IMG/VR virus record: IMGVR_UViG_3300017963_000192
Coordinates: 153,704 to 217,703 of that record
Length of the DNA: 64,000 nt
Strand: one strand, 5' to 3'
Both the position numbers and the translations under genes were made by a program. Below, piece by piece: positions 1-64,000 of this stretch. Numbering within the stretch: position 1 is the stretch's first letter; each line of letters opens with the position of its first letter. Under the pieces are notes generated by a model that made no database searches, was not told where the DNA came from, and saw nothing but the letters and a program-made list of their open reading frames with translations.

Positions 1-1129
1 CTCTTCTTCTATAAGTGCTGTAAACTCTGACATAACTAAACTTAACACTAATATTAGTAATGTTAAAAACATAAAAAGAAATATCTCCGAAGGGTTATGT
101 CCAACATGTCAACAACCAGTATTAAAAGAATATGTTTCTGAACAACATCAACATTATGATAATGAAATTAATGAATATGAATCAAGCCTTAAAGATAAAC
201 AGAAAGAATCTGAAACATTACAATCGCAGTTTCAAGATATTAGGAAAACTTGTTCTGATATGTTTGATAACATTACAGAATTGCGAACTAGAATAAATAA
301 TAATAAATTACAAAAGCAAATGCTTGAATCTGAAATTCTAAACATTAAAAATCAAATTGATGCGAAGAAATCTCTTGAGAAAAATTACAGAGGAACTATT
401 AGGGATTTAGAGATACAGCAAAATGAATTAAAAAATAAACATGTTGACATACAGAGTAAAATACCTCAAGGTGTCGAAGAAAAGATTGAGAATCTTGAAG
501 AAAGCATTAAAAATATTGAAAAAGACATCTCTTATTGGAATATAAGACTAGGAGAGATGAATCAGTTAGAGGCTGATAAAGAAAATCTTGAAAAAGATTT
601 AAATGTTAAGAAAGCTGACTTAAATAATGCGAGAAAAGTATTATATATTTATAATGCCTTAACAACGAGATTTTTGTATATCGCAAAAAAGAAATTTGAT
701 AAGTCAATTATTGATATACAAAACGTATCTAATGATATCATACATCAAATACTCCCAGAGATTTCTGTGGATATTTATGTAGACGATTCTAAAGCTAAAA
801 AGTTAATAATAGGGTTTAATGTAGATAATAAACCTAGAAGTTATAAGAGATTATCTGGTGGTCAACAAACGATAGTAAATATTGGTTTGCGTCTTGGTTT
901 TTCTAAAGTTATTAAGAAAAGAGCTAAAACTAATATAGGGTTTGTTGTTTTAGATGAGCCTTTTGGAGTGTTGGATGAGTATAGTAAAACTCTTGTAAGA
1001 AGGATGCTCACTTTAATGTTGGATTGGTTTGAGCAAGTTATTGCTATTTCTCATGTTGATAGTATTAAGGAATTCCCTAATATAATTACTGTTAGGTTCT
1101 CTCCAGAGAAGATTAGTTATATTAATTAA
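1..1129 (+). CDS. sbcC: SbcC/Rad50 (gp46-like) ABC-ATPase, C-terminal part; starts before the window
   Basis: Zinc-hook CPTC encoded near nt 98-109, coiled coil, ABC signature LSGGQ, Walker B/D-loop VVLDEPFGVLD, H-loop ISH. Confidence 0.85.
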   Translation, partial: SSSISAVNSDITKLNTNISNVKNIKRNISEGLCPTCQQPVLKEYVSEQHQHYDNEINEYESSLKDKQKESETLQSQFQDIRKTCSDMFDNITELRTRINNNKLQKQMLESEILNIKNQIDAKKSLEKNYRGTIRDLEIQQNELKNKHVDIQSKIPQGVEEKIENLEESIKNIEKDISYWNIRLGEMNQLEADKENLEKDLNVKKADLNNARKVLYIYNALTTRFLYIAKKKFDKSIIDIQNVSNDIIHQILPEISVDIYVDDSKAKKLIIGFNVDNKPRSYKRLSGGQQTIVNIGLRLGFSKVIKKRAKTNIGFVVLDEPFGVLDEYSKTLVRRMLTLMLDWFEQVIAISHVDSIKEFPNIITVRFSPEKISYIN

Positions 1130-1139
1130 GTAGGTGAAG

Positions 1140-1298
1140 ATGAAAGTTCAAAAAATGAGAGTAGTGTTTTGTCCTTTTTGCGGGCATCCACAATATGCTT
1201 TTGTTAAAGATGATGATGAAATAGGGGAAGTTACTTGTGAAGATTGTAAAAAAGAATACAATCCTAAAGATTATGTAGATACTCCAGCACCCTATTAA
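1140..1298 (+). CDS. 52-aa zinc-ribbon protein (not in ORF track)
   Basis: MKVQKMRVVFCPFCGH...CEDCKKEY; two CxxC pairs; AGGTG RBS. Confidence 0.6.
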   Translation: MKVQKMRVVFCPFCGHPQYAFVKDDDEIGEVTCEDCKKEYNPKDYVDTPAPY

Positions 1299-1351
1299 GT
1301 TTATAATTAGTTAGCAAGATTTTTATGTCTTGCTATCTTTATTTATAGGAG

Positions 1352-2815
1352 ATGAATATGATATTAAATAAAGTTTATGAAGAATTCGTAGAAACAACAG
1401 GATTAACAGATAGTATGTACAAAACAGTCTTTGTTCAAATAGGAGACGTTTTGAGTTTAATTAACAACGTTACTTGGATGAGTTTAGTTTATAGTATCGG
1501 AGATAGTTCTTATCCAACAGATTTTATGGGTAAAGCTCCAACACCTTTATATGTTGTGGAGATAGCCCAAAATCTTTTTGAAAAATCTTACACATTCCCA
1601 GAAAGTAGTAAAGTTGAATTGGATGTTAGATTTAAAGGAAAGTTTTTAAAAGTTACTTGCGAAGGTGATAAGGTTAATATTCCTCAAGAATTGGGGTATG
1701 TAAAACATTATTCACTATTTCCTTTTTTTCTTATTACTAAAAAAGTTTATGATATTTTTGAGGAATTTGATAGTCTGTTTTCTTTTGTAAACAGATTTAA
1801 AACAAAAGTCAAATCTATTTACGCTCCATTAGAACAGAATTTTGAAAAGACAATAGTTAAAAAGTCAATTGATAGTGGGAATGTCACAAATTCTGGAGTT
1901 GCTTCAAGATTAGGTTTAGTAGAAAATATGAAGAAAAATAGAGATGATTTATTAAAGAGAACCGAAAAATTGAGAAATGATAGGGAAAAGCTTGTTCAAG
2001 ATAAAAATAATATTTCTCAAATATTAAAAAAGAAAGAGGGTTTGTTTTTTGAAAAATCAAATCTCGATAAAGAGTACGAATTATTACAAGAAAGTTATGA
2101 TAAAGATAAGAAGAAGTTTGATAAGGTGGTGGATATTCTTGCTACAATAGATTCTGAATTATTATCTCAAAATAATTCAGAAACTCCAAACAATACTGAA
2201 ATAATATATCTCAAGGAGAAGAAAGATGCTTTTACGGGAGAAAAGATAGCATTAGAGAATTCTTTAAATGATACACATTCATTAAAAGAGTCTTTATTGG
2301 TAAGAATTAATTCTCTTAAAAACGACATTACTAACGGTGGTGATTATAATGCTACCGATGTTGGTGTTATGGAGAGTAAAATTGCAGCTGTTGATAAAGA
2401 AAGGGATGAGATATATGGTGCATTAGTTACATTGGAGAATGAGATAAAACAACAGAGTGCATCTGCCTCTAATGAAAGCAAACAAATAGAGATGAGTAAA
2501 GAGACTCCAATGCCGTCTGGAATTGATTCTATTTCTAGAAAGAATATAGTAGAACATTTATCTAGTCCTTTACAGCCAACATCTGTTACAACTGTAATGA
2601 ACTATTTAAGATATTATTTTGCGTATCATACAACTAAAATAGCGACACAATTAAGTACTGTTCATTCTAATGTTGATCAAATAGCGTTACAATCTCTTGC
2701 TTGTAAGCTTACTTTGGTTAGACATTTTGGAGTGTACTATAACAATGTGTTCTCTGCTGTTAATTTCGTTGATGATAGGGTAGGACACGTAACATTGGTA
2801 GATGTTAAAGCATAA
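1352..2815 (+). CDS. Hypothetical protein with long central coiled coil
   Basis: 487-aa ORF with a heptad-rich, K/E-rich middle. Confidence 0.6.
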   Translation: MNMILNKVYEEFVETTGLTDSMYKTVFVQIGDVLSLINNVTWMSLVYSIGDSSYPTDFMGKAPTPLYVVEIAQNLFEKSYTFPESSKVELDVRFKGKFLKVTCEGDKVNIPQELGYVKHYSLFPFFLITKKVYDIFEEFDSLFSFVNRFKTKVKSIYAPLEQNFEKTIVKKSIDSGNVTNSGVASRLGLVENMKKNRDDLLKRTEKLRNDREKLVQDKNNISQILKKKEGLFFEKSNLDKEYELLQESYDKDKKKFDKVVDILATIDSELLSQNNSETPNNTEIIYLKEKKDAFTGEKIALENSLNDTHSLKESLLVRINSLKNDITNGGDYNATDVGVMESKIAAVDKERDEIYGALVTLENEIKQQSASASNESKQIEMSKETPMPSGIDSISRKNIVEHLSSPLQPTSVTTVMNYLRYYFAYHTTKIATQLSTVHSNVDQIALQSLACKLTLVRHFGVYYNNVFSAVNFVDDRVGHVTLVDVKA

Positions 2816-3216
2816 TGCGTCCTTTTTTAGATTGGCTCTTTAGAAGGAAGGGTCGTGTCGCTAAAAAGTTTTTAGATGATGTAAAGATGATGAATAGTCT
2901 ATCAAATGAGATTAAGACGAAGCAAGAGAGATTGGATACGCTTGAATACCATACTTTGTTAGAGAAAAAAGAAGAATTTTATTTGTCATTATCTAATTTT
3001 TTAGAATTAATGGAAATCTCTAACCTTGGTATGCAAGAAATCCTAAAGAGGTGTAAACACGTTTCAGAGCTTGATGGTAAGTCTTGTTCTGTAATAGAAA
3101 TACACGCTGTTTTAGAAGATAATCACATAGTTCTTTGTCCTGACGTTAAAGAATGTGATAAACATAAAGGTATGGATAGTGAAAAGATGAAAATAGCAAT
3201 GATTAGGAGAAAATGA
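2815..3216 (+). CDS. Hypothetical protein
   Basis: ORF coupled to the upstream gene (TAATG overlap). Confidence 0.55.
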   Translation: MRPFLDWLFRRKGRVAKKFLDDVKMMNSLSNEIKTKQERLDTLEYHTLLEKKEEFYLSLSNFLELMEISNLGMQEILKRCKHVSELDGKSCSVIEIHAVLEDNHIVLCPDVKECDKHKGMDSEKMKIAMIRRK

Positions 3217-3217
3217 A

Positions 3218-3523
3218 ATGGATAAATTAATAGTTTATTTTTTCAGCACTATTTTTGCGATTGGTCTTGTTATTGTAACAGTTATTTGGGAAGGTTTTGC
3301 TATTTATAAATTGTGGGAGTGGTTTATAGTTTCCACTTTTGGATTACCTGTGATATCCATTCCAATAGCAATTGGAATTAGCCTTTTTGTTAATGTAGTT
3401 AATTATAAATCCCCTTCTATTGGAGAGAGTGACAAAAAGAGTTTGAAAAAATTTGGTATAAAACAATTATCAATTGGGTTTTCATTGTTAATAGGATATG
3501 TTGTTAAGACGTACTTTATGTAA
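3218..3523 (+). CDS. Small membrane protein
   Basis: Three hydrophobic segments. Confidence 0.6.
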   Translation: MDKLIVYFFSTIFAIGLVIVTVIWEGFAIYKLWEWFIVSTFGLPVISIPIAIGISLFVNVVNYKSPSIGESDKKSLKKFGIKQLSIGFSLLIGYVVKTYFM

Positions 3524-3533
3524 AGGATTATAA

Positions 3534-4346
3534 ATGAATCAAGATAATCAAAACGAAATAATAATTAATTCTGACACAGGAGAACCTGAAACGTCTACTG
3601 AATTAGTTCCAGTAGAAACTCCTACTACATCAATTCAAGAAGAAGATACCGCAACCTATGGAAGAGTTTTAAAAAGAAGTACTATATGTACTGTTTGCAA
3701 TCATCCACAATATAGAGAAATAAATCTTATGCGTGCTCGTGACCATATGCCTTTAGACGAAATATCAAGACTTATGTTGGTATCTGTGGATGCATTAAGA
3801 ATACATTTTAAGAATCATTATATGATTTCTGAATCTAATAGCAGAATTATTGCTTTAAGAGAAGACGCAAGCCCAGAAGCAAATGAGCTTGTTAGAAAAA
3901 TCTTTGATAAAGAGATTGATTTATTTTCTGGTGCTCAAAGTGTTTTAGAATCTAAAGCCGAAAGGTTAAATGCGATTAGAAGTAGGATGCAACTATTAAC
4001 CGATAGGCAAGAGATAGATGCGTTGGATGATATAGAGACTGCTGAATTTATTAGTTTGAATAAACTAGCAGAGGAAACAGAAAATTCTGTATTAAAAGCT
4101 TATCAAATAATCGATAAAAAGCTTTTTCCTATGAAGAAAGAGGAATTGTCCAATGCTATCCTTCAGTATAAATTAAATATTTTAAGTAAGATGCTTGACC
4201 AGATTCAAATAGTCTTTCTTGAGTTTGAGAGTAACGCACAGTTTAAACCACTAATCGATGAATTAAGGAGGGCATTAGCATCGAGATTTAATCAAATTGA
4301 AGATGAGATTCTTAAATCTGGTGGCATTATGCAACAAAATCAATAA
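3534..4346 (+). CDS. Zn-finger/HTH plus helical protein (possible terminase small subunit)
   Basis: CTVCNHP...ALRIHFKNH Zn-binding/HTH-like N-domain followed by helical oligomerisation-type region; TerS call is inference. Confidence 0.4.
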   Translation: MNQDNQNEIIINSDTGEPETSTELVPVETPTTSIQEEDTATYGRVLKRSTICTVCNHPQYREINLMRARDHMPLDEISRLMLVSVDALRIHFKNHYMISESNSRIIALREDASPEANELVRKIFDKEIDLFSGAQSVLESKAERLNAIRSRMQLLTDRQEIDALDDIETAEFISLNKLAEETENSVLKAYQIIDKKLFPMKKEELSNAILQYKLNILSKMLDQIQIVFLEFESNAQFKPLIDELRRALASRFNQIEDEILKSGGIMQQNQ

Positions 4347-4349
4347 AGG

Positions 4350-5378
4350 ATGTGTGAGGTATTTATTATAATGGCTACACAAGTTACATGCAATAATTGT
4401 GGTAAGGATTTTAACGTTACACCATCAAGATTTGAGACGAGAGATTTTTTCTTTTGTTGTAAAAAATGTGAGGGAGAATACAGAAAAGTAGAACCTAATA
4501 TGAAATGTCCTATTTGTGATAAATCTTTTCATATAAAACCTTATAGAATAAAACGTTTATCAAATGGGGAAGAGGTTTGCTGTTCTAAAGAATGTTCTAA
4601 TATCCATAAAATGGAAAGGATGCTTGGGGAAAATAATCATCAATATGGTTTAAAAGGTGAATTAAACTCAAGTTTTAAAAAAGATTTTAAATTTTCTAGA
4701 TATGGATATTTATTGGTAAGATATGTAGATCATCCTTTTAGGGGTAAAGATGATTTTATTCTTTTTCACAGAATTATTATGGAAGAATTTTTGAAAAATA
4801 ATTATCCCGATAGTCCCTATTTAGTTACAGTTGAAGGTTTTGGCGAACTTTTATTTTTGGACAAAAGCATTGTAGTTCATCACAAGAATGAAAATAAATT
4901 AGATAATAGAATTTCAAATCTTAAATGTATGTTTAAAGGAGAACATACTAGTTATCATAATGTAATTGGTAAAAAGAAAAAAGTAGCTACAACCCCTCTT
5001 GTTAAAATGGATTTAGATGATGCTGCTCAAGATATAATGAGTAATGAGAACGTAACGATTCCTCCTAAAGATTCTAAATTAATAAAAACAAACCTTTTTA
5101 TAGCAATCCCTAAAAATCATGTTGGTCTTATATGGTCGAGAAGCGGAATGTCTGTTAAAAACAAAATTGAAGTTGGTGCTGGTTGTATAGATTCGGGATA
5201 TAGGGGTGAAGTTAAAGTTCATTTATACAATTATGGAAACAATTATTTTAAAGTTAATAAGGGGGATAGGATAGCACAGTTATTAACAATACCTATTAAT
5301 CCTTATGAATATGAAGAAGTAGATGATCTAGATGAAACTAAAAGAGGTTCTGGAGGTTTTGGACATTCTGGAACATAA
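4350..5378 (+). CDS. dut: Zn-finger/HNH endonuclease fused to trimeric dUTPase
   Basis: N-terminal CxxC clusters and HHKNENKLDNRISNL (HNH); C-terminal dUTPase motifs SRSG, GCIDSGYRGE, DRIAQ, RGSGGFGHSG. Confidence 0.85.
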   Translation: MCEVFIIMATQVTCNNCGKDFNVTPSRFETRDFFFCCKKCEGEYRKVEPNMKCPICDKSFHIKPYRIKRLSNGEEVCCSKECSNIHKMERMLGENNHQYGLKGELNSSFKKDFKFSRYGYLLVRYVDHPFRGKDDFILFHRIIMEEFLKNNYPDSPYLVTVEGFGELLFLDKSIVVHHKNENKLDNRISNLKCMFKGEHTSYHNVIGKKKKVATTPLVKMDLDDAAQDIMSNENVTIPPKDSKLIKTNLFIAIPKNHVGLIWSRSGMSVKNKIEVGAGCIDSGYRGEVKVHLYNYGNNYFKVNKGDRIAQLLTIPINPYEYEEVDDLDETKRGSGGFGHSGT

Positions 5379-5406
5379 AAATAATTCTTAAAGGAGAAAA
5401 ATTATT

Positions 5407-5595
5407 ATGCAACAGGTTATCACTAAAACTAAAAATTATGAAAGGGGTGTTATTGTAAATTCAGATATTATAAAAGAAAAATGCCCAGTCAATCCGAAAC
5501 ACCAATTAAGTACCAATATTATGGGTGAACTTGTTTGTTCTGTATGTTTTTTAACATTAAAAGATTTAAAAAAAATGATGGAGGTAGACAAGTAA
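5407..5595 (+). CDS. Small Cys-containing hypothetical protein
   Basis: AAGGAG RBS; CP...CSVC. Confidence 0.5.
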   Translation: MQQVITKTKNYERGVIVNSDIIKEKCPVNPKHQLSTNIMGELVCSVCFLTLKDLKKMMEVDK

Positions 5596-5858
5596 TGTAT
5601 GAGACAGATCAACATTTAAATAACATATATGATAATTGTAATCAAATTATAGATTTTTTAGATGAAATAAATAGTTCTGAAAGGAAAGACAATATAGCAT
5701 ATTATACTGTTCGTGCAGCAGAATGCCTAGGAAACATTAGGAGTATTGTTTCAATGTTGTGTACAAACGTTGTAGAGAAGTCCGACAAACTAATTGCTTT
5801 GGAAAATCAATTAAATACGGCACACGATATTCTTGATGATATTGAAATGGAGGGATGA
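5595..5858 (+). CDS. Hypothetical protein (likely start MYETD at 5595)
   Basis: GGAGG RBS and TAATG coupling to the upstream gene. Confidence 0.5.
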   Translation: MYETDQHLNNIYDNCNQIIDFLDEINSSERKDNIAYYTVRAAECLGNIRSIVSMLCTNVVEKSDKLIALENQLNTAHDILDDIEMEG

Positions 5859-6059
5859 TTATGTGTAATAATAAAAAAGTGAAGGAAGGGGCATATGTCC
5901 CTCCTTGTAGTTTTTTCTTTTGTTTTTTGGGAGATGATAAAAGAATAAAAGAATCTGATTTAGATAAGATATGGTTGGATTCAATAAGAGATAGTATAGA
6001 ATATGAAAAGGAAATAATTGAAAATGAATTATCTACATTTTTTTAAAGGAGACATATAA

Positions 6060-9000
6060 ATGAATAAGAATGTTTTCAAAACAGCATTTCAAGAGTTTAT
6101 ATTCGTTAGAACTTATTCTAGATGGTTAGATAAAGAAAACAGAAGAGAGACTTGGGAAGAAGCAGTAGATCGTTATTGTACATATATGAAAGAAAAGCAT
6201 GGAGATAAAATATCAGATAAAGAATATAAGGATGTGCATGATTCCATTTTAAATATGGAAGTAATGCCATCAATGAGAGCTATGTGGGTTGCAGGGAAAG
6301 CTTTAGACATTGAAAACTTTTCTGGTTACAATTGTTTGGGAGAAGATACTGAATTTGTTACAGATAAGGGTGTCAAATCTTTCAGAGATTTTAAAGACGG
6401 TGATAAGATTGTTGTTTTAACTCATAAAAACAATTGGAAGAAAGCTGTAGTTAAAAACTTCGGAAAGCAGAAACTAAACAAGATTACGTATGGTCTTGGA
6501 GGAAGAGGATTAGACAACATTGTCTATGCTACAGAGGATCACAGGTGGTTTTTGAATGATTCTGAAGAAGTTGTTACAGAAATAAAAGAAAAAGATAATC
6601 TTTTAAAAAGTTGTTACAGAAAAACTTTTGATTTTGATTCTGCAACTCCAGAAGAAAAAACATATTGGTGTTATGGTTTTGTTTATGGAGATGGGACTAA
6701 AATAAAAAGAAATGGAGAATATAAGCATAGTTTGGTAAGATTATTAGGTGATAAAAAAATATATTTAAATCGTTTTGAAGAAGTTGGTTTTAAAACGTCT
6801 GTGTCGGACAGTATAGATGGGGGTTGTTATGCTTATACTGGAGAATATTTAAAAACGTTACCTAAAATTGAAAAAGAGCCTTTGGGGAAAATAGAGGCTT
6901 TTGTAGACGGTCTTCTTTGTGCAGATGGAGGTAGAAAATATGTAAAAGACAATTTCTATTTTTGCAACATTCAGCAATCTGGAGAGGAGGGTATTAGTTT
7001 TATAAGAAAAGCTTTTCCTATGTGTGGTTATTTTATTGTTAGAGAGGATGATTATACTGGTGAGACTACTAATTATGGAGAAAGAAATAAAACAATAAGA
7101 TTTTCTTTTAACAATCCTTACGCTACAGAGTACAATTCGTTGTATACTGTAAGAAAAATTGATGTTAGTTATAAAGAAGAGGATGTTTGGTGTCTTGTTG
7201 TTGAAGATGATAAAAGTTTTGTTTTGAAGAATGGATTAGTCACAGGAAATTGTGCTTTTACAACAATACAAAATCTAAAGGATTTTGCTGAAATACTTTA
7301 TATTTTAATGAATGGTACTGGTGTTGGTTTTTCTGTAGAAAGAAAGTTTGTTAATAACCTTCCTTTAATACAGGAAGTAAATACCAACGAGGCAAAAGAA
7401 ATGATAACCTTTGCAGATAGTAAATTGGGGTGGGCTAAAGGTTATGAAAAAGTTTTGAATTGTTTATGGAACGGAATTGACTTTGAGTGTGATTACAGCA
7501 AGATTCGACCAAGGGGTTCTCGATTAAAAACATTTGGTGGACGAGCTTGTCTTACAGGCAATACTGTTGTATACAAAGATAGGAAGAAAAGTAGAGGTTG
7601 CAACGAGATTACTATTAAAGATCTTTATGATATGAAGGTTTCAGGTAAAAGAAAACATTTTTCTGAAAGCAATCAACCTGGACCATCCCATTTTAATAAG
7701 GTAAAATTGCGTTCTTTAGACGAAGAATCTGGAGTATTTTTTAGAAATCAATTAATAGATGTTGTTGACAATGGTGTTGCTCCTATATTTGAAATAGTAA
7801 CTGAAAGTGGTTATAAAATCAAAGCAACTTCTAATCACAGATTTATGAAAGATACAGGAGAATGGTGTTATGTATCTGATTTTTCAAACGGAGATTTGAT
7901 TGCTATTAATGGTTCTAAAGAAAAGAAGACAGGTGTTTGCATTGATTGTGGTATATTTGTTAGTAGGAGAGCTATAAGATGCAGATCTTGTGCCAATAAA
8001 AATCAACAAAAAAATGATTGTTTGCCCACAACTGTTAGACAAAGAAAAGAATGTCAAAAAGATAAAAAAGATTTTTGTGAATTGTGTAAACACAATGGTT
8101 CAGTTAGTAAACTTCAAGTTCACCACAAAGACGGAAATCCTTATAACAATAAAAAAGAGAACAAGCAAACTTTATGTGAAAAATGCCACAGAAAAGAAGA
8201 TGCTAGACGAACTACTTTTGGTAATCCTTACTCTCATAGATATTTATCTTATGATAAAATAGTTTCTGTTGACTATGTAGGTAAAGAGCAGGTTTATGAT
8301 TTGGTTATGGAGGCTCCTAACCATAATTTCGTAGCTAACGGGTTTGTTTCACACAACAGTGGTCCAGAACCTCTTAAAAATCTTGTTGATTTCACCACAG
8401 ATATAGTTGAACAAAATAGGGGTTATAGAATTCAACCTATAGACGCACACGATATTTGCTGTAAAATAGCAGAAATTGTTGTGGTTGGAGGAACTCGCAG
8501 AAGTGCTTTGTTAAGTTTATCTGATTTAACTGATAATCAAATGGCTCACGCTAAATCTGGAGAATTTTGGAATACAGCACCACAAAGGTCAATGTCAAAT
8601 AACAGCGTTTCTTATACAAGAAAACCTGATATGGTTTCATTTTTGGATGAATGGAAAAATCTTTATAAGTCAAAGAGTGGGGAACGAGGGTTTTTTAATA
8701 GAGTTGCTACTCAAAAAAAAGCTAGTGAGAATGATAGGAGAGATGGTTCTAAAGTTATTGGAACTAATCCTTCATTGAGAAAAGGAACAAAAATAATAAC
8801 AACGGATGGTCTTTTAAACATAGAAGATTTAGAAGGTAAAGAATTTGATATTATTAATCTTAATGGAAAAGTGAGTAAAGCTAAATGTTGGTTATCTGGT
8901 AAAAGCAAAAAATTATACCGAGTTAAATTTGTTGGAGGACACGAATATTATTGTACTGCTGAACACAAGTGGCCTGTTTATGAAGATGGTGAATATTTTA

Positions 9001-11870
9001 AAAAAGAAACCACAGAAATTTTTTCTAATGACTGGATTGCTGTAAATAAAAACGATGCTTTACCTTTTGGGAATCAAGGTAATTACTATGATGGTTTTTT
9101 TATTGGATGGATTTATGGAGATGGTGCTGTAGGTAATAGATCTACTGGTGAAAGAATCACTTCTTTATGTGTTTCTGAAGAAGCATTTAAAATGGGTATT
9201 GGAGATATTCTTTTAGAAAAGTTGCATATGATAACAGGCGGAAAGCAAAAGTGGATTGATAGAACAGTCGATAAATCAACTTATGAAATGACTATTACCA
9301 ATAAAAAATTAGATGATTATCTTGATTCTTTTGAAGTTAAAAGGAAAGAACACGGTTTACCAAAATTTATTTTTAATAAAGCTAGTGAAGATTTTAGGAA
9401 AGGTTTTCTTGATGGTATTTTATCGAGTGATGGACATATTGAACAATCAACAAAAAATTCATATAGGTTAACCTTTATATCGAGTCATAAAAAAATAGCA
9501 GAGGACATATCAACTCTTTTTGGTATGTATGGTATAAAAAATTCTATTATGTTTAAACAAACTACAGCATCTTTTCCTAACGGAAGAGATTATGATAGGT
9601 TATATAATAGATATACTGTTCGTGTCTCAGATATTCATTCGATGCAACATTTATCTAGTTTACTTTCTTTAAAAAACACTAAAAATGATGAGAGATTAAG
9701 TAGTGTTCAAAACATAGAACCTCGTCATACAATAAACAAAAATAATATTAAAGTTATTAGTGTTGAAGAGACAGATTTGTTTGAAGATGTTTGGGATGTT
9801 TCTGTTTTTGATGATACTCATTGTTTTCAATTAACTCAATGTGTTACTGGAAACTGTGGCGAAGTCCTCCTTCGGGACAAATCTCTCTGCAATTTAACAG
9901 AAGTTGTTATTAAGCCAGAAGATAATTTTGATTCTCTTAAAAGAAAGATAAAAATAGCAACTATGCTAGGTACGTGGCAAGCAGCACTTACAAATTTTAA
10001 ATTTGGTAGTAAAAAATGGAAAGAGAATTGTGACGAAGAAGCATTGTTAGGAGTATCCTTGACTGGTGCTAGAGATCACAAAATATTGGGAACAGTAAAT
10101 GATACTGCAAAGAAATGGATAGCGGATTTAAAGCACATAGCTATTGCGACCAATAAGAAAATTGCACCAAAGATTGGAATTAATAGAGCCGCCGCAATTA
10201 CCTGTATAAAACCATCTGGATGTTTGTCTGTAGATTCTTTAATTACTACAAACGAAGGTATTTTAGAATTACAAGAAATAGGAGATGTTGTTGGAGATGC
10301 TTGGCAAGATCATAAAATTTATGTTGAGCAAGAGAATTCCGCAGAACTATCAACTAAATTTCATGTTAATGGAGAAAGTCCTACTAAACTTATTCATATG
10401 AGTTCAGGAGTTGTGTTGGAATCTACTTTAAATCACAAATTTAGGGTTATGGAAAAAGGCGAGTATGTTTGGAAAGAGGCGAGGGATATAATAAACGGGG
10501 ATTGTCTTCCTTATAAAATTGGGGGGTATGCGGGAGGTTCTTACCAAGAGTTAACAAAAGTTTCTCCTCCGTATTGTAATGTTAAAGAAATATTACAACC
10601 AGAGAAATTAGAAGAAGATTTAGCATACGTTCTTGGACTGTATGCTGGAGATGGTAGTACTCATAAAAAAGGCATACGTATAGCAGGACATATTGATAAG
10701 AAAGAAAGTTTGTATAAAGCATCAGAAATTATTAAAAGATTTTTTAATATAGATTGTATTATTTATGAAAGAACATCTGGAAATAATGCTGATTTGTATG
10801 CAAATTCTACTTTTTTATTATCTTTTTTAAGAGCTAATGATTTAGTTAAAAATAAAACAGAACATGTTGAGATTCCATTGGTTATTAGAAAATCTCCTGC
10901 TTCAGTAATAAAAGCATTTGTAGACGGTTTGTTTGATGCAGATGGTTGTGAGTCTTCTAGTGGATACAAAATATTATGTACTGTGTCTGAAAAGTTAGCA
11001 AAACAACTACCTGTAGTTTTAAGATGTCTTGGATATGCTTGTTCTTGTAAATTAATGCCTCCAACGAAATCTTCATTAGGTAATAGGATGAGGTATAGAA
11101 TTACAATTGTGAGAGGAAGAGATGGGGAATACAACAAAAGTGGTCTTGGAAAATACTATAAAATGTTGGATGATTTCAATATGAAAAATTTCATACCAGA
11201 TATTGTTGAGTATGTTGAAGATAGTCATAGTAACACAGCAGATTTGGAAGTTCCTAATAATAATACATATATTGCCAATTCTTATGTTAGTCATAATACT
11301 GTATCCTTATTAGTTGATTGTTCACCAGGGGCACATACTCGGCAAACAAGCACGGGATATTATATAAGGAGAGTTAGAATATCAGCTACTGACCCACTAT
11401 GTTCATTGTTAAGGGAACAAGGTATTCCAGCACTTCCAGAAGTTGGGCAATCAAAAGATAATTGCAGTACATTTGTTTTAGAATTCCCTTGCAAAGCACC
11501 AAAAGGGGCTAAAACAAAATATGGAGAAACAGCAAAAGAACAATTAGAATATTGGAAGATGTATAGAGATTTTTATTGTGAACACAACCCATCAATAACA
11601 ATTTCTGTTAAAGAGGATGAGTGGTTAGATACAGCAGCGTGGGTTTATAAAAATTTTGATAATATTGGAGGATTGACTTTTTTGCCATCTAGCGATCATG
11701 TATATCAACTAGCTCCTTATGAGGATATTGATAGAGAAGAATATGAAAAAAGATTAAAAGATTTTCCTAAAAATATAGATTTTAGTGTATTATCAAAATA
11801 TGAAAAAGAAGATGCAACGGAAGGTGCTAGAGAGTTTGCTTGTTCTGGAGACAAGTGCGAATTAGTCTAA
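6060..11870 (+). CDS. nrdJ: Class II (AdoCbl-dependent, monomeric type) ribonucleotide reductase with four inteins
   Basis: RTYSRW...RRETW, MPSMRAMW, GTGVGFS, VVGGTRRSA, TNP|CGE, IKPSG|TVS, EHNPSIT, C-terminal ACSGDKCE; about 640-aa extein. Confidence 0.93.
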   Translation: MNKNVFKTAFQEFIFVRTYSRWLDKENRRETWEEAVDRYCTYMKEKHGDKISDKEYKDVHDSILNMEVMPSMRAMWVAGKALDIENFSGYNCLGEDTEFVTDKGVKSFRDFKDGDKIVVLTHKNNWKKAVVKNFGKQKLNKITYGLGGRGLDNIVYATEDHRWFLNDSEEVVTEIKEKDNLLKSCYRKTFDFDSATPEEKTYWCYGFVYGDGTKIKRNGEYKHSLVRLLGDKKIYLNRFEEVGFKTSVSDSIDGGCYAYTGEYLKTLPKIEKEPLGKIEAFVDGLLCADGGRKYVKDNFYFCNIQQSGEEGISFIRKAFPMCGYFIVREDDYTGETTNYGERNKTIRFSFNNPYATEYNSLYTVRKIDVSYKEEDVWCLVVEDDKSFVLKNGLVTGNCAFTTIQNLKDFAEILYILMNGTGVGFSVERKFVNNLPLIQEVNTNEAKEMITFADSKLGWAKGYEKVLNCLWNGIDFECDYSKIRPRGSRLKTFGGRACLTGNTVVYKDRKKSRGCNEITIKDLYDMKVSGKRKHFSESNQPGPSHFNKVKLRSLDEESGVFFRNQLIDVVDNGVAPIFEIVTESGYKIKATSNHRFMKDTGEWCYVSDFSNGDLIAINGSKEKKTGVCIDCGIFVSRRAIRCRSCANKNQQKNDCLPTTVRQRKECQKDKKDFCELCKHNGSVSKLQVHHKDGNPYNNKKENKQTLCEKCHRKEDARRTTFGNPYSHRYLSYDKIVSVDYVGKEQVYDLVMEAPNHNFVANGFVSHNSGPEPLKNLVDFTTDIVEQNRGYRIQPIDAHDICCKIAEIVVVGGTRRSALLSLSDLTDNQMAHAKSGEFWNTAPQRSMSNNSVSYTRKPDMVSFLDEWKNLYKSKSGERGFFNRVATQKKASENDRRDGSKVIGTNPSLRKGTKIITTDGLLNIEDLEGKEFDIINLNGKVSKAKCWLSGKSKKLYRVKFVGGHEYYCTAEHKWPVYEDGEYFKKETTEIFSNDWIAVNKNDALPFGNQGNYYDGFFIGWIYGDGAVGNRSTGERITSLCVSEEAFKMGIGDILLEKLHMITGGKQKWIDRTVDKSTYEMTITNKKLDDYLDSFEVKRKEHGLPKFIFNKASEDFRKGFLDGILSSDGHIEQSTKNSYRLTFISSHKKIAEDISTLFGMYGIKNSIMFKQTTASFPNGRDYDRLYNRYTVRVSDIHSMQHLSSLLSLKNTKNDERLSSVQNIEPRHTINKNNIKVISVEETDLFEDVWDVSVFDDTHCFQLTQCVTGNCGEVLLRDKSLCNLTEVVIKPEDNFDSLKRKIKIATMLGTWQAALTNFKFGSKKWKENCDEEALLGVSLTGARDHKILGTVNDTAKKWIADLKHIAIATNKKIAPKIGINRAAAITCIKPSGCLSVDSLITTNEGILELQEIGDVVGDAWQDHKIYVEQENSAELSTKFHVNGESPTKLIHMSSGVVLESTLNHKFRVMEKGEYVWKEARDIINGDCLPYKIGGYAGGSYQELTKVSPPYCNVKEILQPEKLEEDLAYVLGLYAGDGSTHKKGIRIAGHIDKKESLYKASEIIKRFFNIDCIIYERTSGNNADLYANSTFLLSFLRANDLVKNKTEHVEIPLVIRKSPASVIKAFVDGLFDADGCESSSGYKILCTVSEKLAKQLPVVLRCLGYACSCKLMPPTKSSLGNRMRYRITIVRGRDGEYNKSGLGKYYKMLDDFNMKNFIPDIVEYVEDSHSNTADLEVPNNNTYIANSYVSHNTVSLLVDCSPGAHTRQTSTGYYIRRVRISATDPLCSLLREQGIPALPEVGQSKDNCSTFVLEFPCKAPKGAKTKYGETAKEQLEYWKMYRDFYCEHNPSITISVKEDEWLDTAAWVYKNFDNIGGLTFLPSSDHVYQLAPYEDIDREEYEKRLKDFPKNIDFSVLSKYEKEDATEGAREFACSGDKCELV
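6333..7250 (+). mobile_element. Intein nrdJ-1 (306 aa, LAGLIDADG)
   Basis: GYN|CLGEDT...TEDHRW...GFVYGDG...GLLCADG...NGLVTGN|C. Confidence 0.9.
7548..8357 (+). mobile_element. Intein nrdJ-2 (270 aa, HNH endonuclease)
   Basis: GGRA|CLTGNT...TSNHRF...VHHKDGNPYNN...CEKCH...NFVANGFVSHN|S. Confidence 0.9.
8772..9854 (+). mobile_element. Intein nrdJ-3 (361 aa, LAGLIDADG, Ser1)
   Basis: TNP|SLRKGT...TAEHKW...GWIYGDG...GILSSDG...CVTGN|CGE. Confidence 0.9.
10221..11297 (+). mobile_element. Intein nrdJ-4 (359 aa, LAGLIDADG)
   Basis: KPSG|CLSVDS...TLNHKF...GLYAGDG...GLFDADG...YIANSYVSHN|T. Confidence 0.9.
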
Positions 11871-11882
11871 AGGAGAATTAAT

Positions 11883-12563
11883 ATGAAACAATTATTGGAT
11901 TTAACTAATGTTTCTACTAAAAGATGTTTTATAGTTGGAGAACTTAATGGTAATTATGATATTCTTATGAGGATGTTGTATGAACAAAGATTCTCTCACA
12001 ACGATACTCTTATTGTTACTGGTGATTTTTTTAATGTAGATTATATTAAATCGATAGATGCTACTGTCTTTTTAAGGAATTCTATGAATTGTTATTCTGT
12101 AAAGGGTAGCAAAGAAATCAGGCTATTGGAAAATCTGGAAAATCAAGACAAAGTTGAAGATGTTCATAACAAATTACAGGGAAAACTGAAAGAGCCATTA
12201 GTTGAATTCATAAAAGAACTCCCTTTAATAATTAAGATTAGGGATTATTATATCATTAATGCTGGTGTTGATCCCTCAAAAACATTAGATGAACAGGATT
12301 TGGAGGTGTTTTATAGTATAGGAGAGTATGATAAAGATAGTCGTTTCTATCAATATCCTAATCCAGAGGGATCTTCTTGGTATAATACACCATATTTAGT
12401 AGAGGGAAAGCATGTTAAGATATGTTTCAGTAAGATTTATCTAGATGATATTGAAGTTCCGGCAGGATATAATTTAGGCACTAATTCTCAAGTTCAGCCA
12501 TTACTGAGGACTTTAATTCTTGATAAAACACAAGAAATTCCAGTTATTATTAAGACAAAGTAG
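11883..12563 (+). CDS. Calcineurin-like metallophosphoesterase fold, catalytic motifs degenerate
   Basis: IVGELNG, TGDFFN, VKGSKE and INAG occupy the positions of GDxHG, GDxxDR, GNHE and VHAG. Confidence 0.7.
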   Translation: MKQLLDLTNVSTKRCFIVGELNGNYDILMRMLYEQRFSHNDTLIVTGDFFNVDYIKSIDATVFLRNSMNCYSVKGSKEIRLLENLENQDKVEDVHNKLQGKLKEPLVEFIKELPLIIKIRDYYIINAGVDPSKTLDEQDLEVFYSIGEYDKDSRFYQYPNPEGSSWYNTPYLVEGKHVKICFSKIYLDDIEVPAGYNLGTNSQVQPLLRTLILDKTQEIPVIIKTK

Positions 12564-12626
12564 ACTTAACATTTAAGAAATAATTCTTATATTTTATTTG
12601 TATAATGAATTAGGAGGACTTTTAGA

Positions 12627-13076
12627 ATGAATAGAAAAAATTGGAACAGTTCAGATATGGAATATATTGTACCATTATACAGAATGGCTATGTCAAGAGT
12701 TCCTAATGAGAAAATAGCAGATTGGTTGGCTGTAAATGGAATGAGATATTCAAATCAACTAGTTAAAAGGACTTTGAGGATGGCTGCAAGGGAAGATTTA
12801 ATAGATTATCTCATCAAGGAAGAAGAAATAAACCTTGGTGATGATATTAAATCAAGAATGACTGCAAGGATAGGAAAGGTTATAGGTATTAGACCAGATG
12901 GTGATACTATTGAAGTTAAATGGGAAACGGGTGGAAGACAACTTCTATCAAAAGAAAGCGTTTTCAAATTAAGGACTAAAGAAATTGTTGAAACTAAAGA
13001 CTTTTCAAAAGTTTGTACTCCAAAGGATGACACATATAAGAAAATGGAAGAACAAAATATTTACCCAAAAGGATAA
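12627..13076 (+). CDS. Hypothetical protein with SH3/KOW-like beta domain
   Basis: GDDIK...IGKVIGI...IEVKWETG pattern; AGGAGG RBS. Confidence 0.5.
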   Translation: MNRKNWNSSDMEYIVPLYRMAMSRVPNEKIADWLAVNGMRYSNQLVKRTLRMAAREDLIDYLIKEEEINLGDDIKSRMTARIGKVIGIRPDGDTIEVKWETGGRQLLSKESVFKLRTKEIVETKDFSKVCTPKDDTYKKMEEQNIYPKG

Positions 13077-13412
13077 AAATAATGAGACCTGATTTAAAGG
13101 ATATGCAAAGTGCTGAAATTTATAGAAGGCTTGATGAAAGATTAAAAAAGAAAAAAGAAAAAGAGATTAAAGAATCTCAAGATACTCAATCAAAAGAAAA
13201 TGAAGATTAAACCTATTAAAATTTAAAGGAGATATATGATATGGAAAGATTAGATGAAAACAGCACTAAATTTAAGGTTCAGAAACTTATTGAAGGTATG
13301 ATAACGAGAGTTTTCAATGGTTCTGTTCCAGAAACTACATTAATCCCCGTTGTGGAGGAAATTGACAAACTCTATAAAGAGGGGAAAGAAAATATAACAT
13401 AAGAACATAGGA

Positions 13413-14348
13413 ATGAGCATATTAGATTATCAGCACGACACATTGTCTCCAAGAATTTGGAGATCAACTGGAGAGTTACGACAAGGTGTTCAGGAATTTA
13501 TATTTGATTCTTTAAAAGCTTTTTTTGAGCATGAAGATATTACTGGTTGGGAAGAGTTTGTTAAAAGAATCTACATAGGTAGCAGTCTCGCTACCTATTT
13601 TTATACTGAAACATCTGATTTAGATGTTAAAGTCATAGTAGATGTTGATTCATTCAGAGAAAACAATAAAAGAATGGAAAGTCTCTTTGATGATGATATC
13701 TTAGAATACTTGATAGATGCTGGACGAAAGAGTTACTGGTTAACCGCTATGGTTCCAGGGACTTTACATGTCCTAGACTTTTATTTTTATTCTACAACTG
13801 AAGCTAAAGAAATAAACCTATTAAAATATGATAGTCTATATGATGTTATTGAAAACAAGTGGATAAAAGAACCTAAAAAATTAATAGGAGGGTTATCTCC
13901 TATTGCTGTTTTAAATTTTGCTAAAGAAAAAGCACAGCCATATCTAGATAGTCTAACTTTAAACATAGCTAAAACAAAGAGAGACACTATTGATTTAATG
14001 GTCCTCATAGATTATCTAAAAACTTTGGATGGTGATGATTTAAGTAGTTATGCAATGGCTGTTGTAGAAAGTTTAGATGTGGTTAACAATGATATTGAAG
14101 AATTAATTGAAGATCGTGATATCATAAGGAATTTAAGACACACGACTTTTGAAAAGAAAGAACTACGTTCAGAATTAGAAAAAATAATGGGTTCAATTAA
14201 CTACTCAGATGAGAATCTTATTTTTAAAGTTCTTCAGCGTTATGGTTATATGAGAATTTTATCGGAGATAAAAGAATTATTTAGAGATAAGCACATATCT
14301 CTAGAAGAAATACCTGAACTTGCAGAAATTTTAAACATAAGGGAGTAA
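13413..14348 (+). CDS. Pol-beta superfamily nucleotidyltransferase
   Basis: IYIGSS...SDLDV motif and a downstream third acidic position (VLDFY), followed by a helical C-domain. Confidence 0.7.
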   Translation: MSILDYQHDTLSPRIWRSTGELRQGVQEFIFDSLKAFFEHEDITGWEEFVKRIYIGSSLATYFYTETSDLDVKVIVDVDSFRENNKRMESLFDDDILEYLIDAGRKSYWLTAMVPGTLHVLDFYFYSTTEAKEINLLKYDSLYDVIENKWIKEPKKLIGGLSPIAVLNFAKEKAQPYLDSLTLNIAKTKRDTIDLMVLIDYLKTLDGDDLSSYAMAVVESLDVVNNDIEELIEDRDIIRNLRHTTFEKKELRSELEKIMGSINYSDENLIFKVLQRYGYMRILSEIKELFRDKHISLEEIPELAEILNIRE

Positions 14349-14349
14349 C

Positions 14350-15630
14350 ATGGAAAAGCAAGCAGGGAAAATTCTAGATTTCTTTAAATCTTTTTTTAGT
14401 AACAAGATTGAAGATATTGGTACGGAGCCTTCTTTGACAGAAGAAGAACAAGCCAAAGAAAAAGAACTTGAAGTAGAAACCACTCAGGAAAAGATAGACG
14501 AAAGGGAAGAGCAAGGAATTCCAGAAGAACAACCCCCAATAGATAACGAAGTTTTAATTGATGATATTGAAGAAGAAACAGGAGAAGTTGAAAAACATCC
14601 TTATAAGATAATCTTACCTCCAGAACTAGAAGCACGATTAGGTGATCCCGCAGTAGATCACTCATATTCAGCTTTAAAATATTTAGAGAGTCTCGGATAC
14701 AAGACGTTTCGTTTTGTTGTAAATCCAGCATCTTCTCACAAATCCGATATTTGTGATGAGATAGCGAAAAAGAATCCTTGGGAACTTACACCACATCTAC
14801 AAAATGCTGTAGCAGAGGCCAATGCAAAAGGATATCCTGTTGCTCCGATATTTTTTTTGACTCATGTCAACTCTTGGGGTTATTTGTGGGTACATGCACC
14901 TACAAGTATTGACCAGATTCCTAATAATGCCCCTGGAATTCATATGTATGATGACCAAGAAGATATTGATTATGATAAGGATCAATTATTAACTTTTTTG
15001 GAGGATGTTATTGTTGATAGATATACGTTAGCACCAGACATGTTTGAAACGATTACACCAGTAGGTGAACTACACAAAGAACTGTTTGAAGAGGAAGGTC
15101 CCTTTAGTTTTGAAACAGTTGAACCTACTGGAGAAAAAAGTACAAGGTTTTTTTCCAATAAAAATAAAGTAAAATATGGGGAATATAATAATGACGAAAC
15201 AGTTAAGCATTCTGGAGATGTTCCAACAAGATGTTTTTCCAATAATGACATAATAAAAAAATCTGATTCTAATTGGATAGAATCAGTTAAGCCTATTAAA
15301 ACTAGGAAGAACACATTTATAAGAAACGAAATAGGATTGGTTCAACTTATTCCTAAAGGCAGTATAGGAATTCAGATTGGTATTTATAATGATATTGCTA
15401 AAATATTCTTTTCTGATTTAGAAAGAGCGATATTAGTACCTAAAAATAGTGTAAAAATTGTAGAATTAAAAGAATCTGATAAAAATGAAGTTGACAGAGG
15501 AATGTTTGTGTCTATAGATGGAGACTTAGCATTGGCAATGGGAATGATGGATGAGAATCTTCTTGTCTATGAGCCAGAATATGAAGATTATGTAGGTACA
15601 GATGAATGGCGGCTATTAGAGATCGTTTAA
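14350..15630 (+). CDS. Acidic hypothetical protein
   Basis: 426-aa ORF, E-rich N-terminus, coupled to the NTase gene. Confidence 0.6.
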   Translation: MEKQAGKILDFFKSFFSNKIEDIGTEPSLTEEEQAKEKELEVETTQEKIDEREEQGIPEEQPPIDNEVLIDDIEEETGEVEKHPYKIILPPELEARLGDPAVDHSYSALKYLESLGYKTFRFVVNPASSHKSDICDEIAKKNPWELTPHLQNAVAEANAKGYPVAPIFFLTHVNSWGYLWVHAPTSIDQIPNNAPGIHMYDDQEDIDYDKDQLLTFLEDVIVDRYTLAPDMFETITPVGELHKELFEEEGPFSFETVEPTGEKSTRFFSNKNKVKYGEYNNDETVKHSGDVPTRCFSNNDIIKKSDSNWIESVKPIKTRKNTFIRNEIGLVQLIPKGSIGIQIGIYNDIAKIFFSDLERAILVPKNSVKIVELKESDKNEVDRGMFVSIDGDLALAMGMMDENLLVYEPEYEDYVGTDEWRLLEIV

Positions 15631-15779
15631 GAAAGATACTCGAACAGGATTTAATATTAGAATTTAAAGATCACAACGCCCTAGAAAACCAAGAGAAATG
15701 GAACGCCACCCTAAAAATTATTAAAACCAAAATTGAAAGTGTTATAGACAAGATAGAAGATGTTTATAAATCTCAATGA
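15606..15779 (+). CDS. 57-aa helical hypothetical protein (not in ORF track)
   Basis: MAAIRDRLRKILEQ...VYKSQ; fills the gap to the convergent gene. Confidence 0.45.
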   Translation: MAAIRDRLRKILEQDLILEFKDHNALENQEKWNATLKIIKTKIESVIDKIEDVYKSQ

Positions 15780-16360
15780 AACTTTGAATTGAACGAAGCT
15801 ATTGTCATAATTAAATCCTCATTGTCAATGAATTCTTCCAAAGAAGATAAGTTTTGATGTGTTGATCCTTTTCTAACATATTCTTTTATTTGCAACATTT
15901 GATTTATCCTTGTAAAAGGATTATTGCAAGTTTTGTGCATATAAAGAAGATCTCCTAACCGTTTTCTTTTTAGCAATTTAATTATTGTATTTAAGAATGT
16001 TGAGTCTGGGAATGGCGGGGTATAAATATAATACCCTCCGTTCGGTATTCTTTTTAGTAATTTATATTTTTCAAGACGTTTTATACGGTATTCTTGAGAT
16101 GTTTCGGTAGTACCTAATGCCTCTGATAGAAAGTTTAAACTAGGATTACATATAGGATTTTTATGTTTCCTTACTTGAATGTCTGATAAATCTTTTAAAA
16201 TATAATAAGTTTCTTTATCCTGGGCAGATAAAACTTTATATCCGAATCTAATATACATTATGGGATTAACGGGATTACCAATATTAAGTTCTTCGAGAAC
16301 AGTATCAATCCTAGATTGCCCACCATTTGATGTAATCAAATACCAATCTTTATCTTTCAT
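15773..16360 (-). CDS. Winged-HTH DNA-binding protein (replication-initiator N-domain-like)
   Basis: CNPSLNFLSEALGTT...IKRLEKYKLLKR...YYI. Confidence 0.55.
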   Translation of the reverse strand: MKDKDWYLITSNGGQSRIDTVLEELNIGNPVNPIMYIRFGYKVLSAQDKETYYILKDLSDIQVRKHKNPICNPSLNFLSEALGTTETSQEYRIKRLEKYKLLKRIPNGGYYIYTPPFPDSTFLNTIIKLLKRKRLGDLLYMHKTCNNPFTRINQMLQIKEYVRKGSTHQNLSSLEEFIDNEDLIMTIASFNSKFH

Positions 16361-16504
16361 GCCATAGTGTTGTATGTTATTTTATTTTGTAAGAAAAACC
16401 TAATATCTTTTTAATGCAGAAATAAAGCAACAAAAATTTTTAAAATTAATATTTTTTTATTGTATTTTATTTTGTTTAATATATTGTTGTCACATACAAT
16501 ATGA

Positions 16505-16693
16505 TTGGAGGATATGAAATTAATGGGAAGAAAGAAAATAAATCCTGCGAGCAAGGCGGTAGTTGCTTCTTTTTCAGTAAGCCCACAACATGTTAAGATG
16601 ATAGATGCCCTTGTAAAAAAAGAGAAGAAAGGTAAGTCAGTTTTAATTCAGAATTTAATAGAAAAAGAATACACCAAAAAAATAGGTAAATAG
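16505..16693 (+). CDS. Ribbon-helix-helix DNA-binding protein
   Basis: SFSVSPQHVKMIDALV...KSVLIQNLIE. Confidence 0.55.
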   Translation: MEDMKLMGRKKINPASKAVVASFSVSPQHVKMIDALVKKEKKGKSVLIQNLIEKEYTKKIGK

Positions 16694-16695
16694 CA

Positions 16696-17283
16696 ATGCC
16701 GAGAACACTTGTTGACGAAAATAACATAAGTCCAAATACTTTTACTAATACAATGGAAGAAGTGTTTGGTAGATTTGAAGAAATGTATAAGCAGTTTCAA
16801 GAAGGTTTTTCTTATGATGAGTTTAGTAGTGTCAAAGTTCTTTTTGATACGAATATGGTTCGTTTAGATGATGTTACTGACATAGAGATAATAATAGATG
16901 AGATAAACAAAGTTTCTGGAAGAATATTTATGTATGGTGCTTTATATGAATCGCAACAAAGAGTTCTACATCAATTAGAGGATGAGTATGAAATATGGTT
17001 TGCTGAAAAGTATGTCATCGTGGATTCAAACCCAGAACCAGCAGAAGATACTACAGAAGTAGGGAAAAAGATTAAAAAAAAGAAACAACGAACCGAAACA
17101 CAAAAAGAACAATTAATAATTGTTGCTTATGGTGATGAGTATTCCGCATTTAAAGAAAGAATTAGGAACGAAACTAGAAGATTAGGTTTAGTTAAAAGAG
17201 TTGTTAATAGCCTCGATAGTTATTCCTACAAGCTTCATAGTATTTTAAACTACAGACAAATAGCATTACAAAAAGGATTATAA
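16696..17283 (+). CDS. Helical protein, possibly UvsY-like recombination mediator
   Basis: Size and all-helical pattern; weak resemblance only. Confidence 0.35.
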   Translation: MPRTLVDENNISPNTFTNTMEEVFGRFEEMYKQFQEGFSYDEFSSVKVLFDTNMVRLDDVTDIEIIIDEINKVSGRIFMYGALYESQQRVLHQLEDEYEIWFAEKYVIVDSNPEPAEDTTEVGKKIKKKKQRTETQKEQLIIVAYGDEYSAFKERIRNETRRLGLVKRVVNSLDSYSYKLHSILNYRQIALQKGL

Positions 17284-17309
17284 AATTAATAATTTTTTTA
17301 AAAAAATTG

Positions 17310-17338
17310 TTGACTTTTTTATGTCTCTTATATACATT
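17310..17338 (+). promoter_or_regulatory. sigma70/sigmaA-type promoter
   Basis: TTGACT-N17-TACATT in an AT-rich intergenic gap. Confidence 0.65.
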
Positions 17339-17438
17339 GAGTTTAATGTATGATGTGTGTATAAATTAAAAAAATTTAATTTTATCATTAAAATTTTTAA
17401 TTATTTAATTAATATTTATTAGTTATATGAGGGATTAG

Positions 17439-17579
17439 ATGATTACGTGGATATTTATAGCGTGTGGCATACTTTTCCTAATTACGATAATAAGGATTAT
17501 CGTCTCTGTCAAAGTTATTACAAAAGATCCTGATGATTTACAGGTTCGATTAGACGTAAAACAAAAGATGATGAAATAA
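17439..17579 (+). CDS. 46-aa membrane peptide (not in ORF track)
   Basis: MITWIFIACGILFLITIIRII...; GAGGG RBS. Confidence 0.45.
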   Translation: MITWIFIACGILFLITIIRIIVSVKVITKDPDDLQVRLDVKQKMMK

Positions 17580-17630
17580 TATGAATAAGATGATGCCTAT
17601 TTTTAAGAATAAAAATGACAGAGGGAAATT

Positions 17631-17822
17631 ATGGAACTTAATGTTGAAGAGGCATCAAGAAAAATTTGTCCCATGTCTTTTTCTGTTTACGTTTTAGAAG
17701 ATTCTGATTATAAAGAGAGTGTTTATTCTATGTGTAAATCAGAAAAGTGTATGGCATGGTCGTGGACAAAGGAAGAGGAAAAGAAAGGTTATTGTAAATT
17801 CATAATTAATAAAATTGGATAG
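17631..17822 (+). CDS. Small Cys-rich hypothetical protein
   Basis: KICPM...CKSEKCMAW...GYC. Confidence 0.55.
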   Translation: MELNVEEASRKICPMSFSVYVLEDSDYKESVYSMCKSEKCMAWSWTKEEEKKGYCKFIINKIG

Positions 17823-18057
17823 GAGATTAACTATGGCTGAATTACTTAAATTTTGGAAGATTCAAACATATAGTCCTGATGAGTTTTTTAAAAAAGTTTG
17901 CAATGCTGAAGATGAGAAAATTATATCGAGAAAGCAAGGAAAGAGTCTTATTAATCTTTTTTCAAGATTAAAGAGTAAGACAAGTAATAATCTGTCAAAG
18001 AAGGATAATAAATGTATCGATACTGTCTTTGAATTTTTGGAAATCGTGTTTTAAACA

Positions 18058-18756
18058 TTGAGTTTTATTATGAACGCAGTAAAATTAAACACTACAGCAG
18101 TTAATAATTATTCTAAAAGACCTTTTAGAATAATTTTATTTTTAAGAAGTTTTTTTTGTGTTTTTAATTTTCTTTTTATCAAATTACGGAATAATTTATT
18201 TGGATATTCTAGTAATTGTAAACATATTAATAAAACTTCTTTTAGACCAGTTGCTGACATAGAAGAAAGAAAAACAAATATTTATGATTTTAATAAGATT
18301 AAAAAAAATAGAAAGAAACATAAAAGAATAAAAACATCTAAACGATATAAAAAGTCCCACCTAAAATTTAAATTACCGTCCATAGGATTACCTTCTATTA
18401 ACTTCCCTAAAATAAATTGGGACGTATTTATTCCATTTTTGAAAATTGTTTTTAAATATCTTTTTATATTATCGTTGTGCTTTTCTATAGTATTTGGATT
18501 TTTATGGTTATTTACATCAGAGATACTAGATATACTTAAAACAGAACAAGATTTGACTAGAAAAAAAGTAATTAGGTCAATAGTACTTGAAGAAGTTACT
18601 CCAGAGAGAGCAAGAGTTGAAAGTTTTTCAAACAGATTAATAGAAGTAGAAGAGGCTTTGAATTTAAAAAAGAATCCACAACTTAAACCGAAAAAGAAGA
18701 AAAAGAGAAAATATCGAGTTATGAACAGTAAAAAAGTAAAATACATTATAAGGTAA
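18058..18756 (+). CDS. Basic membrane-anchored hypothetical protein
   Basis: One TM segment, K-rich. Confidence 0.5.
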   Translation: MSFIMNAVKLNTTAVNNYSKRPFRIILFLRSFFCVFNFLFIKLRNNLFGYSSNCKHINKTSFRPVADIEERKTNIYDFNKIKKNRKKHKRIKTSKRYKKSHLKFKLPSIGLPSINFPKINWDVFIPFLKIVFKYLFILSLCFSIVFGFLWLFTSEILDILKTEQDLTRKKVIRSIVLEEVTPERARVESFSNRLIEVEEALNLKKNPQLKPKKKKKRKYRVMNSKKVKYIIR

Positions 18757-18762
18757 TTTATT

Positions 18763-19413
18763 ATGATTAAGAAAAAGGATGTATCAAAAGTTGTTAAAGA
18801 TAGGAGAACCCATTATCATTTACCAAAAGCTCATTTTAGAGTTTTATTAGGAATTGTTATAGCCTTGTTTGTAACATCTTTTGTATCTACCACTATAATA
18901 GTTGTGTCGAGAAATGAATCTATTGATTCAAATTCTTATTTAGGCAGATTGAAAAAAGCAAAAGAAAAATATGAATATTTTACTGAGAAATTAACAACTC
19001 TTGAATTGCTTAATTATTGGACAAATAATTATGTAGATGTCGAATATAAAAAAAATGGAAACATTAAATTTAAGGAAGCTGATTGTGTATCAGCAGTATA
19101 CCATTGTTTGGAACATTATGGATATTTAAGAAGCATTCTTAATGTTAATAGTATGGTAAGAGAACTGAAAAGGACAAAATCGAAAAGAATCTCAAACAAA
19201 AAAGAATTACGACCTGGAAATCTTTTGTTTCTTAATGAACATGTTGCCCTTGTAGCTGGACTAACTCCTTCAGGATTAATTATTTACATTGATGTTAATG
19301 GTAAGAATATGGGGTTTGGGATTAACACTATAAAGTTTGATTCTAAAAGAATCGAAGGAATTTATAAAATGTCATTCGAGATGTGGGCTGGAGATTTAAT
19401 AAATCAAGTGTAG
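18763..19413 (+). CDS. NlpC/P60-family cysteine peptidase with N-terminal TM
   Basis: ADCVSAV catalytic Cys motif; LRPGNLLF..HVAL His motif. Confidence 0.7.
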   Translation: MIKKKDVSKVVKDRRTHYHLPKAHFRVLLGIVIALFVTSFVSTTIIVVSRNESIDSNSYLGRLKKAKEKYEYFTEKLTTLELLNYWTNNYVDVEYKKNGNIKFKEADCVSAVYHCLEHYGYLRSILNVNSMVRELKRTKSKRISNKKELRPGNLLFLNEHVALVAGLTPSGLIIYIDVNGKNMGFGINTIKFDSKRIEGIYKMSFEMWAGDLINQV

Positions 19414-19801
19414 GCACATATATGGTATTTCCTAAATTAGATGAATTTTATATTAATCTTTCCTACATTATTCAGTACATTGTGTATTATGGATATACTA
19501 TCAATGAAAGAGGATACAAGAAAAAATTCGGTAAAGAATTGGATTACCTTGTAAACCTAGAAATTATAGAAAAATATGAATTAGTATTATATAAAACCCC
19601 CAAGTTGATAATGTGTGATGTATCTTTTACGGTTAAATCTAATAAAAAATATAAAACTTACGAGGTCAGATTAGACTTAACTAAAAATATGCATAATGGT
19701 GTCTCGCTTTTACATAATAATAATGTATATTTTTTTGATGTATTTTGTATAAGCTATGGAAAAGATAGCGGATTATTGTAAAGGAAGACGTATATTAAAA
19801 T

Positions 19802-19984
19802 ATGGGAAATCTCATAAAATTTTGTATTGAATGTGGTACTTGGACAAATCAGATTGAAGTTAAGCCTAATAAATTCAAATGTTTGGGATGTAAGAAAACA
19901 AGCCACATTTTCAATCCCATCTTCAATTCAGAAGAACTGCAAAAAATAAAAAATAGATTGACAAAAAAATTAGTTGAAGAATAA
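19802..19984 (+). CDS. Small zinc-ribbon protein
   Basis: CIEC...CLGC. Confidence 0.5.
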   Translation: MGNLIKFCIECGTWTNQIEVKPNKFKCLGCKKTSHIFNPIFNSEELQKIKNRLTKKLVEE

Positions 19985-20282
19985 AAAAGTTGTTGAAAAG
20001 TTAAGGGCGATATTAAGAATGATTAATCAAGAAAATCGTAAAGATGAAATTGAGAAAACTTTAATTGGCATAATTTCAAAATGTTTGTGTATAGATGGGT
20101 CGGAGATAGCACCAGAATCAAACCTCTTTAACGATTTAAGTATTGACGATTTAGATTTTATAGAAATTTTAACAACAATTGAAGGGCTTCTGAACATAGA
20201 GATATCAGAATCGGAATCTGATGTCTTTTCAAGTGTTCAGAGCTTATTAGATTGTGTTGAAAATAAATTACAAGAAAATTAA
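19974..20282 (+). CDS. Acyl-carrier-protein-like protein lacking the phosphopantetheine Ser
   Basis: EIAPESNLFNDLSIDDLDFIEILTTIE..LNIEISE...SVQSLLDCV follows the ACP pattern, with DDL in place of DSL. Confidence 0.8.
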   Translation: MKNKKVVEKLRAILRMINQENRKDEIEKTLIGIISKCLCIDGSEIAPESNLFNDLSIDDLDFIEILTTIEGLLNIEISESESDVFSSVQSLLDCVENKLQEN

Positions 20283-20487
20283 CGTGTGTGTTAAAGTAGG
20301 AGTATAAGAAGACAAAGGTGGGGAATTCGTTTGTAAGAATAGGAGAAACTTTGGACTGATTTTTTGACATAGTACTACAATAACATTATTGCACGTAATT
20401 TTAAATGCCTTTTTAGTTCAATAAAAATCAATAAAATCTAAAAAGCTCATTTAATAATCAATAAAAAACCAATGGAGGTATTTTAAA

Positions 20488-21729
20488 ATGATTTATGCAT
20501 TAGAAACTTATTTTGGTGAACTGGATGAATCTGGTTCGTCAGGAGACTACGCAGTAGAAAAAACTATTACTTCGGACTCTAACGGAAACCCGATTAACAA
20601 CGTTTTAAGGATTGTAAATCCCGATTCAGTATTCAAGTATTGGAGATCTTGGCCAGCTTGTGATGATGGAGAAGTTCGTCCTTTTATAATTGCGAATGAT
20701 TATGAGGGTGACGGAATTCTTGCCAAGCTTTTAGGGGATTATCATCCTTTTAAATGGTTTGTTGGGGGTATTCTAGAATCAACGAAAGATGAGAATAATC
20801 AGAAAAAGTATATTTATGAAGAGACTGACCCTGAACTTATACTTCAAATAGCTTACAACAATGATAGATCTGGTGGTTCTGGGCATTGGAGACCTCGAAA
20901 AGAGTACGCTTTTAATATTATTGACAGACAGCCTGAATCAAAAGGAGAGCATGTAGGTCAAAACTGGTGTGCTGTTAACTCTCATACTAAATTATTAAGA
21001 ATGCCATCAACCGCTTTGGAACAGTTAAAAGCTGTTTATGAAGCTAATGGTAAAGTTGATGAATATGATATTAATTATACAAAGCAAGGCAAAGGCAGAA
21101 ACACAAAACACTACATTCAAAGAGCTGGAGAAAAATTACCTAATATCGTAATAGGGTATCTCACACAAGAAGAAAAAACATATCAAACCTATGATTTAAA
21201 AGAAGAGTGTAAACTCTCATCTGCACAATACATATTAAAGTATCTAGCAAATACCATACAAAGAGTAGACGGTGTTTTGGGTACAAGTTATTATCAAGAA
21301 CTACAAAAACAGGCTGAAATTGAAAAAGCCGAATGGAACGCCCAAAAACAGGATGCTGCTCCAGTTAATGTTGCGACAACATCTCCTCCGCCTACAACAA
21401 CGCCTTCCCCTACTGTGGTTCAACATACTCCACCACAGCAACAAACTCAACCACCAAGTACGGAGCAGGTTCAACAACCTCAAGCGATTCCAACACCGCA
21501 AGAACAGACTCCTCCAGCAGCACCTGTGAGGAGTAGGGTTCCAATTGCTTCTGACGAGAAAACGATAGATTGTCCGTTCTGTAAAAAGAGCATACCAGAG
21601 TCTTCAGAAACTTGTCCTGAATGCAATAACAAGTTAATGGAACCCTGTGATAAATGTAAGACTCCTTTTAGTATTCTCGAAACAACGTGTCCTAATCCAG
21701 ACTGTAAAGCACAGTATAAGGTTGGTTAA
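20488..21729 (+). CDS. ssb: Single-stranded DNA-binding protein (large-phage type) with P/Q/T linker and double zinc ribbon
   Basis: WRPRKEYAFNIIDR and YDINYTKQGKGRNTKHY resemble large-phage SSB motifs; C-terminal CPFC/CPEC/CDKC/CPNPDC; replication context. Confidence 0.6.
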   Translation: MIYALETYFGELDESGSSGDYAVEKTITSDSNGNPINNVLRIVNPDSVFKYWRSWPACDDGEVRPFIIANDYEGDGILAKLLGDYHPFKWFVGGILESTKDENNQKKYIYEETDPELILQIAYNNDRSGGSGHWRPRKEYAFNIIDRQPESKGEHVGQNWCAVNSHTKLLRMPSTALEQLKAVYEANGKVDEYDINYTKQGKGRNTKHYIQRAGEKLPNIVIGYLTQEEKTYQTYDLKEECKLSSAQYILKYLANTIQRVDGVLGTSYYQELQKQAEIEKAEWNAQKQDAAPVNVATTSPPPTTTPSPTVVQHTPPQQQTQPPSTEQVQQPQAIPTPQEQTPPAAPVRSRVPIASDEKTIDCPFCKKSIPESSETCPECNNKLMEPCDKCKTPFSILETTCPNPDCKAQYKVG

Positions 21730-22284
21730 ATGTATTTGGGATTGGATTTGTCATTATCGGGTAGTGGTGTTGTTGTAATTGATTCCAGTTACAGCATTAT
21801 TCACAAAGAACTTCTCTCTACACCAATGAAGGGTGTAGAGAGATTGTTCTTTCTCGAAGAGAAATTTGTGAATTCGATTTCTAAATATATTAGAGATTTA
21901 AAATTAGTGTGTATAGAATCTCCAGCCTATGGGGTTTCAGAAGGAAATCTTTTTAGTTTAGGTCAATGGGGCGGAATAGTAGAATTAAATCTTTTTAAGT
22001 TAGGATTGAAATTTATTTATGCAAGTCCAACACAATTAAAGAAATATGTACTAGGTTCTGGAAAAGGACAAAAAACATTAATGCTATTAAAAACTTTTCA
22101 ACAATTTAATGAAGAATTTGATGATGATAATATTTGTGATGCTTATTCCTTATCAAGGATTGCCCATGATTATCATTTTAAATATGAATTGAATAAAGAT
22201 ATTAAAACTAAAAAATATCAATTGGAAGTATTAAAAAGTATACACAAGAGTTTGACAGAGAAAGATGATGGAACTGTTATATGA
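21730..22284 (+). CDS. ruvC: RuvC-like Holliday junction resolvase
   Basis: YLGLDLSLSGSG, CIESPAY, PTQLKKY, DDNICDA. Confidence 0.85.
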   Translation: MYLGLDLSLSGSGVVVIDSSYSIIHKELLSTPMKGVERLFFLEEKFVNSISKYIRDLKLVCIESPAYGVSEGNLFSLGQWGGIVELNLFKLGLKFIYASPTQLKKYVLGSGKGQKTLMLLKTFQQFNEEFDDDNICDAYSLSRIAHDYHFKYELNKDIKTKKYQLEVLKSIHKSLTEKDDGTVI

Positions 22285-22838
22285 GTAAAGCATTTTCTCA
22301 TGATAGGGTGAACACGGGAAAAGAGGAATGGTTAACTCCTCCAGAAATAATAAAAGTACTGGGGGAGTTTGATTTGGATCCTTGTGCTCCTATAACCCGT
22401 CCTTGGGATATGGCAAAGAATCATTATACTATTAATGATCATGGATTGTTACAGAAATGGGAGGGGAGAATTTGGCTTAATCCTCCCTATGGTAACAAAA
22501 CACATGATTGGTTGTTAAAATTAGCAAATCATGGCAATGGTATTGCTTTGACATTTGCTAGAACAGAAACGCTTATGTTTTTTGATTGTGTTTGGGATAA
22601 AGCAGACGCTGTTTTCTTTTTTAAGGGAAGATTAAAGTTTTATCATAGAGATGGAAGTGAGGGAGATACTGCCGGAGCACCGAGCATTTTAATAGCATAT
22701 GGTTTTGATAATGTAGTATCTCTTAAAAATAGTGGGTTAAATGGTAAGTTCATTTTATTAAATGAAGAATATAAAGTTAAATTAAAAGAAAATGAAATTA
22801 AAGACAATATAGTTGAAGAAGTTTCATTATTTAATTAA
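22281..22838 (+). CDS. Phage DNA N6-adenine methyltransferase
   Basis: EWLTPP, FDLDPC, WLNPPYG, FARTET, GRLKF. Confidence 0.85.
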   Translation: MSKAFSHDRVNTGKEEWLTPPEIIKVLGEFDLDPCAPITRPWDMAKNHYTINDHGLLQKWEGRIWLNPPYGNKTHDWLLKLANHGNGIALTFARTETLMFFDCVWDKADAVFFFKGRLKFYHRDGSEGDTAGAPSILIAYGFDNVVSLKNSGLNGKFILLNEEYKVKLKENEIKDNIVEEVSLFN

Positions 22839-22850
22839 GGAGGGAGTCAG

Positions 22851-23072
22851 ATGTTAGATAAGCTTAAAGAAATTTTTGGAGATATGTCTAAGTGGATTCT
22901 TTTAGGCATAGTAGGAATTGCTGTAATACTAGGTATAGTTCTTTTTGTTTTTATAATTAAAAACATTAAGATTGTTATCATATGTGGTGTTATAGCATTG
23001 GTAGTTGGAGTTGTTGGTTATATTCTCTATATGAAATTTAAACCTAAAGCTTCAGAATTATTAATATTTTAA
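22851..23072 (+). CDS. Small two-TM membrane protein
   Basis: Two hydrophobic helices; AAGGAGG RBS. Confidence 0.55.
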   Translation: MLDKLKEIFGDMSKWILLGIVGIAVILGIVLFVFIIKNIKIVIICGVIALVVGVVGYILYMKFKPKASELLIF

Positions 23073-23103
23073 ATATGGGAGAGGTTAAATCTCTCCCATA
23101 TAT
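23072..23103 (+). terminator. Stem-loop (terminator-like)
   Basis: AATATGGGAGAG-gttaaat-CTCTCCCATATT perfect inverted repeat. Confidence 0.65.
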
Positions 23104-23112
23104 TAATTTGAA

Positions 23113-23574
23113 ATGAATTTTGAACCGCCTGTTGGATATAGGGTGTTAATTATAAGGACTTTAGAAAGAGGTCACGAAATTAAGTATTATCAAGATGGGA
23201 AAGTATTTACATTAGAAAAAGCATTAGAAATAGTTAAGGTAGCAATCCCTATGTTAACTCCAAACAGAGAAGAGAAAAGACAAAACGGTAGACGTTTCAA
23301 AGAAGACGGTGAAGAAATGTTTACTTTAACTGCTCAAGATCAGCATGGAGTGATGGTTAAGGATGAAGCTATTCCTAAAAGAAGAATAAGAAGACTTACC
23401 CCTAAAGAATGTGAACGTTTGATGGGATTGGAAGATGATTGGACGAGATGGGGTATTGATGAAGATGGTAATGAATATGAAGTCTCGGATACACAACGCT
23501 ATCGGATGGCTGGAAATGGTGTTGTAGTAGACGTTGTAAGAGAGATTATAAGGAGATTGGTTAATGCAAGTTGA
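23113..23574 (+). CDS. C-terminal half of a C5-cytosine DNA methyltransferase (TRD plus motifs IX/X only)
   Basis: MFTLTAQDQHG, IRRLTPKECERLMG, QRYRMAGNGVVV; no FxGxG or PC motif. Confidence 0.75.
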   Translation: MNFEPPVGYRVLIIRTLERGHEIKYYQDGKVFTLEKALEIVKVAIPMLTPNREEKRQNGRRFKEDGEEMFTLTAQDQHGVMVKDEAIPKRRIRRLTPKECERLMGLEDDWTRWGIDEDGNEYEVSDTQRYRMAGNGVVVDVVREIIRRLVNAS

Positions 23575-26500
23575 AGAAATAAGAGCCATACCTCAAGGAA
23601 TCAGAACTCGACCTCAGATGTTGGACAAGGTTTTTGATAACAAGTTCTGTAAAAAATGTAAGCTCTATCAATGTGCAAAGAATCCTTATATAGAAGGAAG
23701 GGGCAATAAGAATGCTAAATTATTAATTATAGGTGAAGCTCCTGGAAAAAATGAAGATGAGATGGGACAAGTTTTTGTAGGAAGTTCTGGAAAGACTTTG
23801 CAGGAAAGGCTTAATAGATATGATATTGATTATTATATAACCAACGCTGTAAAATGTTTAGACGGTAAATCCTTAGTAAAAACAAAAGAAGGTAATAAGC
23901 GGATTAATTGGATAGTAAAAAACAAATGGGATGGTGAAGTTCTTTCTATTAATAAAGATGGTGAGTTTGTCTGGAAAAATATTTATGGTTGGCACAGAAG
24001 TCTCATTAATAATAGAGACATATATAAAATATCAATAATAGATGGTAAAAACAATCCAAATGGAAAACCTAACATTTTAGTAACAGAAGATCATATTATT
24101 ATTACTGAAAGAGGTGAGGTTTTAGCAAAAGATCTTGTTTCTGGAAAGGATAAAATTGCTACTGGAACTCCTTATTTTGGAGGACATAGATCAGAACAAT
24201 TAATTATTGGATCATTGATGGGGGATGCGTTTGTTTCAAATAGAAATTATTTAGAAGAAAGACATTCTCTGAAACAAAGAGAATACCTACTTTTAAAAAC
24301 CAAATTGTTGGAATATTGGAAACCCTCTATAAGTAAAGGAACTATTAGAAACAACAAAAAATCTTATTCTTATATTGGGTATAGGATTTCAAGTACATTA
24401 TTTTTTAAACAATTAAGGAAACAGTTTTATAAAAACGGGAAAAAAATTTTTCCCGAACATTATGTAAATAGATTAAATATTTTTGGACTAGCTATAATTT
24501 TTATGGATGATGGCTACGGTAGATATTATGATAATAATAAGCATTCGAGAAGTGAGGACACGTTTCAAGTTGAAATTGCATTAGGAAAGATTGATGAAAA
24601 ATCAGCCAAAAACATTGTGAACAGGTTTAAAGAATTAGGGTATGATGTATATGTTACAAATAAAGATATTTATAGATTAAGATTTAAATATAAAAAGGCT
24701 TATAAATTCTTAAAGGATATTGCAAAATATGTTCCCCATAGTATGAGGTATAAGTTGCCCGAATCTTTGAGAGATTATCCTTTTATGGAAAGTGCTTACA
24801 AACCAGAAAAAACAAAGACATACTATTCTGAAATAAATGTTTCAAAAGTGGATTATTCAAAATTATCTAATTCAAAATCGGTTTATTGTATTGATGTAAA
24901 AGATACTCATAACTTTGTAACACCTTCTGGAGTTGTTCATAATTGTAGACCTACAGATGCTCAATCTAAAAATAGAACTCCTAGACCTGTTGAGATTAAA
25001 TGTTGTCTTCCTTTTACAATGAAAATAATAGAAGAAATAAAGCCTAAAGTTATATTAACATTAGGAAGAATACCGATGTCTCAAATACTTGGATTGAATT
25101 TAAGTATGAAGATTATGAGAGGGCATACCTATTACCATCCAGAATTAAATGTTACAATAATTCCCACATACCACCCTGCATATTTAGGGAGAGTTAACGA
25201 TGCTTTATATTACAAACAATTCGAAAATGATTTATTAATTGCTAATAATTTAGCGTATGCTCCGGCAAAAAGAATATTACCACCGTCACCAATTTCTATG
25301 AAAGATCCAATAGAAATAAAGGAGTATTTAGAATCATTATTAAACGTTGATGCTATTGCAATAGACTTAGAAACAAGTGGGACTGATCATATTAATGATA
25401 AAATAACTGATATATCTTTTTGTGCTAAAGCTGGTGAGGGTGTTCACATATCTTGGGATGATATAATACCTCATTTTGAATTATTGAGTGAGGTAATGAT
25501 GTCAGATGCTGTTAAGGTTGGTCAGAACTTTACTTTTGATATAAAGTTTTTAAGAATGGCTGGAGTAGATGTTAACAATTATTCTTTTGATACCTTACTA
25601 GCAGAACATATGTTAACAATGAGTTATGAAAAGAAAGAAGTGAGTGGTTTGTATAAATTGAAGAACATGGCATGGAAAGGAACTCCTATGGGAGGTTACG
25701 AAGAAGTTCTTGGCTCTGGAGGAATCAAAAAAGCGGTTAAAAAGAAAGAGAAAAAGAAAGATGAAGATGTTTTTCAAGGAAATTTATTTGAAAATCCTAA
25801 TGAAAAAAAGAATGAAGAGCTAGAAAAATTTGCAAACGTTATAGATGTTATTAGAAAGAAAAAGTTAGAGGATTCTGGATTAGAACCTTTAGAATATTAT
25901 TCAGCAATGGATGCGGACGTTACATTTAGACTTTTTCAAAGACAGAAACCTTTGATTGATAAAGATTTCTCTTTTCCTTTTTATGAAATAGTAATGCCGT
26001 TATCATGGACATTAATGAGAGTAGAGGAAAATGGTATTAGGTTAAATTCGGATTATATGAATTCTATTAAGATTGATAATCTAGAAAATATGGAAAGATG
26101 TAAACAAGAATTATTTAATCTGGCAGGGAAAGAATTTAATTTAAACTCTACTGATGATTTAAAAGATTTAATATTTAATAAGTTAAAGATAACACCTAGT
26201 GATGAATTTAAAACCAAACCAAGCAAAACCTATCCTGATGGGCAGTACTCAACCGATGAAAAAGCAATAGCGTATTATAGCTCGAAAAATCCAGCATTGA
26301 ATTTTTTGATTGAATACAGAAAACTTTACAAAGAGAACTCTACTTATATAGACGGCTTTAAAAAATTTATGCAAGAAGATACTTGGAGAGTCCATCCTAA
26401 TTATTTACAACACTCAACTGCTACTGGAAGATTGAGTTGTATTTCGGAAGGGACGAAAATAACGATGGTTGGAGAAGAAAGAAATATAGAAAATGTTAAA

Positions 26501-29347
26501 GTTGGTGATTTAGTTTATTGTTATGATGAAAAAGGCGAATTGAAAATATCAAAAGTTACGAATGTTTTTAATAATGGCATTCAAGATTGTATTAAATTAA
26601 AATGGCAAAGTAGTGGTTCTGGAGATATTGGAGAATTAGTATTAACACCAAATCATTTAGTAAAACACAAATATAAAGGGTGGATTCGTGCTGATTCATT
26701 AAATCGATATGATAAGATTTTTCATTTAAGAAAGTCCTTACAGAAAAATGGTAGAATTAGATTATATGGGACTAACAAGTTTATGAAATTTGAGGAGCAA
26801 GTTATAAAGGAAGAATATTTTAAAGCTCCATCTAGTTTATTAATTCATCATAAAGATGAAAATCCGTCAAATAATAAAATTTCAAATTTTGAAATTTTAT
26901 CTAATTCAAAACATTCAAAATTACACTCTATAAAATTGGTAAAAGAGGGAAGAATTAAATGGGATCATTTAGATAAGTATAGAGATAAGATAAAACGAAG
27001 AACTGGTAAAAACCATTATTATTGGAAAGAATTTAATAAAGAAGATCTTATCCAAATGTTAGAAAATGCTAATGGAGTGATATCTAATTTAAAGATTGAC
27101 AAAGAAACATTTAGAAATAAATGCAAATTAGTTGGTTTTGATTATAAAAAATATAAATATTTTTATTCTAAAAAAGTTGGATATCTTGATGAGAAAAAAA
27201 TTGTTAATGTTTTATATAAATTTGAAAAAGAATCCAATTCATTTGATAAATGTGCAAGGTACTTAGGAATAGGTAGATCTAAACTTAAAGAGTTATGTGA
27301 CTATTACGGTATTTCTACAAATCATATGATTTTATCTGTAACACCTTTTGGAAAATGCAAAGTATATGATCTAGAAGTAGAAGAACACCACAATTTCATT
27401 GCTAATGAAATTTGTGTTCATAATTGTCTTTCCCCACCTATTCAAACCATCCCTAGAAAGAACAAGATTAGAAACATGATTGTTCCCAGAGATGGAGGAA
27501 AGCTTGTTGTTGCAGACTTATCTCAAATAGAATTAAGAATCTTGGCAATGATTAGTGGTGATCAAAGAATGATAAACGCTTTTGAAAGTGGTGTTGATTT
27601 TCATACTGCAACAGCTTGCAGTATGTTTAGAATAAATCCTAATGAATTTGATAAAAATAATTCTAAACATAATGAATTTAGAAGTGTTGCAAAATGTGTT
27701 CATCCATCATCTTTAATTATTTATAATCTTGAAATAAAAAGAATGTGTGATATTGTTAAGAATAGTAAAGAAGATTCTTTTGAAAAAATACAAGGACATA
27801 TTTGGAACGGTAAAAATATTGTTGATTTAAAAAACACATATAAATCTAACAAAGGTAAGAGAATATTAATTTCTGCTCACAAGTCTATTTTAGTGTGTTC
27901 TGAAAATCATCAAGTACAGTTAAAAGATGGTTCGTTAAAAAAGGCAAAAGATATTAAAGAGAAAGATGTTTTATGTGATGTATCCTTTCCTGATTTAGTG
28001 TCAATGCCACAAAGTATTAAGATAAATCCTTTTAATGGAGAAGATGAACAAGGATTAACATTATGGTTAGATGAAAAATGGGCATATTTAGCTGGCGTAT
28101 ATACAGGAGATGGGTGCTATGCTGAAAAACATATTAGTATTTCTACTGGAAGTGAAAGCAAACACGAAGATTGGAAGGATGTTTTAATAAAAGCTTTTGA
28201 TGATGTCGGAATTTATGCTAAAAAAAGAGATTCTCATTTTGATAAAAAAAGAAATAGAAATAGTAAAAGTAGTTCTGTGTACGTTGGTTCAACTAGAACA
28301 AGAAGATTTTTTGATAAACTTGAACTGACAAAAGAGGGTGAAGGAAAAACATTAAGAGTTCCTCTGTGGGTGTTAAATAATTATGATAATTGTTGGGCAT
28401 TCCTTGGTGGATTATTGGATACTGATGGAACAGTTACAACTGATCCATTAAGTAGAACATTGTCTATTACAACAAAGTCTTGGGAGTTAATGCAGGATTT
28501 AACAGTATTGTTAAACAGATTAGGAATTGAATACGGAATAGAAAATACTTTCAATAAAACATATAAAAGATATTATTTTAGAGTGCAGATTTATGCACGA
28601 AATACTGAAGAGATTTTTAATAGAAAGATAATGCGTTGTCCATACAAAGTTGAAAGATTAAAGAAAAAAGTAGAGACCCTTAAAAACAGAAGAAGATCTA
28701 ACCATAACAAAGATAATTTTGTTAAAAGAATTGAAGTATTAGATGAGGGAGATTTATTTGATATTGAAGTTGATTCTAAAGATCATCTTTATTGGGTAAA
28801 TGGTATAGTAACTCACAACACAATAAACTTCGGAATAGCTTACGGAAGAGGTGCTTATTCTATCGTTGTTGAGTTAAGAGACTTCTATGGTATTGATATT
28901 ACTCAAGATGAGGCAAGTAACTTTATTAACACTTTTTATGGGACGTATAAAGATGTTAAAAGATGGATGATAGAGACAGTTAATTTTGCAAGAACTTATG
29001 GATATGTTGAAACAATTTATGGTAGAAAGAGATTTTTACCTATGATACATAGTTCTAATACAGAAGATAAAGCGAAAGCAGAGAGACAGGCAGTTAATAC
29101 TATGATTCAATCTTCTGCATCAGACGTGAACAACATTGCACTTATTAGAATAGGGAAATGGTTGGACGATAGCAATAAAAAATCTATGCTAATCGGATGT
29201 GTTCACGATAGTATTTTAGTAGATAGCCCAGAGGATGAGGTTGAAGAAGTTTCTGAAAAACTTGTGGAGTGTATGACTAAAGATGTACCACGAATAACTA
29301 TTCCGCTTAAAGCGGATTTAGATATATTAGACAAATGGGAGAAATGA
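23564..29347 (+). CDS. polA: Family-4 uracil-DNA glycosylase fused to 3'-5' exonuclease/family A DNA polymerase, with three inteins
   Basis: CxxC, IGEAPG, FVG.SG, TNAVK|CRP, YHPAY (UDG); DLETSG, DADVT (exo); TATGRLS, ADLSQIELR, AK|TINFG, QAVNTMIQS, VHDS (PolA); about 860-aa extein. Confidence 0.93.
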   Translation: MQVEEIRAIPQGIRTRPQMLDKVFDNKFCKKCKLYQCAKNPYIEGRGNKNAKLLIIGEAPGKNEDEMGQVFVGSSGKTLQERLNRYDIDYYITNAVKCLDGKSLVKTKEGNKRINWIVKNKWDGEVLSINKDGEFVWKNIYGWHRSLINNRDIYKISIIDGKNNPNGKPNILVTEDHIIITERGEVLAKDLVSGKDKIATGTPYFGGHRSEQLIIGSLMGDAFVSNRNYLEERHSLKQREYLLLKTKLLEYWKPSISKGTIRNNKKSYSYIGYRISSTLFFKQLRKQFYKNGKKIFPEHYVNRLNIFGLAIIFMDDGYGRYYDNNKHSRSEDTFQVEIALGKIDEKSAKNIVNRFKELGYDVYVTNKDIYRLRFKYKKAYKFLKDIAKYVPHSMRYKLPESLRDYPFMESAYKPEKTKTYYSEINVSKVDYSKLSNSKSVYCIDVKDTHNFVTPSGVVHNCRPTDAQSKNRTPRPVEIKCCLPFTMKIIEEIKPKVILTLGRIPMSQILGLNLSMKIMRGHTYYHPELNVTIIPTYHPAYLGRVNDALYYKQFENDLLIANNLAYAPAKRILPPSPISMKDPIEIKEYLESLLNVDAIAIDLETSGTDHINDKITDISFCAKAGEGVHISWDDIIPHFELLSEVMMSDAVKVGQNFTFDIKFLRMAGVDVNNYSFDTLLAEHMLTMSYEKKEVSGLYKLKNMAWKGTPMGGYEEVLGSGGIKKAVKKKEKKKDEDVFQGNLFENPNEKKNEELEKFANVIDVIRKKKLEDSGLEPLEYYSAMDADVTFRLFQRQKPLIDKDFSFPFYEIVMPLSWTLMRVEENGIRLNSDYMNSIKIDNLENMERCKQELFNLAGKEFNLNSTDDLKDLIFNKLKITPSDEFKTKPSKTYPDGQYSTDEKAIAYYSSKNPALNFLIEYRKLYKENSTYIDGFKKFMQEDTWRVHPNYLQHSTATGRLSCISEGTKITMVGEERNIENVKVGDLVYCYDEKGELKISKVTNVFNNGIQDCIKLKWQSSGSGDIGELVLTPNHLVKHKYKGWIRADSLNRYDKIFHLRKSLQKNGRIRLYGTNKFMKFEEQVIKEEYFKAPSSLLIHHKDENPSNNKISNFEILSNSKHSKLHSIKLVKEGRIKWDHLDKYRDKIKRRTGKNHYYWKEFNKEDLIQMLENANGVISNLKIDKETFRNKCKLVGFDYKKYKYFYSKKVGYLDEKKIVNVLYKFEKESNSFDKCARYLGIGRSKLKELCDYYGISTNHMILSVTPFGKCKVYDLEVEEHHNFIANEICVHNCLSPPIQTIPRKNKIRNMIVPRDGGKLVVADLSQIELRILAMISGDQRMINAFESGVDFHTATACSMFRINPNEFDKNNSKHNEFRSVAKCVHPSSLIIYNLEIKRMCDIVKNSKEDSFEKIQGHIWNGKNIVDLKNTYKSNKGKRILISAHKSILVCSENHQVQLKDGSLKKAKDIKEKDVLCDVSFPDLVSMPQSIKINPFNGEDEQGLTLWLDEKWAYLAGVYTGDGCYAEKHISISTGSESKHEDWKDVLIKAFDDVGIYAKKRDSHFDKKRNRNSKSSSVYVGSTRTRRFFDKLELTKEGEGKTLRVPLWVLNNYDNCWAFLGGLLDTDGTVTTDPLSRTLSITTKSWELMQDLTVLLNRLGIEYGIENTFNKTYKRYYFRVQIYARNTEEIFNRKIMRCPYKVERLKKKVETLKNRRRSNHNKDNFVKRIEVLDEGDLFDIEVDSKDHLYWVNGIVTHNTINFGIAYGRGAYSIVVELRDFYGIDITQDEASNFINTFYGTYKDVKRWMIETVNFARTYGYVETIYGRKRFLPMIHSSNTEDKAKAERQAVNTMIQSSASDVNNIALIRIGKWLDDSNKKSMLIGCVHDSILVDSPEDEVEEVSEKLVECMTKDVPRITIPLKADLDILDKWEK
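23855..24943 (+). mobile_element. Intein pol-1 in the UDG domain (363 aa, LAGLIDADG)
   Basis: NAVK|CLDGKS...TEDH...GSLMGDA...FMDDG...FVTPSGVVHN|CRP. Confidence 0.9.
26438..27424 (+). mobile_element. Intein pol-2 (329 aa, HNH endonuclease)
   Basis: TGRLS|CISEGT...TPNH...IHHKDENPSNN...NFIANEICVHN|C. Confidence 0.9.
27695..28819 (+). mobile_element. Intein pol-3 in motif B (375 aa, LAGLIDADG)
   Basis: SVAK|CVHPSS...SENH...GVYTGDG...GLLDTDG...NGIVTHN|TINFG. Confidence 0.9.
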
Positions 29348-29348
29348 T

Positions 29349-30461
29349 ATGGAAATAACATTAGATAAAATGAAATTAAGTACTACATTGTCGTTTTTGG
29401 ACAAGGTAATCAAGAAAAAAGATGTAAGTGAGGTTTATAAAAATTGCCAGTTTAAATTTGAAAATAATTCTCTTACTTTGTATGCTTGTGGTGGACAGTA
29501 TGTAGTTAAATCTAGTTATGGTAGAATTGGTGCTACGAACATGAGTTGCCTTGTTGAATATGATGCATTAAATAAATTGATTCCTCTTTTGGATAATGAT
29601 GAAATAATATTTAAGTTCAATTCGGATAATATGGTCATCTTTGATGGTGGAAACGAGTATACTTTTCAATATTTTGTGGAAGGTGATTTTGCTAATATAA
29701 TCGATAGTTTGAGTTTGCAAGTGAGTAGTGAGCCTATAGTTGTAATAGATGTTAGTGAACTTGAGAAAATAAATAAATTTGTATATCCTTGTATAGATAC
29801 TACAAAAAATGCAACTCTTTGTGGGGTTTTTTATGATGGTAATTTTGTTACTACTGATATAAAAAGTTGTGCAATTTATCATTACGATGAAAAAGAGAGT
29901 GATGATACTATATTTATACCAAAGGATGGCTTTGATATTATTAGCACTTTATCTGAAAAGGATTTAACATTTTCTTTTCATCATTCGGAAAACATAGTAA
30001 TAGCACAATCTGAAAATGTTTCTTATTTAATTCCTTTAATGTCTGCGAAGTTCCCTAGCTATAAACCTCTTGTTGAGCATGTGAGTAAATATAAAAACCA
30101 AGTAAGGATTGATAAAGGAAAATTTGTAAAATCTTGTAGTAAACTCCTTGCATTCTCAACGTCTATGTTTAGTGCTGTTAATAAAGCAGATTTTGAAATT
30201 AATGATATAATTAATATGAAAGCTGGCTCTGATAGAAAAAGAGCTATAGAAGAATTGGCTCCTATAGAATCTAATAGTAACGGGAAAGTAGGATTTTCTG
30301 TTAATGTAGCTCAACTTTTGAGTCAGGTTTCTAAAATAGATGAATCAGAAATAACACTTAAATATGAAGAGGGATCTAAAAACCCTCTATATTTTTATGG
30401 AGATGAAAACAAAATGTACCTTACTACGTTACTAGTTGGAGGAGAAGAGAATGGAGAATGA
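29349..30461 (+). CDS. dnaN: DNA sliding clamp (beta/DnaN-like)
   Basis: 370 aa; LCGVFYDGNFVTTD, KFPSYKPLV, FSVNVAQL match beta-clamp landmarks; directly downstream of the polymerase. Confidence 0.75.
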   Translation: MEITLDKMKLSTTLSFLDKVIKKKDVSEVYKNCQFKFENNSLTLYACGGQYVVKSSYGRIGATNMSCLVEYDALNKLIPLLDNDEIIFKFNSDNMVIFDGGNEYTFQYFVEGDFANIIDSLSLQVSSEPIVVIDVSELEKINKFVYPCIDTTKNATLCGVFYDGNFVTTDIKSCAIYHYDEKESDDTIFIPKDGFDIISTLSEKDLTFSFHHSENIVIAQSENVSYLIPLMSAKFPSYKPLVEHVSKYKNQVRIDKGKFVKSCSKLLAFSTSMFSAVNKADFEINDIINMKAGSDRKRAIEELAPIESNSNGKVGFSVNVAQLLSQVSKIDESEITLKYEEGSKNPLYFYGDENKMYLTTLLVGGEENGE

Positions 30462-31803
30462 TTTACCAGATGTAATAAAAGAAATTAACAAAAGCAAAAA
30501 AGCAACAAAGATAACAACACTGACAAAAGCTAAAGCGGCTCGACTTAAAAAAATGTTTTCTGGTTCTGTATCTGTAGATGCTATTTCAAATGGTGGTTAT
30601 GCTTATCGAAGAATACATCTGTCTTTTGGTTCAAAGAGTGCTGGAAAGAATGCTCTCCTTTATCAAATGATGGCATATAATCAAAGACTTTGTAGAGATT
30701 GTGGTGGAATTAGAGCAATTTATTGGGGAGTTAAAGAAGATAGACATTCACTTTTTATGAAATACGTATTAAAAATACCTCAATGTTTGTGTGGAGGTCA
30801 AGGAAAAATATTCTTAATTCTTGATTATGAAAAATCAATTGATGTTGAGGAACCTAGAAAGGTAGAGGTTGTAGAATGTTTTGACAGGACTACTGGAGAA
30901 CAGGTTTCTGATGTAGAATATGAAGATGCTAATGATAAATACAAAAAGCTATGTGCTAAAGAAAAACTCACAGAGAAACAACAAAAAACACTTGAAGATT
31001 TAGAAGTTTGGTTAGATAAGCTTGATGTTAAAAAGCAAATCATTGAACAATTGTCTACTGCTGATTATCTTGTTGCGTGTGGGGTTCTTATTGATGAACT
31101 TCTAATTGCTGACCCAGAAGATACCGAAGAAGGTATTGAACATTGTAGAAAGATAATTAAAGAAAGAGGTGTTGACGGGATTATCTGGGATTCAATTCAA
31201 GCAGCAATACCTAAATGGGTTAAAGAGAGAGATGCCGAAGCTGATACAATGGGTAAAGAGGCAAAGCAAAACGCATTATTAATGCGTCATATCTGTAGTT
31301 CCTTTGCAGCAAGAGATTTAGAAGATGAGATGGAAGCATATAAACCAGGTTTCTTCTTGACAAGTCAAATGAGAAGTTCTATGAGTATGTATGAGCAAGA
31401 TAGCTATTCTGGAGGACATGGAATAAAACATCATATAAGTTTTGCTTTAGAGCACAAACGTAATAAATTTTTAAAAGAAGATGGAACTGAAGCGTCTTTT
31501 AAAGAACAATTCTACGGGCAAGAAATAAGATTACGTGCAGAAAAGAATAAGTTTGGTCCTCCTGGAGATATGTATACTGTCGATTATTATTTCAGAGAAT
31601 CTGAGCATCATAGTGTTGGAGAGATTGATCATACAAAAGAGATAGTTAATTTAGGTATTTCTAAGGGACTTATTGAAAGGGCTGGAGCATATTATAAAAC
31701 TAAGGGAGAGTCATTTCAGGGGATGGCAAGACTTACAGAATTCTTTAGAGAGAATCCTGAATTTGTAGGAAACTTGTATGAAGATATACAAGAGAAATTA
31801 TAA
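30436..31803 (+). CDS. recA: RecA/UvsX recombinase with two insertions
   Basis: SGSVSVD...GG, Walker A GSKSAGKN, IIWDSIQA, TSQMR, SGGHGIKH, KNKFGPP, IERAGAYY..GESFQG. Confidence 0.85.
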   Translation: MEEKRMENDLPDVIKEINKSKKATKITTLTKAKAARLKKMFSGSVSVDAISNGGYAYRRIHLSFGSKSAGKNALLYQMMAYNQRLCRDCGGIRAIYWGVKEDRHSLFMKYVLKIPQCLCGGQGKIFLILDYEKSIDVEEPRKVEVVECFDRTTGEQVSDVEYEDANDKYKKLCAKEKLTEKQQKTLEDLEVWLDKLDVKKQIIEQLSTADYLVACGVLIDELLIADPEDTEEGIEHCRKIIKERGVDGIIWDSIQAAIPKWVKERDAEADTMGKEAKQNALLMRHICSSFAARDLEDEMEAYKPGFFLTSQMRSSMSMYEQDSYSGGHGIKHHISFALEHKRNKFLKEDGTEASFKEQFYGQEIRLRAEKNKFGPPGDMYTVDYYFRESEHHSVGEIDHTKEIVNLGISKGLIERAGAYYKTKGESFQGMARLTEFFRENPEFVGNLYEDIQEKL

Positions 31804-32282
31804 TGGATAACAAAAAGAGGTCAAAGAAACGAGAGAATAAAGGAGCATCAAATATAGGTGGAAGAAGTCACCCTAATTCTGGAGCAGTTTGGTATAGAAA
31901 AGGAGATTACTCTAACGAGAATTTCTTAATAGAAGATAAATATACTGATGCTGACTATTACTCTCTTTCTTTATCTGTTTTAAATACTGTCGAAAAACAT
32001 GCTAATAAGGTTGGTAAAATACCTGTAGTAAGCATAGGTTTTGAGTCGTATAAGAAAGATTACGCAGTTTTAAGAGAGTGTGATTGCTCTCATATTGTAG
32101 ATGAAGATATAGAAATTATTGAAACCGATAAGAAAAGCAAGAGAATCTACTGTGAAGAACTACAAAAAAAATATGTAAATTGCGAAAATATTTTTCTTTT
32201 TAAAGTTAAACTACGTGATAGATTTTATTATATTTTAATGCTAAATGACTTTGAAGATAACATAGATAAATTTTTTTGTTAG
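31803..32282 (+). CDS. PD-(D/E)xK nuclease (Hjc-like resolvase)
   Basis: RE...GGRSHPNSGA...KGD...FLIEDK. Confidence 0.65.
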   Translation: MDNKKRSKKRENKGASNIGGRSHPNSGAVWYRKGDYSNENFLIEDKYTDADYYSLSLSVLNTVEKHANKVGKIPVVSIGFESYKKDYAVLRECDCSHIVDEDIEIIETDKKSKRIYCEELQKKYVNCENIFLFKVKLRDRFYYILMLNDFEDNIDKFFC

Positions 32283-32291
32283 GAGAGATTC

Positions 32292-32993
32292 ATGGCTAAA
32301 TGTCCAGAATGTAATGGATCAGGTTTCATACTAAAGAAAGATAAATACGATGAAGATGTTTGGTCTCCTTGTGAATGCAGAAAGAAAAGAGAAGCAGAAG
32401 TTTCTACAGAGATTAAATTTACAGAGGCTAACATTAGAAAATCATTACGAAGATATACTTTTGAAGACTACCTTAAATACCCGTTTAAAAGAAAAGACAA
32501 ATTACATAACGCCCCACAAATAAAAGAATTTCAAAATTATTTAGAGAATCCTTCTGATTTTCTTGATAATTATTCTGTGTTATGGATTTGGGGAACTGAT
32601 GCTAATGCTGGTCACACAACCCTAGCATCAATTTTAGGCATTAAATTACTTGAGTTTGGATATAAAGTTAGATTTTTGGAGATACAACACTTGATAGAAG
32701 CCTTTACAAAGTTTGATGAAAAAGAAGTATTTTTTACAGAACTTAAAAAATTTGATATTTATATTATTAATGATGCGTTTGATGTTGATAGGGGTCATGT
32801 CGGAGGAAAATATTCTCAGGTTCATTTATACCAATTTATTAATGATGCATTAATTGATGGAAAACATTTTATAATGACATCAAACAGGTTAGTTCGTGAC
32901 ATAGACAAAGGTGATTTAAAAGATTTCGAACAATCGAAAATAATAATATCAAGGTCAGTCAAACAATTAGAGTTTAGAGGTTCTATAGATTGA
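32292..32993 (+). CDS. DnaC/IstB-like helicase loader with degenerate Walker A
   Basis: CPECNGSG...CEC Zn motif, YTFEDY, LWIWGTDANAGHTTLA, YIINDA, IMTSN. Confidence 0.65.
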   Translation: MAKCPECNGSGFILKKDKYDEDVWSPCECRKKREAEVSTEIKFTEANIRKSLRRYTFEDYLKYPFKRKDKLHNAPQIKEFQNYLENPSDFLDNYSVLWIWGTDANAGHTTLASILGIKLLEFGYKVRFLEIQHLIEAFTKFDEKEVFFTELKKFDIYIINDAFDVDRGHVGGKYSQVHLYQFINDALIDGKHFIMTSNRLVRDIDKGDLKDFEQSKIIISRSVKQLEFRGSID

Positions 32994-33310
32994 GTAAAAA
33001 AAGGAAGGGAGAAGACAGTAATTTTGAAAAATCTGTAGATGGATTATCAGCAGAAACTATAGCAACATTAAGATGGAAAGCAAATGAGTTAGGCTGTAGT
33101 GTTGGTGAACTCGTGGCAGAAATATTTTTCGGTTACATTTGTGAAATGGAAGAAGCAATGTTAAGATTTTTTAAAAGGGCTTTAGAACAAAAATATAAAG
33201 AAAGTGATATTAAAGATGTTGCAATGTTTACTTTTGGAGCAGACAAGGAAGATGTTGAATTTTTGTTTATGAAAGCTAAAAAAGAAGAATCTAAAAAAAA
33301 GAAAAAGTAG
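32990..33310 (+). CDS. Hypothetical protein
   Basis: Coupled ORF in the replication operon. Confidence 0.5.
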   Translation: MSKKRKGEDSNFEKSVDGLSAETIATLRWKANELGCSVGELVAEIFFGYICEMEEAMLRFFKRALEQKYKESDIKDVAMFTFGADKEDVEFLFMKAKKEESKKKKK

Positions 33311-33557
33311 GTGGTAGTTATGGCTTATGCGTGTAGTATGAGAGTCGCAGGCATAGAGTTCGATATTTATAATGGGGAAAGAGTAAGTCCTACTTTAACA
33401 AAGTGGGATTATTACGTAACCCCAAGATTGGCTATGCAAATTGACAAGTGGCGCATACAGAATTCTGTTGATAAAATATCTACAAAAGAGCAGATGGAGT
33501 TTTTAATCAGTCAAGGCTTTATAAAAAAATATAGTGAATAAGTAGGAGATTCATGTA

Positions 33558-36092
33558 ATGGCGAATCCTTTAAAAGATATCGGAGGAATACCTGTAAATG
33601 AAGATAATGAAGCTTTAATCATTACCAATGCTATTAAGAACAAAAAGAACAGAGAAATATTTGTTCGACACATTGATTATAGGTTATTCAGAAGAAAAGA
33701 ATTTCAAACAATGGCGTTTGCTATTCAAGCTATTGAAACCTCAAATATGGAAATGAATACTGATGCTATTATTTTGAAATCTAAAACTTGTCCTATTAAA
33801 AAAATAGTTGATTTTGAATTTATAGAAACACTTAAAGAAAATTTTCCTGAAGTGCCGGAGTCAAATTTTATAGAACATCTTGTAACACTTCGTACTGATA
33901 GTGTCAAAGCTCAAGCATTTGATTTGGTTCATAAGTCTCTTATTAGATCCTTTATGAATCCTCAAGCTGGAATAAAGGATCTCGAAGTTAGGGTACAGGC
34001 ATTACAAGATTTAATAACATCTGGATACTCTTCAACAGAATGCCAGTTTCTTACTATGAAAGAGGCTGTAGCTGAATATGTATATGATAAAGAGCATGGG
34101 GTAAGGAGTAGAACTACTGGTTTCAGACAATTAGACGAAAAACTTATTCAAGGCTTGAAAGAGGAATGGATTTCAATTATTGCAGGTCTGGCGAACATGG
34201 GGAAGACACATACTTTAAACACTCCTATAATAATGTATGATGGGAGTATTAAAATGATTCAAGATATTGAAGTTGGGGATTTGTTGATGGGCGTTGATTC
34301 TCTGCCTAGAAAAGTTACTCGAACATGGACGGGTGTAGATGATATTTATACAATAAATCAATGTAAAGGGGATGCATATGAAGTAACTGGTCAACATTTA
34401 TTATCTTTAAAAAGAAGTTATAATCAATATTATAAACCAGATAAAAAATTACCTATCAATGAAAGAAGAATAACTCATCCAAAAGGAGAAGTTTTAAATA
34501 TATCTGTATTAGATTATTTAAAAAAAGGGAACGGGTGGAAGACTATGTGGAAAGGTTACAAATCAGAGGGATGGGAAATGCCTGAAAGAAAAGTTGAATT
34601 GTCTCCTTATTTTTTAGGAATCTGGTTATCTGATGGAAATAATGATAGTCAATTAATTACAAATCCTGACATTGAAGTTAGAAAATTTTTAAAAGATTAT
34701 GCTTCATCTTTTAATATGTATTATACCGAAAGACAAAAAAAAGATTCTGATTGTTATACTTGTGTTATAAAAAAACGTGGTGAAAATAAAAATATTATAA
34801 AAGATTATCTCGAAGATTATAATTTATTTAAAAATAAACACATTCCTGATGATTTTAAATATACTTCACGCAAGAAAAGAATGGAACTTTTAAGTGGTTT
34901 ATTAGATGGTGATGGTTATTTAACATACGTAACCTATGAAATTTCAACAAAATATGAACAATTAAAAGATGACATCTTATATTTAGCAAGAAGTTTGGGT
35001 TTTTATTCAGTAGCTAAATATGAAAAAAAGAAAATCAAATCAATTGGTTTTGAGGGTAAATATTGGCGTATAAGAATAGTAGGAGATACGTACCTAATAC
35101 CGTGTAAAGTTAAAAGAAAAAAAGCAAAAAAAATAAAAAGGAGAAAAAACTTTTTATTTACAGGATTTAATGTAAAATACAAAGGAAAAGACAAGTTTTA
35201 TAGTATTTCTCTGGAAGATACTACGGATCAATTGTATTTATTAGGAGATGGAACTGTAACCCATAATTCTTCCTTTGCTTTGTCTATGATGAATAATTTA
35301 TCAAACAAAGGAGTTCCTTCCGCAAATTTTGCATTAGAGATGCCTAATCAATCTATTATAACAAAGTTACTTGCTTTTAATACAAATCTTACTATTAGAA
35401 AGGTAGCTATTGAATGGGATAATTTAGATGTTATAGAAAAGAAAGTCTATGAACATGAACTTGAAAGACTTGCAAGAAATCAATACATATATTTGAATGA
35501 TAAACCATCACAAGGATTGTCAGATATTAAAGAACAGACTATGTTACTTCAAGATAAAATAGCAACTGTTGATAAATCTTTTGATGGATATATTGTAATA
35601 TTAATAGACTTGTTTGGGAAAATAAAAGAATTTCTTGGAAGTGATAACTTTGCTAGAGATTATGAGCAAAGATGTAATGAAGTTCAGGCTATGACACGGG
35701 AACTTGGTGTACATATGTGTTTAGTAGCACAAATAGTTAGATCAGTAATGCAACGTAAATTTAAACGACCTTCTCTAGCTGATATTAAAAATGCTGGTGC
35801 ATTAGGAGAGATTGCTGATTTAATTTTTGGTATTCACCGCCCAAATTATGACCCCGAAGTAGCACTCAAAAGTCAATTAGCATACGGACAAGGTAATGAA
35901 GAAATTGAACCAAATCCTGATGAGAATTTAGCAGAGATATTAATACTTAAAGGTAGAATGGCACAAGCCAATCAACTTGTAAACTTTTATTTTGATCCTA
36001 ATACAACACGGTTTAGTCCTATTGAGGAAGATTATCAGAATGAGCTAAACGCAACTAAATTCGATGATGATGATTGGGATAATCAATTTTGA
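33558..36092 (+). CDS. dnaB: Replicative DnaB helicase with one intein
   Basis: TTGFRQLD, IAGLANMGK|SS, FALEM, VAQI, RPSLADIK, ADLIFGIHR. Confidence 0.9.
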   Translation: MANPLKDIGGIPVNEDNEALIITNAIKNKKNREIFVRHIDYRLFRRKEFQTMAFAIQAIETSNMEMNTDAIILKSKTCPIKKIVDFEFIETLKENFPEVPESNFIEHLVTLRTDSVKAQAFDLVHKSLIRSFMNPQAGIKDLEVRVQALQDLITSGYSSTECQFLTMKEAVAEYVYDKEHGVRSRTTGFRQLDEKLIQGLKEEWISIIAGLANMGKTHTLNTPIIMYDGSIKMIQDIEVGDLLMGVDSLPRKVTRTWTGVDDIYTINQCKGDAYEVTGQHLLSLKRSYNQYYKPDKKLPINERRITHPKGEVLNISVLDYLKKGNGWKTMWKGYKSEGWEMPERKVELSPYFLGIWLSDGNNDSQLITNPDIEVRKFLKDYASSFNMYYTERQKKDSDCYTCVIKKRGENKNIIKDYLEDYNLFKNKHIPDDFKYTSRKKRMELLSGLLDGDGYLTYVTYEISTKYEQLKDDILYLARSLGFYSVAKYEKKKIKSIGFEGKYWRIRIVGDTYLIPCKVKRKKAKKIKRRKNFLFTGFNVKYKGKDKFYSISLEDTTDQLYLLGDGTVTHNSSFALSMMNNLSNKGVPSANFALEMPNQSIITKLLAFNTNLTIRKVAIEWDNLDVIEKKVYEHELERLARNQYIYLNDKPSQGLSDIKEQTMLLQDKIATVDKSFDGYIVILIDLFGKIKEFLGSDNFARDYEQRCNEVQAMTRELGVHMCLVAQIVRSVMQRKFKRPSLADIKNAGALGEIADLIFGIHRPNYDPEVALKSQLAYGQGNEEIEPNPDENLAEILILKGRMAQANQLVNFYFDPNTTRFSPIEEDYQNELNATKFDDDDWDNQF
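34206..35267 (+). mobile_element. Intein in DnaB Walker A (354 aa, LAGLIDADG, Thr at position 1)
   Basis: MGK|THTLNTPIIMYDG...TGQHLLSL...GLLDGDG...LGDGTVTHN|S. Confidence 0.88.
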
Positions 36093-37054
36093 TTAATGTA
36101 TCTGACATATTAGATGATATCGGATTAGATTATAGAGAAGTTGGAAAAAGCTTTAGAGTTAAGTGTTGGCATCACGATGAAGGTGTCCCGTCAATGTTTA
36201 TTAATAAAGAATCTGGAGTGTATCATTGCTTTAGCTGTCATAGTTCTGGAAACATATTTCAACTTATTACAGAACATCTTGGATTAACTGGATTCGATTT
36301 AGTAAAATACTTAGCTGACTTCTCTATTAACTTGACAGAGGAAGAAATATATAATAGATTAAAAAATCACATAGGATCTAGAAAACCAAAAGAAGTAAAA
36401 CAAGTACGAAAGCTTATAAGAATACCAGAATACAAAACCATAGAAAATAATGATTATCTTGAAAATAGAGGAATAACTAAAGAAGAAATAAAACAATGGG
36501 AAATGGGGGTTGTTTCTGGCAATCAAACACACAAAGAATTCTTACCTTATAGAAATTGGATTTATATTCCTATAATTCAAAATGGTGTTTTTGAAAATTA
36601 TTTCTTGAGAAGTCCTTTTAACAATAGAAAGATATATGGTAAATTTCCTAGAAAAAATCTTTTATTTGGATTAGATAGTTGTACAGATTACAGTAAAACT
36701 ATTTATGTAGTAGAGGGTATCTTTGATATGATTTTTTTGAGAAAGATAAGAGTTCAAGTTGTTGCAGCTCTTTCTAACAGGTTGCATAAAGAACAATTAG
36801 AACTCCTTAAAAAATATAAAAGAGTAGTACTCGTGCCAGATGCGGACAGCCCTGGATTTGAGTTAGTTAAAACAGCTTTACCTTTAATATATAGTACTAG
36901 TCTCGGAGTATGTTCTATCCCTAATGGTAAGAAAGATACTGCTGATTGTACTATAGATGAATTAATAGAAATGACTTATAATGAAAAAAGTATTTTAGAT
37001 TTTATTTTTAATGAGAGGTTAGATTATGGAAATGCGAGACACCAGTTCTTCTAA
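36089..37054 (+). CDS. dnaG: DNA primase (CHC2 zinc finger plus TOPRIM)
   Basis: CWHHDE..PS...YHCFSC; YLENRGI; VVEGIFD; VPDADSPG. Confidence 0.85.
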   Translation: MINVSDILDDIGLDYREVGKSFRVKCWHHDEGVPSMFINKESGVYHCFSCHSSGNIFQLITEHLGLTGFDLVKYLADFSINLTEEEIYNRLKNHIGSRKPKEVKQVRKLIRIPEYKTIENNDYLENRGITKEEIKQWEMGVVSGNQTHKEFLPYRNWIYIPIIQNGVFENYFLRSPFNNRKIYGKFPRKNLLFGLDSCTDYSKTIYVVEGIFDMIFLRKIRVQVVAALSNRLHKEQLELLKKYKRVVLVPDADSPGFELVKTALPLIYSTSLGVCSIPNGKKDTADCTIDELIEMTYNEKSILDFIFNERLDYGNARHQFF

Positions 37055-37238
37055 TATTGCACAGGTTGGATACGATACAGCAGAAAAAGTATTACGTATT
37101 GTATTTCAAACAGGAGCAATATATGATTACACAAATGTGGACGAGCTAACTTATCGACAGTTATTGCAATCTCCTTCGGTCGGTAAATTTTTTCACAGAT
37201 ACATCAAAGGTAGCTTTGATTTTAATAGAATTAAGTAA
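37026..37238 (+). CDS. KTSC domain protein
   Basis: SSSNIAQVGYD...LRIVF..GAIYDY.NV...LL.SPSVGKFF. Confidence 0.85.
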   Translation: MEMRDTSSSNIAQVGYDTAEKVLRIVFQTGAIYDYTNVDELTYRQLLQSPSVGKFFHRYIKGSFDFNRIK

Positions 37239-37245
37239 AAAATTG

Positions 37246-37291
37246 TTGACTATTAATAGGGTTTTGTATACATTAGATATGTGTATACATT
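37246..37291 (+). promoter_or_regulatory. sigma70-type promoter overlapped by two TGTATACATT boxes
   Basis: TTGACT-N17-TACATT; TGTATACATT at 37265 and 37282. Confidence 0.7.
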
Positions 37292-37322
37292 CATTTAAAT
37301 TGTTTATAAGGAGATTATAGAA

Positions 37323-37493
37323 ATGATTAGAAAACAATTCTATTTTACTGAAAGTGAGGATAAGGCTGTTAAAAAAGTTGCGAAAGAAAGCGGGCTTCCA
37401 GCAGCAGAAATAATAAGGAGGTTTATAGATTATTGTTTAAATCAAGAGAATTTAGATAATATTATATATAAAACGAGGAAAAACAAGAAATGA
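37323..37493 (+). CDS. Ribbon-helix-helix regulator (56 aa, not in ORF track)
   Basis: MIRKQFYFTESEDKAVKKVAKESGLPAAEIIRRFID; AAGGAG RBS; ATGA-coupled to the next gene. Confidence 0.75.
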   Translation: MIRKQFYFTESEDKAVKKVAKESGLPAAEIIRRFIDYCLNQENLDNIIYKTRKNKK

Positions 37494-37918
37494 AAGTAAT
37501 TGTAAATGTGGATGGTATTTTACCAGTATTAGATGATATGATAATAAAGGGTTTGGAACAAGAGGGTTATCCCACTTGTTTAGGGAATATGATACCCCCA
37601 TTATTAATGAGAAAAATTGAGGTAGATGAAGAAAAAGTACTAAAAGTAAAAGGGCTTACTCCTACAACTGAAATTGTTTTGGAAGATGTCTCGCAAGTTG
37701 TGGAAAGTAATGTTGATATTGTAAATAATAGGGTTATGACTCAAGAAGGAATTGACTATATTAATGAGTATAAAACAAATAGGGCAGAAATGTATGTAAA
37801 GCAGTTAGTTAAGTGTATTAGTTGTGAATATGTTGATACGTGTTATAAACTAACCACAACTTATTTAACACTCATAAGTATAGAAGAAAAAGCAAAGGAG
37901 ACTAATTCGACATGTTAG
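37490..37918 (+). CDS. Hypothetical protein in the tubulin operon
   Basis: Overlaps both neighbours; C-terminal CISC...C. Confidence 0.55.
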   Translation: MKVIVNVDGILPVLDDMIIKGLEQEGYPTCLGNMIPPLLMRKIEVDEEKVLKVKGLTPTTEIVLEDVSQVVESNVDIVNNRVMTQEGIDYINEYKTNRAEMYVKQLVKCISCEYVDTCYKLTTTYLTLISIEEKAKETNSTC

Positions 37919-38991
37919 GAAAAACAGTACAGATTATAGGAGTGGGTCAATGTGGGTGTAGGCTTGGTATGACTTTTGAAAAACAAGGAATACCAGCACT
38001 TTACATTAATTCAGATGAAGTTGATTTTAGGGATTTTAATGCGAGACCAGATCAAACTCTCTTGATAGAAGGTTCTGGTACTGGGGGATCTCCTTCAAAA
38101 GGAGCTGAATTATTTAGAAAGCACAAGAGTTCTATTATTAGTTTTTTAAGAGAACGTTTAGATAAAAATAAAATAATATGGGTATTGTGGGGAAGTGGAG
38201 GAGGTACTGGAAATTCAATAGGACCTCTTTTATTAGAGTATTTATCTGAACATAAATATGTTACTGGATGTATTACAACTTTACCGCCTAAGATGTTAGA
38301 TATTCTGGCAACTGATAATGCTATGAAGACTTTGAAAAAGTTGAAAGATGTTAATACGAGAATGACTGTACTCGCAGACAATGAATACCTTGTAAATAAG
38401 ATTGGTGTTGGTGGTGATTGGTGGAAGAAAGTTAACAGCCATATCTGTTCTACAATTCTTTCTGCCTTTGATTTGTTAAGAGAAGGGAAGACTACTCAAA
38501 GTGGGCTAGGTTCTATTGATAAGGGTGAGATAATGAGGATTATGCAATATGGAAACGGTTTAACAGATGTTAGAGTTGTATATCTTTCTCCTTATGATTT
38601 TGATTTAGAGAATAAAGATTTGTTAAAGAAATTACTTGAGCCTTCTCTTATTGAAGGTTATAACTATAAAAATACATTAGCTTATCTTGTAGGAATAGAT
38701 TTGCCAAGGCAAGGAAATTACACAGAGATTTCAAAGAAGATATTTGATAGTACAAGAGCGAGCTTTGGAAATGCTATATCACGATTAGGCATGTTCGTTG
38801 ATCCTTTTCTTAATGATGTTATAAGAGTAACAATGATTAATGCTGGATTGAAACTACCTAAATCTTTAAAGGTAAAGATGAATAATTTAAAGAGGGATGA
38901 GGCTAGATTTATTGAGAAAAGAAATAGAGAAGAAACTATGGACTTCTCTGAATTAGAAGAAGGTGTTTTAGAAGAAGACTTTCAATTGTAA
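37912..38991 (+). CDS. Tubulin/FtsZ-family GTPase (TubZ/PhuZ-like)
   Basis: IIGVGQCG, YINSD, GTGG, tubulin signature GSGGGTGNS, LADNE, T7-like SIDKGE; acidic tail. Confidence 0.85.
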   Translation: MLGKTVQIIGVGQCGCRLGMTFEKQGIPALYINSDEVDFRDFNARPDQTLLIEGSGTGGSPSKGAELFRKHKSSIISFLRERLDKNKIIWVLWGSGGGTGNSIGPLLLEYLSEHKYVTGCITTLPPKMLDILATDNAMKTLKKLKDVNTRMTVLADNEYLVNKIGVGGDWWKKVNSHICSTILSAFDLLREGKTTQSGLGSIDKGEIMRIMQYGNGLTDVRVVYLSPYDFDLENKDLLKKLLEPSLIEGYNYKNTLAYLVGIDLPRQGNYTEISKKIFDSTRASFGNAISRLGMFVDPFLNDVIRVTMINAGLKLPKSLKVKMNNLKRDEARFIEKRNREETMDFSELEEGVLEEDFQL

Positions 38992-38994
38992 GAG

Positions 38995-39423
38995 GTGAAT
39001 ATGGATTTAAATATAACTCAAGTTTGTAATACTGTTCAATATTTTGAAAAGCCTGTTAAAACTAATTACTCGACAAGAGAGGGAGGCTTTCCTACAGACA
39101 CATTTAAAATTAGCCAGACGTACGTTGATTTTATTATAGAGATATCTGGTCTTACGATGATGACAATGACACGCAATTGTGATTATGATATTTTTAGAGA
39201 TATGATATTACATGCACTTCCTCCTAGATTTAGAAATGCTGATTTGGAGATTATAGAGTTAATGAATCATCCGATGGAACACGCAACAAAATTTGGTATT
39301 GTAATAAAAGGGTACAACGGAAATGTTTATACTCCGTCAGAAACAAAGCGGTGGATTTATTGTCCGAGTTGTGGAGTACCATTGAAAAACCATAGTTGTG
39401 AATACTGTGGATTACAATTATAA
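38995..39423 (+). CDS. Hypothetical protein with C-terminal zinc ribbon
   Basis: CPSCG...CEYCG. Confidence 0.5.
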   Translation: MNMDLNITQVCNTVQYFEKPVKTNYSTREGGFPTDTFKISQTYVDFIIEISGLTMMTMTRNCDYDIFRDMILHALPPRFRNADLEIIELMNHPMEHATKFGIVIKGYNGNVYTPSETKRWIYCPSCGVPLKNHSCEYCGLQL

Positions 39424-39433
39424 GGAGAAAAAA

Positions 39434-39604
39434 ATGACTAAACTTATTAGATGTAAAGAATGTGGAGAAACTTTTGAACCAATTATTGTTGATGATAAGG
39501 TTCACAATAAAGGAATCAAACAAGATTGTCCTAATTGTGGAGAAGTAAATTTATTTAAACCCTCTGAAGTTGATGGTAAGGGTGATGACGTATTAGGAAA
39601 ATGA
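39434..39604 (+). CDS. Small zinc-ribbon protein
   Basis: CKECG...CPNCG; AAGGAG RBS before MTKL. Confidence 0.55.
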   Translation: MTKLIRCKECGETFEPIIVDDKVHNKGIKQDCPNCGEVNLFKPSEVDGKGDDVLGK

Positions 39605-39827
39605 TTATGTCAGGAAAACGAGCAGTTTCTTTATATATTAGAGATGAAAAAGAATACAAAGCCTTGAGAGACGAGGTTAAAAATTTGTGGTATAAAAAAT
39701 ACGGAATTGCATTATCAATAGGAGAAGTTGTTATGTATTCTTTAAATTTTACTAAAGAGGAGTTATTGAAAACGGACAAGTCTAGGAACAATCAAACTCC
39801 TTCTAAAAAATATTCGAGGTTGAGTTC

Positions 39828-41288
39828 TTGATAGTATCTGATAAAATATATATACGATTAAGTGAAATAGAAAACCATGTTTCAAACATATGTAATATGT
39901 TTACTTATCCAAATCCAGAGTACCACCGAAATAAAAAATTGAAATTATCTGTAAGAAAAATATCACCCTCATTAAAGAACTATAAGTTTCAAGGTGTGGG
40001 AGAAGGTAGGATGTTGATTTTACCAAGAGGTTGTTTATCAAAACTCAAGGATTATTTTAAGAATAATAATATGTTTGTAAGAGTTTTGGATGATAGGATA
40101 GAACACCCTCCTATTGATTGTAAACTGAAAGAAACTAATTTAGAACCCCAACAGCATCAATTAATTAATGCATTTGTAAATGATGAGGGAGGTCTTGTGG
40201 AAGCTCTTCCAGGAGCGGGAAAAACTATAGGAATACTAGGTTTGATAGACACCATCAAACAACCAACTATAATACTTATGCACGAAGAAGGTTTGCAGAA
40301 ACAATGGATTAAAGAAATAAAAAAGCGTATGAAAGGTAACTTTGTACTTGGAAGGTGGGATGGTAATCACAAGACTAGGGGTGATATTGATGTTGGTCTT
40401 GTTCAAACAGTTCACAAACAGGTTGATTTAAATCCCAACTTTTTAGATTCCTATGGAATGATTGTTTTGGATGAAGCCCATCACGGAAGTGCTGCAACTT
40501 TCTTGAAGACTTTAAATTCTTCTCGTTCTAAATATAGAGTTGGTGTTACTGGTACAGTAGAAAGAAAAGATCAAATGCATATCCTTCTTTATGATGTAAT
40601 AGGAAAAGTTCTCCTTGTTATTAAGGACAAGGATTTGAAACATAGAATCACCCCTTTTGAATATGAGATGGTAAATACTAACATAAGTATAGAATTACCT
40701 ACAAATCAAAGATGGGTTAATAAAAAAAGGGTAAACGTACTAAATCCAACAGGAACAATAACTTTGTTGACAAAAATAGATAAAAGGAATACAATGATTA
40801 TTAATAATATAATTAATGACATTGAAATAGGTCATTTCCCGTTAGTTCTTTCTGACAGAGTGGATCACATTACTTTTCTAGATTACAGATTGAACGAGAT
40901 GGGATACAATTCTATACTTATAAAGGGGGGTGCAACTAAAAAATCTGAAAAGATTAACTGGGATGAAATTAGGGAAGATACAACTATACAAGTTATTTGT
41001 GCATCAACAAAGAAAGCTGAAGAAGGTTTAGATTTACCAAGACTTTCTTCGTTACATTTAACATGCATGTCATCTAACTATCCCAAATTTAAACAAAAGA
41101 TAGGGAGAATCAGGAGAAAATTAGAGGGGAAACCTACTCCTAAAGTCTACTATTATGTTGATAATTTAGCGTATATTTTTGAATTAAGTAAAGATACATA
41201 TGTTAAGAAACACATTTTAAGTTATACAGCTAAAAATGTTTCTAAATATTTTACCAAACTACAGGATGAATATTATGAAGAAAAATAA
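39828..41288 (+). CDS. Superfamily 2 DEAH helicase (UvsW/D10-like)
   Basis: PGAGKT, VLDEAHH, GVTGT, EGLDLP, QKIGRIRR. Confidence 0.88.
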   Translation: MIVSDKIYIRLSEIENHVSNICNMFTYPNPEYHRNKKLKLSVRKISPSLKNYKFQGVGEGRMLILPRGCLSKLKDYFKNNNMFVRVLDDRIEHPPIDCKLKETNLEPQQHQLINAFVNDEGGLVEALPGAGKTIGILGLIDTIKQPTIILMHEEGLQKQWIKEIKKRMKGNFVLGRWDGNHKTRGDIDVGLVQTVHKQVDLNPNFLDSYGMIVLDEAHHGSAATFLKTLNSSRSKYRVGVTGTVERKDQMHILLYDVIGKVLLVIKDKDLKHRITPFEYEMVNTNISIELPTNQRWVNKKRVNVLNPTGTITLLTKIDKRNTMIINNIINDIEIGHFPLVLSDRVDHITFLDYRLNEMGYNSILIKGGATKKSEKINWDEIREDTTIQVICASTKKAEEGLDLPRLSSLHLTCMSSNYPKFKQKIGRIRRKLEGKPTPKVYYYVDNLAYIFELSKDTYVKKHILSYTAKNVSKYFTKLQDEYYEEK

Positions 41289-41339
41289 AACTCTTTGTGT
41301 TAAAGAGGAAAAATACAAGAAGATTTATATGAGTGTACT

Positions 41340-42122
41340 ATGGACAAAGCAGCATATGAGAAAGCTGTCCGTCTTAGTCGAAACTTTAATAGCAGGAGTG
41401 CGGAAGATACAAAAGAGCTTTATGGAATTATTCAAAGAGCTGTTAAACTTGCACAAAGAGGTAAAGAGGATAATATTGGGAGAAATGACAGGGAAGTTAA
41501 AAGAGCAAAAGCTTTTCTGTTAGAGGTTTATGAGCCGTATATTAAAAAAATGGCGGGTAAATATTTTCCGTCAGTAGAGACTCCATTAGATTTTGAAGAT
41601 GTTATACAAGAGGTTTATTTAATATTTTTGTCTCTTATAAATAAGTATGACGAAAATATTTCTTCCTTTTCGTATTACATTAATTTGATGTTGCCTCAGT
41701 ATATGTCGGTGTGGGTACATAAGATTAATTCAACAGTTTACGTTCCTGTTGATATTAAGATTGTTGAAGCGACTTTATGTCATCCGGCATTTGATTCATC
41801 CGTTAAGGTTTACGACTATCTTAATGGATGGATTTTAGAGAAGGAGTTTGTATCTTTTATAGAAGAAAGGTCTATGAAGAGTTCTAGGAGTGAGACTGTA
41901 AAGGAGGTATGTGACAAGATATTTTTAGGAAACACAACGTGTTCTGAATTAGCTACTGAGTTGGGAATTAGTTATCACGCTGTGTATGAGATTATCAACA
42001 AGATTAAGATGGAGTTAAGACACTTTTTCAATGAGAATCTCTTTTCTGAATATACTGTTACAAGTACTGGAGATTATGGATTATTTGAGGATGGATATGA
42101 GTTCGAATATAAATATAAATAG
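41340..42122 (+). CDS. Phage RNA polymerase sigma factor (sigma70 family)
   Basis: Region 2: FEDVIQEVYLIFLSLINKYD...FSYY; region 4 HTH: TCSELATELGISYHAVYEIINKIK. Confidence 0.75.
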   Translation: MDKAAYEKAVRLSRNFNSRSAEDTKELYGIIQRAVKLAQRGKEDNIGRNDREVKRAKAFLLEVYEPYIKKMAGKYFPSVETPLDFEDVIQEVYLIFLSLINKYDENISSFSYYINLMLPQYMSVWVHKINSTVYVPVDIKIVEATLCHPAFDSSVKVYDYLNGWILEKEFVSFIEERSMKSSRSETVKEVCDKIFLGNTTCSELATELGISYHAVYEIINKIKMELRHFFNENLFSEYTVTSTGDYGLFEDGYEFEYKYK

Positions 42123-42324
42123 AGAAGAACCTGTGAGGACTATTTCAACACATGTTCCTGCTCATATTTATAATGCATATTCGAATAAGGTGAAATTTTA
42201 CGAATTGAATTCTCATGATGTTATGGGTTATCTAGTTAAGAAATTTATAGAAGGAGATTTTGACGAAGACTTTTCAATACCAAAAGATTAAACCATATTA
42301 ATTAAATTAGCAGGAGGATATGAT

Positions 42325-42717
42325 ATGAAAATTAACAAAGTGTTTGTCTACGGTACCTTACGTAGAGGTCTTAGTAGAAATGGTGTCTTACAAAGAACTT
42401 CTGAATTCATTGGTGTAGGCACTTGTAAATACAAAAAGATGTTTGATTTAGGGAGTTTTCCAGCAGTTATTAACTCCGATGATGAAAAGGATGTAATTGT
42501 TGGAGAGCTTTACGAAATGCGCAATCCAGAAGAAGTTCTTTCAATACTCGATTCCATTGAAGGAGTTCCCCACCTTTATAGACGTGATTCAGTTAAAGTA
42601 AATATAGATGGAAAAGAAATTGACAGTTGGTTGTATATTTACAATACTGACAAAGAAAGATTGAAAGATTGTGAACACGTCAAATCTGGAGATTATTCAG
42701 ATAGACTATGGTTCTAA
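42325..42717 (+). CDS. Gamma-glutamylcyclotransferase (AIG2-like)
   Basis: VFVYGTLRRG, DLGSFPA, VGELY, LDSIEG, LYRR. Confidence 0.85.
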   Translation: MKINKVFVYGTLRRGLSRNGVLQRTSEFIGVGTCKYKKMFDLGSFPAVINSDDEKDVIVGELYEMRNPEEVLSILDSIEGVPHLYRRDSVKVNIDGKEIDSWLYIYNTDKERLKDCEHVKSGDYSDRLWF

Positions 42718-42736
42718 CATGTGAAAGGAGTTTTTT

Positions 42737-42889
42737 ATGAAAAAATTATTGACTTTATTAGTTTCTTTGGCGATTATTATGGCTATTGTAGGTTGTTCAA
42801 AACCTCCAACAGACGATAGCAAAGTTAAAGATCCTCAAAAGAAAGAGGATGTCGATAAAAAAGTCGATAAGAAAGCAAAAAAGAAGTAG
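42737..42889 (+). CDS. 50-aa lipoprotein (not in ORF track)
   Basis: MKKLLTLLVSLAIIMAIVG-C lipobox; K/D-rich tail; AAGGAG RBS. Confidence 0.7.
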   Translation: MKKLLTLLVSLAIIMAIVGCSKPPTDDSKVKDPQKKEDVDKKVDKKAKKK

Positions 42890-42897
42890 TGTTAAGT

Positions 42898-42928
42898 AAA
42901 ATGCCCTTGCCAAAAGCGAGGGCATTTT
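42898..42928 (+). terminator. Rho-independent terminator
   Basis: AAATGCCCTTGC-caaaa-GCGAGGGCATTTT. Confidence 0.7.
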
Positions 42929-43049
42929 AAAAAAGATACTTAAAGATTATCACTTTCCAATTATATTTTAAATAGAACTGCAAGAAATCCAAGAAGTCTT
43001 TAGCTTCGTGACAGTTCACATTGCAACTAAGTTTAAAGGATGGTAAGGG

Positions 43050-46000
43050 ATGGGAATAGGTGATAAACTATTAGATAAAAATTACGAACCTTCCTCACAA
43101 CCAACAAACAGAATAGAATCTCCATTTTTTAAGAAGATTATAAAATGTCCGGTAAATTTTACTGAGGATATTATTGAGTATGTTGAATCTCCAGAATTTT
43201 TAGGTATGACTTTACGCCCACTTCAGAGAAAATTTCTTGAAGAGCTTTTTTATGTTAATCCAGATGGTTCATATAAATATGAACAAGGAGTTATGTGTTG
43301 TGGAATGAGGGGTGGTAAATCGCACTCTATAAAAGAGCAAATTTTAATGTATGATGGAACATTAAAAGAGATTGGGAAAATACAGATTGGTGATATTGTA
43401 ATGGGACCAGATTCTACTCCAAGAAAGGTTCTTAATACCTCACGAGGAGAATCTGAAATGTTTGAGATAAAACAATCATGTGCTGATACATATATTATAA
43501 ATGATGCACACATTCTTTCTTTAAAGAAAGCTCAGTCTGTAAACTGTTCTCTTGGAAAAAACAGGAAGTCAAATGTTAGATACGGTAATGAACCAGATAT
43601 AGTCAACATTCCTATAAAAGAATATTTAAAGAAATCTAAAAAATGGAAATATTTCTTTAGAGGATATAAAGCAGGATTGATTAAATTCGAGGAACAACCT
43701 ATCTCTATTGATCCTTATTTGGTTGGACAGTGGTTAGCAGACGGTCATGCTACTGAGTTAAGAATTACAAAAACCGATGCTGATTTAAAAGAATGGATTT
43801 ATAAATTTGCTAAAGAAAATGATTTGATTGTAAAAGAATACCAAAAAAAGAATACAATTGCTAAAGATTTTTATTTTGATAAATCTAATGGTAACTCGAA
43901 TAAAATATGGAATGAATTTAAAAAATTAAATCTTCCAGATAATAAACATATCCCGCAATGCTATATTAGTAATAGCAAAGAAATAAGATTAGAATTGCTT
44001 GCTGCTTTAATTGATGGAGATGGTCATCATAGATTAAATAGACATGGATATGATATTGCATTTTCTAATGAGACATTGGCAATGGATACCAAAAGATTAG
44101 CAGATACCCTTGGATATAGAACTCATATTCAAAAAAAGAAAACATCTTGTAAAAATAAAGAAACTGGTTATAATTTTGAAGGGGAAGCTTGGAGACTTTC
44201 CATCTATGGCAATGTATGGGAAATACCTTGTAAGGTTAAAAGAAAACAATATGTTCATAATGGTAAACGTACTAACAAAGAAGAGGGTTTATCATCATTA
44301 AAAGTCACCTCTATTGGTTGGGGTAAATATGCTGGAATAGGTGTTGATGGAGATAACCTGTATTGCCTTGCAGACGGAACGGTTACACATAATTCTTGGA
44401 CTGCTGCTTTCATAACAACCTTTATGACTCAACTAATGTTGAAGTACGATAATCCGGCACAAGAGTTTGGACAAGCCCCTGGTACTCGTATTACCGGACA
44501 GATTATAGCATCTTCAGAAGTACAAGCGAAAGAGACAGCTTATGCGGCAGTTGAGTCCATTCTTGATTATGGTCATTGGTGGCAGAAATATATTGCGTAT
44601 TTAAAAGAGAGAGAAGAAACTGAAGGAAAACATACATTATATCAAGAATTAAAATTAGCTAGAGAATTTCCAGAAAAGAATGTTGCTGTACTTTCTCTTC
44701 ACAGTAACTCTGCTGCCCTTGCTGGTAAGACAAGTTATTGTGTTGTTCTTGATGAATTAAGTCGATTTGATGTGGCAGATGGGATGGTGCAATCTAGAAC
44801 ACAAAAATCAACAGCAAACGCTGTTTATGATACGGTTGCTAGAGCGTGCTCAAGTCTTAAACAGATAAGCAAGGTCGTCACGATATCGAGTCCTATGTAT
44901 GAGGACGATTACACAATGAGATTATTGTGTATGGCAAAGGATTGTTGGGTAGGAGAAATGTCTCCTATTATTGATGCTTTGAGAAACAAAACTGTAACCA
45001 AAGTTCCTACCCTATATGGTATGCACGCCACAACCTTTGAGTTAAACCCAAAAACAGAAGAAAATCCTGGAGGTTTTGTTAGAGGGGAAGATTTTGAATC
45101 AGCAAGACTACAGAATCCCGAAGCCTACAATCGTGACTACCTTGCTTGTCCGCCTTCTACTGTTAATCCGTTCTTCGAGTTTCCAGAAAAAATTGATAGA
45201 GTTGTTATAGATAGGGAAAAGAAAGTTGCCTTTTCTGATAAGATGATAGAGGAATCTATTCAAACAGCAAATGGGATTGAGATGCGAATGTATATTGGTA
45301 AGAATATAATGCCTCTTAAACCTGATAAAATGAATAAGTATTATATTTGTGTTGACCAGGGCGAAAAGCGTGACCACTTTGCTTTGGCAATGGGGCATGT
45401 TGAATCTATGCCTATTGATGTTACTAACGATAAAGGTGATATCGAAAAAGCGAGTAGATTAAAGATAATAATAGATTTTGTTACTGGTTGGATTCCAGAT
45501 AAACAGAATAGAATAACAGTTTCATTTGCAAATGTGGAGGAAGTAATTAAAGTATTATGTCAGAGTTTCCATGTTGGCGTGGTCACTTATGACCAATGGT
45601 CTAGTGCAGAATCAATACAAAGATTATTTTCCGAAGGTGTTAATACACAACAATTAGGTGCTACATTATCAATGTACGAAACATTTAAACAATTAATTTA
45701 TCAAGGTCAATTAGAACTTCCTAAACATGAGATACTTTTAAAAGAATTAAAACAGTTAACATTAATAAAAGGTAAGAAACTCGATCACCCATCTTCTGGA
45801 AGTAAAGACTATTCTGATGCTGTCTGTCGAGTATGTTGGTTATGTTATGAAGATTATATTATGGAGACTGTTCATGGGCAGCATATGTTACCTTATAAAC
45901 AAAATCTTCCAACACTACGTTCGGTTGCATCTGCTTATGAGATTATGAGACAAAACGATATGAATCCTCATGGAGCTATTTGGAATCAATCTCAAAGTGG

Positions 46001-46067
46001 TCAAGGAGTTTTTGGTGATACTTTTATTGTAAGAACTAATGTGATTCCTAATATTAAAGGTAATTAG
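43050..46067 (+). CDS. terL: Terminase large subunit with one intein
   Basis: LRPLQ adenine motif, Walker A GMRGGK|S, Walker B VVLDEL, TISSP, nuclease ICVDQG...D, LDHPSSGSKDYSDA. Confidence 0.88.
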   Translation: MGIGDKLLDKNYEPSSQPTNRIESPFFKKIIKCPVNFTEDIIEYVESPEFLGMTLRPLQRKFLEELFYVNPDGSYKYEQGVMCCGMRGGKSHSIKEQILMYDGTLKEIGKIQIGDIVMGPDSTPRKVLNTSRGESEMFEIKQSCADTYIINDAHILSLKKAQSVNCSLGKNRKSNVRYGNEPDIVNIPIKEYLKKSKKWKYFFRGYKAGLIKFEEQPISIDPYLVGQWLADGHATELRITKTDADLKEWIYKFAKENDLIVKEYQKKNTIAKDFYFDKSNGNSNKIWNEFKKLNLPDNKHIPQCYISNSKEIRLELLAALIDGDGHHRLNRHGYDIAFSNETLAMDTKRLADTLGYRTHIQKKKTSCKNKETGYNFEGEAWRLSIYGNVWEIPCKVKRKQYVHNGKRTNKEEGLSSLKVTSIGWGKYAGIGVDGDNLYCLADGTVTHNSWTAAFITTFMTQLMLKYDNPAQEFGQAPGTRITGQIIASSEVQAKETAYAAVESILDYGHWWQKYIAYLKEREETEGKHTLYQELKLAREFPEKNVAVLSLHSNSAALAGKTSYCVVLDELSRFDVADGMVQSRTQKSTANAVYDTVARACSSLKQISKVVTISSPMYEDDYTMRLLCMAKDCWVGEMSPIIDALRNKTVTKVPTLYGMHATTFELNPKTEENPGGFVRGEDFESARLQNPEAYNRDYLACPPSTVNPFFEFPEKIDRVVIDREKKVAFSDKMIEESIQTANGIEMRMYIGKNIMPLKPDKMNKYYICVDQGEKRDHFALAMGHVESMPIDVTNDKGDIEKASRLKIIIDFVTGWIPDKQNRITVSFANVEEVIKVLCQSFHVGVVTYDQWSSAESIQRLFSEGVNTQQLGATLSMYETFKQLIYQGQLELPKHEILLKELKQLTLIKGKKLDHPSSGSKDYSDAVCRVCWLCYEDYIMETVHGQHMLPYKQNLPTLRSVASAYEIMRQNDMNPHGAIWNQSQSGQGVFGDTFIVRTNVIPNIKGN
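43320..44393 (+). mobile_element. Intein in TerL Walker A (358 aa, LAGLIDADG, Ser1)
   Basis: GGK|SHSIKEQILMYDG...HILSLK...ALIDGDG...LADGTVTHN|S. Confidence 0.88.
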
Positions 46068-46623
46068 AAATTATAGAGGTTTGACAGAGAAGAACTGACT
46101 TTTTATAATTATTATATATTGGTTTTACATACGTTTTCCAGTATTTATATTTTCTTCTATTACTATTAGTTCCTGCATGGTACATTCTAGATGCTTCGGC
46201 TTTATTTCCTCTCGCTTTTTTTAAACAATACTTCAAATAGCCTATTCCTAATTTTAAATTTAAATCAATATTGTAAATGTCATTAGGGTTTCCTCTATAA
46301 TGAAACGCCATGACTTGCATCAATCCTCTCGCATTAGATTTTGATTTAGCATATTGCATCTTTTTTAATGTTGGTCGCCATATTCTATGATAAGATTCTT
46401 TATTAATAATAGCACATACAAAGCGAGAATCTATTTTATTTTTCTCACTCCACATATAGATTCTATAAAAAATCTTTTGTGACAACCAGGGATACATCTT
46501 TTTTAATTGGTGACAGTATAATTCTCTTTTAATTTCTAAAGAATTAAGAATAGTAGGTGAATAACATACCACCATAAAAACAGTTATTATTTTAATGTAG
46601 CGAAAGACTATGTTTTTTATCAT
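46054..46623 (-). CDS. Lytic transglycosylase (SLT domain) with N-terminal hydrophobic segment
   Basis: AIINKES, ARGLMQV, NLKLGIGYL, YHAG. Confidence 0.85.
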   Translation of the reverse strand: MIKNIVFRYIKIITVFMVVCYSPTILNSLEIKRELYCHQLKKMYPWLSQKIFYRIYMWSEKNKIDSRFVCAIINKESYHRIWRPTLKKMQYAKSKSNARGLMQVMAFHYRGNPNDIYNIDLNLKLGIGYLKYCLKKARGNKAEASRMYHAGTNSNRRKYKYWKTYVKPIYNNYKKSVLLCQTSIISNYL

Positions 46624-46624
46624 C

Positions 46625-47737
46625 TCATTTTACTTTATAAGTCTTATTCAAAAACTCTGAAAATTCTTTTCCCTTTACGAAAGGCTGAATCCAGATGAGC
46701 TTTGTATCTAATCTACCTTTACCGATTGGTTGATTTCTCCAATGCCCTCTTACAGTCCATTGTCCAGAATATTCACGCTTTATACCATCCCGTTCTGTTA
46801 AGTCAAGTGATTTTTTATAATTTTTATCAATAACTATTTCTCTTCCAAGATAATAATAAGGTAAGTTAGAATACTTTTTTGCTCTTTTTATTTTCTTTTT
46901 GCTTTTAAGATTTGATATGTCTTTAGGTTTTATTTCTATTGGTTTCTTGTCTTGTGTATTTATATAAAGTAATGTGTTTATTATAAAGCAAAAAACTTTT
47001 TCTAAAAATGCCCTACTATAATCTTTTCTATTCAACATTTTAGGAAGTTTGTCGTTATCATCTAAAATACCTTGAACCTGTTCAAATATATCTCCCTCCT
47101 TAAATAGAATATTCCAATAGTAAAGAGAATTTCTGGGGTCACTTCTTGCAAGGAATTCATCACTAATAGCTACAATAACAAGACTTTTTAATACATCACT
47201 ACTTGCGCAATGATGATGTCCTTCAGACATTTCAAGAGGATTAACTTCATCTTTATCTAGAAGGATAACGTAAAATCCATCTAAAGGAATTCCAGTAGGG
47301 TTTATAAATTTTGTTGTTTTTGGTAAAGTTATATAAATACATCTATATGGACTTCTTAAAAAGAATGAATCTATTTTTTTTATTTCAGTATCTAAAAGCA
47401 TTTGAGTTAAATCTTCTGTTAATCTAAATACTTTCTTTCCAGACTTATAGAACATATATGGTGCATATGTTTCCCAAAAGGCTGCACGTTGTTCATCGAG
47501 AGATCTCCTAATAGATTTAGGACCTCCTTTATAAACCTTATCATCGATTGTCATTACTAATGATAGTATTCTTCTATCATAGATATAAGCATCATAACCG
47601 CTTACTTTTTCAGCATTGTCCATACTGTCCATTAATTCACAAAAACCTTTATCAGATTTAAAATAATCTTTTAAAAGCATATCCATATTTTCTATATAGC
47701 TTTCATAATGAATTCTATTATGATGCTTGTCGCCCAT
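46625..47737 (-). CDS. Conserved large-phage hypothetical protein
   Basis: C-terminal VRGHWRNQ..GKGR...LIWIQPFVKG motif. Confidence 0.6.
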   Translation of the reverse strand: MGDKHHNRIHYESYIENMDMLLKDYFKSDKGFCELMDSMDNAEKVSGYDAYIYDRRILSLVMTIDDKVYKGGPKSIRRSLDEQRAAFWETYAPYMFYKSGKKVFRLTEDLTQMLLDTEIKKIDSFFLRSPYRCIYITLPKTTKFINPTGIPLDGFYVILLDKDEVNPLEMSEGHHHCASSDVLKSLVIVAISDEFLARSDPRNSLYYWNILFKEGDIFEQVQGILDDNDKLPKMLNRKDYSRAFLEKVFCFIINTLLYINTQDKKPIEIKPKDISNLKSKKKIKRAKKYSNLPYYYLGREIVIDKNYKKSLDLTERDGIKREYSGQWTVRGHWRNQPIGKGRLDTKLIWIQPFVKGKEFSEFLNKTYKVK

Positions 47738-47749
47738 TTCACAACCTCC

Positions 47750-48181
47750 TTAATCCATTTCTGCAATATCTTCGTCTGTTATTTCTAAACAATCAATCTT
47801 ATCTCTACAATCCTCTAAAAAGATATGGAGGAAAGGAGCATTTATTCTAGGACTTAATCCTCTAACTAGAGTACTTCCTATATCATCTTTGTATTTCCAA
47901 ACAGGAATGTTAAACTTATTATATCCCCAACCATCATCAAATTTCTCAAAAATATGTATTATGAGTTTTTCGTCAACTCCACACCTATCAAATCCTTTAG
48001 GCATACCTAAAAAGAATTTACCAATAACAGGAAATCCCCTTGTACCTACAACGTGCTTACCTCAACTCATACACTTTTCATCGTGTTCATATTCTCCAAA
48101 GCAACCATCTTCAGTACTACTTCCACAAACACAACCAGGACATTGATATTTTTCTATTGCTTTCTTTATATCGTCTTTCAT
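47750..48181 (-). CDS. 143-codon Cys-rich protein with in-frame UGA at codon 40 (candidate selenoprotein, otherwise a pseudogene)
   Basis: AAGGAG RBS plus ATG at 48181; MKDDIKKAIEKYQCPGCVCG...GC...KCMS-TGA(48064-48062)-GKHVVGT continues in frame into the 47750..48004 ORF. Confidence 0.7.
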
Positions 48182-48182
48182 G

Positions 48183-48449
48183 TTACTTCTCCTTTTTAAT
48201 AGAAATTTTTAGAAAAGAATTCTTACCATCCCATCCATTATTAATAGGTAGATTTTCCAGACACCAATGTACTTTTGGGGCTTTATCTTTTTTAACCATC
48301 TTCTCATAATATTTATAATGTTGTGATTTTCTAAAACAATCAAAACAATAATAAAAAGTATATCCCAATATTGTTACTGTTTCTAGTCCAGAATCATCAT
48401 CACACAAACAACCACATTCATCACATTCAACATATAATAATTTAGCCAT
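48183..48449 (-). CDS. Small Zn-finger protein
   Basis: CDECG...YCFDC. Confidence 0.55.
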   Translation of the reverse strand: MAKLLYVECDECGCLCDDDSGLETVTILGYTFYYCFDCFRKSQHYKYYEKMVKKDKAPKVHWCLENLPINNGWDGKNSFLKISIKKEK

Positions 48450-48451
48450 TA

Positions 48452-48832
48452 TTAAATCTCCAATAATCTTTCTATTACTGATACAACTCTATTTAAAAAT
48501 ACTTTTCTTTGATTACTATCTCCAGCTATGCCAAAAATACTGTGAAATGTTGTCATTATGTCTTCAATAGCCTTGTCTCTTTCTTGTTTAGCTTTGTCTA
48601 TATACATATCATCTCTTGGCAAACCCATCCTCCATTCTTTTTTAAACCTGTCTAGAACTTTTGATGAGAATTTGTGGTACTTATCCATCTCTGCTAATCT
48701 AGACATAGGGACTGCGGGATTGAACATTGAGGCATAAACATTCTTGCAAGTGTTCTCTAATCCTATAAAGAACTCGTTCATTTTAAAATCAACTCTTGCT
48801 TGAACTTCTTTTTCTATATTATTTTCGTTCAT
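48452..48832 (-). CDS. Hypothetical protein
   Basis: ORF in the tightly packed minus-strand operon. Confidence 0.55.
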   Translation of the reverse strand: MNENNIEKEVQARVDFKMNEFFIGLENTCKNVYASMFNPAVPMSRLAEMDKYHKFSSKVLDRFKKEWRMGLPRDDMYIDKAKQERDKAIEDIMTTFHSIFGIAGDSNQRKVFLNRVVSVIERLLEI

Positions 48833-48834
48833 AA

Positions 48835-49350
48835 TTATTTAGTCTCCATAAGTTCAGTATAGTTGAATTTCTTTTTTAAAGATTCTTTTATGTTTATATA
48901 ATCTCCGTCAGATTTTAAGAAATCATTATTATATAAAATAATGTATTTGCGAACTTTAAGTTTCATTTCTACAAAATCTTTTCCATCTTGAGTTATTCTA
49001 TAATATCCTACTCGGTTGCTACCATCATCTCTTCTTCCTTTTTGTTTTTCTATTAAATTGAAAAATCTTAATTTAGGAAAATCTCCTCGAATGGATGGAG
49101 GTATATTTTTTATCTTTTTCAAATAATCTTCTACATGAAAAAATGAATTATTGTTCTCTTTATTCTTTTTATAAATCAATATTAATGCATAAGCCATTGC
49201 TCCTGTTAAGGATCTTTTATATTTTTTTGCTACTTGTCCACAACAAGGACATGTCTTTAATTTAAAAGTATCTAATTCTTTTAAGAATTCTTCTTTAACT
49301 ATATAAAAAGGTCTTTCATCTATTAATATTCTTCTCATATTACACCTCAT
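48835..49350 (-). CDS. Zn-ribbon plus winged-helix protein
   Basis: CPCCGQ; LRFFNLIE...GYYRITQDG. Confidence 0.55.
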   Translation of the reverse strand: MRCNMRRILIDERPFYIVKEEFLKELDTFKLKTCPCCGQVAKKYKRSLTGAMAYALILIYKKNKENNNSFFHVEDYLKKIKNIPPSIRGDFPKLRFFNLIEKQKGRRDDGSNRVGYYRITQDGKDFVEMKLKVRKYIILYNNDFLKSDGDYINIKESLKKKFNYTELMETK

Positions 49351-49865
49351 TTTTGTTCTTTATTTTCTTCCTCTTCAACGGCTCTCCTTTCATTGTCCAT
49401 TATTATGTGATGTCTTTTACAGAACCAATCAACATCGAGGACTTTCTCTTTCTCATAACTGTAATGATGTGCCTCTAAGTCTTCTGTTTCCCTGCATCTA
49501 GGAAATTGACACTTACATCCAGACGCTATTTTTCCGTTTCGAATTGCTTTGCGAACAGTTTCACGAGCATAAACACGCTCTGGGTAGCGTTCTCTCTCAA
49601 TCTTTTTGTAATGATAATTGTCCTGAGAAATCCCCCCTTTCCAATTAGCGTTTTCTTCTCCCGATTTAGATTGTAATCTTTCAATCGCTTCGGGAGATCT
49701 CTTTATTTTATATTTCTGCAAAGCATTCTTCACTTCCTTTGCTGTTCTATCAAACATATCACCAAGCTCTTGATTAGACTTGGTTTCTGCCAGTTCTCTT
49801 AATTGATCCCTTTCAGCTTTAGTCCATCCTTTAGTTCGGCTCATCGTACCACCCTCTTTGTTCAT
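49347..49865 (-). CDS. HTH/NUMOD plus HNH-like endonuclease
   Basis: WTKAE..QL, GEENANWKGG, C..C...EAHHYSY...WFCKRHH. Confidence 0.65.
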   Translation of the reverse strand: MNKEGGTMSRTKGWTKAERDQLRELAETKSNQELGDMFDRTAKEVKNALQKYKIKRSPEAIERLQSKSGEENANWKGGISQDNYHYKKIERERYPERVYARETVRKAIRNGKIASGCKCQFPRCRETEDLEAHHYSYEKEKVLDVDWFCKRHHIIMDNERRAVEEEENKEQK

Positions 49866-49922
49866 TTGTTTTTCTCCTCAATATCTTTATCTATCAATCT
49901 TCTTAGTTGTATACATTAGGAA

Positions 49923-50453
49923 TCAAACTCCTTTAAACTTTTTATTAAGCATTTTAACTATATCATTGTGAGTCATAGAGTCTGTTAATACTTTTTCTTC
50001 ATCCGGTTCATCGTGAAGATACTTTTCTACCATCCAATATTCATTAGCATCAGGTTTTTCATCATGCATTTTCTTTTCTCTCTTTTCCATATCTTCTTTA
50101 TAAAACCAGCATCGAGAATCATTTGCTACACAAATCATACATATAGTCCCTAAGACTCTTTTAATAGTTTCGTAACCTATTTTATCTGTACCATAAATAT
50201 TTTCCATTCTTTCCCATAAAGAATCCACATCTTTTTTAGGGGCTTGTCCTGACTCTCCAATTATAAATGCAAATTGAAAATAACCTCCAGAATTCACAAT
50301 GTTTCTTGAAGATATATATTCCGTAAAAATTCTTTTAGCTTTGTTGTATGTAGACATGCCCATTTTCTTTTGAGCATTTTTAATAAAATCACTCTTTTCT
50401 AATTTGTCCGGTGATATTGAAAAAGTTTTTTGAAAATTTTTTAAAGGCATCAT
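49923..50453 (-). CDS. Hypothetical protein
   Basis: 176-aa ORF, coupled to its neighbour. Confidence 0.55.
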   Translation of the reverse strand: MMPLKNFQKTFSISPDKLEKSDFIKNAQKKMGMSTYNKAKRIFTEYISSRNIVNSGGYFQFAFIIGESGQAPKKDVDSLWERMENIYGTDKIGYETIKRVLGTICMICVANDSRCWFYKEDMEKREKKMHDEKPDANEYWMVEKYLHDEPDEEKVLTDSMTHNDIVKMLNKKFKGV

Positions 50454-50776
50454 TTGACCTCCTCATTATTAAATCTTTCAAACACATGATAAACGGTATC
50501 TTTTATTATAAAAGTTTTTATATGTTTTCTAATAATACCTTTATCATATTTGATTTCAGAACCTGTGAAAAACATTTCAAATATCCTCTCTTCAGTATCT
50601 TCTTTTGCTTCAATATTTAAAAGAACCCAAATATACGGTTTATCATTATGAACAACTATGTCTAATATTTCAGATCCTTTTGGTAAAGTTGCTTTCCACA
50701 TTCTTCCATAAGTTAAATTGTATTTCCATACAGTTTTTATAACTGTTATCTCTTTTTTAGATTTTGACTTACTCAT
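50450..50776 (-). CDS. Conserved small phage protein
   Basis: TVWKY...LPKGSEIL...IWVL...FFTG...VYHVFE. Confidence 0.55.
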   Translation of the reverse strand: MSKSKSKKEITVIKTVWKYNLTYGRMWKATLPKGSEILDIVVHNDKPYIWVLLNIEAKEDTEERIFEMFFTGSEIKYDKGIIRKHIKTFIIKDTVYHVFERFNNEEVK

Positions 50777-51314
50777 TTAGACCCCTCTCTAATTCTTTTA
50801 ATTCTTTTCTCAAAGATGTCTCACCTATTCTAAGATAAGCCAACATTATTCTTAATGTTTTATTCTTTCCAGTAACTTTTAATATTTTTTCTGTTAAATT
50901 ATATTTTCTTCTCCATCCTTGAACAGATGCCAGAGATATTTCCATTTGCTTTGCCATTTCATAATCATTTAATAGATACTCTCCTTCTTCATCCTTTTTA
51001 TTAAATTCTAAAAATTGTGCAATCTTTTCATCTGGCCAAGGTTCTCTTAAAGAACCTCTTCCATTACTATAATTATGATGGTTAAGACGTTCTTTGTTTC
51101 TTTCTTCTATTCCATCAGACTTCTTTTCTTTCCAGTAAGGATGTCTATTTCTAGCATAGTTAATATCATCAGAAGTATACCCTGTAATAATTACCCACCT
51201 TCTTGCTATCCTACCTTTTCTTCCACTAGGTATAGAACTGTTTAGACACATATCTATAAATTCCATAGGATTTTTTGCGTTTAATATTTCTTCCTCCGTA
51301 TATCCTTGTTTCAT
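50769..51314 (-). CDS. HTH-containing protein, paralog A
   Basis: ARNRHPYWKEKK; C-terminal HTH-like DYEMAKQMEISLASVQ. Confidence 0.6.
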   Translation of the reverse strand: MKQGYTEEEILNAKNPMEFIDMCLNSSIPSGRKGRIARRWVIITGYTSDDINYARNRHPYWKEKKSDGIEERNKERLNHHNYSNGRGSLREPWPDEKIAQFLEFNKKDEEGEYLLNDYEMAKQMEISLASVQGWRRKYNLTEKILKVTGKNKTLRIMLAYLRIGETSLRKELKELERGLNE

Positions 51315-51325
51315 TTTAGAACTCC

Positions 51326-52123
51326 TTATCTATGACGAGAACTCCTAATAGCTTCCATAAGCAACCACAATTGTTTATTTAGCTTAACTTCTTGCTGAAT
51401 GTTATTAATAGTTCTTGTCTTTCTTTCTCTGTTTGCACTATCAGTATATTCAACGCCACCCTTTATTACATTTTCTTGAATGATATTAAATATTTTCCAG
51501 AGATTATCTTCTTTGTCTTCCTCTCTGCGAGGTTCTATCAACCTCATAGGCTCAATAGATTTATTATCTTCTCCAAATCTTAATAGATGAGCTGATTCCG
51601 CTAACCATTTCTTTTCATTGTTTGCGAGTTTAATTGTTTGGTACTCTTCAATCTTTGAGAAGATTTGTGAGAACCCACTTACGATTTCTGTAATAGCTTT
51701 TTCTATACTAATGAAATCAACGTTGATATGTTTCACAGAAAGATTGCCGAAGATTTCAACCGGAGTAATCAAACCATTTCCGCACACAAGTTCATTAATA
51801 GCAATGCTCATCATTACTCTGTATGATCTGTCGTGAGAACCAGTATAATGAAGCTCCGGTATCCTGTCTCCAACTTTTGTGTACTTTGCCTGGTCTGGCG
51901 TTCTGAAACGTATTGAGTGTTTTTGAAAACCCATATACTTTTCATCTCTCGGTATGCTTTGTTTAACTTCTGCGGGATACCAACCAAGCTTTTCCATATC
52001 ATCTATAATCTTATAGGTTGGTATGTATACATATTTGTCAGACACATCTTTTGCTGGACTCATAGCATAAACGCTAGGAGCTTTGGCTTTAATTTGTTCT
52101 TTGGTTAAAAAAGTATGTTCCAT
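51326..52123 (-). CDS. DUF932/DUF945-family protein (likely start MEHTFL)
   Basis: APSVYA, SDKYVYIPT, GFQKHSIRF, SHD, LVCGNGL, DNLWKIFNIIQEN, LNKQLW. Confidence 0.75.
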   Translation of the reverse strand: MEHTFLTKEQIKAKAPSVYAMSPAKDVSDKYVYIPTYKIIDDMEKLGWYPAEVKQSIPRDEKYMGFQKHSIRFRTPDQAKYTKVGDRIPELHYTGSHDRSYRVMMSIAINELVCGNGLITPVEIFGNLSVKHINVDFISIEKAITEIVSGFSQIFSKIEEYQTIKLANNEKKWLAESAHLLRFGEDNKSIEPMRLIEPRREEDKEDNLWKIFNIIQENVIKGGVEYTDSANRERKTRTINNIQQEVKLNKQLWLLMEAIRSSRHR

Positions 52124-52136
52124 ATTAATCCTCCTG

Positions 52137-52487
52137 CTAAGAATCAATTCTTAATGGTTTTGTAAATACATCAAGAAGTTTTTTTGCTTTACTTTTATCT
52201 TCTTTCTTTTTTACCTTTGCTTTTCTTGTCTTCCATTTCTTAGAATATGGTGTTACAAGATATCCATCTTTATGCATTTCTGCTTTATGTTCCCATATTA
52301 ATTGTTTAGTATCTGGTACTAATAATGTTTTGGGAGTGCCGTGTGTAGGTTTTCCTTTCTCGTCTACCCTTCTATAAAGAAAAGGACCTTTATCGCCTCT
52401 TGTTTTTATTGCGAAGGTTGTTCTTTCCTCTCTTCGAAATTTATCATAGTATTTAATTTTAACATATTCCATATTACTACCCCTCAA
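52137..52487 (-). CDS. Basic hypothetical protein
   Basis: ORF in operon. Confidence 0.5.
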   Translation of the reverse strand: MRGSNMEYVKIKYYDKFRREERTTFAIKTRGDKGPFLYRRVDEKGKPTHGTPKTLLVPDTKQLIWEHKAEMHKDGYLVTPYSKKWKTRKAKVKKKEDKSKAKKLLDVFTKPLRIDS

Positions 52488-52875
52488 ACCAATACATTTC
52501 TTCTTTAATCGATTTTAATCTGTTAATACATTCAGAAATCAGAATGAAATTGCTTTTTAGTTGAAGTACTAATAAACCGATTGCTTTTTTATTAAAATCG
52601 GTTTCTTTTTCTTTTTCTTCCTCTAGTTCACGAACTGTCTTTGCAACATAGCTTCGACATTTGCCTAGATACGTTCTTAATTTTGTAATGTCTTTTTTGT
52701 TTATTGTATGATTCTTTGGGTGAGTTAATTTATTTATTATATATTTACTATCATCGTCTATTTCAAAGTTTTTAAGATAAGCCAAATCAGAAATCATTGA
52801 TACGACTTCTGAATCTTTCTGTTCATTCTCATTAAATTGATATTCATAATAAGTTACTTTTGATTTTATATCCAT
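52477..52875 (-). CDS. Hypothetical protein
   Basis: ORF in operon. Confidence 0.5.
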   Translation of the reverse strand: MDIKSKVTYYEYQFNENEQKDSEVVSMISDLAYLKNFEIDDDSKYIINKLTHPKNHTINKKDITKLRTYLGKCRSYVAKTVRELEEEKEKETDFNKKAIGLLVLQLKSNFILISECINRLKSIKEEMYWFEG

Positions 52876-53627
52876 TGTAAGAACCTCCTTATAAAATAGT
52901 TCTTTTTTACATATCTTTTAATAGCTTTTTGATATCTCTTCCTTGTAAGAGTTCTCATTCCAGGGGCAGAATTTACTTCGTAAATATAGAAGTTGCCAGT
53001 TTCAGAATTAAAACCAACGTCTACTGCACCAAAGACAAGCCCTAAACATTCAACAGATTTTATTATCTGTTCTTTCATTTCTCGTGGTAATCTTTTCTTA
53101 TATCTTATATACTTATAACCTTTTTCTAGATTCTTTATCCAATGAGAATAATAACCTTTTTTTAAAACTTTCTCGTCTGTGTGAAAGACTCTTCCATCCA
53201 TAACGTGACATCTGTATTCAGTATCACATTTTACAAACTCTTCAAAGTAATAATCATCAAAACATCGAGGCAATTCATATTTAGACTCTATTAATCTCAT
53301 ACCTCTCCCTTGAGAATGGTTTGTATTTTTAATAACTATAGGAAACGTTTCGGGACAGTTAGTAAAATACTTTGGGGTTGTAATATTATTTTCTACAAAA
53401 AGTTTCTTCATTTTTAATTTGTTGATGCAATTCCTTATTGATTCTCTAGAATTAAATTCCAAATCACCAATCATGTTTTTATTTTTAAGATATCCAAATC
53501 TTATTATGACAGAACATTTGTAGAGAGGGAATTTAAATTTCTTATGACTTTCGTAATAAGATAAAACAGTAGGACACTCTCTTTCTTTTCTAGTCCAAAA
53601 ATATTTTAATAGTAAAGCATCAACCAT
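52866..53627 (-). CDS. RimK-like ATP-grasp ligase
   Basis: INKLKM, FPIVIK..HSQGRG, EYRCHV, FGAVDV, YEVNSAPG. Confidence 0.8.
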   Translation of the reverse strand: MVDALLLKYFWTRKERECPTVLSYYESHKKFKFPLYKCSVIIRFGYLKNKNMIGDLEFNSRESIRNCINKLKMKKLFVENNITTPKYFTNCPETFPIVIKNTNHSQGRGMRLIESKYELPRCFDDYYFEEFVKCDTEYRCHVMDGRVFHTDEKVLKKGYYSHWIKNLEKGYKYIRYKKRLPREMKEQIIKSVECLGLVFGAVDVGFNSETGNFYIYEVNSAPGMRTLTRKRYQKAIKRYVKKNYFIRRFLQWI

Positions 53628-53845
53628 TATTTACCATCCTATAAATGATTCCCAAACATCAAACGGAACTCTAAAAGATTCTTTAAAAGTTCCAGTTCCA
53701 TCATCTGCCCTTTTAATAAACTTATCATCTTTTATCGTTACCTCTACAGGAATCTTTCTTAATTGTGTTTTGAACATCTTATTTATCTTTTCCAATTTGT
53801 GTTCAGTATCAATGTTTGTGATTGTGTAAACTGTACTTTCTTTCA

Positions 53846-54361
53846 TCACCCTCTCCTACTCAACTCTCTTAAATGAGCCTCACATCTTTTCATTAATTCA
53901 ATAAAAGCCTTACTAACTCTTTTTGTTTTTCTTATCTTAAATATGAGATTTCTTTTTCTCCTCATATGTTGAATACTTGGTATCGTTGTCTCAAACATTT
54001 TTGCAAGTTCTCTATCACAATGAATATATTTTCCATTTTTATCTTTCACATCAACTTCTAGAAACTTTTTAATGTCTTTATCGGGCCAAGCTATTCCATG
54101 TCCTCTATCTTCTGTGTAGTCAAACTCACTCCAACGTGCCATATTTCTAACTTGATATCCTTCCTGTTTCTTTTTCTTCCAGTAAGGGTGTCTGTGTCTT
54201 GCATGTTTGATATCTTCTACGGTATGACCTGTTTTCTCCATCCACTCTTTTGCGAGAGCAATCTTTCTTCCTCTCTTTATTTTACTATTCAAACACCTAT
54301 CAATATATTGTTCCGGTGTTTTAGAATTAAGTACTTGTCTTTCTGTAAAATTATTTTCCAT
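53846..54361 (-). CDS. HTH-containing protein, paralog B
   Basis: ARHRHPYWKKKK; DRELAKMFETTIPSIQ; aligns end to end with 50769..51314. Confidence 0.6.
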   Translation of the reverse strand: MENNFTERQVLNSKTPEQYIDRCLNSKIKRGRKIALAKEWMEKTGHTVEDIKHARHRHPYWKKKKQEGYQVRNMARWSEFDYTEDRGHGIAWPDKDIKKFLEVDVKDKNGKYIHCDRELAKMFETTIPSIQHMRRKRNLIFKIRKTKRVSKAFIELMKRCEAHLRELSRRG

Positions 54362-54363
54362 TT

Positions 54364-54972
54364 CTACTCCTTTACAATCTTTAAACTTACAATATTCTCT
54401 AACTTGAAACCTAATTGTAAAATTTCTATTTCTTGAAGACCCGTAGAGGTTTGCCTATTATAGGATTCATATCCTTTCTTTGCACTTTCTTGAAGGTAAG
54501 GTTCTATTTCTTCATAGTCAACAACACTCTTTCCAGCTTTGTCTGTGGTATACTCAACACCAATTTTAATTCGATCTTTACGAATAGCAAATCGAACATA
54601 TTCGTCTCCACTATCATCTTCCTTTTTGTTGTAAAGCATTCCACGAATCTTCTCATACCCAGATTCCTTAAAACCTGTACTACCATCATTCTTTTTTTCT
54701 GTGTCTGGATATAATATAAGACCGCCTTCTTCTGTACACTGTCTGAAATATCCTCTCTCATCATAAACAAGTGTATAGATTGTGTGTTTGTAAGCTTTTT
54801 TAGAAGGATTAGAGCCGCCTTCTTTCATTTTAGGAAGTTCTTCTTTAGAAACCCCCTGTTTTTTCAGATAGTTCCTTTTATTGAGGACTTTCGCATCACT
54901 ACGATACTTTAATTCGAATTTCGTTCCGTTAGTTATACCTAACGCATTTTCCCTAATAATCTCCTGTTTCAT
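54364..54972 (-). CDS. Hypothetical protein with its own strong promoter
   Basis: TTAGCAGGAGG RBS; 202 aa. Confidence 0.6.
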   Translation of the reverse strand: MKQEIIRENALGITNGTKFELKYRSDAKVLNKRNYLKKQGVSKEELPKMKEGGSNPSKKAYKHTIYTLVYDERGYFRQCTEEGGLILYPDTEKKNDGSTGFKESGYEKIRGMLYNKKEDDSGDEYVRFAIRKDRIKIGVEYTTDKAGKSVVDYEEIEPYLQESAKKGYESYNRQTSTGLQEIEILQLGFKLENIVSLKIVKE

Positions 54973-55005
54973 CCTAAACCTCCTGCTAAAAAGTAAATTG
55001 AATGA

Positions 55006-55052
55006 TAACTAATGTATACATTCAATATACATTAGTTACTCGAAATTGTCAA
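55006..55052 (-). promoter_or_regulatory. sigma70 promoter overlapped by a 13-bp inverted repeat
   Basis: TTGACA-N17-TATATT on the - strand; TAACTAATGTATA-N7-TATACATTAGTTA. Confidence 0.75.
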
Positions 55053-55428
55053 TCATTTTTTTGTAAAATTATTAATTTTTTATTCAAATTATTAACTGTA
55101 GCCCTCACAAAATCTATAGCACCTTTCATTTCAGAATCAAAGCTTTCCCAATGCTCTGGATAATTCTCTGTGCATTCCCATTCGTCAAGATTTACTGTAC
55201 CAGACCATAAAAAACCTAGTTCTAGAAAGGCTATTTCGAAATTGTTTAATACTTCAACAGCTCTTTTTAACTTTTCTATCTTTTCTGATTCTAGATTCCA
55301 GGACAATTCTACTCCACAATGAGGACAGTATTTAAAAGTGATATGTATAACATCACATTTGCATAAAGGACATCCAAAATATTCATCATCTTGTTTCATA
55401 TCCTCTGTCATTATAACTATTTCATTCA
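55049..55428 (-). CDS. Zn-ribbon hypothetical protein (likely start MNEIV)
   Basis: CPLC...YCPHCG; AGGAGG RBS. Confidence 0.5.
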
Positions 55429-55707
55429 TTTTTACTCCTCCTTTAGAATGGTATGTCTCCATCATAAAATGGATTTGGTATAAGTTCTCCATTTTCCATT
55501 TTCATATACTTTCTGCTTCCTTTCCTAGCCTCTCGGATACGAGACGCAACCAATTCTGCTATATCTGGATTAGTTTTTAAGATGTCTATAATTTCGTCTA
55601 CGGATGCAACTTCTAGCTGAACAATTATATCACTGATGAATTTTTGTATAGCATCTTTTAAATCTTTACTAAATCTCATAGTTATCTCCTATAAATAAAA
55701 TAAGTAA

Positions 55708-55729
55708 GCCACCGAAATGGTTCGGTGGC
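55708..55729 (-). terminator. Rho-independent terminator
   Basis: GCCACCGAA-atgg-TTCGGTGGC followed by a U-rich tail on the - strand. Confidence 0.7.
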
Positions 55730-55738
55730 GAACTTCTG

Positions 55739-56593
55739 TTATTCATAGTAATAAATCAAAGGTGCTACAAAATTGTCTGGAACACCAACTACCGCACCGT
55801 TGTCAGTAACATACTCCAACTTTCGTACTGTTATATTATTCACTGTTTGTGTAGTACATCCGTTTTCATTTGAAAAACTTGAGAATGTCATAACACTTTG
55901 GGTTATGTTGTCGTCAAGCTGGAAGTATTTACCATTATCAACATTCTTTAACAATCTTTTTCTACTGGCTGAATGTGTATTTACATTAACGTATGCAACG
56001 TTTCCACTACAATCAAAATTAGTGTAGAAGATATTATCTGTATAAAAAGATATTTCTCCAGCGTTGCTTTTAACAGCATAAAAGTACCCTTCTGGTGAAA
56101 GAATGTAATCGGTGTCTATAGACGTACCTAAAAATTCTCCAAGTACTACTCCATTACCATCCTTAACTTTCAACGTTTTGTTATGAACAAGAATCTCCCA
56201 ACTGTCTCCATCCCAAATATATGCTGTACTATTATCCGTGTTATAATAAGCATCGTTTAAATTTGGGCTACTTGGGATACTTTCATTATCGAAGTATCCA
56301 AGCCAATTAATGGAAATGCCATCCGTACCATCCGTACCATCTGTACCATTTAAGTTAATGGTATGATAATCTGTTCCATCACAATACTGAAACTCTTGCA
56401 AATCTATAATATAATATAGAAATCCATCCGTTTCGTTATTGCAAGTTGGAAGATCATCTGCTGTAAGAATAACCCTTGCGGGATTTCCGCTTACGTCTTT
56501 ACCTGAAGAAATAATTTCCCCTTCTTCAGGAGCTTCAGCACATCCCATTAGTGCAACAGCAACCAGTGTTAGAATAATAAATGTTTGTTTCAT
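55739..56593 (-). CDS. Lipoprotein with short collagen-like GTD repeat
   Basis: Lipobox ALMG-C; NGTDGTDGTDG; DAYYNT...YIWDG. Confidence 0.7.
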   Translation of the reverse strand: MKQTFIILTLVAVALMGCAEAPEEGEIISSGKDVSGNPARVILTADDLPTCNNETDGFLYYIIDLQEFQYCDGTDYHTINLNGTDGTDGTDGISINWLGYFDNESIPSSPNLNDAYYNTDNSTAYIWDGDSWEILVHNKTLKVKDGNGVVLGEFLGTSIDTDYILSPEGYFYAVKSNAGEISFYTDNIFYTNFDCSGNVAYVNVNTHSASRKRLLKNVDNGKYFQLDDNITQSVMTFSSFSNENGCTTQTVNNITVRKLEYVTDNGAVVGVPDNFVAPLIYYYE

Positions 56594-56674
56594 CTTTTCC
56601 TCCTGCTAAATTTGTTTTGATTCTAACTAAACTATTACTACCTCCTTATCAAATTTTTCTTTGTTTCCCTCCTT

Positions 56675-57064
56675 TCATAAGTGATATTGATTTGTAGTAT
56701 CTACCAACCTACTTTGTGCTGGATATAATTCCACAGCTTCATTTTCTTCTCCAATTAATTCATTTTTTATTCTTTGGAAATGTCTCCAATCTCTGACAGG
56801 ATGCTTGTCTAATCTTTTAATAGACAAATGCAACATTTTAGGAAACCCCTTTGGAGTTTCTTCGTTAAAGATGCTGACCTAGTACAAATTATTAACCCAA
56901 ATTTCGCACTCAAAACTTCTTTTCAGTACCTTGTCAACGGTGAACGATTCCCACCCTCGCTCAAGGAGTTCCTCTCGCAACTCCGAGATTTGCGATTGGG
57001 TTGGTACAGTTCCTTTTTTGAAAAGTGTACATTCTTTTGGTTTTCTTCTCCGATTCTTTTTCAT
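56675..57064 (-). pseudogene. Phage gene interrupted by in-frame TAG and ending at TGA
   Basis: AAGGAG RBS plus ATG at 57064; ...IWVNNLY-TAG(56881)-VSIF...HLSIKRLDKHPVRDWRHFQRIKNELIG...YPAQSRLVDTTNQYHL-TGA. Confidence 0.65.
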
Positions 57065-57126
57065 ACGCACACTCCTTATCAAAGACTCAATCGAGACACC
57101 TTGATAAAGGTGTCCCTGTTCAGTCT

Positions 57127-57723
57127 CTAACTGTACTTCCAATGGATATCCTCGTGGAGAGCCATTTCTGATTCATAATCATAATTAAATATATGACCAT
57201 TATGACACTCTCTAATCTGATGTCCTTTGTAAAGTTCCTCTACCACTTTAGACATTGCGTTACAGAAAGGACACCTTATCTTTTGGTATTTCTTTCTCTT
57301 GTAGTATTGTTCAATGTTAAGACTTTCGTGAGGGACGATTTCTTGGTTCTCAACTTTACCTTGTTCCCTCATTTTCTCTTCGTTTTTAATTTGTTCAATA
57401 AGTCTTTTGTTAAGAACCTCACCACAATTACAACATCTAATTCTTTTGGGAACCCACGTCTTACAGCCTTCGCAATAGACTCCGTGTTGTTTGTAGTATT
57501 CAATAACTTCATTTGCCTCTTTCTCTATGTAATGCTGTTTGGTTTTTATACCAAAAAGCAAACAAAAGAATTTCCAAATAGTTTTGAGAACAACAATAAT
57601 CACTTCTATGATTGTTTTAAATATCCAAACAATTCCTACAGCGATTATACCTCCGATAAATAAGGAGATAGAAGCTTTTGCTAAACTTCCTATAAAATTA
57701 AAAAGCTTATCTAAAGTGTTCAT
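57127..57723 (-). CDS. Membrane protein with two zinc ribbons
   Basis: N-terminal TM; CEGC..CCNC; CPFC..CHNGH. Confidence 0.55.
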   Translation of the reverse strand: MNTLDKLFNFIGSLAKASISLFIGGIIAVGIVWIFKTIIEVIIVVLKTIWKFFCLLFGIKTKQHYIEKEANEVIEYYKQHGVYCEGCKTWVPKRIRCCNCGEVLNKRLIEQIKNEEKMREQGKVENQEIVPHESLNIEQYYKRKKYQKIRCPFCNAMSKVVEELYKGHQIRECHNGHIFNYDYESEMALHEDIHWKYS

Positions 57724-58174
57724 CTTTTACCTCCTATGGTCCAAACAACAATTTAAAAAACGGTCCGAAGAGTGGTATTATTAAATATTCAAACACAAGA
57801 AGTGCTGAAATGATAGTGCCTAGTATATATCCAATTATACCATAAGGCATAGTGCTTCCAACAAGATACCAGAATTGGTGCCTTCTTACTAAGCCTCTTC
57901 TCTCGCTAGAGTCCCTCTCGTAGTGATGACCGACGTTTTTTAAGTATCTTTCTTTGTTCATATTTAACCTCCTACTAAAACGCTTACTATACAGAAAAGA
58001 ACATAAAAAACAAAAAGTATTACTGGCAGTACAAATAATATAAAAAAGAATACATATATTATTGATACAGAAGAAAGAAATCCTCCGACTGCCATCCAGA
58101 AACCAGCTTTTCTTCTTTTATCTTCAAGTGTTGGCTCATGATAATCAATTCTCATCATTTGTTTGCCTCCTTTA

Positions 58175-58705
58175 TTAATGTTCTGTTCCCCTGTCTTTAA
58201 TTCCTGCGGGGTCAATTACTTCTAAATATATTCCAAGTCCACTTATAATATCATTATAAGGTAACTTTAAGAAATCAATGATTTCTATAAACATTTTTAT
58301 TATCATTGAATTAGGTACGCTTACGTTAGCAATTAATGGGGTTATCGAAATAAATAAAGACAATGCTTTGTGTATTGGATTATCGTTATCTATTACTTGA
58401 ACAAATCCTGAGATAGAAAGTAAACTTTCCTTTATTATTTTAGGACTTCCTCCAATATTCAAATCCTTTTGAACTCTATCCATCATAAAATTATCAAAAG
58501 AAATCTCAAGAGTTTTATCCAAAATAGAAAAGACAAACAAAGAAAAGTAATCTTGTTTGTTTTCCATAGTAAGATTCTCAAAAGTTTCTCCCACTTTTTC
58601 AAAACCTTCTTCTCTAAGAGTTTTATTCAAACTATCAAGAAAGCTTTTGTAATCTTTATCATTTAAATTCAATGCTTCAAATAAAGTTTCTTTTTTGTGA
58701 TCCAT
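58175..58705 (-). CDS. Hypothetical protein
   Basis: GAGG RBS; 176 aa. Confidence 0.5.
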   Translation of the reverse strand: MDHKKETLFEALNLNDKDYKSFLDSLNKTLREEGFEKVGETFENLTMENKQDYFSLFVFSILDKTLEISFDNFMMDRVQKDLNIGGSPKIIKESLLSISGFVQVIDNDNPIHKALSLFISITPLIANVSVPNSMIIKMFIEIIDFLKLPYNDIISGLGIYLEVIDPAGIKDRGTEH

Positions 58706-58910
58706 TAGTTTACCTCACTATTCCTATCGTTTGATTCTTTAAATGCCTTTAGCTCTTTTTCAACAGCATCAGTAAAAATTCTGCTGTTGTAACCCATAAT
58801 TAATTGATTCTTTTCTTTAATCATCTTCTTGTACTCATCATACAAGTTATCGTCTACGCTAACTTTTATAACCATTTTAATTCCTCCGAAATATAAACTC
58901 ACTCTATTAT

Positions 58911-58939
58911 AATATAACTAAATTTCCCTTTTTTGTCAA
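58911..58939 (-). promoter_or_regulatory. sigma70 promoter
   Basis: TTGACA-N17-TATATT on the - strand. Confidence 0.7.
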
Positions 58940-59013
58940 CAAAAATTCCCCAAAAAGTACCTAAAAATTCCTCAAAAAGGGAATTTTATTACCTTGAAAT
59001 TTTAAATTTTTAG

Positions 59014-59042
59014 TTGACTTTTGTGACATAACTATTTAAATT
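59014..59042 (+). promoter_or_regulatory. Divergent sigma70-like promoter facing an ORF-less structured region
   Basis: TTGACT-N17-TAAATT. Confidence 0.5.
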
Positions 59043-59046
59043 GTAA

Positions 59047-59212
59047 AAAAGATATAAAAACGTAGTCACACCTATGTTTCTACTCCGATATCTTTTATAC
59101 ACACAAAGTAACTATCTTTAAACCTCCTGCTAAAAACAGTTTAAAGATAAAAGACGGAACAAAGCCTTTTCCTCGCCAGAGTATGTCCAAGGAAAAGGCT
59201 TTTCTTTTATTT
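59047..59212 (+). ncRNA. Candidate three-hairpin small RNA with an anti-SD loop
   Basis: Stems 59047-55/59088-96, 59113-23/59139-49 (loop CTCCTGCTAAAAACA) and 59161-73/59190-202 plus U-rich tail; no ORF. Confidence 0.5.
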
Positions 59213-59234
59213 ATCTCGGATACGAGATAGATAA

Positions 59235-59576
59235 TTATATTTTAGGCAATCTCCCACAACCTTCAAGTTTTGAAATATCAACTCCCTTGTAACGCATTTT
59301 TTTAACGAATTCTTCTTCACAGGTTTTACTACAAGCGTAACCTTCACTATACTCATCTGAAATATGTATAGTGTCAATTGCTTTATGTTCCTTCTTACAA
59401 ACATTACATCTTACAATTTCAGCATCCCAGTATTGACATACATTTCCTACATAATCTTCAACAGCATCACAACCCTCAATCATTGGCGGTTCTCCTGGTT
59501 CCCATTGTGTATCGGGATAACCTTTTGTTCTATGATTTACAGAGTGTTTGCAGTTCCAACAAGATTTGTTATTCAT
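59235..59576 (-). CDS. Cys-rich hypothetical protein
   Basis: CWNC, GC...CQYW, CNVC, CSKTC; GGAGG RBS. Confidence 0.55.
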   Translation of the reverse strand: MNNKSCWNCKHSVNHRTKGYPDTQWEPGEPPMIEGCDAVEDYVGNVCQYWDAEIVRCNVCKKEHKAIDTIHISDEYSEGYACSKTCEEEFVKKMRYKGVDISKLEGCGRLPKI

Positions 59577-59650
59577 TATTAACCTCCATTGAGAGATAGT
59601 TATTAACTCTGAAACCAGGACATGTCCGATTTCAGGGTTGAAAATTATCT

Positions 59651-60022
59651 CTACGTGATTGTTATTTCTATCTCAAAACTACCATCACCACCTGTATTAA
59701 TTGTGTGATAGTGTTTACTTTCTGAACGGAGATAGAAAGTTTTCTTTAGAAAGTCAGTCCAAACAGTTCCCTCATTAGAGAATAGATATCCAACATCTCC
59801 AACAACTATTTCTCCGTTTGTTTCAATTGTTGTCTCTCCTTTGAGTTCTCCTAGCCAACAATCTTTTATATGATACTTAACTTTCCTTAATCCTTTCTCA
59901 ACTTTCACAAGAGTACAATTTCCACCGGAATTATCAATGTTACCTCCATAATGTTTTATAAAATCGTGGTCGGTAATTGATATGTTTCCGGCATCAACTG
60001 GAAATGTTTCTGTTATTTTCAT
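59651..60022 (-). CDS. Hypothetical protein
   Basis: PVDAGNISITD...TGGDGSF. Confidence 0.55.
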   Translation of the reverse strand: MKITETFPVDAGNISITDHDFIKHYGGNIDNSGGNCTLVKVEKGLRKVKYHIKDCWLGELKGETTIETNGEIVVGDVGYLFSNEGTVWTDFLKKTFYLRSESKHYHTINTGGDGSFEIEITIT

Positions 60023-60195
60023 ATATACTCCTTTACAAATAGTTTCAAATCACCTTTCTTGTAAAAGGTTTTATATGTTGGATTTTTTTTCTTAACATTC
60101 TTTTCGTAGTTTATTGCATTTTCTTCCGTAGCAAAAAATTCATTTGCTACAACTTCACAATCGGCATTAATAACAGTAACTACCCAAACTTCCAT
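60019..60195 (-). CDS. 58-aa hypothetical protein (not in ORF track)
   Basis: AGGAGG RBS; MEVWVVTV...KEYI; ATGA overlap. Confidence 0.55.
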   Translation of the reverse strand: MEVWVVTVINADCEVVANEFFATEENAINYEKNVKKKNPTYKTFYKKGDLKLFVKEYI

Positions 60196-60276
60196 AAGTT
60201 TCCTCCTAACAAACTGACATTAAAAACAATAAAAATCCTCCGATTTATAATTAATTTTTTTTCTGTTACATCTATC

Positions 60277-60612
60277 TTAAACCCCTTGAACATTTATTCT
60301 ATTACCGTTACTATTAACAACCATACCTTCTTCAAAGACACAATCATCATTATACAACCAAGTACCTCTGTGTTGATACACATTTATGGGTGAGAATCTA
60401 TTGATTCTTTCTTTAGTAGTAGGAGTTCTCCAACCACCAGTATGAAGTTCATAGTAGTCATTTGGTTTAATGATAATGATGTCTGTTCTATGCAAACATA
60501 TATGGTAGTTATGGCCGTTCTTATAAAGCCTAGTATTATTAGCAATAGGCTTACCTTTTTCTTTATCCTTTGCACTTTCATATAGTTCTTTTGCTTCATT
60601 ATACGTTAGCAT
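60277..60612 (-). CDS. Conserved phage hypothetical protein
   Basis: IANNTRL...LHRTDII...TGGWRTPTTKERINRF. Confidence 0.6.
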   Translation of the reverse strand: MLTYNEAKELYESAKDKEKGKPIANNTRLYKNGHNYHICLHRTDIIIIKPNDYYELHTGGWRTPTTKERINRFSPINVYQHRGTWLYNDDCVFEEGMVVNSNGNRINVQGV

Positions 60613-60735
60613 ATCTATACCTCCTTGAAATATTATTTGTTCTGGTTTTATTTAAAAAACATTTAACGCTCTTTATATTATTTCTTAACTCACCAATATC
60701 ATCTACATAATCAATTACTAAATCAAAGCAAGAAT

Positions 60736-61146
60736 CTACGTCTGTGAATAAAAGCCTTGATCCTTTGCATCCTCACTACTTTCCCAACCAAAGTAATCGT
60801 TATCTTCATAACACTTGCTATGAAATAACTTAATGAATTGGCTGTTTTTGGGATTCCCCTCACCACTCCAAATCATTTTGATATACTTTAGTCTTATTTC
60901 TTCGTGCTTTTCTTCATCTTTTCTTAACTTCTTATACTTTTTAATGTTTCCTTTAAGATACATAAGTACCATAATATCCCACTCACCATCATCGTTTAGA
61001 ATCGCCCCATATCCATCATAACTACCCTCTATAGTCTGTCCATTAGGTAGTAACAATGTGCATTGGTTCAATTCCATAGGTGGATGGTCATAAGGGTTTT
61101 TAATAGAAACACCACATACCGGACATTCCCACGAATATAATCCCAT
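60736..61146 (-). CDS. Conserved phage hypothetical protein
   Basis: MGLYSWECPVCG...GSYDGYG...HSKC...DQGF. Confidence 0.6.
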   Translation of the reverse strand: MGLYSWECPVCGVSIKNPYDHPPMELNQCTLLLPNGQTIEGSYDGYGAILNDDGEWDIMVLMYLKGNIKKYKKLRKDEEKHEEIRLKYIKMIWSGEGNPKNSQFIKLFHSKCYEDNDYFGWESSEDAKDQGFYSQT

Positions 61147-61150
61147 ATCT

Positions 61151-61465
61151 TTACCTCCTCTTTTTATAAATCTTTTCTAAAGTATCTAATAAGTTGTCTG
61201 ATAAATTAAATAATAACCTATAGCTAATTTTAACTTTCCCACTCTCTATATTAGATATATATTGCTGTGTACAACCCATTTTATCCGCAAGTTCTTTTTG
61301 AGTTAATCTACATAACATCCTTATGTATATAATGGTATCACCATCAAACATTTTAACTGAATCTATTGCTTTTTTTATTTCCCCTAAATCGTTCACTATC
61401 TTTAGCATACTCTCTATGTGATATCCCATACCTTTACCTCCATCTATAGCTTTAATTTGTTCCAT
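61151..61465 (-). CDS. XRE-family HTH regulator
   Basis: LTQKELADKMGCTQQYISNIESG. Confidence 0.8.
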   Translation of the reverse strand: MEQIKAIDGGKGMGYHIESMLKIVNDLGEIKKAIDSVKMFDGDTIIYIRMLCRLTQKELADKMGCTQQYISNIESGKVKISYRLLFNLSDNLLDTLEKIYKKRR

Positions 61466-61926
61466 TGTATAGAATTATTATCTATACTTATTTCAAACAC
61501 ACCTATCATATTACACTTTTTACACATCACCTCTATACTAGCCTTACTTTCACTTTTAGATAGTTTAGTTAAATGTTTACACGCTTTTATACTATTTTTA
61601 TCTAGTATATGGTCGCAATTTATTTTATTATTAACATCCTTAACAATGTCTAATAAACTAATCAAAACCTTTATAGAAGCCTTTTCTCTACCAGACTCTA
61701 TATGACTTAGATATTGTTGAGTTATTCCAAGAGCTTTGGCAAACTCAATTTGAGTCATTCTAACAAAACTTCTTATTCTTTTAAAAGTCATACCTCCAAA
61801 ATCCTCTATTATATTAACAGACTCCTCAACAGTCCTTAACTCCTTTTCCCATAATAAAAACATTTTCTTTCTATTTCTACGATTTCTGTCTACCATACCT
61901 TTGAAAACCCTTCGTTTCTCGACCAT
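61444..61926 (-). CDS. XRE-family HTH regulator with C-terminal Cys motif
   Basis: MTQIEFAKALGITQQYLSHIESG; C..H...CKKC. Confidence 0.8.
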   Translation of the reverse strand: MVEKRRVFKGMVDRNRRNRKKMFLLWEKELRTVEESVNIIEDFGGMTFKRIRSFVRMTQIEFAKALGITQQYLSHIESGREKASIKVLISLLDIVKDVNNKINCDHILDKNSIKACKHLTKLSKSESKASIEVMCKKCNMIGVFEISIDNNSIQWNKLKL

Positions 61927-62225
61927 TCACTAACCTCCTTTAAATATAAATAATCTTTATCTAACCTACCACATTGGATAGGTTAGCTACTGACTATTTA
62001 TACATTAAATACTGTTATCTTATTACATCAGTTACGCAAACAACTTCGTCAGAATTAGGGTTTAAATCATTCCAAAAAGACTCATACTTTTCCTTAACAC
62101 CTTGCTCAGTATCAATACCTGTAAACAAGCTATTAGTATCAGTATCAATCATTTCTATTCTTGACTCACCAACAACCTCGTTGGTTTCCCTATCTCTTGC
62201 GAGTGCAGTTACATAGAATAACATA

Positions 62226-62696
62226 TTAAACCTCCATTTCAAATAGACATTCTGCAATTATCCATTCCACGTCTTTTTCTTTCCAAGATTTTTTTATTTC
62301 TTCATAGTCATATCCATAGGAACATAGAACATCAATTATTTGATCTTCTGTATAATCATTTAGATTAACAGTTTCTCTTATATGTTGTACTGTGCCATCT
62401 GGATATTTAACATCCTCCATAAATTCATATAGTTCATCACTTATTTTTCTTCCATACTGATTAAATGATGGGTCAGTTAATGTCCATACTGAAAGTGGTA
62501 CTGGTTTTCCTTTTTCGTTCTTTCCAGTTTTAAGTATTTCTTTTCCACCACATTTATCAGTATCTTTGTATTCACAACGCAGACAGTATTCTATGCCGTG
62601 AAATTGAACTAACCAACATTCTGCTGTTAAATCAGACTGTTGGATAGTTTTTACATTACTGAGTTGACCATCTTCTCTTAAATTTTTTATTTTCAT
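62226..62696 (-). CDS. Hypothetical protein
   Basis: AGGAGG RBS; Cys-rich N-terminus. Confidence 0.55.
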   Translation of the reverse strand: MKIKNLREDGQLSNVKTIQQSDLTAECWLVQFHGIEYCLRCEYKDTDKCGGKEILKTGKNEKGKPVPLSVWTLTDPSFNQYGRKISDELYEFMEDVKYPDGTVQHIRETVNLNDYTEDQIIDVLCSYGYDYEEIKKSWKEKDVEWIIAECLFEMEV

Positions 62697-62724
62697 ATTA
62701 AACCACCTCCTTGATTAAAACTTG

Positions 62725-62749
62725 TGCCGACTCTCAACGAGAGCCAGCA
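62725..62749 (-). terminator. Terminator-like hairpin
   Basis: GCTGGCTCTC-gtt-GAGAGTCGGC on the - strand. Confidence 0.55.
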
Positions 62750-62755
62750 TAAATT

Positions 62756-63742
62756 TTACTCGCCTAATATTTTAACATCAACATCTTTGTTATCACCAAT
62801 GATTGATTTAACCAGAGCAGTCATGTTCTGACCAATTCTGATTGCATCTTCTGGGTTTGCCAGACCAAACCCTTCACCATTGAAACCATCCATCATGGTA
62901 TCAGGAGTCATCTCATACTTAGCAAATCTGGTAATGTTAAGTTGATCTGTTCTTGTCAAAAGTAAGGGGTCATAGCCAGGTGGATTCATAATGTTATGGA
63001 TACAAAAGTATGGATTTCTTTTGTTATTCTTCATGAAGATAGGTCGTATTCTTTCCAACACTATCTTGAGATCATGAAGTTTCTCGTCAAGATATTTAAG
63101 CATACTCTCACCATAGTTATTACCAAATTTTAAGTCTTGTGCTATGTCCTTATCCAATCCTTTTAACTCTTTCAGCTTACGCAGAAAGTGTGGCTTACTA
63201 AGAAGTGTCATCCCAGCATATCGAAAGATGTCTTCTTTAATATCATGTAGGTCTGGGAGTGCTTTACCATTTCTTATTATCAAATTGCAAAGAAGAAATC
63301 TGCCCTCATCACTAACAGTAATATCAGCTTTAGGTATGGCTTTTGATATGTCTATCAGTGCCAATATGACAAGCAAACTATTGTACTCATTGCCCTGTAC
63401 CTTACAGAAGGCACGTGCTTGTTTTTTAGGATTATCATTACGAAATGATATGTATCCAGCCTTTTTGAGTTCTCTGCATGTCTTGGCATGATCTCTGTTT
63501 TTGGCAAAGATTTCTGAATATCTTTTGCCTACTATCTCCCATGCCTTGTCCCTATATTTATTTATTAATGGGTTATCCCATTTAGGATAATAACTATAAG
63601 GATCAAGCCAGAAGTTTTCACATGACCATACATCTTTAAACTTACCGCTGTTGTAATGTAGAGTGATCTCATACATCTTATTGATTTGAGAATCTGTAAA
63701 TGGTTTATCAGGCGTAACCGTAAAGTGTAATGTTCTACCCAT
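62756..63742 (-). CDS. Hypothetical protein (likely start MGRTLH)
   Basis: AAGGAGG RBS; MGRTLH...FCKVQGNE...SDEG. Confidence 0.6.
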   Translation of the reverse strand: MGRTLHFTVTPDKPFTDSQINKMYEITLHYNSGKFKDVWSCENFWLDPYSYYPKWDNPLINKYRDKAWEIVGKRYSEIFAKNRDHAKTCRELKKAGYISFRNDNPKKQARAFCKVQGNEYNSLLVILALIDISKAIPKADITVSDEGRFLLCNLIIRNGKALPDLHDIKEDIFRYAGMTLLSKPHFLRKLKELKGLDKDIAQDLKFGNNYGESMLKYLDEKLHDLKIVLERIRPIFMKNNKRNPYFCIHNIMNPPGYDPLLLTRTDQLNITRFAKYEMTPDTMMDGFNGEGFGLANPEDAIRIGQNMTALVKSIIGDNKDVDVKILGE

Positions 63743-63957
63743 AATTAACCTCCTTGAAATATTACCTGTTTTGGTTTTATTTAAATACACATTAAAGCTC
63801 TGAAACTTTTATCTACCTATAGTATCGACACCTCTACCATTTTACTTTAGTACTTTTTTGTTTACTTTAATACTTTTTTGTGACCAACAATATATTTATA
63901 TAAACATAAAACTACTATGTGTACATAACCCCTATTTTTGACATTTGCGAATAACGA

Positions 63958-64000
63958 CGCCTAAACCTTCGCCTAAACCTTCGCCTAAACCTTCGCCTAA
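63958..64000. repeat. 12-bp tandem repeat (CGCCTAAACCTT)n running off the window end
   Basis: Three perfect copies plus a partial fourth. Confidence 0.9.

What the first reader, a model, noticed from the sequence alone, without database searches (positions are those of the whole stretch)
37246..38991. RHH-ORF-tubulin operon with tandem palindromic boxes: possible phage type III partition or spindle module
Seen: a promoter overlapped by two TGTATACATT repeats (17-bp period), then three translationally coupled genes: an unannotated 56-aa RHH protein, a 142-aa unknown with CxxC, and a tubulin/FtsZ GTPase. Established: TubZRC systems use a small DNA-binding adaptor (TubR, winged helix) and repeats, whereas PhuZ of nucleus-forming phages acts without one. 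Inference: a variant with an RHH regulator or adaptor and a novel accessory protein that positions phage DNA.
Basis: partly seen in the sequence, partly recalled or inferred. Interest (0 to 1): 0.6.

Follow-up and report, generated by a model that had tools for sequence, protein, structure and literature searches.

The report
New phage tubulin operon with partner
An uncultivated giant bacteriophage carries a real operon for a small DNA-binding repressor, a new four-cysteine protein and a TubZ-like tubulin; the last two form a conserved pair found only in a clade of giant phages, a phage cytoskeleton module I found described in none of the papers searched.

Summary
Two exact TGTATACATT boxes (37265-37274, 37282-37291) sit on the -10 and start region of a sigma-70-like promoter. 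Three overlapping genes follow: a 56-aa RHH protein, a 142-aa protein and a 359-aa tubulin/FtsZ GTPase.

The window is the end of a 217.7-kb IMG/VR jumbo myovirus contig.

The tubulin belongs to a discrete metagenome-only family of about 100 clusters. Its fold is closest to plasmid TubZ (TM 0.79). By sequence it is equally far from TubZ, FtsZ and CetZ, and far from PhuZ.

The 142-aa gene lies directly upstream of the tubulin in 26 of 29 related loci. It has four invariant cysteines, is acidic, and has no detectable fold or sequence relative outside this family.

The RHH gene is present in only about half the lineages, with at least 3-4 gains or losses. Wherever it has its own promoter, TGTAT boxes lie there; they are absent from RHH-less loci. 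The same box also sits on a second promoter at 55.0 kb.

The RHH is therefore best read as a transcriptional autorepressor, not a TubR-like centromere adaptor. No centromere-like repeat array exists.

The core is a two-gene cytoskeletal module inside the replication gene block. Its role in positioning phage DNA is inferred, not shown.

The parts
37246..37274 (+). Sigma-70-like promoter: TTGACT, 17-nt spacer, TACATT
   Evidence: Scan, (9 of 12 matches). A TTGAC(T/A) -35 recurs upstream of the cassette in most related loci. Function is inferred.
37265..37274 (.). Operator box 1, TGTATACATT (palindromic core TGTATACA); it contains the -10 hexamer
37282..37291 (.). Operator box 2, identical 10-mer 17 bp downstream, at about the transcription start
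   Evidence: TGTAT boxes co-vary with presence of the RHH gene.
37323..37493 (+). 56-aa basic ribbon-helix-helix protein, proposed autorepressor
   Evidence: Invariant residues R3, Q5, Y7 (strand) and I31, R32, R33, D36. Family pI median 9.5.
37490..37918 (+). 142-aa acidic four-cysteine protein (C30, C109, C112, C118), the conserved tubulin partner gene, orphan family
37912..38991 (+). 359-aa TubZ-like tubulin/FtsZ-superfamily GTPase with a basic C-terminal helix and an acidic D-x-D-F tail
37026..37238 (+). KTSC-domain protein, the conserved upstream neighbour (context)
   Evidence: E 5.9e-22. Synteny.
39601..39831 (+). 76-aa basic protein conserved downstream of the tubulin and overlapping the helicase gene (context)
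   Evidence: Only a faint resemblance to the RHH profile.
39828..41288 (+). SNF2/DEAD-type helicase, conserved downstream neighbour (context)
55011..55052 (-). Second promoter carrying the same box: TTGACA, 17 nt, TATATT, inside an inverted repeat with 13-nt arms and a 7-nt spacer that contains AATGTATACATT. It lies upstream of gene 54972-54364.
49908..49917 (.). Fourth exact copy of the 10-mer, intergenic, 45 nt upstream of gene 49865-49347

Best explanation
This is the promoter-proximal part of an early, replication-block operon of an uncultivated jumbo myovirus of about 220-250 kb that uses host RNA polymerase with phage sigma factors.

1. RHH. The 56-aa RHH protein is a transcriptional autorepressor. 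As dimers it binds the TGTATACA-type palindromic boxes that cover the -10 and the start site of its own promoter. It also binds the same box at one or more other promoters, such as the one at 55.0 kb. This sets the dose or timing of the downstream genes.

2. Core module. The conserved functional core is the translationally coupled pair: the 142-aa four-cysteine protein plus the TubZ-like tubulin.
- The tubulin has an intact GTP pocket and T7-loop acidic residues. It is expected to form dynamic GTP-dependent filaments.
- The acidic four-cysteine protein probably holds a metal (Zn or Fe-S) that staples its N-domain to a helical hairpin. I propose it is a filament modulator or cargo adaptor.
- Given its fixed position between primase and helicase, the module most likely positions or separates replicating phage DNA or the replication factory in the host cell.

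Shown here:
- Family and fold of the tubulin.
- Conservation of its motifs.
- Synteny and coupling of the pair.
- RHH family membership.
- Co-variation of boxes with the RHH gene.

Inferred:
- DNA binding by the RHH.
- Filament formation.
- Binding between partner and tubulin.
- Metal binding.
- The cellular role.
For: Tubulin:
- PF00091 at 60.9 bits.
- AF2 model pLDDT 88.4.
- Best fold matches are B. cereus TubZ 4ei7 (TMq 0.79, E 2e-23) and Bt TubZ 2xka (0.77). CetZ scores 0.71 and FtsZ 0.63-0.68.
- Invariant G96-G97-G98-T99-G100, and S201, I202, D203, E206 in the position of the T7 loop.
- The family is discrete. Members score at least 398 bits on the family HMM, whereas TubZ, FtsZ and phage G score 50-88 bits and PhuZ 24.6. 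The family is monophyletic on a long branch.

Partner gene:
- Present in 26 of 29 distinct loci with enough upstream DNA. In 23 of those 26 it ends within -8 to +43 nt of the tubulin start.
- It was never lost inside the clade that has it (1 change on the tree).
- Four invariant Cys; confident model, pLDDT 88.5.
- An exhaustive HMM search of 1.84 billion proteins finds 97 representatives. Apart from fragments (46-112 aa), a 224-aa protein matching over its C-terminal part and a 1487-aa repeat protein, they are stand-alone proteins of 127-156 aa.

RHH and boxes:
- 9 of 12 orthologues hit Pfam RHH families, and the family is basic.
- TGTAT/ATACA occurs 14 times in 490 nt upstream of RHH genes that have an intergenic promoter, in 7 of 7 loci. 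It occurs 0 times in 840 nt in 12 RHH-less loci. Background is 4.0 per kb.
- The boxes sit at or just after the -10.
- All four exact 10-mers in the genome are intergenic. One lies on a strong TTGACA-17-TATATT promoter.

Context:
- The order DnaB, DnaG, KTSC, [RHH], partner, tubulin..., helicase, sigma factor is conserved from 39% to 63% tubulin identity.
- Sigma factors are present.
Against: - No experiment and no expression data are available.
- The predicted-complex test of tubulin plus partner gave no verdict, so it supports neither side.
- The partner is absent from the three most divergent tubulin loci (L014, L015, L028). Their tubulins keep the same C-terminal tail, so the tail is not specific to the partner.
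- Box spacing is 17 bp here, 13 bp in L066 and 11 bp at the second promoter. No single operator geometry is evident.
- The RHH-box link rests on co-variation among related phages, with about four independent lineages.
- The lifestyle (lytic or plasmid prophage) is unknown, so a partition role is not excluded.
Confidence: 0.55

Rival explanations
1. A true type III (TubZRC-like) partition system of a plasmid prophage. The RHH would be the centromere-binding adaptor, replacing winged-helix TubR. The two boxes would be a minimal centromere, and the tubulin filaments would segregate phage genome copies at host division.
For: - The tubulin's fold is closest to plasmid TubZ.
- A small DNA-binding protein gene and its sites lie upstream of the tubulin and overlap the promoter. 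TubR-tubC does the same and also represses its operon (PMC6009700).
- No integrase was found, which is compatible with an episomal state.
- c-st phage shows that a phage can use TubZRC.
Against: - The RHH is absent from about half the lineages and was gained or lost at least 3-4 times, while the tubulin and partner persist.
- There are only two boxes in 84 bp, and no cluster of three or more box-like sites anywhere in 217 kb. tubC spans 130-350 bp of iterons.
- The same box lies on another promoter.
- The partner gene lies between the RHH and the tubulin.
- No repressor/lysogeny module or ParA was detected.
Confidence: 0.15
2. The 142-aa protein, not the RHH, is the TubR-like adaptor. On this reading it would be a diverged DNA-binding protein, in the gene position of TubR, that links DNA to the filament.
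For: - It occupies the tubR position, immediately upstream and coupled.
- It is as conserved as the tubulin.
- Foldseek's weak top rows were all MarR-type winged-helix proteins.
- A short V-L-T-x-x-G stretch aligns with the wing region of c-st TubR and phage G gp137.
Against: - These similarities are not significant: hhalign probability is at most 1.3%, and the second-look alignment gives Z 2.4 for MarR-type chains.
- The family is acidic, with pI median 5.6 and 4.6 in this window.
- There is no repeat array for it to bind.
Confidence: 0.1
3. The tubulin acts on the host rather than on phage DNA. It would be an FtsZ mimic or antagonist, with the partner as co-factor, that blocks or remodels host division or cell shape during infection.
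For: - By sequence profile the family is as close to FtsZ (M. jannaschii FtsZ 9e-21) as to TubZ.
- It is an early gene block behind a host-type promoter.
Against: - Identity to FtsZ is about 20%.
- There is no FtsZ_C domain hit.
- The tail motif is unlike known FtsZ C-terminal peptides (the comparison is from my own knowledge).
- The fixed position inside the replication genes points to phage DNA.
Confidence: 0.1
4. A PhuZ-type spindle that centres a chimallin phage nucleus.
For: - Weak PHROG hit to 'tubulin PhuZ' (E 1.1e-5).
- Acidic C-terminal tail.
- It is a jumbo phage.
Against: - PhuZ scores only 24.6 bits on the family HMM and is absent from the top fold and profile matches.
- Its grouping with the family in the tree is a 3.9-unit long branch.
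- No chimallin or phiKZ RNA polymerase beta was found by tblastn, and there is no Rpb2 domain.
- Sigma factors are present.
- These negatives are weak, because chimallins diverge fast and the contig is 88% complete.
Confidence: 0.04

Closest known systems
TubZ of Bacillus plasmids (pXO1 RepX 4ei7; pBtoxis TubZ 2xka), type III partition
   Same: - Best structural match: TMq 0.79 and 0.77 over about 370-390 columns, including the C-terminal helix.
- GTPase motifs are shared.
- A small gene lies immediately upstream and coupled.
- A DNA-binding protein with sites at the promoter is present.
   Different: - Identity is 15-18%. By sequence profile it is no closer than FtsZ or CetZ, and it forms a separate clade.
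- The upstream partner is not TubR-like.
- There is no iterated tubC.
- The tail is acidic.
- It is located in a phage replication block.
Clostridium phage c-st TubZ-TubR-TubY with tubC
   Same: Phage-encoded TubZ-type tubulin with a small upstream gene.
   Different: - c-st TubZ scores only 52.8 bits on the family HMM.
- c-st has winged-helix TubR, a centromere of about 350 bp and MerR-like TubY. None of these is found here.
PhuZ of nucleus-forming Chimalliviridae
   Same: Jumbo-phage tubulin. The acidic C-terminal tail could serve filament contacts, as I recall for PhuZ. There is no obligatory DNA adaptor.
   Different: Very distant in sequence and fold ranking. No chimallin or phage RNA polymerase was detected.
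Bacillus phage G gp137-gp138
   Same: The only isolate phage with any match (25% identity over 169 aa, E 8e-3). A small gene abuts the tubulin gene.
   Different: gp138 is TubZ-like (E 7e-12 to RepX) and lies outside this family. gp137 is unrelated to the 142-aa protein.
RHH repressors and centromere binders (CopG, Arc, NikA; ParG, ParR, omega)
   Same: Size, basic charge and strand-helix-helix pattern. Pfam RHH_1/NikA-like hits in 9 of 12 orthologues. Short palindromic sites on its own promoter.
   Different: It is not adjacent to a ParA or ParM motor. It is dispensable for the tubulin pair. There are only two boxes.
CetZ and archaeal FtsZ1
   Same: Comparable profile E-values (1e-19 and 9e-21). 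The T1 loop reads G-Q-C-G.
   Different: Lower structural similarity than TubZ. The context is bacterial-type: sigma-70 promoters, DnaB/DnaG and sigma factors.

Membership tests
Tubulin/FtsZ superfamily | GTPase domain (PF00091) above the curated cut-off | tested here: met
   60.9 bits against a cut-off of 33, residues 6-162.
Tubulin/FtsZ superfamily | Glycine-rich signature G-G-G-T-G-(S/T/x)-G (T4 loop) | tested here: met
   G96, G97, G98, T99 and G100 are invariant or nearly so in 44 sequences. They align to the same motif of RepX.
Tubulin/FtsZ superfamily | T7-loop acidic residues for polymerisation-dependent GTP hydrolysis | tested here: inconclusive
   G198, S201, I202, D203 and E206 are invariant, in the loop after the long central helix. 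Equating them with N-x-D-x-x-D/E of FtsZ and tubulin is my inference.
Tubulin/FtsZ superfamily | Two-domain tubulin fold | tested here: met
   pLDDT 88.4. At least 500 PDB matches with E <= 0.001; those listed are all TubZ, FtsZ or CetZ.
TubZRC type III partition | Motor belongs to the TubZ clade | tested here: inconclusive
   The best fold match is TubZ. But the family HMM scores TubZ no higher than FtsZ, and the tree places the family apart.
TubZRC type III partition | Small winged-helix TubR encoded upstream | tested here: not met
   Upstream gene against TubR of Bt and c-st: hhalign probability at most 1.3%. MarR-type chains score Z 2.4. The other small gene is an RHH.
TubZRC type III partition | Centromere of several direct repeats in blocks upstream of the adaptor gene (130-350 bp) | tested here: not met
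   The spacer is 84 bp with two boxes. There is no tandem array nearby and no cluster of three or more box-like sites in the genome. The definition is taken from PMC6009700.
TubZRC type III partition | Adaptor conserved with the motor | tested here: not met
   The RHH is present in 13 of about 24 lineages and needs at least 3-4 changes on the tubulin tree.
TubZRC type III partition | Low-copy episomal replicon that needs partition | not testable with these tools
   No integrase or ParA was found. The contig is linear and 88% complete. The lifestyle is unknown.
PhuZ spindle of Chimalliviridae | PhuZ-clade tubulin | tested here: not met
   24.6 bits on the family HMM. E 0.2-0.4 by phmmer. Not among the top fold matches.
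PhuZ spindle of Chimalliviridae | Chimallin and multisubunit RNA polymerase in the genome | tested here: not met
   tblastn with phiKZ gp54 and gp55 gives E >= 0.25. There is no PF00562 hit. Sigma factors are present. This is a weak negative.
FtsZ | FtsZ C-terminal domain (PF12327) | tested here: not met
   Only PF00091 hits here and in all family members. True FtsZ hits carry PF12327.
Ribbon-helix-helix (CopG/Arc/MetJ) DNA-binding proteins | RHH profile match | tested here: inconclusive
   The window protein is below cut-off (19.1 against 27 bits). 9 of 12 orthologues match RHH_1 and NikA-like. PDB profile hits to NikA, ORF56 and CopG are weak, E 0.04-0.5. No structure was predicted.
Ribbon-helix-helix (CopG/Arc/MetJ) DNA-binding proteins | Binds short symmetric sites, typically on its own promoter | tested here: inconclusive
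   The boxes co-vary with the gene: 7 of 7 loci against 0 of 12. Binding itself was not tested.

The most novel reading that the evidence does not exclude
The tubulin and the four-cysteine protein would form a distinct kind of phage tubulin system, separate from plasmid or prophage TubZRC and from the PhuZ spindle. The partner would carry an 'iron-staple'-type [4Fe-4S] cluster: one distant Cys plus C-x2-C-x5-C. I recall that spacing from AddB, Cas4 and WhiB-like proteins; it was not tested here. The partner would couple a TubZ-like cytoskeleton to the replisome, or gate it by redox state, in non-nucleus jumbo phages of anoxic habitats.
Probability: 0.15. Interest if true: 0.8.

Novelty: new variant of a known kind. 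Interest (0 to 1): 0.55.

Why it matters
Two phage tubulin systems have been studied in depth. One is TubZRC, which partitions plasmids and the c-st prophage. The other is PhuZ, which centres the phage nucleus.

This family adds a third, sizeable lineage of about 100 sequence clusters on contigs up to 253 kb. It is seen so far only in metagenomes. It has a TubZ-like fold but lacks both TubR/tubC and chimallin. Its obligatory partner has no recognisable fold.

It offers a compact two-protein system for asking how a tubulin filament is coupled to phage DNA replication without the known adaptors. It also offers a clean RHH-operator pair for regulated expression.

If the partner holds an Fe-S cluster, it would be the first redox-linked regulator of a prokaryotic tubulin that I know of.

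Tried and rejected
- **Isolate phages.** Megablast and tblastn against 50,697 isolate phage genomes gave no close relative. Only Bacillus phage G gp138 appeared, at E 8e-3.
- **IMG/VR scans.** The single-protein pattern scan of IMG/VR found nothing. The alignment-based scan found 14 loci.
- **Metagenome scan.** It was repeated with 14 rows.
- **Complex prediction.** Complex prediction on tubulin plus the 142-aa protein scored 0.01 and 0.00, below the mark. The tool gives no verdict, so this is not evidence either way.
- **Fold of the 142-aa protein.**
  - Foldseek against PDB had no match with E <= 0.001.
  - VIA-align across 48,161 chains gave a best Z of 4.4.
  - ESM Atlas gave TM <= 0.36.
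  - BFVD gave none.
  - Atlas features gave none.
  - The MarR-like rows from Foldseek were rejected at Z 2.4.
  - Comparison with TubR of Bt and c-st and with phage G gp137 gave probability <= 1.3%.
- **PhuZ in the tree.** PhuZ grouped with the family in the superfamily tree. I reject this as long-branch attraction, because PhuZ scores only 24.6 bits on the family HMM.
- **Downstream 76-aa protein as a second RHH.** No Pfam hit in 11 orthologues, and hhalign probability was 3%. Left open.
- **Sequencing runs.** No read or expression data were obtained, and read laying was not used.
- **Longer or shorter relatives.**
  - The word-index search is limited by length.
  - The exhaustive HMM search for the partner has no length limit. 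Besides stand-alone proteins of 127-156 aa and fragments of 46-112 aa, it found a 224-aa protein matching over its C-terminal part and a 1487-aa repeat protein.
  - One 577-aa tubulin hit, fused to polysaccharide-synthesis domains, looks like a merged gene call.
Full report
**1. What is in the sequence**

The window is the last 64 kb of a 217,703-bp IMG/VR virus record. It is identical to JGI contig Ga0180437_10000071, is 88% complete by CheckV and has 31% G+C.

The phage is a contractile-tailed jumbo phage:
- It has tail sheath, baseplate wedge and virion proteins.
- Inteins interrupt its DnaB, DNA polymerase, ribonucleotide reductase and large terminase.
- It has its own sigma factors.

At 37246-37274 there is a sigma-70-like promoter: TTGACT, 17 nt, TACATT. 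Two identical 10-mers, TGTATACATT, lie at 37265-37274 and 37282-37291. The first includes the -10 and the second sits just downstream.

Three genes follow:
- 37323-37493, 56 aa.
- 37490-37918, 142 aa.
- 37912-38991, 359 aa.

They overlap by 4 and 7 nt, and each has its own GGAG-type ribosome-binding site. No terminator-like site follows. The genes run on without gaps to a helicase at 39828-41288, so the unit is probably longer than three genes.

The box pair is unlikely to be chance:
- The 8-bp core occurs 6 times in the window against 1.3 expected.
- Only 3 of 5182 genome windows combine a local 10-nt repeat with two palindromes.
- This is the only tandem pair in the genome.

**2. The tubulin**

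The 359-aa protein matches PF00091 well above cut-off. A word-index search found about 100 clusters of 37-63% identity, all about 360 aa. Many lie on contigs of 80-253 kb.

No isolate phage has a close relative. The only hit among 50,697 records is Bacillus phage G gp138, at 25% identity.

The family is discrete. Its HMM gives members at least 398 bits. TubZ, phage G, FtsZ and other tubulin-like proteins get 50-88 bits, and phiKZ PhuZ gets 24.6.

Against solved structures, the family profile is about equally close to three groups:

| Solved structure | Profile E-value |
|---|---|
| M. jannaschii FtsZ | 9e-21 |
| pXO1 RepX/TubZ | 1.3e-20 |
| CetZ | 1e-19 |
| c-st TubZ | 1e-13 |

The AlphaFold model is confident (pLDDT 88.4). 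Its best fold matches are:

| Match | TMq |
|---|---|
| B. cereus TubZ | 0.79 |
| Bt TubZ | 0.77 |
| CetZ | 0.71 |
| FtsZ | 0.63-0.68 |

In a superfamily tree the family is one clade on a long branch. PhuZ joins it only as a 3.9-unit long branch, which I regard as an artefact.

The GGGTG signature and a conserved S-I-D-x-x-E stretch at the T7-loop position are invariant. The protein should therefore bind and hydrolyse GTP in a polymer.

The C-terminus is a conserved basic helix (N-N-L-K-R-D...K-K) followed by a disordered acidic tail that ends in D-x-D-F.

**3. Synteny**

I recovered 14 IMG/VR loci, 35 metagenome loci and several assembly contigs.

The order is conserved down to 39% tubulin identity: DnaB, DnaG, KTSC protein, [RHH], 142-aa gene, tubulin, [variable genes], a basic protein of about 80 aa, SNF2/DEAD helicase, sigma factor.

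The 142-aa gene:
- It is present in 26 of 29 distinct loci with enough upstream DNA.
- In 23 of those 26 it ends within -8 to +43 nt of the tubulin start.
- The three loci without it are the most divergent.
- On the tubulin tree its presence needs a single change.

The RHH gene:
- It is present in 13 of about 24 lineages.
- It needs four changes on the tree, at least three of them forced by supported branches.
- Where present, it usually overlaps the next gene by ATGA.

The stable core is therefore the pair, and the RHH is an optional add-on.

**4. The 142-aa partner**

It has no Pfam or PHROG family.

Invariant positions are P28, C30, G32, C109, C112, C118 and T122. That is one distant Cys plus C-x2-C-x5-C.

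The model is confident (pLDDT 88.5). It shows a small alpha/beta N-domain and a long helical hairpin, with three of the cysteines at the hairpin turn. I could not measure Cys-Cys distances, so metal binding is an inference.

No fold relative was found in PDB, BFVD or the ESM Atlas.

An exhaustive HMM search of 1.84 billion representatives found 97 proteins. Nearly all are stand-alone proteins of similar size, and the rest are fragments or partial matches in two longer proteins. The family is thus co-extensive with the tubulin family.

It is acidic (median pI 5.6; 4.6 here) and shows no similarity to TubR. That argues against a DNA-binding adaptor.

The complex prediction with the tubulin returned no verdict.

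**5. The RHH and its boxes**

The window protein alone is sub-threshold. But 9 of 12 orthologues match RHH_1 and NikA-like, and the alignment shows the typical pattern: a conserved R-x-Q-x-Y strand and an I-R-R-x-x-D second helix. The family is basic (pI 9.5).

Comparative footprint. In the seven loci where the RHH gene has its own intergenic promoter, the 70 nt upstream hold 14 TGTAT/ATACA pentamers, with at least one in every locus. L032 proved to have such a promoter too and holds three. Twelve RHH-less loci hold none in 840 nt. Background is 4.0 per kb.

The boxes lie on or just after the -10. RHH-less sister lineages (L019/L021, L037, L006/L007) give about four independent contrasts.

In this genome all four exact copies of the 10-mer are intergenic. 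One lies on the minus strand within TTGACA, 17 nt, TATATT. That promoter is embedded in an inverted repeat with 13-nt arms, upstream of an unknown 202-aa gene.

A protein whose sites sit on the -10 and start of two promoters behaves like a repressor with a small regulon.

There is no iterated array like tubC. According to PMC6009700, tubC spans 130-350 bp of direct repeats upstream of tubR.

**6. Interpretation**

The most likely reading has two layers.
- An RHH autorepressor sets expression.
- A two-gene cytoskeletal module, the TubZ-like tubulin plus a metal-stapled partner, works within the replication programme. It probably places or separates replicating phage DNA.

Evidence against a chimallin nucleus is weak but consistent. 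There is no chimallin or phiKZ-type polymerase by tblastn, no Rpb2 domain, and sigma factors are present.

No integrase or ParA was found, and there are two ParB_N proteins just upstream of the window. The lifestyle remains open, and a partition role cannot be excluded.

**7. Novelty**

I searched the held literature. The jumbo-phage reviews, the chimallin/PhuZ survey, the phage G paper and the TubZRC papers mention only the TubZ, PhuZ and phage G FtsZ-like proteins. I found no description of this family or of its partner.

I rate it a new variant of a known kind: a tubulin of known superfamily and TubZ-like fold, in a new clade, with a new obligatory partner and without the defining accessories of either known phage system.

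Limits:
- All functional statements beyond family and fold, conservation and co-variation are inferences.
- No expression data could be obtained.
- The standard bacterial code was used throughout, and nothing suggested another.

Noticed in passing
window 55011-55052 (minus strand): A strong sigma-70-like promoter (TTGACA, 17 nt, TATATT) lies inside an inverted repeat with 13-nt arms and a 7-nt spacer. The repeat contains the same box, AATGTATACATT. It sits upstream of an unknown 202-aa gene (54972-54364, no Pfam hit). It is probably a second target of the RHH.
   Followed up: partly
window 49908-49917: A fourth exact copy of TGTATACATT lies in the 57-nt spacer between two minus-strand genes, 45 nt upstream of gene 49865-49347. 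Only a weak promoter-like context is present.
   Followed up: partly
window 33558-36092, 6060-11870, 23564-29347, 43050-46067: DnaB helicase (844 aa), ribonucleotide reductase (1936 aa), DNA polymerase (1927 aa) and large terminase (1005 aa) are all much enlarged by intein or homing-endonuclease insertions. Relatives carry inteins at varying sites; for example, DnaB is intein-free in L003.
   Followed up: partly
window 39601-39831 and orthologues (alignment A7): A basic protein of about 76-87 aa always overlaps the start of the SNF2/DEAD helicase gene. It has a strand-helix-helix-like pattern (I-Y-V-x-D ... L-W-Y ... Y-G). It matches no Pfam family and only faintly resembles the RHH profile.
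   Followed up: partly
window 37026-37238: A KTSC-domain protein (E 5.9e-22) is the conserved gene between primase and the tubulin cassette in most relatives. In some, the RHH gene follows it with no promoter of its own.
   Followed up: no
window 38995-39423 and 39398-39604: Two small zinc-ribbon proteins (142 and 68 aa) lie between the tubulin and the 76-aa gene. Relatives have nothing there, or a sigma-like gene of about 200 aa, so this slot is variable.
   Followed up: no
G000:C1:145997-146971 and 147690-148607 (just upstream of the window): Two ParB_N-domain proteins (73 and 69 bits) are present with no ParA partner detected. Phage c-st also has a ParB-like nuclease near its TubZ operon.
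   Followed up: no
window about 46000: GC and AT skew flip sign where gene orientation switches from plus to minus. This marks the border between the replication block and the leftward genes.
   Followed up: no
protein P0042: One family member (49% identity, on a 209.5-kb contig) is labelled in NCBI as from a Methanofastidiosum MAG. The bacterial-type promoters, DnaB/DnaG and sigma factors of the family suggest a phage contig binned into an archaeal MAG.
   Followed up: no
L060:3704-5131 (Bacillus phage G gp137-gp138): Phage G's FtsZ-like gp138 is TubZ-like (E 7e-12 to RepX). It is abutted upstream by a 98-aa gene, a possible TubR-like pair in a 497-kb phage.
   Followed up: partly
window 63958-64000: A perfect 12-nt tandem repeat (3.6 copies) runs into the end of the contig. 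It may explain why the assembly stops there.
   Followed up: no
L013:4753-5004, L034:218-1600, L047:488-805: In three relatives an extra gene (83, 460 or 105 aa) is inserted between the partner gene and the tubulin. Strict coupling of the pair is therefore not universal.
   Followed up: no

What the first reader, a model, noticed from the sequence alone, without database searches (positions are those of the whole stretch)
59014..59212. Candidate trans-acting sRNA presenting an anti-Shine-Dalgarno loop matched to a phage gene subset
Seen: a + strand promoter (TTGACT-17-TAAATT) fires into about 160 nt with no ORF, against the flow of all neighbouring genes. The region folds into three hairpins and ends in a terminator-like stem with a U tract. 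Hairpin 2 has a perfect 11-bp stem, TATCTTTAAAC/GTTTAAAGATA, whose loop carries (C)CUCCUGCUAAAAA. This is complementary to the extended RBS TTAGCAGGAGG found before four genes: 42307 (GGCT), 52130 (DUF932), 56599 (lipoprotein) and 54975, where the match is 18 nt (TAAACCTCCTGCTAAAAA). On the - strand this copy of the RBS has no start codon behind it. Inference: a phage sRNA that silences translation of an RBS-defined regulon, or a - strand GGA-loop decoy for CsrA/RsmA-type proteins.
Basis: partly seen in the sequence, partly recalled or inferred. Interest (0 to 1): 0.7.

Follow-up and report, generated by a model that had tools for sequence, protein, structure and literature searches.

The report
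Predicted phage small RNA, anti-ribosome-site loop
A gene-free gap in an uncultured 218-kb phage genome looks like a small RNA gene whose exposed loop can pair with an unusual ribosome-binding sequence shared by six to eight of the phage's own genes, but no RNA data or related phages exist to prove it.

Summary
The window is the last 64 kb of a 217.7-kb metagenomic jumbo-phage record.

**The candidate RNA**
- The locus is a 355-nt gap between two - strand genes.
- The + strand has a TTGACT-17-TAAATT promoter. This pattern class has 16 genome copies, 11 of them intergenic, and a chance copy here has P about 0.007.
- About 160 nt without an ORF follow, then two hairpins whose U tracts lie only on the + strand.
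- The central perfect 11-bp hairpin exposes CUCCUGCUAAAAACA (P unpaired 0.89).

**The matching ribosome sites**
- TTAGCAGGAGG occurs seven times in the genome: six are ribosome sites of ATG genes and the seventh is this locus.
- TTAGC is by far the commonest 5-mer before AGGAGG.
- The loop region also matches one start region over 18 nt and a ParB-like gene's start region over 15-17 nt.

**Verdict**
- Most likely (about 0.45) this is a new phage-encoded trans-acting sRNA that masks ribosome sites.
- The - strand reads as a complete ribosome site with ATA in place of ATG, so a dead gene start or a - strand decoy stays possible.
- No transcript evidence and no diverged homologues could be found.
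- The CsrA-decoy idea is not supported.

The parts
59014..59042 (+). Predicted sigma-70/sigma-A-type promoter TTGACT-17-TAAATT with an A/T-rich upstream tract. The predicted transcript start is near 59049.
   Evidence: The pattern class has 16 genome copies, 11 of them intergenic. Chance of a + strand copy in this gap is 0.007.
59049..59212 (+). Predicted non-coding RNA of about 160 nt (about 195 nt if it reads through to the second hairpin).
   Evidence: No ORF. MFE -36.3 kcal/mol, z = -4.8. For the body without the terminator, z = -3.3 on + against -1.7 on -. No Rfam family matches.
59058..59079 (+). 5' hairpin of 8 bp. It includes one G-U pair, which would be a C-A mismatch on the - strand.
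59084..59158 (+). Long bipartite hairpin. The outer helix pairs 59084-59095 with 59150-59158. It has a 17-nt internal loop and the apical perfect 11-bp stem 59113-59123 / 59139-59149.
59124..59138 (+). Apical loop CUCCUGCUAAAAACA. Together with the closing C at 59123 it is the anti-Shine-Dalgarno / anti-TTAGC seed.
   Evidence: Mean P(unpaired) 0.89. Complementary to UUUUUAGCAGGAGG.
59161..59212 (+). Intrinsic terminator: a 13-bp stem, AAAGCCTTTTCCT paired with AGGAAAAGGCTTT, then TTTTCTTTTATTT. On the - strand the tail is only TTTGTTCCG.
   Evidence: Only the + strand passes the U-tract filter in the genome-wide scan.
59207..59244 (+). Second terminator-like hairpin, TTATTTATCTCG-GATA-CGAGATAGATAA plus TTATATTTTA, acting as a back-up terminator. 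Its apex is a copy of the genome-wide repeated 14-mer TCTCGGATACGAGA.
59113..59136 (-). - strand reading of the same DNA: TTTTTAGCAGGAGGTTTAAAGATA. This is a complete RBS plus spacer with ATA where a start codon would sit, followed by a 6-codon frame.
   Evidence: Identical over 18 nt to the start region at 54975-54992. Identical over 15 nt to the ParB-like gene's AGGAGGTTTAAAGATG.
58911..58939 (-). Divergent strong promoter TTGACA-17-TATATT for the downstream 57-aa gene (58705-58878) and the genes after it.
   Evidence: 11 of 12 match.
58941..58988 (.). Operator-like repeats between the two promoters. AAAAATTCC(C/T)CAAAAAG occurs twice, spaced 22 nt apart, and there are inverted AAATTCCC / GGGAATTT copies.
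54975..54992 (-). Best predicted target: start region of the 202-aa gene (54364-54972). It has 18 contiguous base pairs with the RNA and its own TTGACA-17-TATATT promoter at 55024.
   Evidence: Duplex energy -30 kcal/mol.
56599..56609 (-). Predicted target: RBS TTAGCAGGAGG of the 284-aa lipobox protein (55739-56593).
52130..52140 (-). Predicted target: RBS TTAGCAGGAGG of the DUF932 gene (51326-52123).
42307..42317 (+). Predicted target: RBS TTAGCAGGAGG of the GGACT / gamma-glutamyl cyclotransferase gene (42325-42717).
57968..57981 (-). Possible target: RBS GTTTTAGTAGGAGG of the 75-aa gene (57734-57961). Its one difference from the tag is G-U compatible.

Best explanation
The gap most likely holds a gene for a phage-encoded, trans-acting small RNA of about 160 nt, transcribed on the + strand against the surrounding - strand genes.

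Proposed mechanism, with each step marked:
1. A host-type promoter (59014-59042) starts the RNA near 59049 (inferred).
2. The RNA folds into a 5' hairpin, a long hairpin and a terminator hairpin with a U tail. The long hairpin's 15-nt apical loop is CUCCUGCUAAAAACA. A second hairpin backs up termination (fold computed; termination inferred).
3. The exposed loop pairs with the RBS tag UUAGCAGGAGG carried by six phage mRNAs: GGACT, DUF932, a lipobox protein, a DnaB_2-like protein and two unknowns (complementarity shown).
4. Pairing can extend into the stem. It reaches 18 bp with the 54975 start region, and 15-17 bp with the ParB-like gene's start region, where it runs into the AUG (complementarity shown).
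5. Covering the Shine-Dalgarno sequence keeps 30S subunits off, lowering translation of this gene set and possibly triggering duplex cleavage (inferred from how known RBS-masking sRNAs work).
6. The divergent strong promoter and the repeats between the two promoters suggest that both are controlled together (inferred).
For: - Promoter: TTGAC[AT]-N16-18-TANANT has 16 genome copies, 11 of them intergenic against 9% non-coding DNA. This copy has the same A/T-rich upstream tract as the others. A chance + strand copy in this gap has P = 0.007.
- Terminators: two tandem hairpins have U tracts on the + strand only, in a block where every gene is on the - strand.
- Position: on the - strand the RBS-like sequence begins 12 nt after the terminator hairpin with no room for a promoter. 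That is odd for a gene start but is the normal 3' layout of an sRNA.
- Fold: z = -4.8 for the whole RNA. For the body, z = -3.3 on + against -1.7 on -. The loop's P(unpaired) is 0.89.
- Coding: no ORF on either strand.
- RBS tag: TTAGCAGGAGG has 7 copies, 6 of them true RBSs. TTAGC precedes 6 of about 39 AGGAGG sites and is the top 5-mer. The family is tight, with only one near variant.
- Recognition mode: the six start regions share no secondary structure, so the tag is read as linear sequence.
- Genome-wide rank: among all places outside gene starts, on both strands, this + strand RNA has the most start regions with 11 nt or more of perfect complementarity (8; next best 4).
- Duplex energies: loop-region duplexes are -20 to -30 kcal/mol, against -10.8 for a generic AAAGGAGG site.
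- Hairpin: the perfect 11-bp stem is far beyond chance.
Against: - There is no expression evidence. No RNA run could be listed.
- There are no diverged homologues, so no conservation or covariation. All other copies are 100% identical contigs of the same phage.
- The - strand sequence is a complete start region with ATA in place of ATG. Hairpins that hold the SD in their loop occur at several real gene starts in this phage. The element could therefore derive from, or still be, a - strand feature.
- The count of shared 11-mers (8) is only slightly above that of real members of the TTAGCAGGAGG family (5-7).
- Whole-RNA cofold energies do not separate the proposed targets from background. The best is -18.2, the tagged targets reach -17.6, and a reversed-sequence control reaches -15.8.
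- Half of the longer pairings lie in the stem and would need it to open.
- Host and chaperone are unknown.
Confidence: 0.45

Rival explanations
1. Relic of a - strand gene start. A gene that once began at AGGAGG-7 nt-ATG, inside a regulatory hairpin, was lost. Only its start region remains, and the + strand promoter is fortuitous.
For: - The - strand reads TTTTTAGCAGGAGGTTTAAAGATA. It is identical over 18 nt to a real start region and over 15 nt to the ParB-like gene's AGGAGGTTTAAAGATG, differing exactly at the third base of the start codon.
- Hairpins with the SD in the loop exist at real genes: genome 16751 with a 13-bp stem, and five others.
- This 355-nt gap is unusually long for the block.
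Against: - The ATA pairs perfectly with TAT in the other arm. An ATG-to-ATA decay would have needed a compensating change, which implies the stem is still under selection.
- No decayed ORF or similarity follows it.
- It lies 12 nt after a hairpin terminator with no - strand promoter in between.
- A chance + strand promoter has P of about 0.007. Two + strand-only U tracts would also have to be coincidence.
Confidence: 0.2
2. The + strand RNA is made but works mainly in cis. It would act as an antisense RNA or insulator against read-through from the upstream - strand operon, by transcriptional interference or by cleavage of the perfect duplex. The match to ribosome sites would be secondary.
For: - The - strand has no good U tract after the 113-aa gene, so read-through into the gap is plausible.
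- The + strand RNA is fully complementary to any such read-through transcript.
- The downstream gene has its own strong promoter.
- Energy ranking of trans targets is weak.
Against: This does not explain why the apical loop carries the exact tag shared by six ribosome sites, nor the 18-nt and 15-nt identities.
Confidence: 0.12
3. A functional - strand mimic of a translation start. The hairpin would present an RBS without a start codon and act as a decoy or operator for ribosomes or for a tag-specific translational regulator, or as an SD-like mRNA stabiliser.
For: - The - strand carries a perfect SD in an accessible loop.
- The tag family implies some specific trans factor, which could be a protein.
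- SD-like 5' stabilisers without start codons are known from Bacillus cryIIIA and phage SP82 (my own knowledge, not checked here).
Against: - No convincing - strand promoter lies upstream within the gap; the best is TTGAAG-16-TAAAAT at 9 of 12.
- The next gene's promoter lies downstream of the element, so the element is not in that gene's 5' UTR.
- The fold z-score is weaker on the - strand.
- The six real tagged start regions share no hairpin, which argues against a structure-specific protein operator.
Confidence: 0.1
4. A - strand GGA-loop decoy for CsrA/RsmA-type proteins.
For: The loop holds CAGGAGG, which includes the A(N)GGA core.
Against: - There is a single GGA hairpin, whereas CsrB/RsmZ-type sponges carry many.
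- Any AGGAGG ribosome site contains the core motif.
- No CsrA homologue is in the phage record, while the control genomes score.
- No Rfam CsrB/Rsm family matches.
Confidence: 0.02

Closest known systems
c4 antisense RNA of phages P1 and P7
   Same: A phage-encoded small RNA whose loop sequences pair with a phage mRNA around the ribosome binding site and block translation. Its function depends on the complementary bases lying in loops (review PMC12197685, section 7).
   Different: By my own knowledge, c4 is processed from the same operon transcript as its target and controls one gene (icd/ant). This candidate has its own promoter and terminator, lies on the opposite strand to its neighbours, and matches six to eight dispersed genes. 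There is no sequence similarity.
Trans-acting phage sRNAs such as VpdS (VP882) and PreS (lambda)
   Same: Small RNAs encoded in phage genomes that base-pair with mRNAs in trans to tune the infection (PMC12197685).
   Different: Those are Hfq-dependent RNAs of Gram-negative hosts and were shown experimentally. VpdS and PreS act on host mRNAs, and VpdS on phage mRNAs as well. Here the predicted targets are phage genes sharing one RBS tag, the host is unknown, and nothing has been shown experimentally.
C-rich-loop sRNAs of Firmicutes (RsaE/RoxS, RNAIII, SprD)
   Same: By my own knowledge, their hairpin loops carry C/U-rich anti-SD motifs that mask G-rich ribosome sites of several mRNAs. They have standalone promoters and intrinsic terminators.
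   Different: No Rfam match to any of them. This candidate has a single seed loop with a specificity extension (GCUAAAAA) beyond the anti-SD, rather than repeated UCCC motifs.
SD-like 5' mRNA stabilisers (cryIIIA STAB-SD, phage SP82)
   Same: A Shine-Dalgarno-like sequence without a start codon, in a phage or AT-rich Firmicute-like setting (my own knowledge).
   Different: Those must sit near the 5' end of the mRNA they stabilise. Here the next gene's promoter lies downstream of the element.

Membership tests
Trans-encoded base-pairing sRNA that masks ribosome sites | Own promoter and intrinsic terminator bounding a short non-coding unit | tested here: met
   Promoter class and chance estimate. 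+ strand-only U-tract terminators. No ORF. All are sequence predictions only.
Trans-encoded base-pairing sRNA that masks ribosome sites | Discrete small transcript detected | not testable with these tools
   No RNA run could be listed. The DNA runs hold only identical contigs.
Trans-encoded base-pairing sRNA that masks ribosome sites | Accessible seed complementary to target translation start regions | tested here: met
   Loop P(unpaired) 0.89 and duplexes of -20 to -30 kcal/mol. Contiguous pairs of 11-18 nt with 8 start regions.
Trans-encoded base-pairing sRNA that masks ribosome sites | Conservation or covariation of structure and seed in relatives | not testable with these tools
   No diverged homologue found.
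Trans-encoded base-pairing sRNA that masks ribosome sites | Target ranking by interaction energy stands out from background | tested here: inconclusive
   Cofold ddG for the tagged targets is -16.8 to -17.6, against a control minimum of -15.8. The unrestricted duplexfold ranking was noisy.
P1/P7 c4-type antisense RNA | Encoded in and processed from the same transcript as its target | tested here: not met
   The candidate lies on the opposite strand to all neighbouring genes and has its own promoter.
CsrB/RsmZ-type protein sponge | Multiple GGA-loop hairpins, and a CsrA/RsmA partner | tested here: not met
   One GGA hairpin only. No CsrA in the phage record. No Rfam hit. The host's CsrA could not be tested.
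STAB-SD-type 5' mRNA stabiliser | SD-like element near the 5' end of the transcript of the gene it stabilises | tested here: not met
   The downstream gene's strong promoter (58911-58939) lies downstream of the element. Only a 9 of 12 promoter-like site lies upstream of it.
Any curated Rfam family | Covariance-model score at or above the gathering threshold | tested here: not met
   No hit at gathering thresholds. The best sub-threshold hits have E of 0.3 or more.

The most novel reading that the evidence does not exclude
A jumbo phage may use one small RNA as an 'address reader'. A five-base tag (UUAGC) fused to the Shine-Dalgarno sequence would mark a dispersed set of phage genes: ParB-like, DnaB_2-like, DUF932, GGACT, a lipoprotein and others. 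A single anti-start-region loop would then switch their translation off together. That would be a phage-internal regulon defined by an RBS tag and read by an sRNA, possibly evolved from an inverted copy of a gene start.
Probability: 0.3. Interest if true: 0.7.

Novelty: new member of a known kind. Interest (0 to 1): 0.5.

Why it matters
Few sRNAs of virulent or jumbo phages have known targets, and most characterised phage sRNAs come from temperate phages of enterobacteria and vibrios (PMC12197685).

If this one is real, it would show a phage co-ordinating its own partition, replication and accessory genes after transcription, through a short sequence tag attached to the ribosome site. The case would be unusually clean, because the target set can be read directly from the genome.

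It would also give a simple, portable design: a tag plus an anti-tag hairpin for switching off translation of several genes at once.

If it is only a relic, it still documents a tight RBS family (TTAGCAGGAGG) in this phage that needs its own explanation.

Tried and rejected
**Searches for known families or relatives**
- Rfam at permissive and at gathering thresholds: nothing.
- blastn of the gap against 50,697 phage records: no match.
- Flanking proteins (113 aa and 176 aa) in the 5.8-billion-protein collection: only themselves.
- A full HMMER search of the 113-aa protein gave 10 distant homologues. The three looked up lie on short contigs, or on one with no DNA held, and none has a comparable gap.
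- The search for related loci with the 176-aa protein and with the sliding-clamp-like protein in viral contigs: no relatives.
- Pattern scans for TTTTTAGCAGGAGG in viral contigs, and for the 18-mer in viral and metagenome contigs, gave more than 200 hits. These are chance coding matches or unrelated ribosome sites. Only the phage's own contigs carry the hairpin.

**Expression and population data**
- Sequencing runs: three DNA runs, and no RNA run could be listed.
- Laying the DNA contigs showed no variants in the gap.

**Computations that did not help**
- The unrestricted duplexfold ranking was dominated by A/T-rich pairing and was discarded.
- The first random-segment control was confounded by low-complexity 11-mers and by the antisense of real ribosome sites. 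I redid it with a GC filter and with gene starts masked.

**Ideas considered and dropped**
- The host 16S 3' tail explains TTAGC. Dropped because only 6 of about 39 AGGAGG sites carry it, as a discrete class rather than a graded preference.
- Small peptides on the + strand (two 15-codon ATG frames). Neither has an SD.
- A 6-codon ATA-started frame on the - strand. Nothing supports it beyond the spacing.

Full report
**Context**

The window is the last 64 kb of a 217,703-bp IMG/VR virus record (G000:C1:153704-217703). The record is 31% G+C, CheckV estimates it 88% complete, and its ends are classed as linear. The same sequence is found in sediment and seawater metagenome runs.

It is a jumbo phage. 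PHROGs finds ribonucleotide reductase, DNA polymerase, a sliding-clamp-like protein, a UvsX-like recombinase, a DnaB-like helicase and a large terminase on the + strand arm.

Genes run on the - strand from about 1 to 145 kb, on the + strand from 145 to 200 kb, and on the - strand again from 200 to 217.7 kb. The finding lies in that last block. It occupies a 355-nt gap between a 113-aa Cys-rich protein (59235-59576, -) and a 57-aa protein (58705-58878, -). An independent JGI gene call on an identical 71.7-kb contig also leaves the gap empty and puts all neighbours on one strand.

TTGACT-17-TAAATT sits at 59014-59042. As a generic 9-of-12 match it is unremarkable: the tool finds 12 such sites in 2 kb against 9.5 expected.

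This phage, however, plainly uses host-type promoters. The pattern TTGAC[AT]-N16-18-TANANT occurs 16 times in the genome, and 11 of those are intergenic although only 9% of the genome is non-coding. The intergenic copies, this one included, share an A/T-rich tract upstream of the -35. Dinucleotide shuffles of the gap produce a + strand copy in 0.7% of trials.

The + strand RNA from about 59049 folds into:
- a 5' hairpin (59058-59079);
- a long bipartite hairpin (59084-59158), whose apical part is the perfect 11-bp stem 59113-59123 / 59139-59149 with a 15-nt loop;
- a 13-bp terminator stem (59161-59202) followed by TTTTCTTTTATTT.

The MFE is -36.3 kcal/mol and z = -4.8. A second hairpin (59207-59234) with a TTATATTTTA tail follows.

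In a genome-wide scan both hairpins pass a U-tract filter on the + strand only, whereas many other intergenic terminators in this phage are bidirectional. Perfect inverted repeats of 11 bp or more are rare: about 20 distinct intergenic ones, most of them terminators, against 0-5 in shuffled genomes.

**The RBS tag is real and tight**

TTAGCAGGAGG occurs seven times. Six copies lie 5-8 nt before the ATG of a gene and the seventh is the locus. TTAGC is the commonest 5-mer before AGGAGG, at 6 of about 39 sites with no other 5-mer above 2.

Within three mismatches of the 14-mer there is essentially one further RBS, GTTTTAGTAGGAGG at 57968. Its single difference from the tag is G-U compatible.

The tagged genes are:
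- a GGACT cyclotransferase and a DUF932 protein (Pfam);
- a lipobox protein and a 202-aa unknown;
- outside the window, a DnaB_2-like protein and a phrog_4652 protein.

The six start regions share no secondary structure. The tag is therefore a linear signal, which suits recognition by base pairing.

The tag is a discrete class rather than a graded preference. That argues against the host 16S tail as its partner.

**The loop region is the outlier in the genome**

I counted start regions with 11 nt or more of perfect complementarity (at least 4 G/C) to every 54-nt stretch outside gene starts, on both strands. The + strand RNA here scores 8 and the next best places score 4.

Besides the six tagged sites it matches:
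- the 54975 start region over 18 nt;
- the start region of the ParB-like gene, the first gene of the + strand arm, over 15 nt, or 17 with G-U, running into the AUG.

The loop is predicted open (P unpaired 0.89). Local duplexes are -20 to -30 kcal/mol, against -10.8 for a generic site.

**Which strand matters**

Evidence for the + strand:
- the promoter;
- the two + strand-only U tracts;
- the better z-score of the RNA body, -3.3 with 0 of 200 shuffles as good, against -1.7 with 14 of 200 on the - strand;
- the layout of seed hairpin followed by terminator.

On the - strand the RBS-like sequence starts 12 nt after the terminator hairpin, with no room for a promoter. The next gene has its own 11-of-12 promoter further downstream.

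Evidence for the - strand:
- The sequence TTTTTAGCAGGAGGTTTAAAGATA is a complete start region. It equals the ParB-like gene's AGGAGGTTTAAAGATG except ATA for ATG.
- Hairpins that hold the SD in the loop occur at several real genes here.
- The locus shares 11-mers with 8 start regions, only slightly more than real members of the family, which share with 5-7.

So the DNA may descend from a gene start. A plain relic does not explain the perfect stem, because ATA pairs with TAT in the other arm. Nor does it explain the promoter or the + strand U tracts.

**Limits**

- No RNA run could be listed.
- All other copies of the gap are 100% identical.
- The flanking proteins are orphans or have non-syntenic distant homologues.
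- Motif scans of viral and metagenome contigs gave only chance matches.
- Whole-RNA cofold energies rank the proposed targets near the top but barely beyond a reversed-sequence control, -17.6 against -15.8.
- The case rests on seed complementarity and gene-like architecture, not on thermodynamic ranking.

**Comparison with known systems**

It would work like RBS-masking sRNAs. The nearest phage example is the c4 RNA of P1 and P7, whose loops pair around the ant ribosome site (PMC12197685). Among bacteria the nearest are the C-rich-loop sRNAs of Firmicutes (my own knowledge).

It is not a member of any curated family. It fails the c4 criterion of being encoded with its target, the CsrB/RsmZ criteria (one GGA hairpin, no CsrA), and the STAB-SD criterion of position.

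**Verdict**

This is a well-formed but unverified candidate for a new phage sRNA.
- Probability that a + strand RNA acting on tagged ribosome sites exists: about 0.45.
- Relic: about 0.2.
- Cis-antisense role: about 0.12.
- - strand decoy: about 0.1.
- CsrA decoy: about 0.02.

Noticed in passing
window 59214-59227 and 55531-55544; genome 7187, 25822, 137629 and 147833, with near copies at 47809, 62858 and 86155: The 12-mer CTCGGATACGAG (14-mer TCTCGGATACGAGA) occurs 6 times exactly, against about 0.004 expected from composition. Copies lie in three intergenic places and in coding DNA, in different reading frames and both orientations. It is therefore a nucleotide-level motif of unknown function. 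One copy forms the apex of the second terminator-like hairpin at the locus.
   Followed up: partly
L123:72-200 (genome 72-200, outside the window): A second orphan unit on the + strand, facing - strand genes. It has TTGACA-17-TAAAAT, then about 95 nt of G+C-rich structured sequence with no ORF, ending in the terminator GCCGCAC..GTGCGGC plus TTATT. No Rfam match. It may be another small RNA.
   Followed up: partly
window 55006-55038; genome 126132, 130926, 171013 and 190949: Five TTGAC[AT]-17-TATATT/TACATT promoters share an operator-like palindrome (AATGTATAYATT..AATGTATAC) over the -10 and start site. This suggests one repressor controls a promoter set, including the promoter of the best predicted sRNA target.
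   Followed up: no
window 58919-58988: AAAAATTCC(C/T)CAAAAAG occurs twice, 22 nt apart, just upstream of the -35 of the strong - strand promoter. Inverted AAATTCCC/GGGAATTT copies lie there too, one inside the promoter spacer. These are candidate regulator sites between the two divergent promoters.
   Followed up: no
L227:650-700 (genome 145950-146000): The start region of the ParB-like gene (Pfam ParB_N, E = 1.6e-20) is AGGAGGTTTAAAGATG, identical to the - strand of the locus except for the last base. A weaker version of the same hairpin (TTAAAC...GTTTAA) encloses its SD.
   Followed up: yes
genome 16751-16784; also 17774, 25060, 97313, 113302 and 159083: Several real gene starts sit in hairpins with the Shine-Dalgarno sequence in the loop. 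The one at 16751 has a perfect 13-bp stem with the ATG in the 3' arm.
   Followed up: partly
window 63950-64000; L167:5344-9773: The record ends in CGCCTAAACCTT tandem repeats. A 77-kb contig from a sister sample is identical up to that end and runs 4.4 kb further, so the record is incomplete at this end. The flanking proteins are also recorded on a 234.7-kb contig.
   Followed up: partly
window 6060-11870, 23564-29347 and 33558-36092: The ribonucleotide reductase (1936 aa), DNA polymerase (1927 aa) and DnaB-like helicase (844 aa) are very long. They also hit HNH/LAGLIDADG endonuclease and 'terminase' PHROGs internally, which suggests inteins or homing-endonuclease insertions.
   Followed up: no
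window 58857-58885: Logan contigs of both full-coverage DNA runs break here with a 29-nt overlap, just inside the start of the 57-aa gene. A 38-nt stretch (60619-60656) also appears twice in the 5.1-kb contig. These are assembly-graph branches of unknown cause.
   Followed up: no
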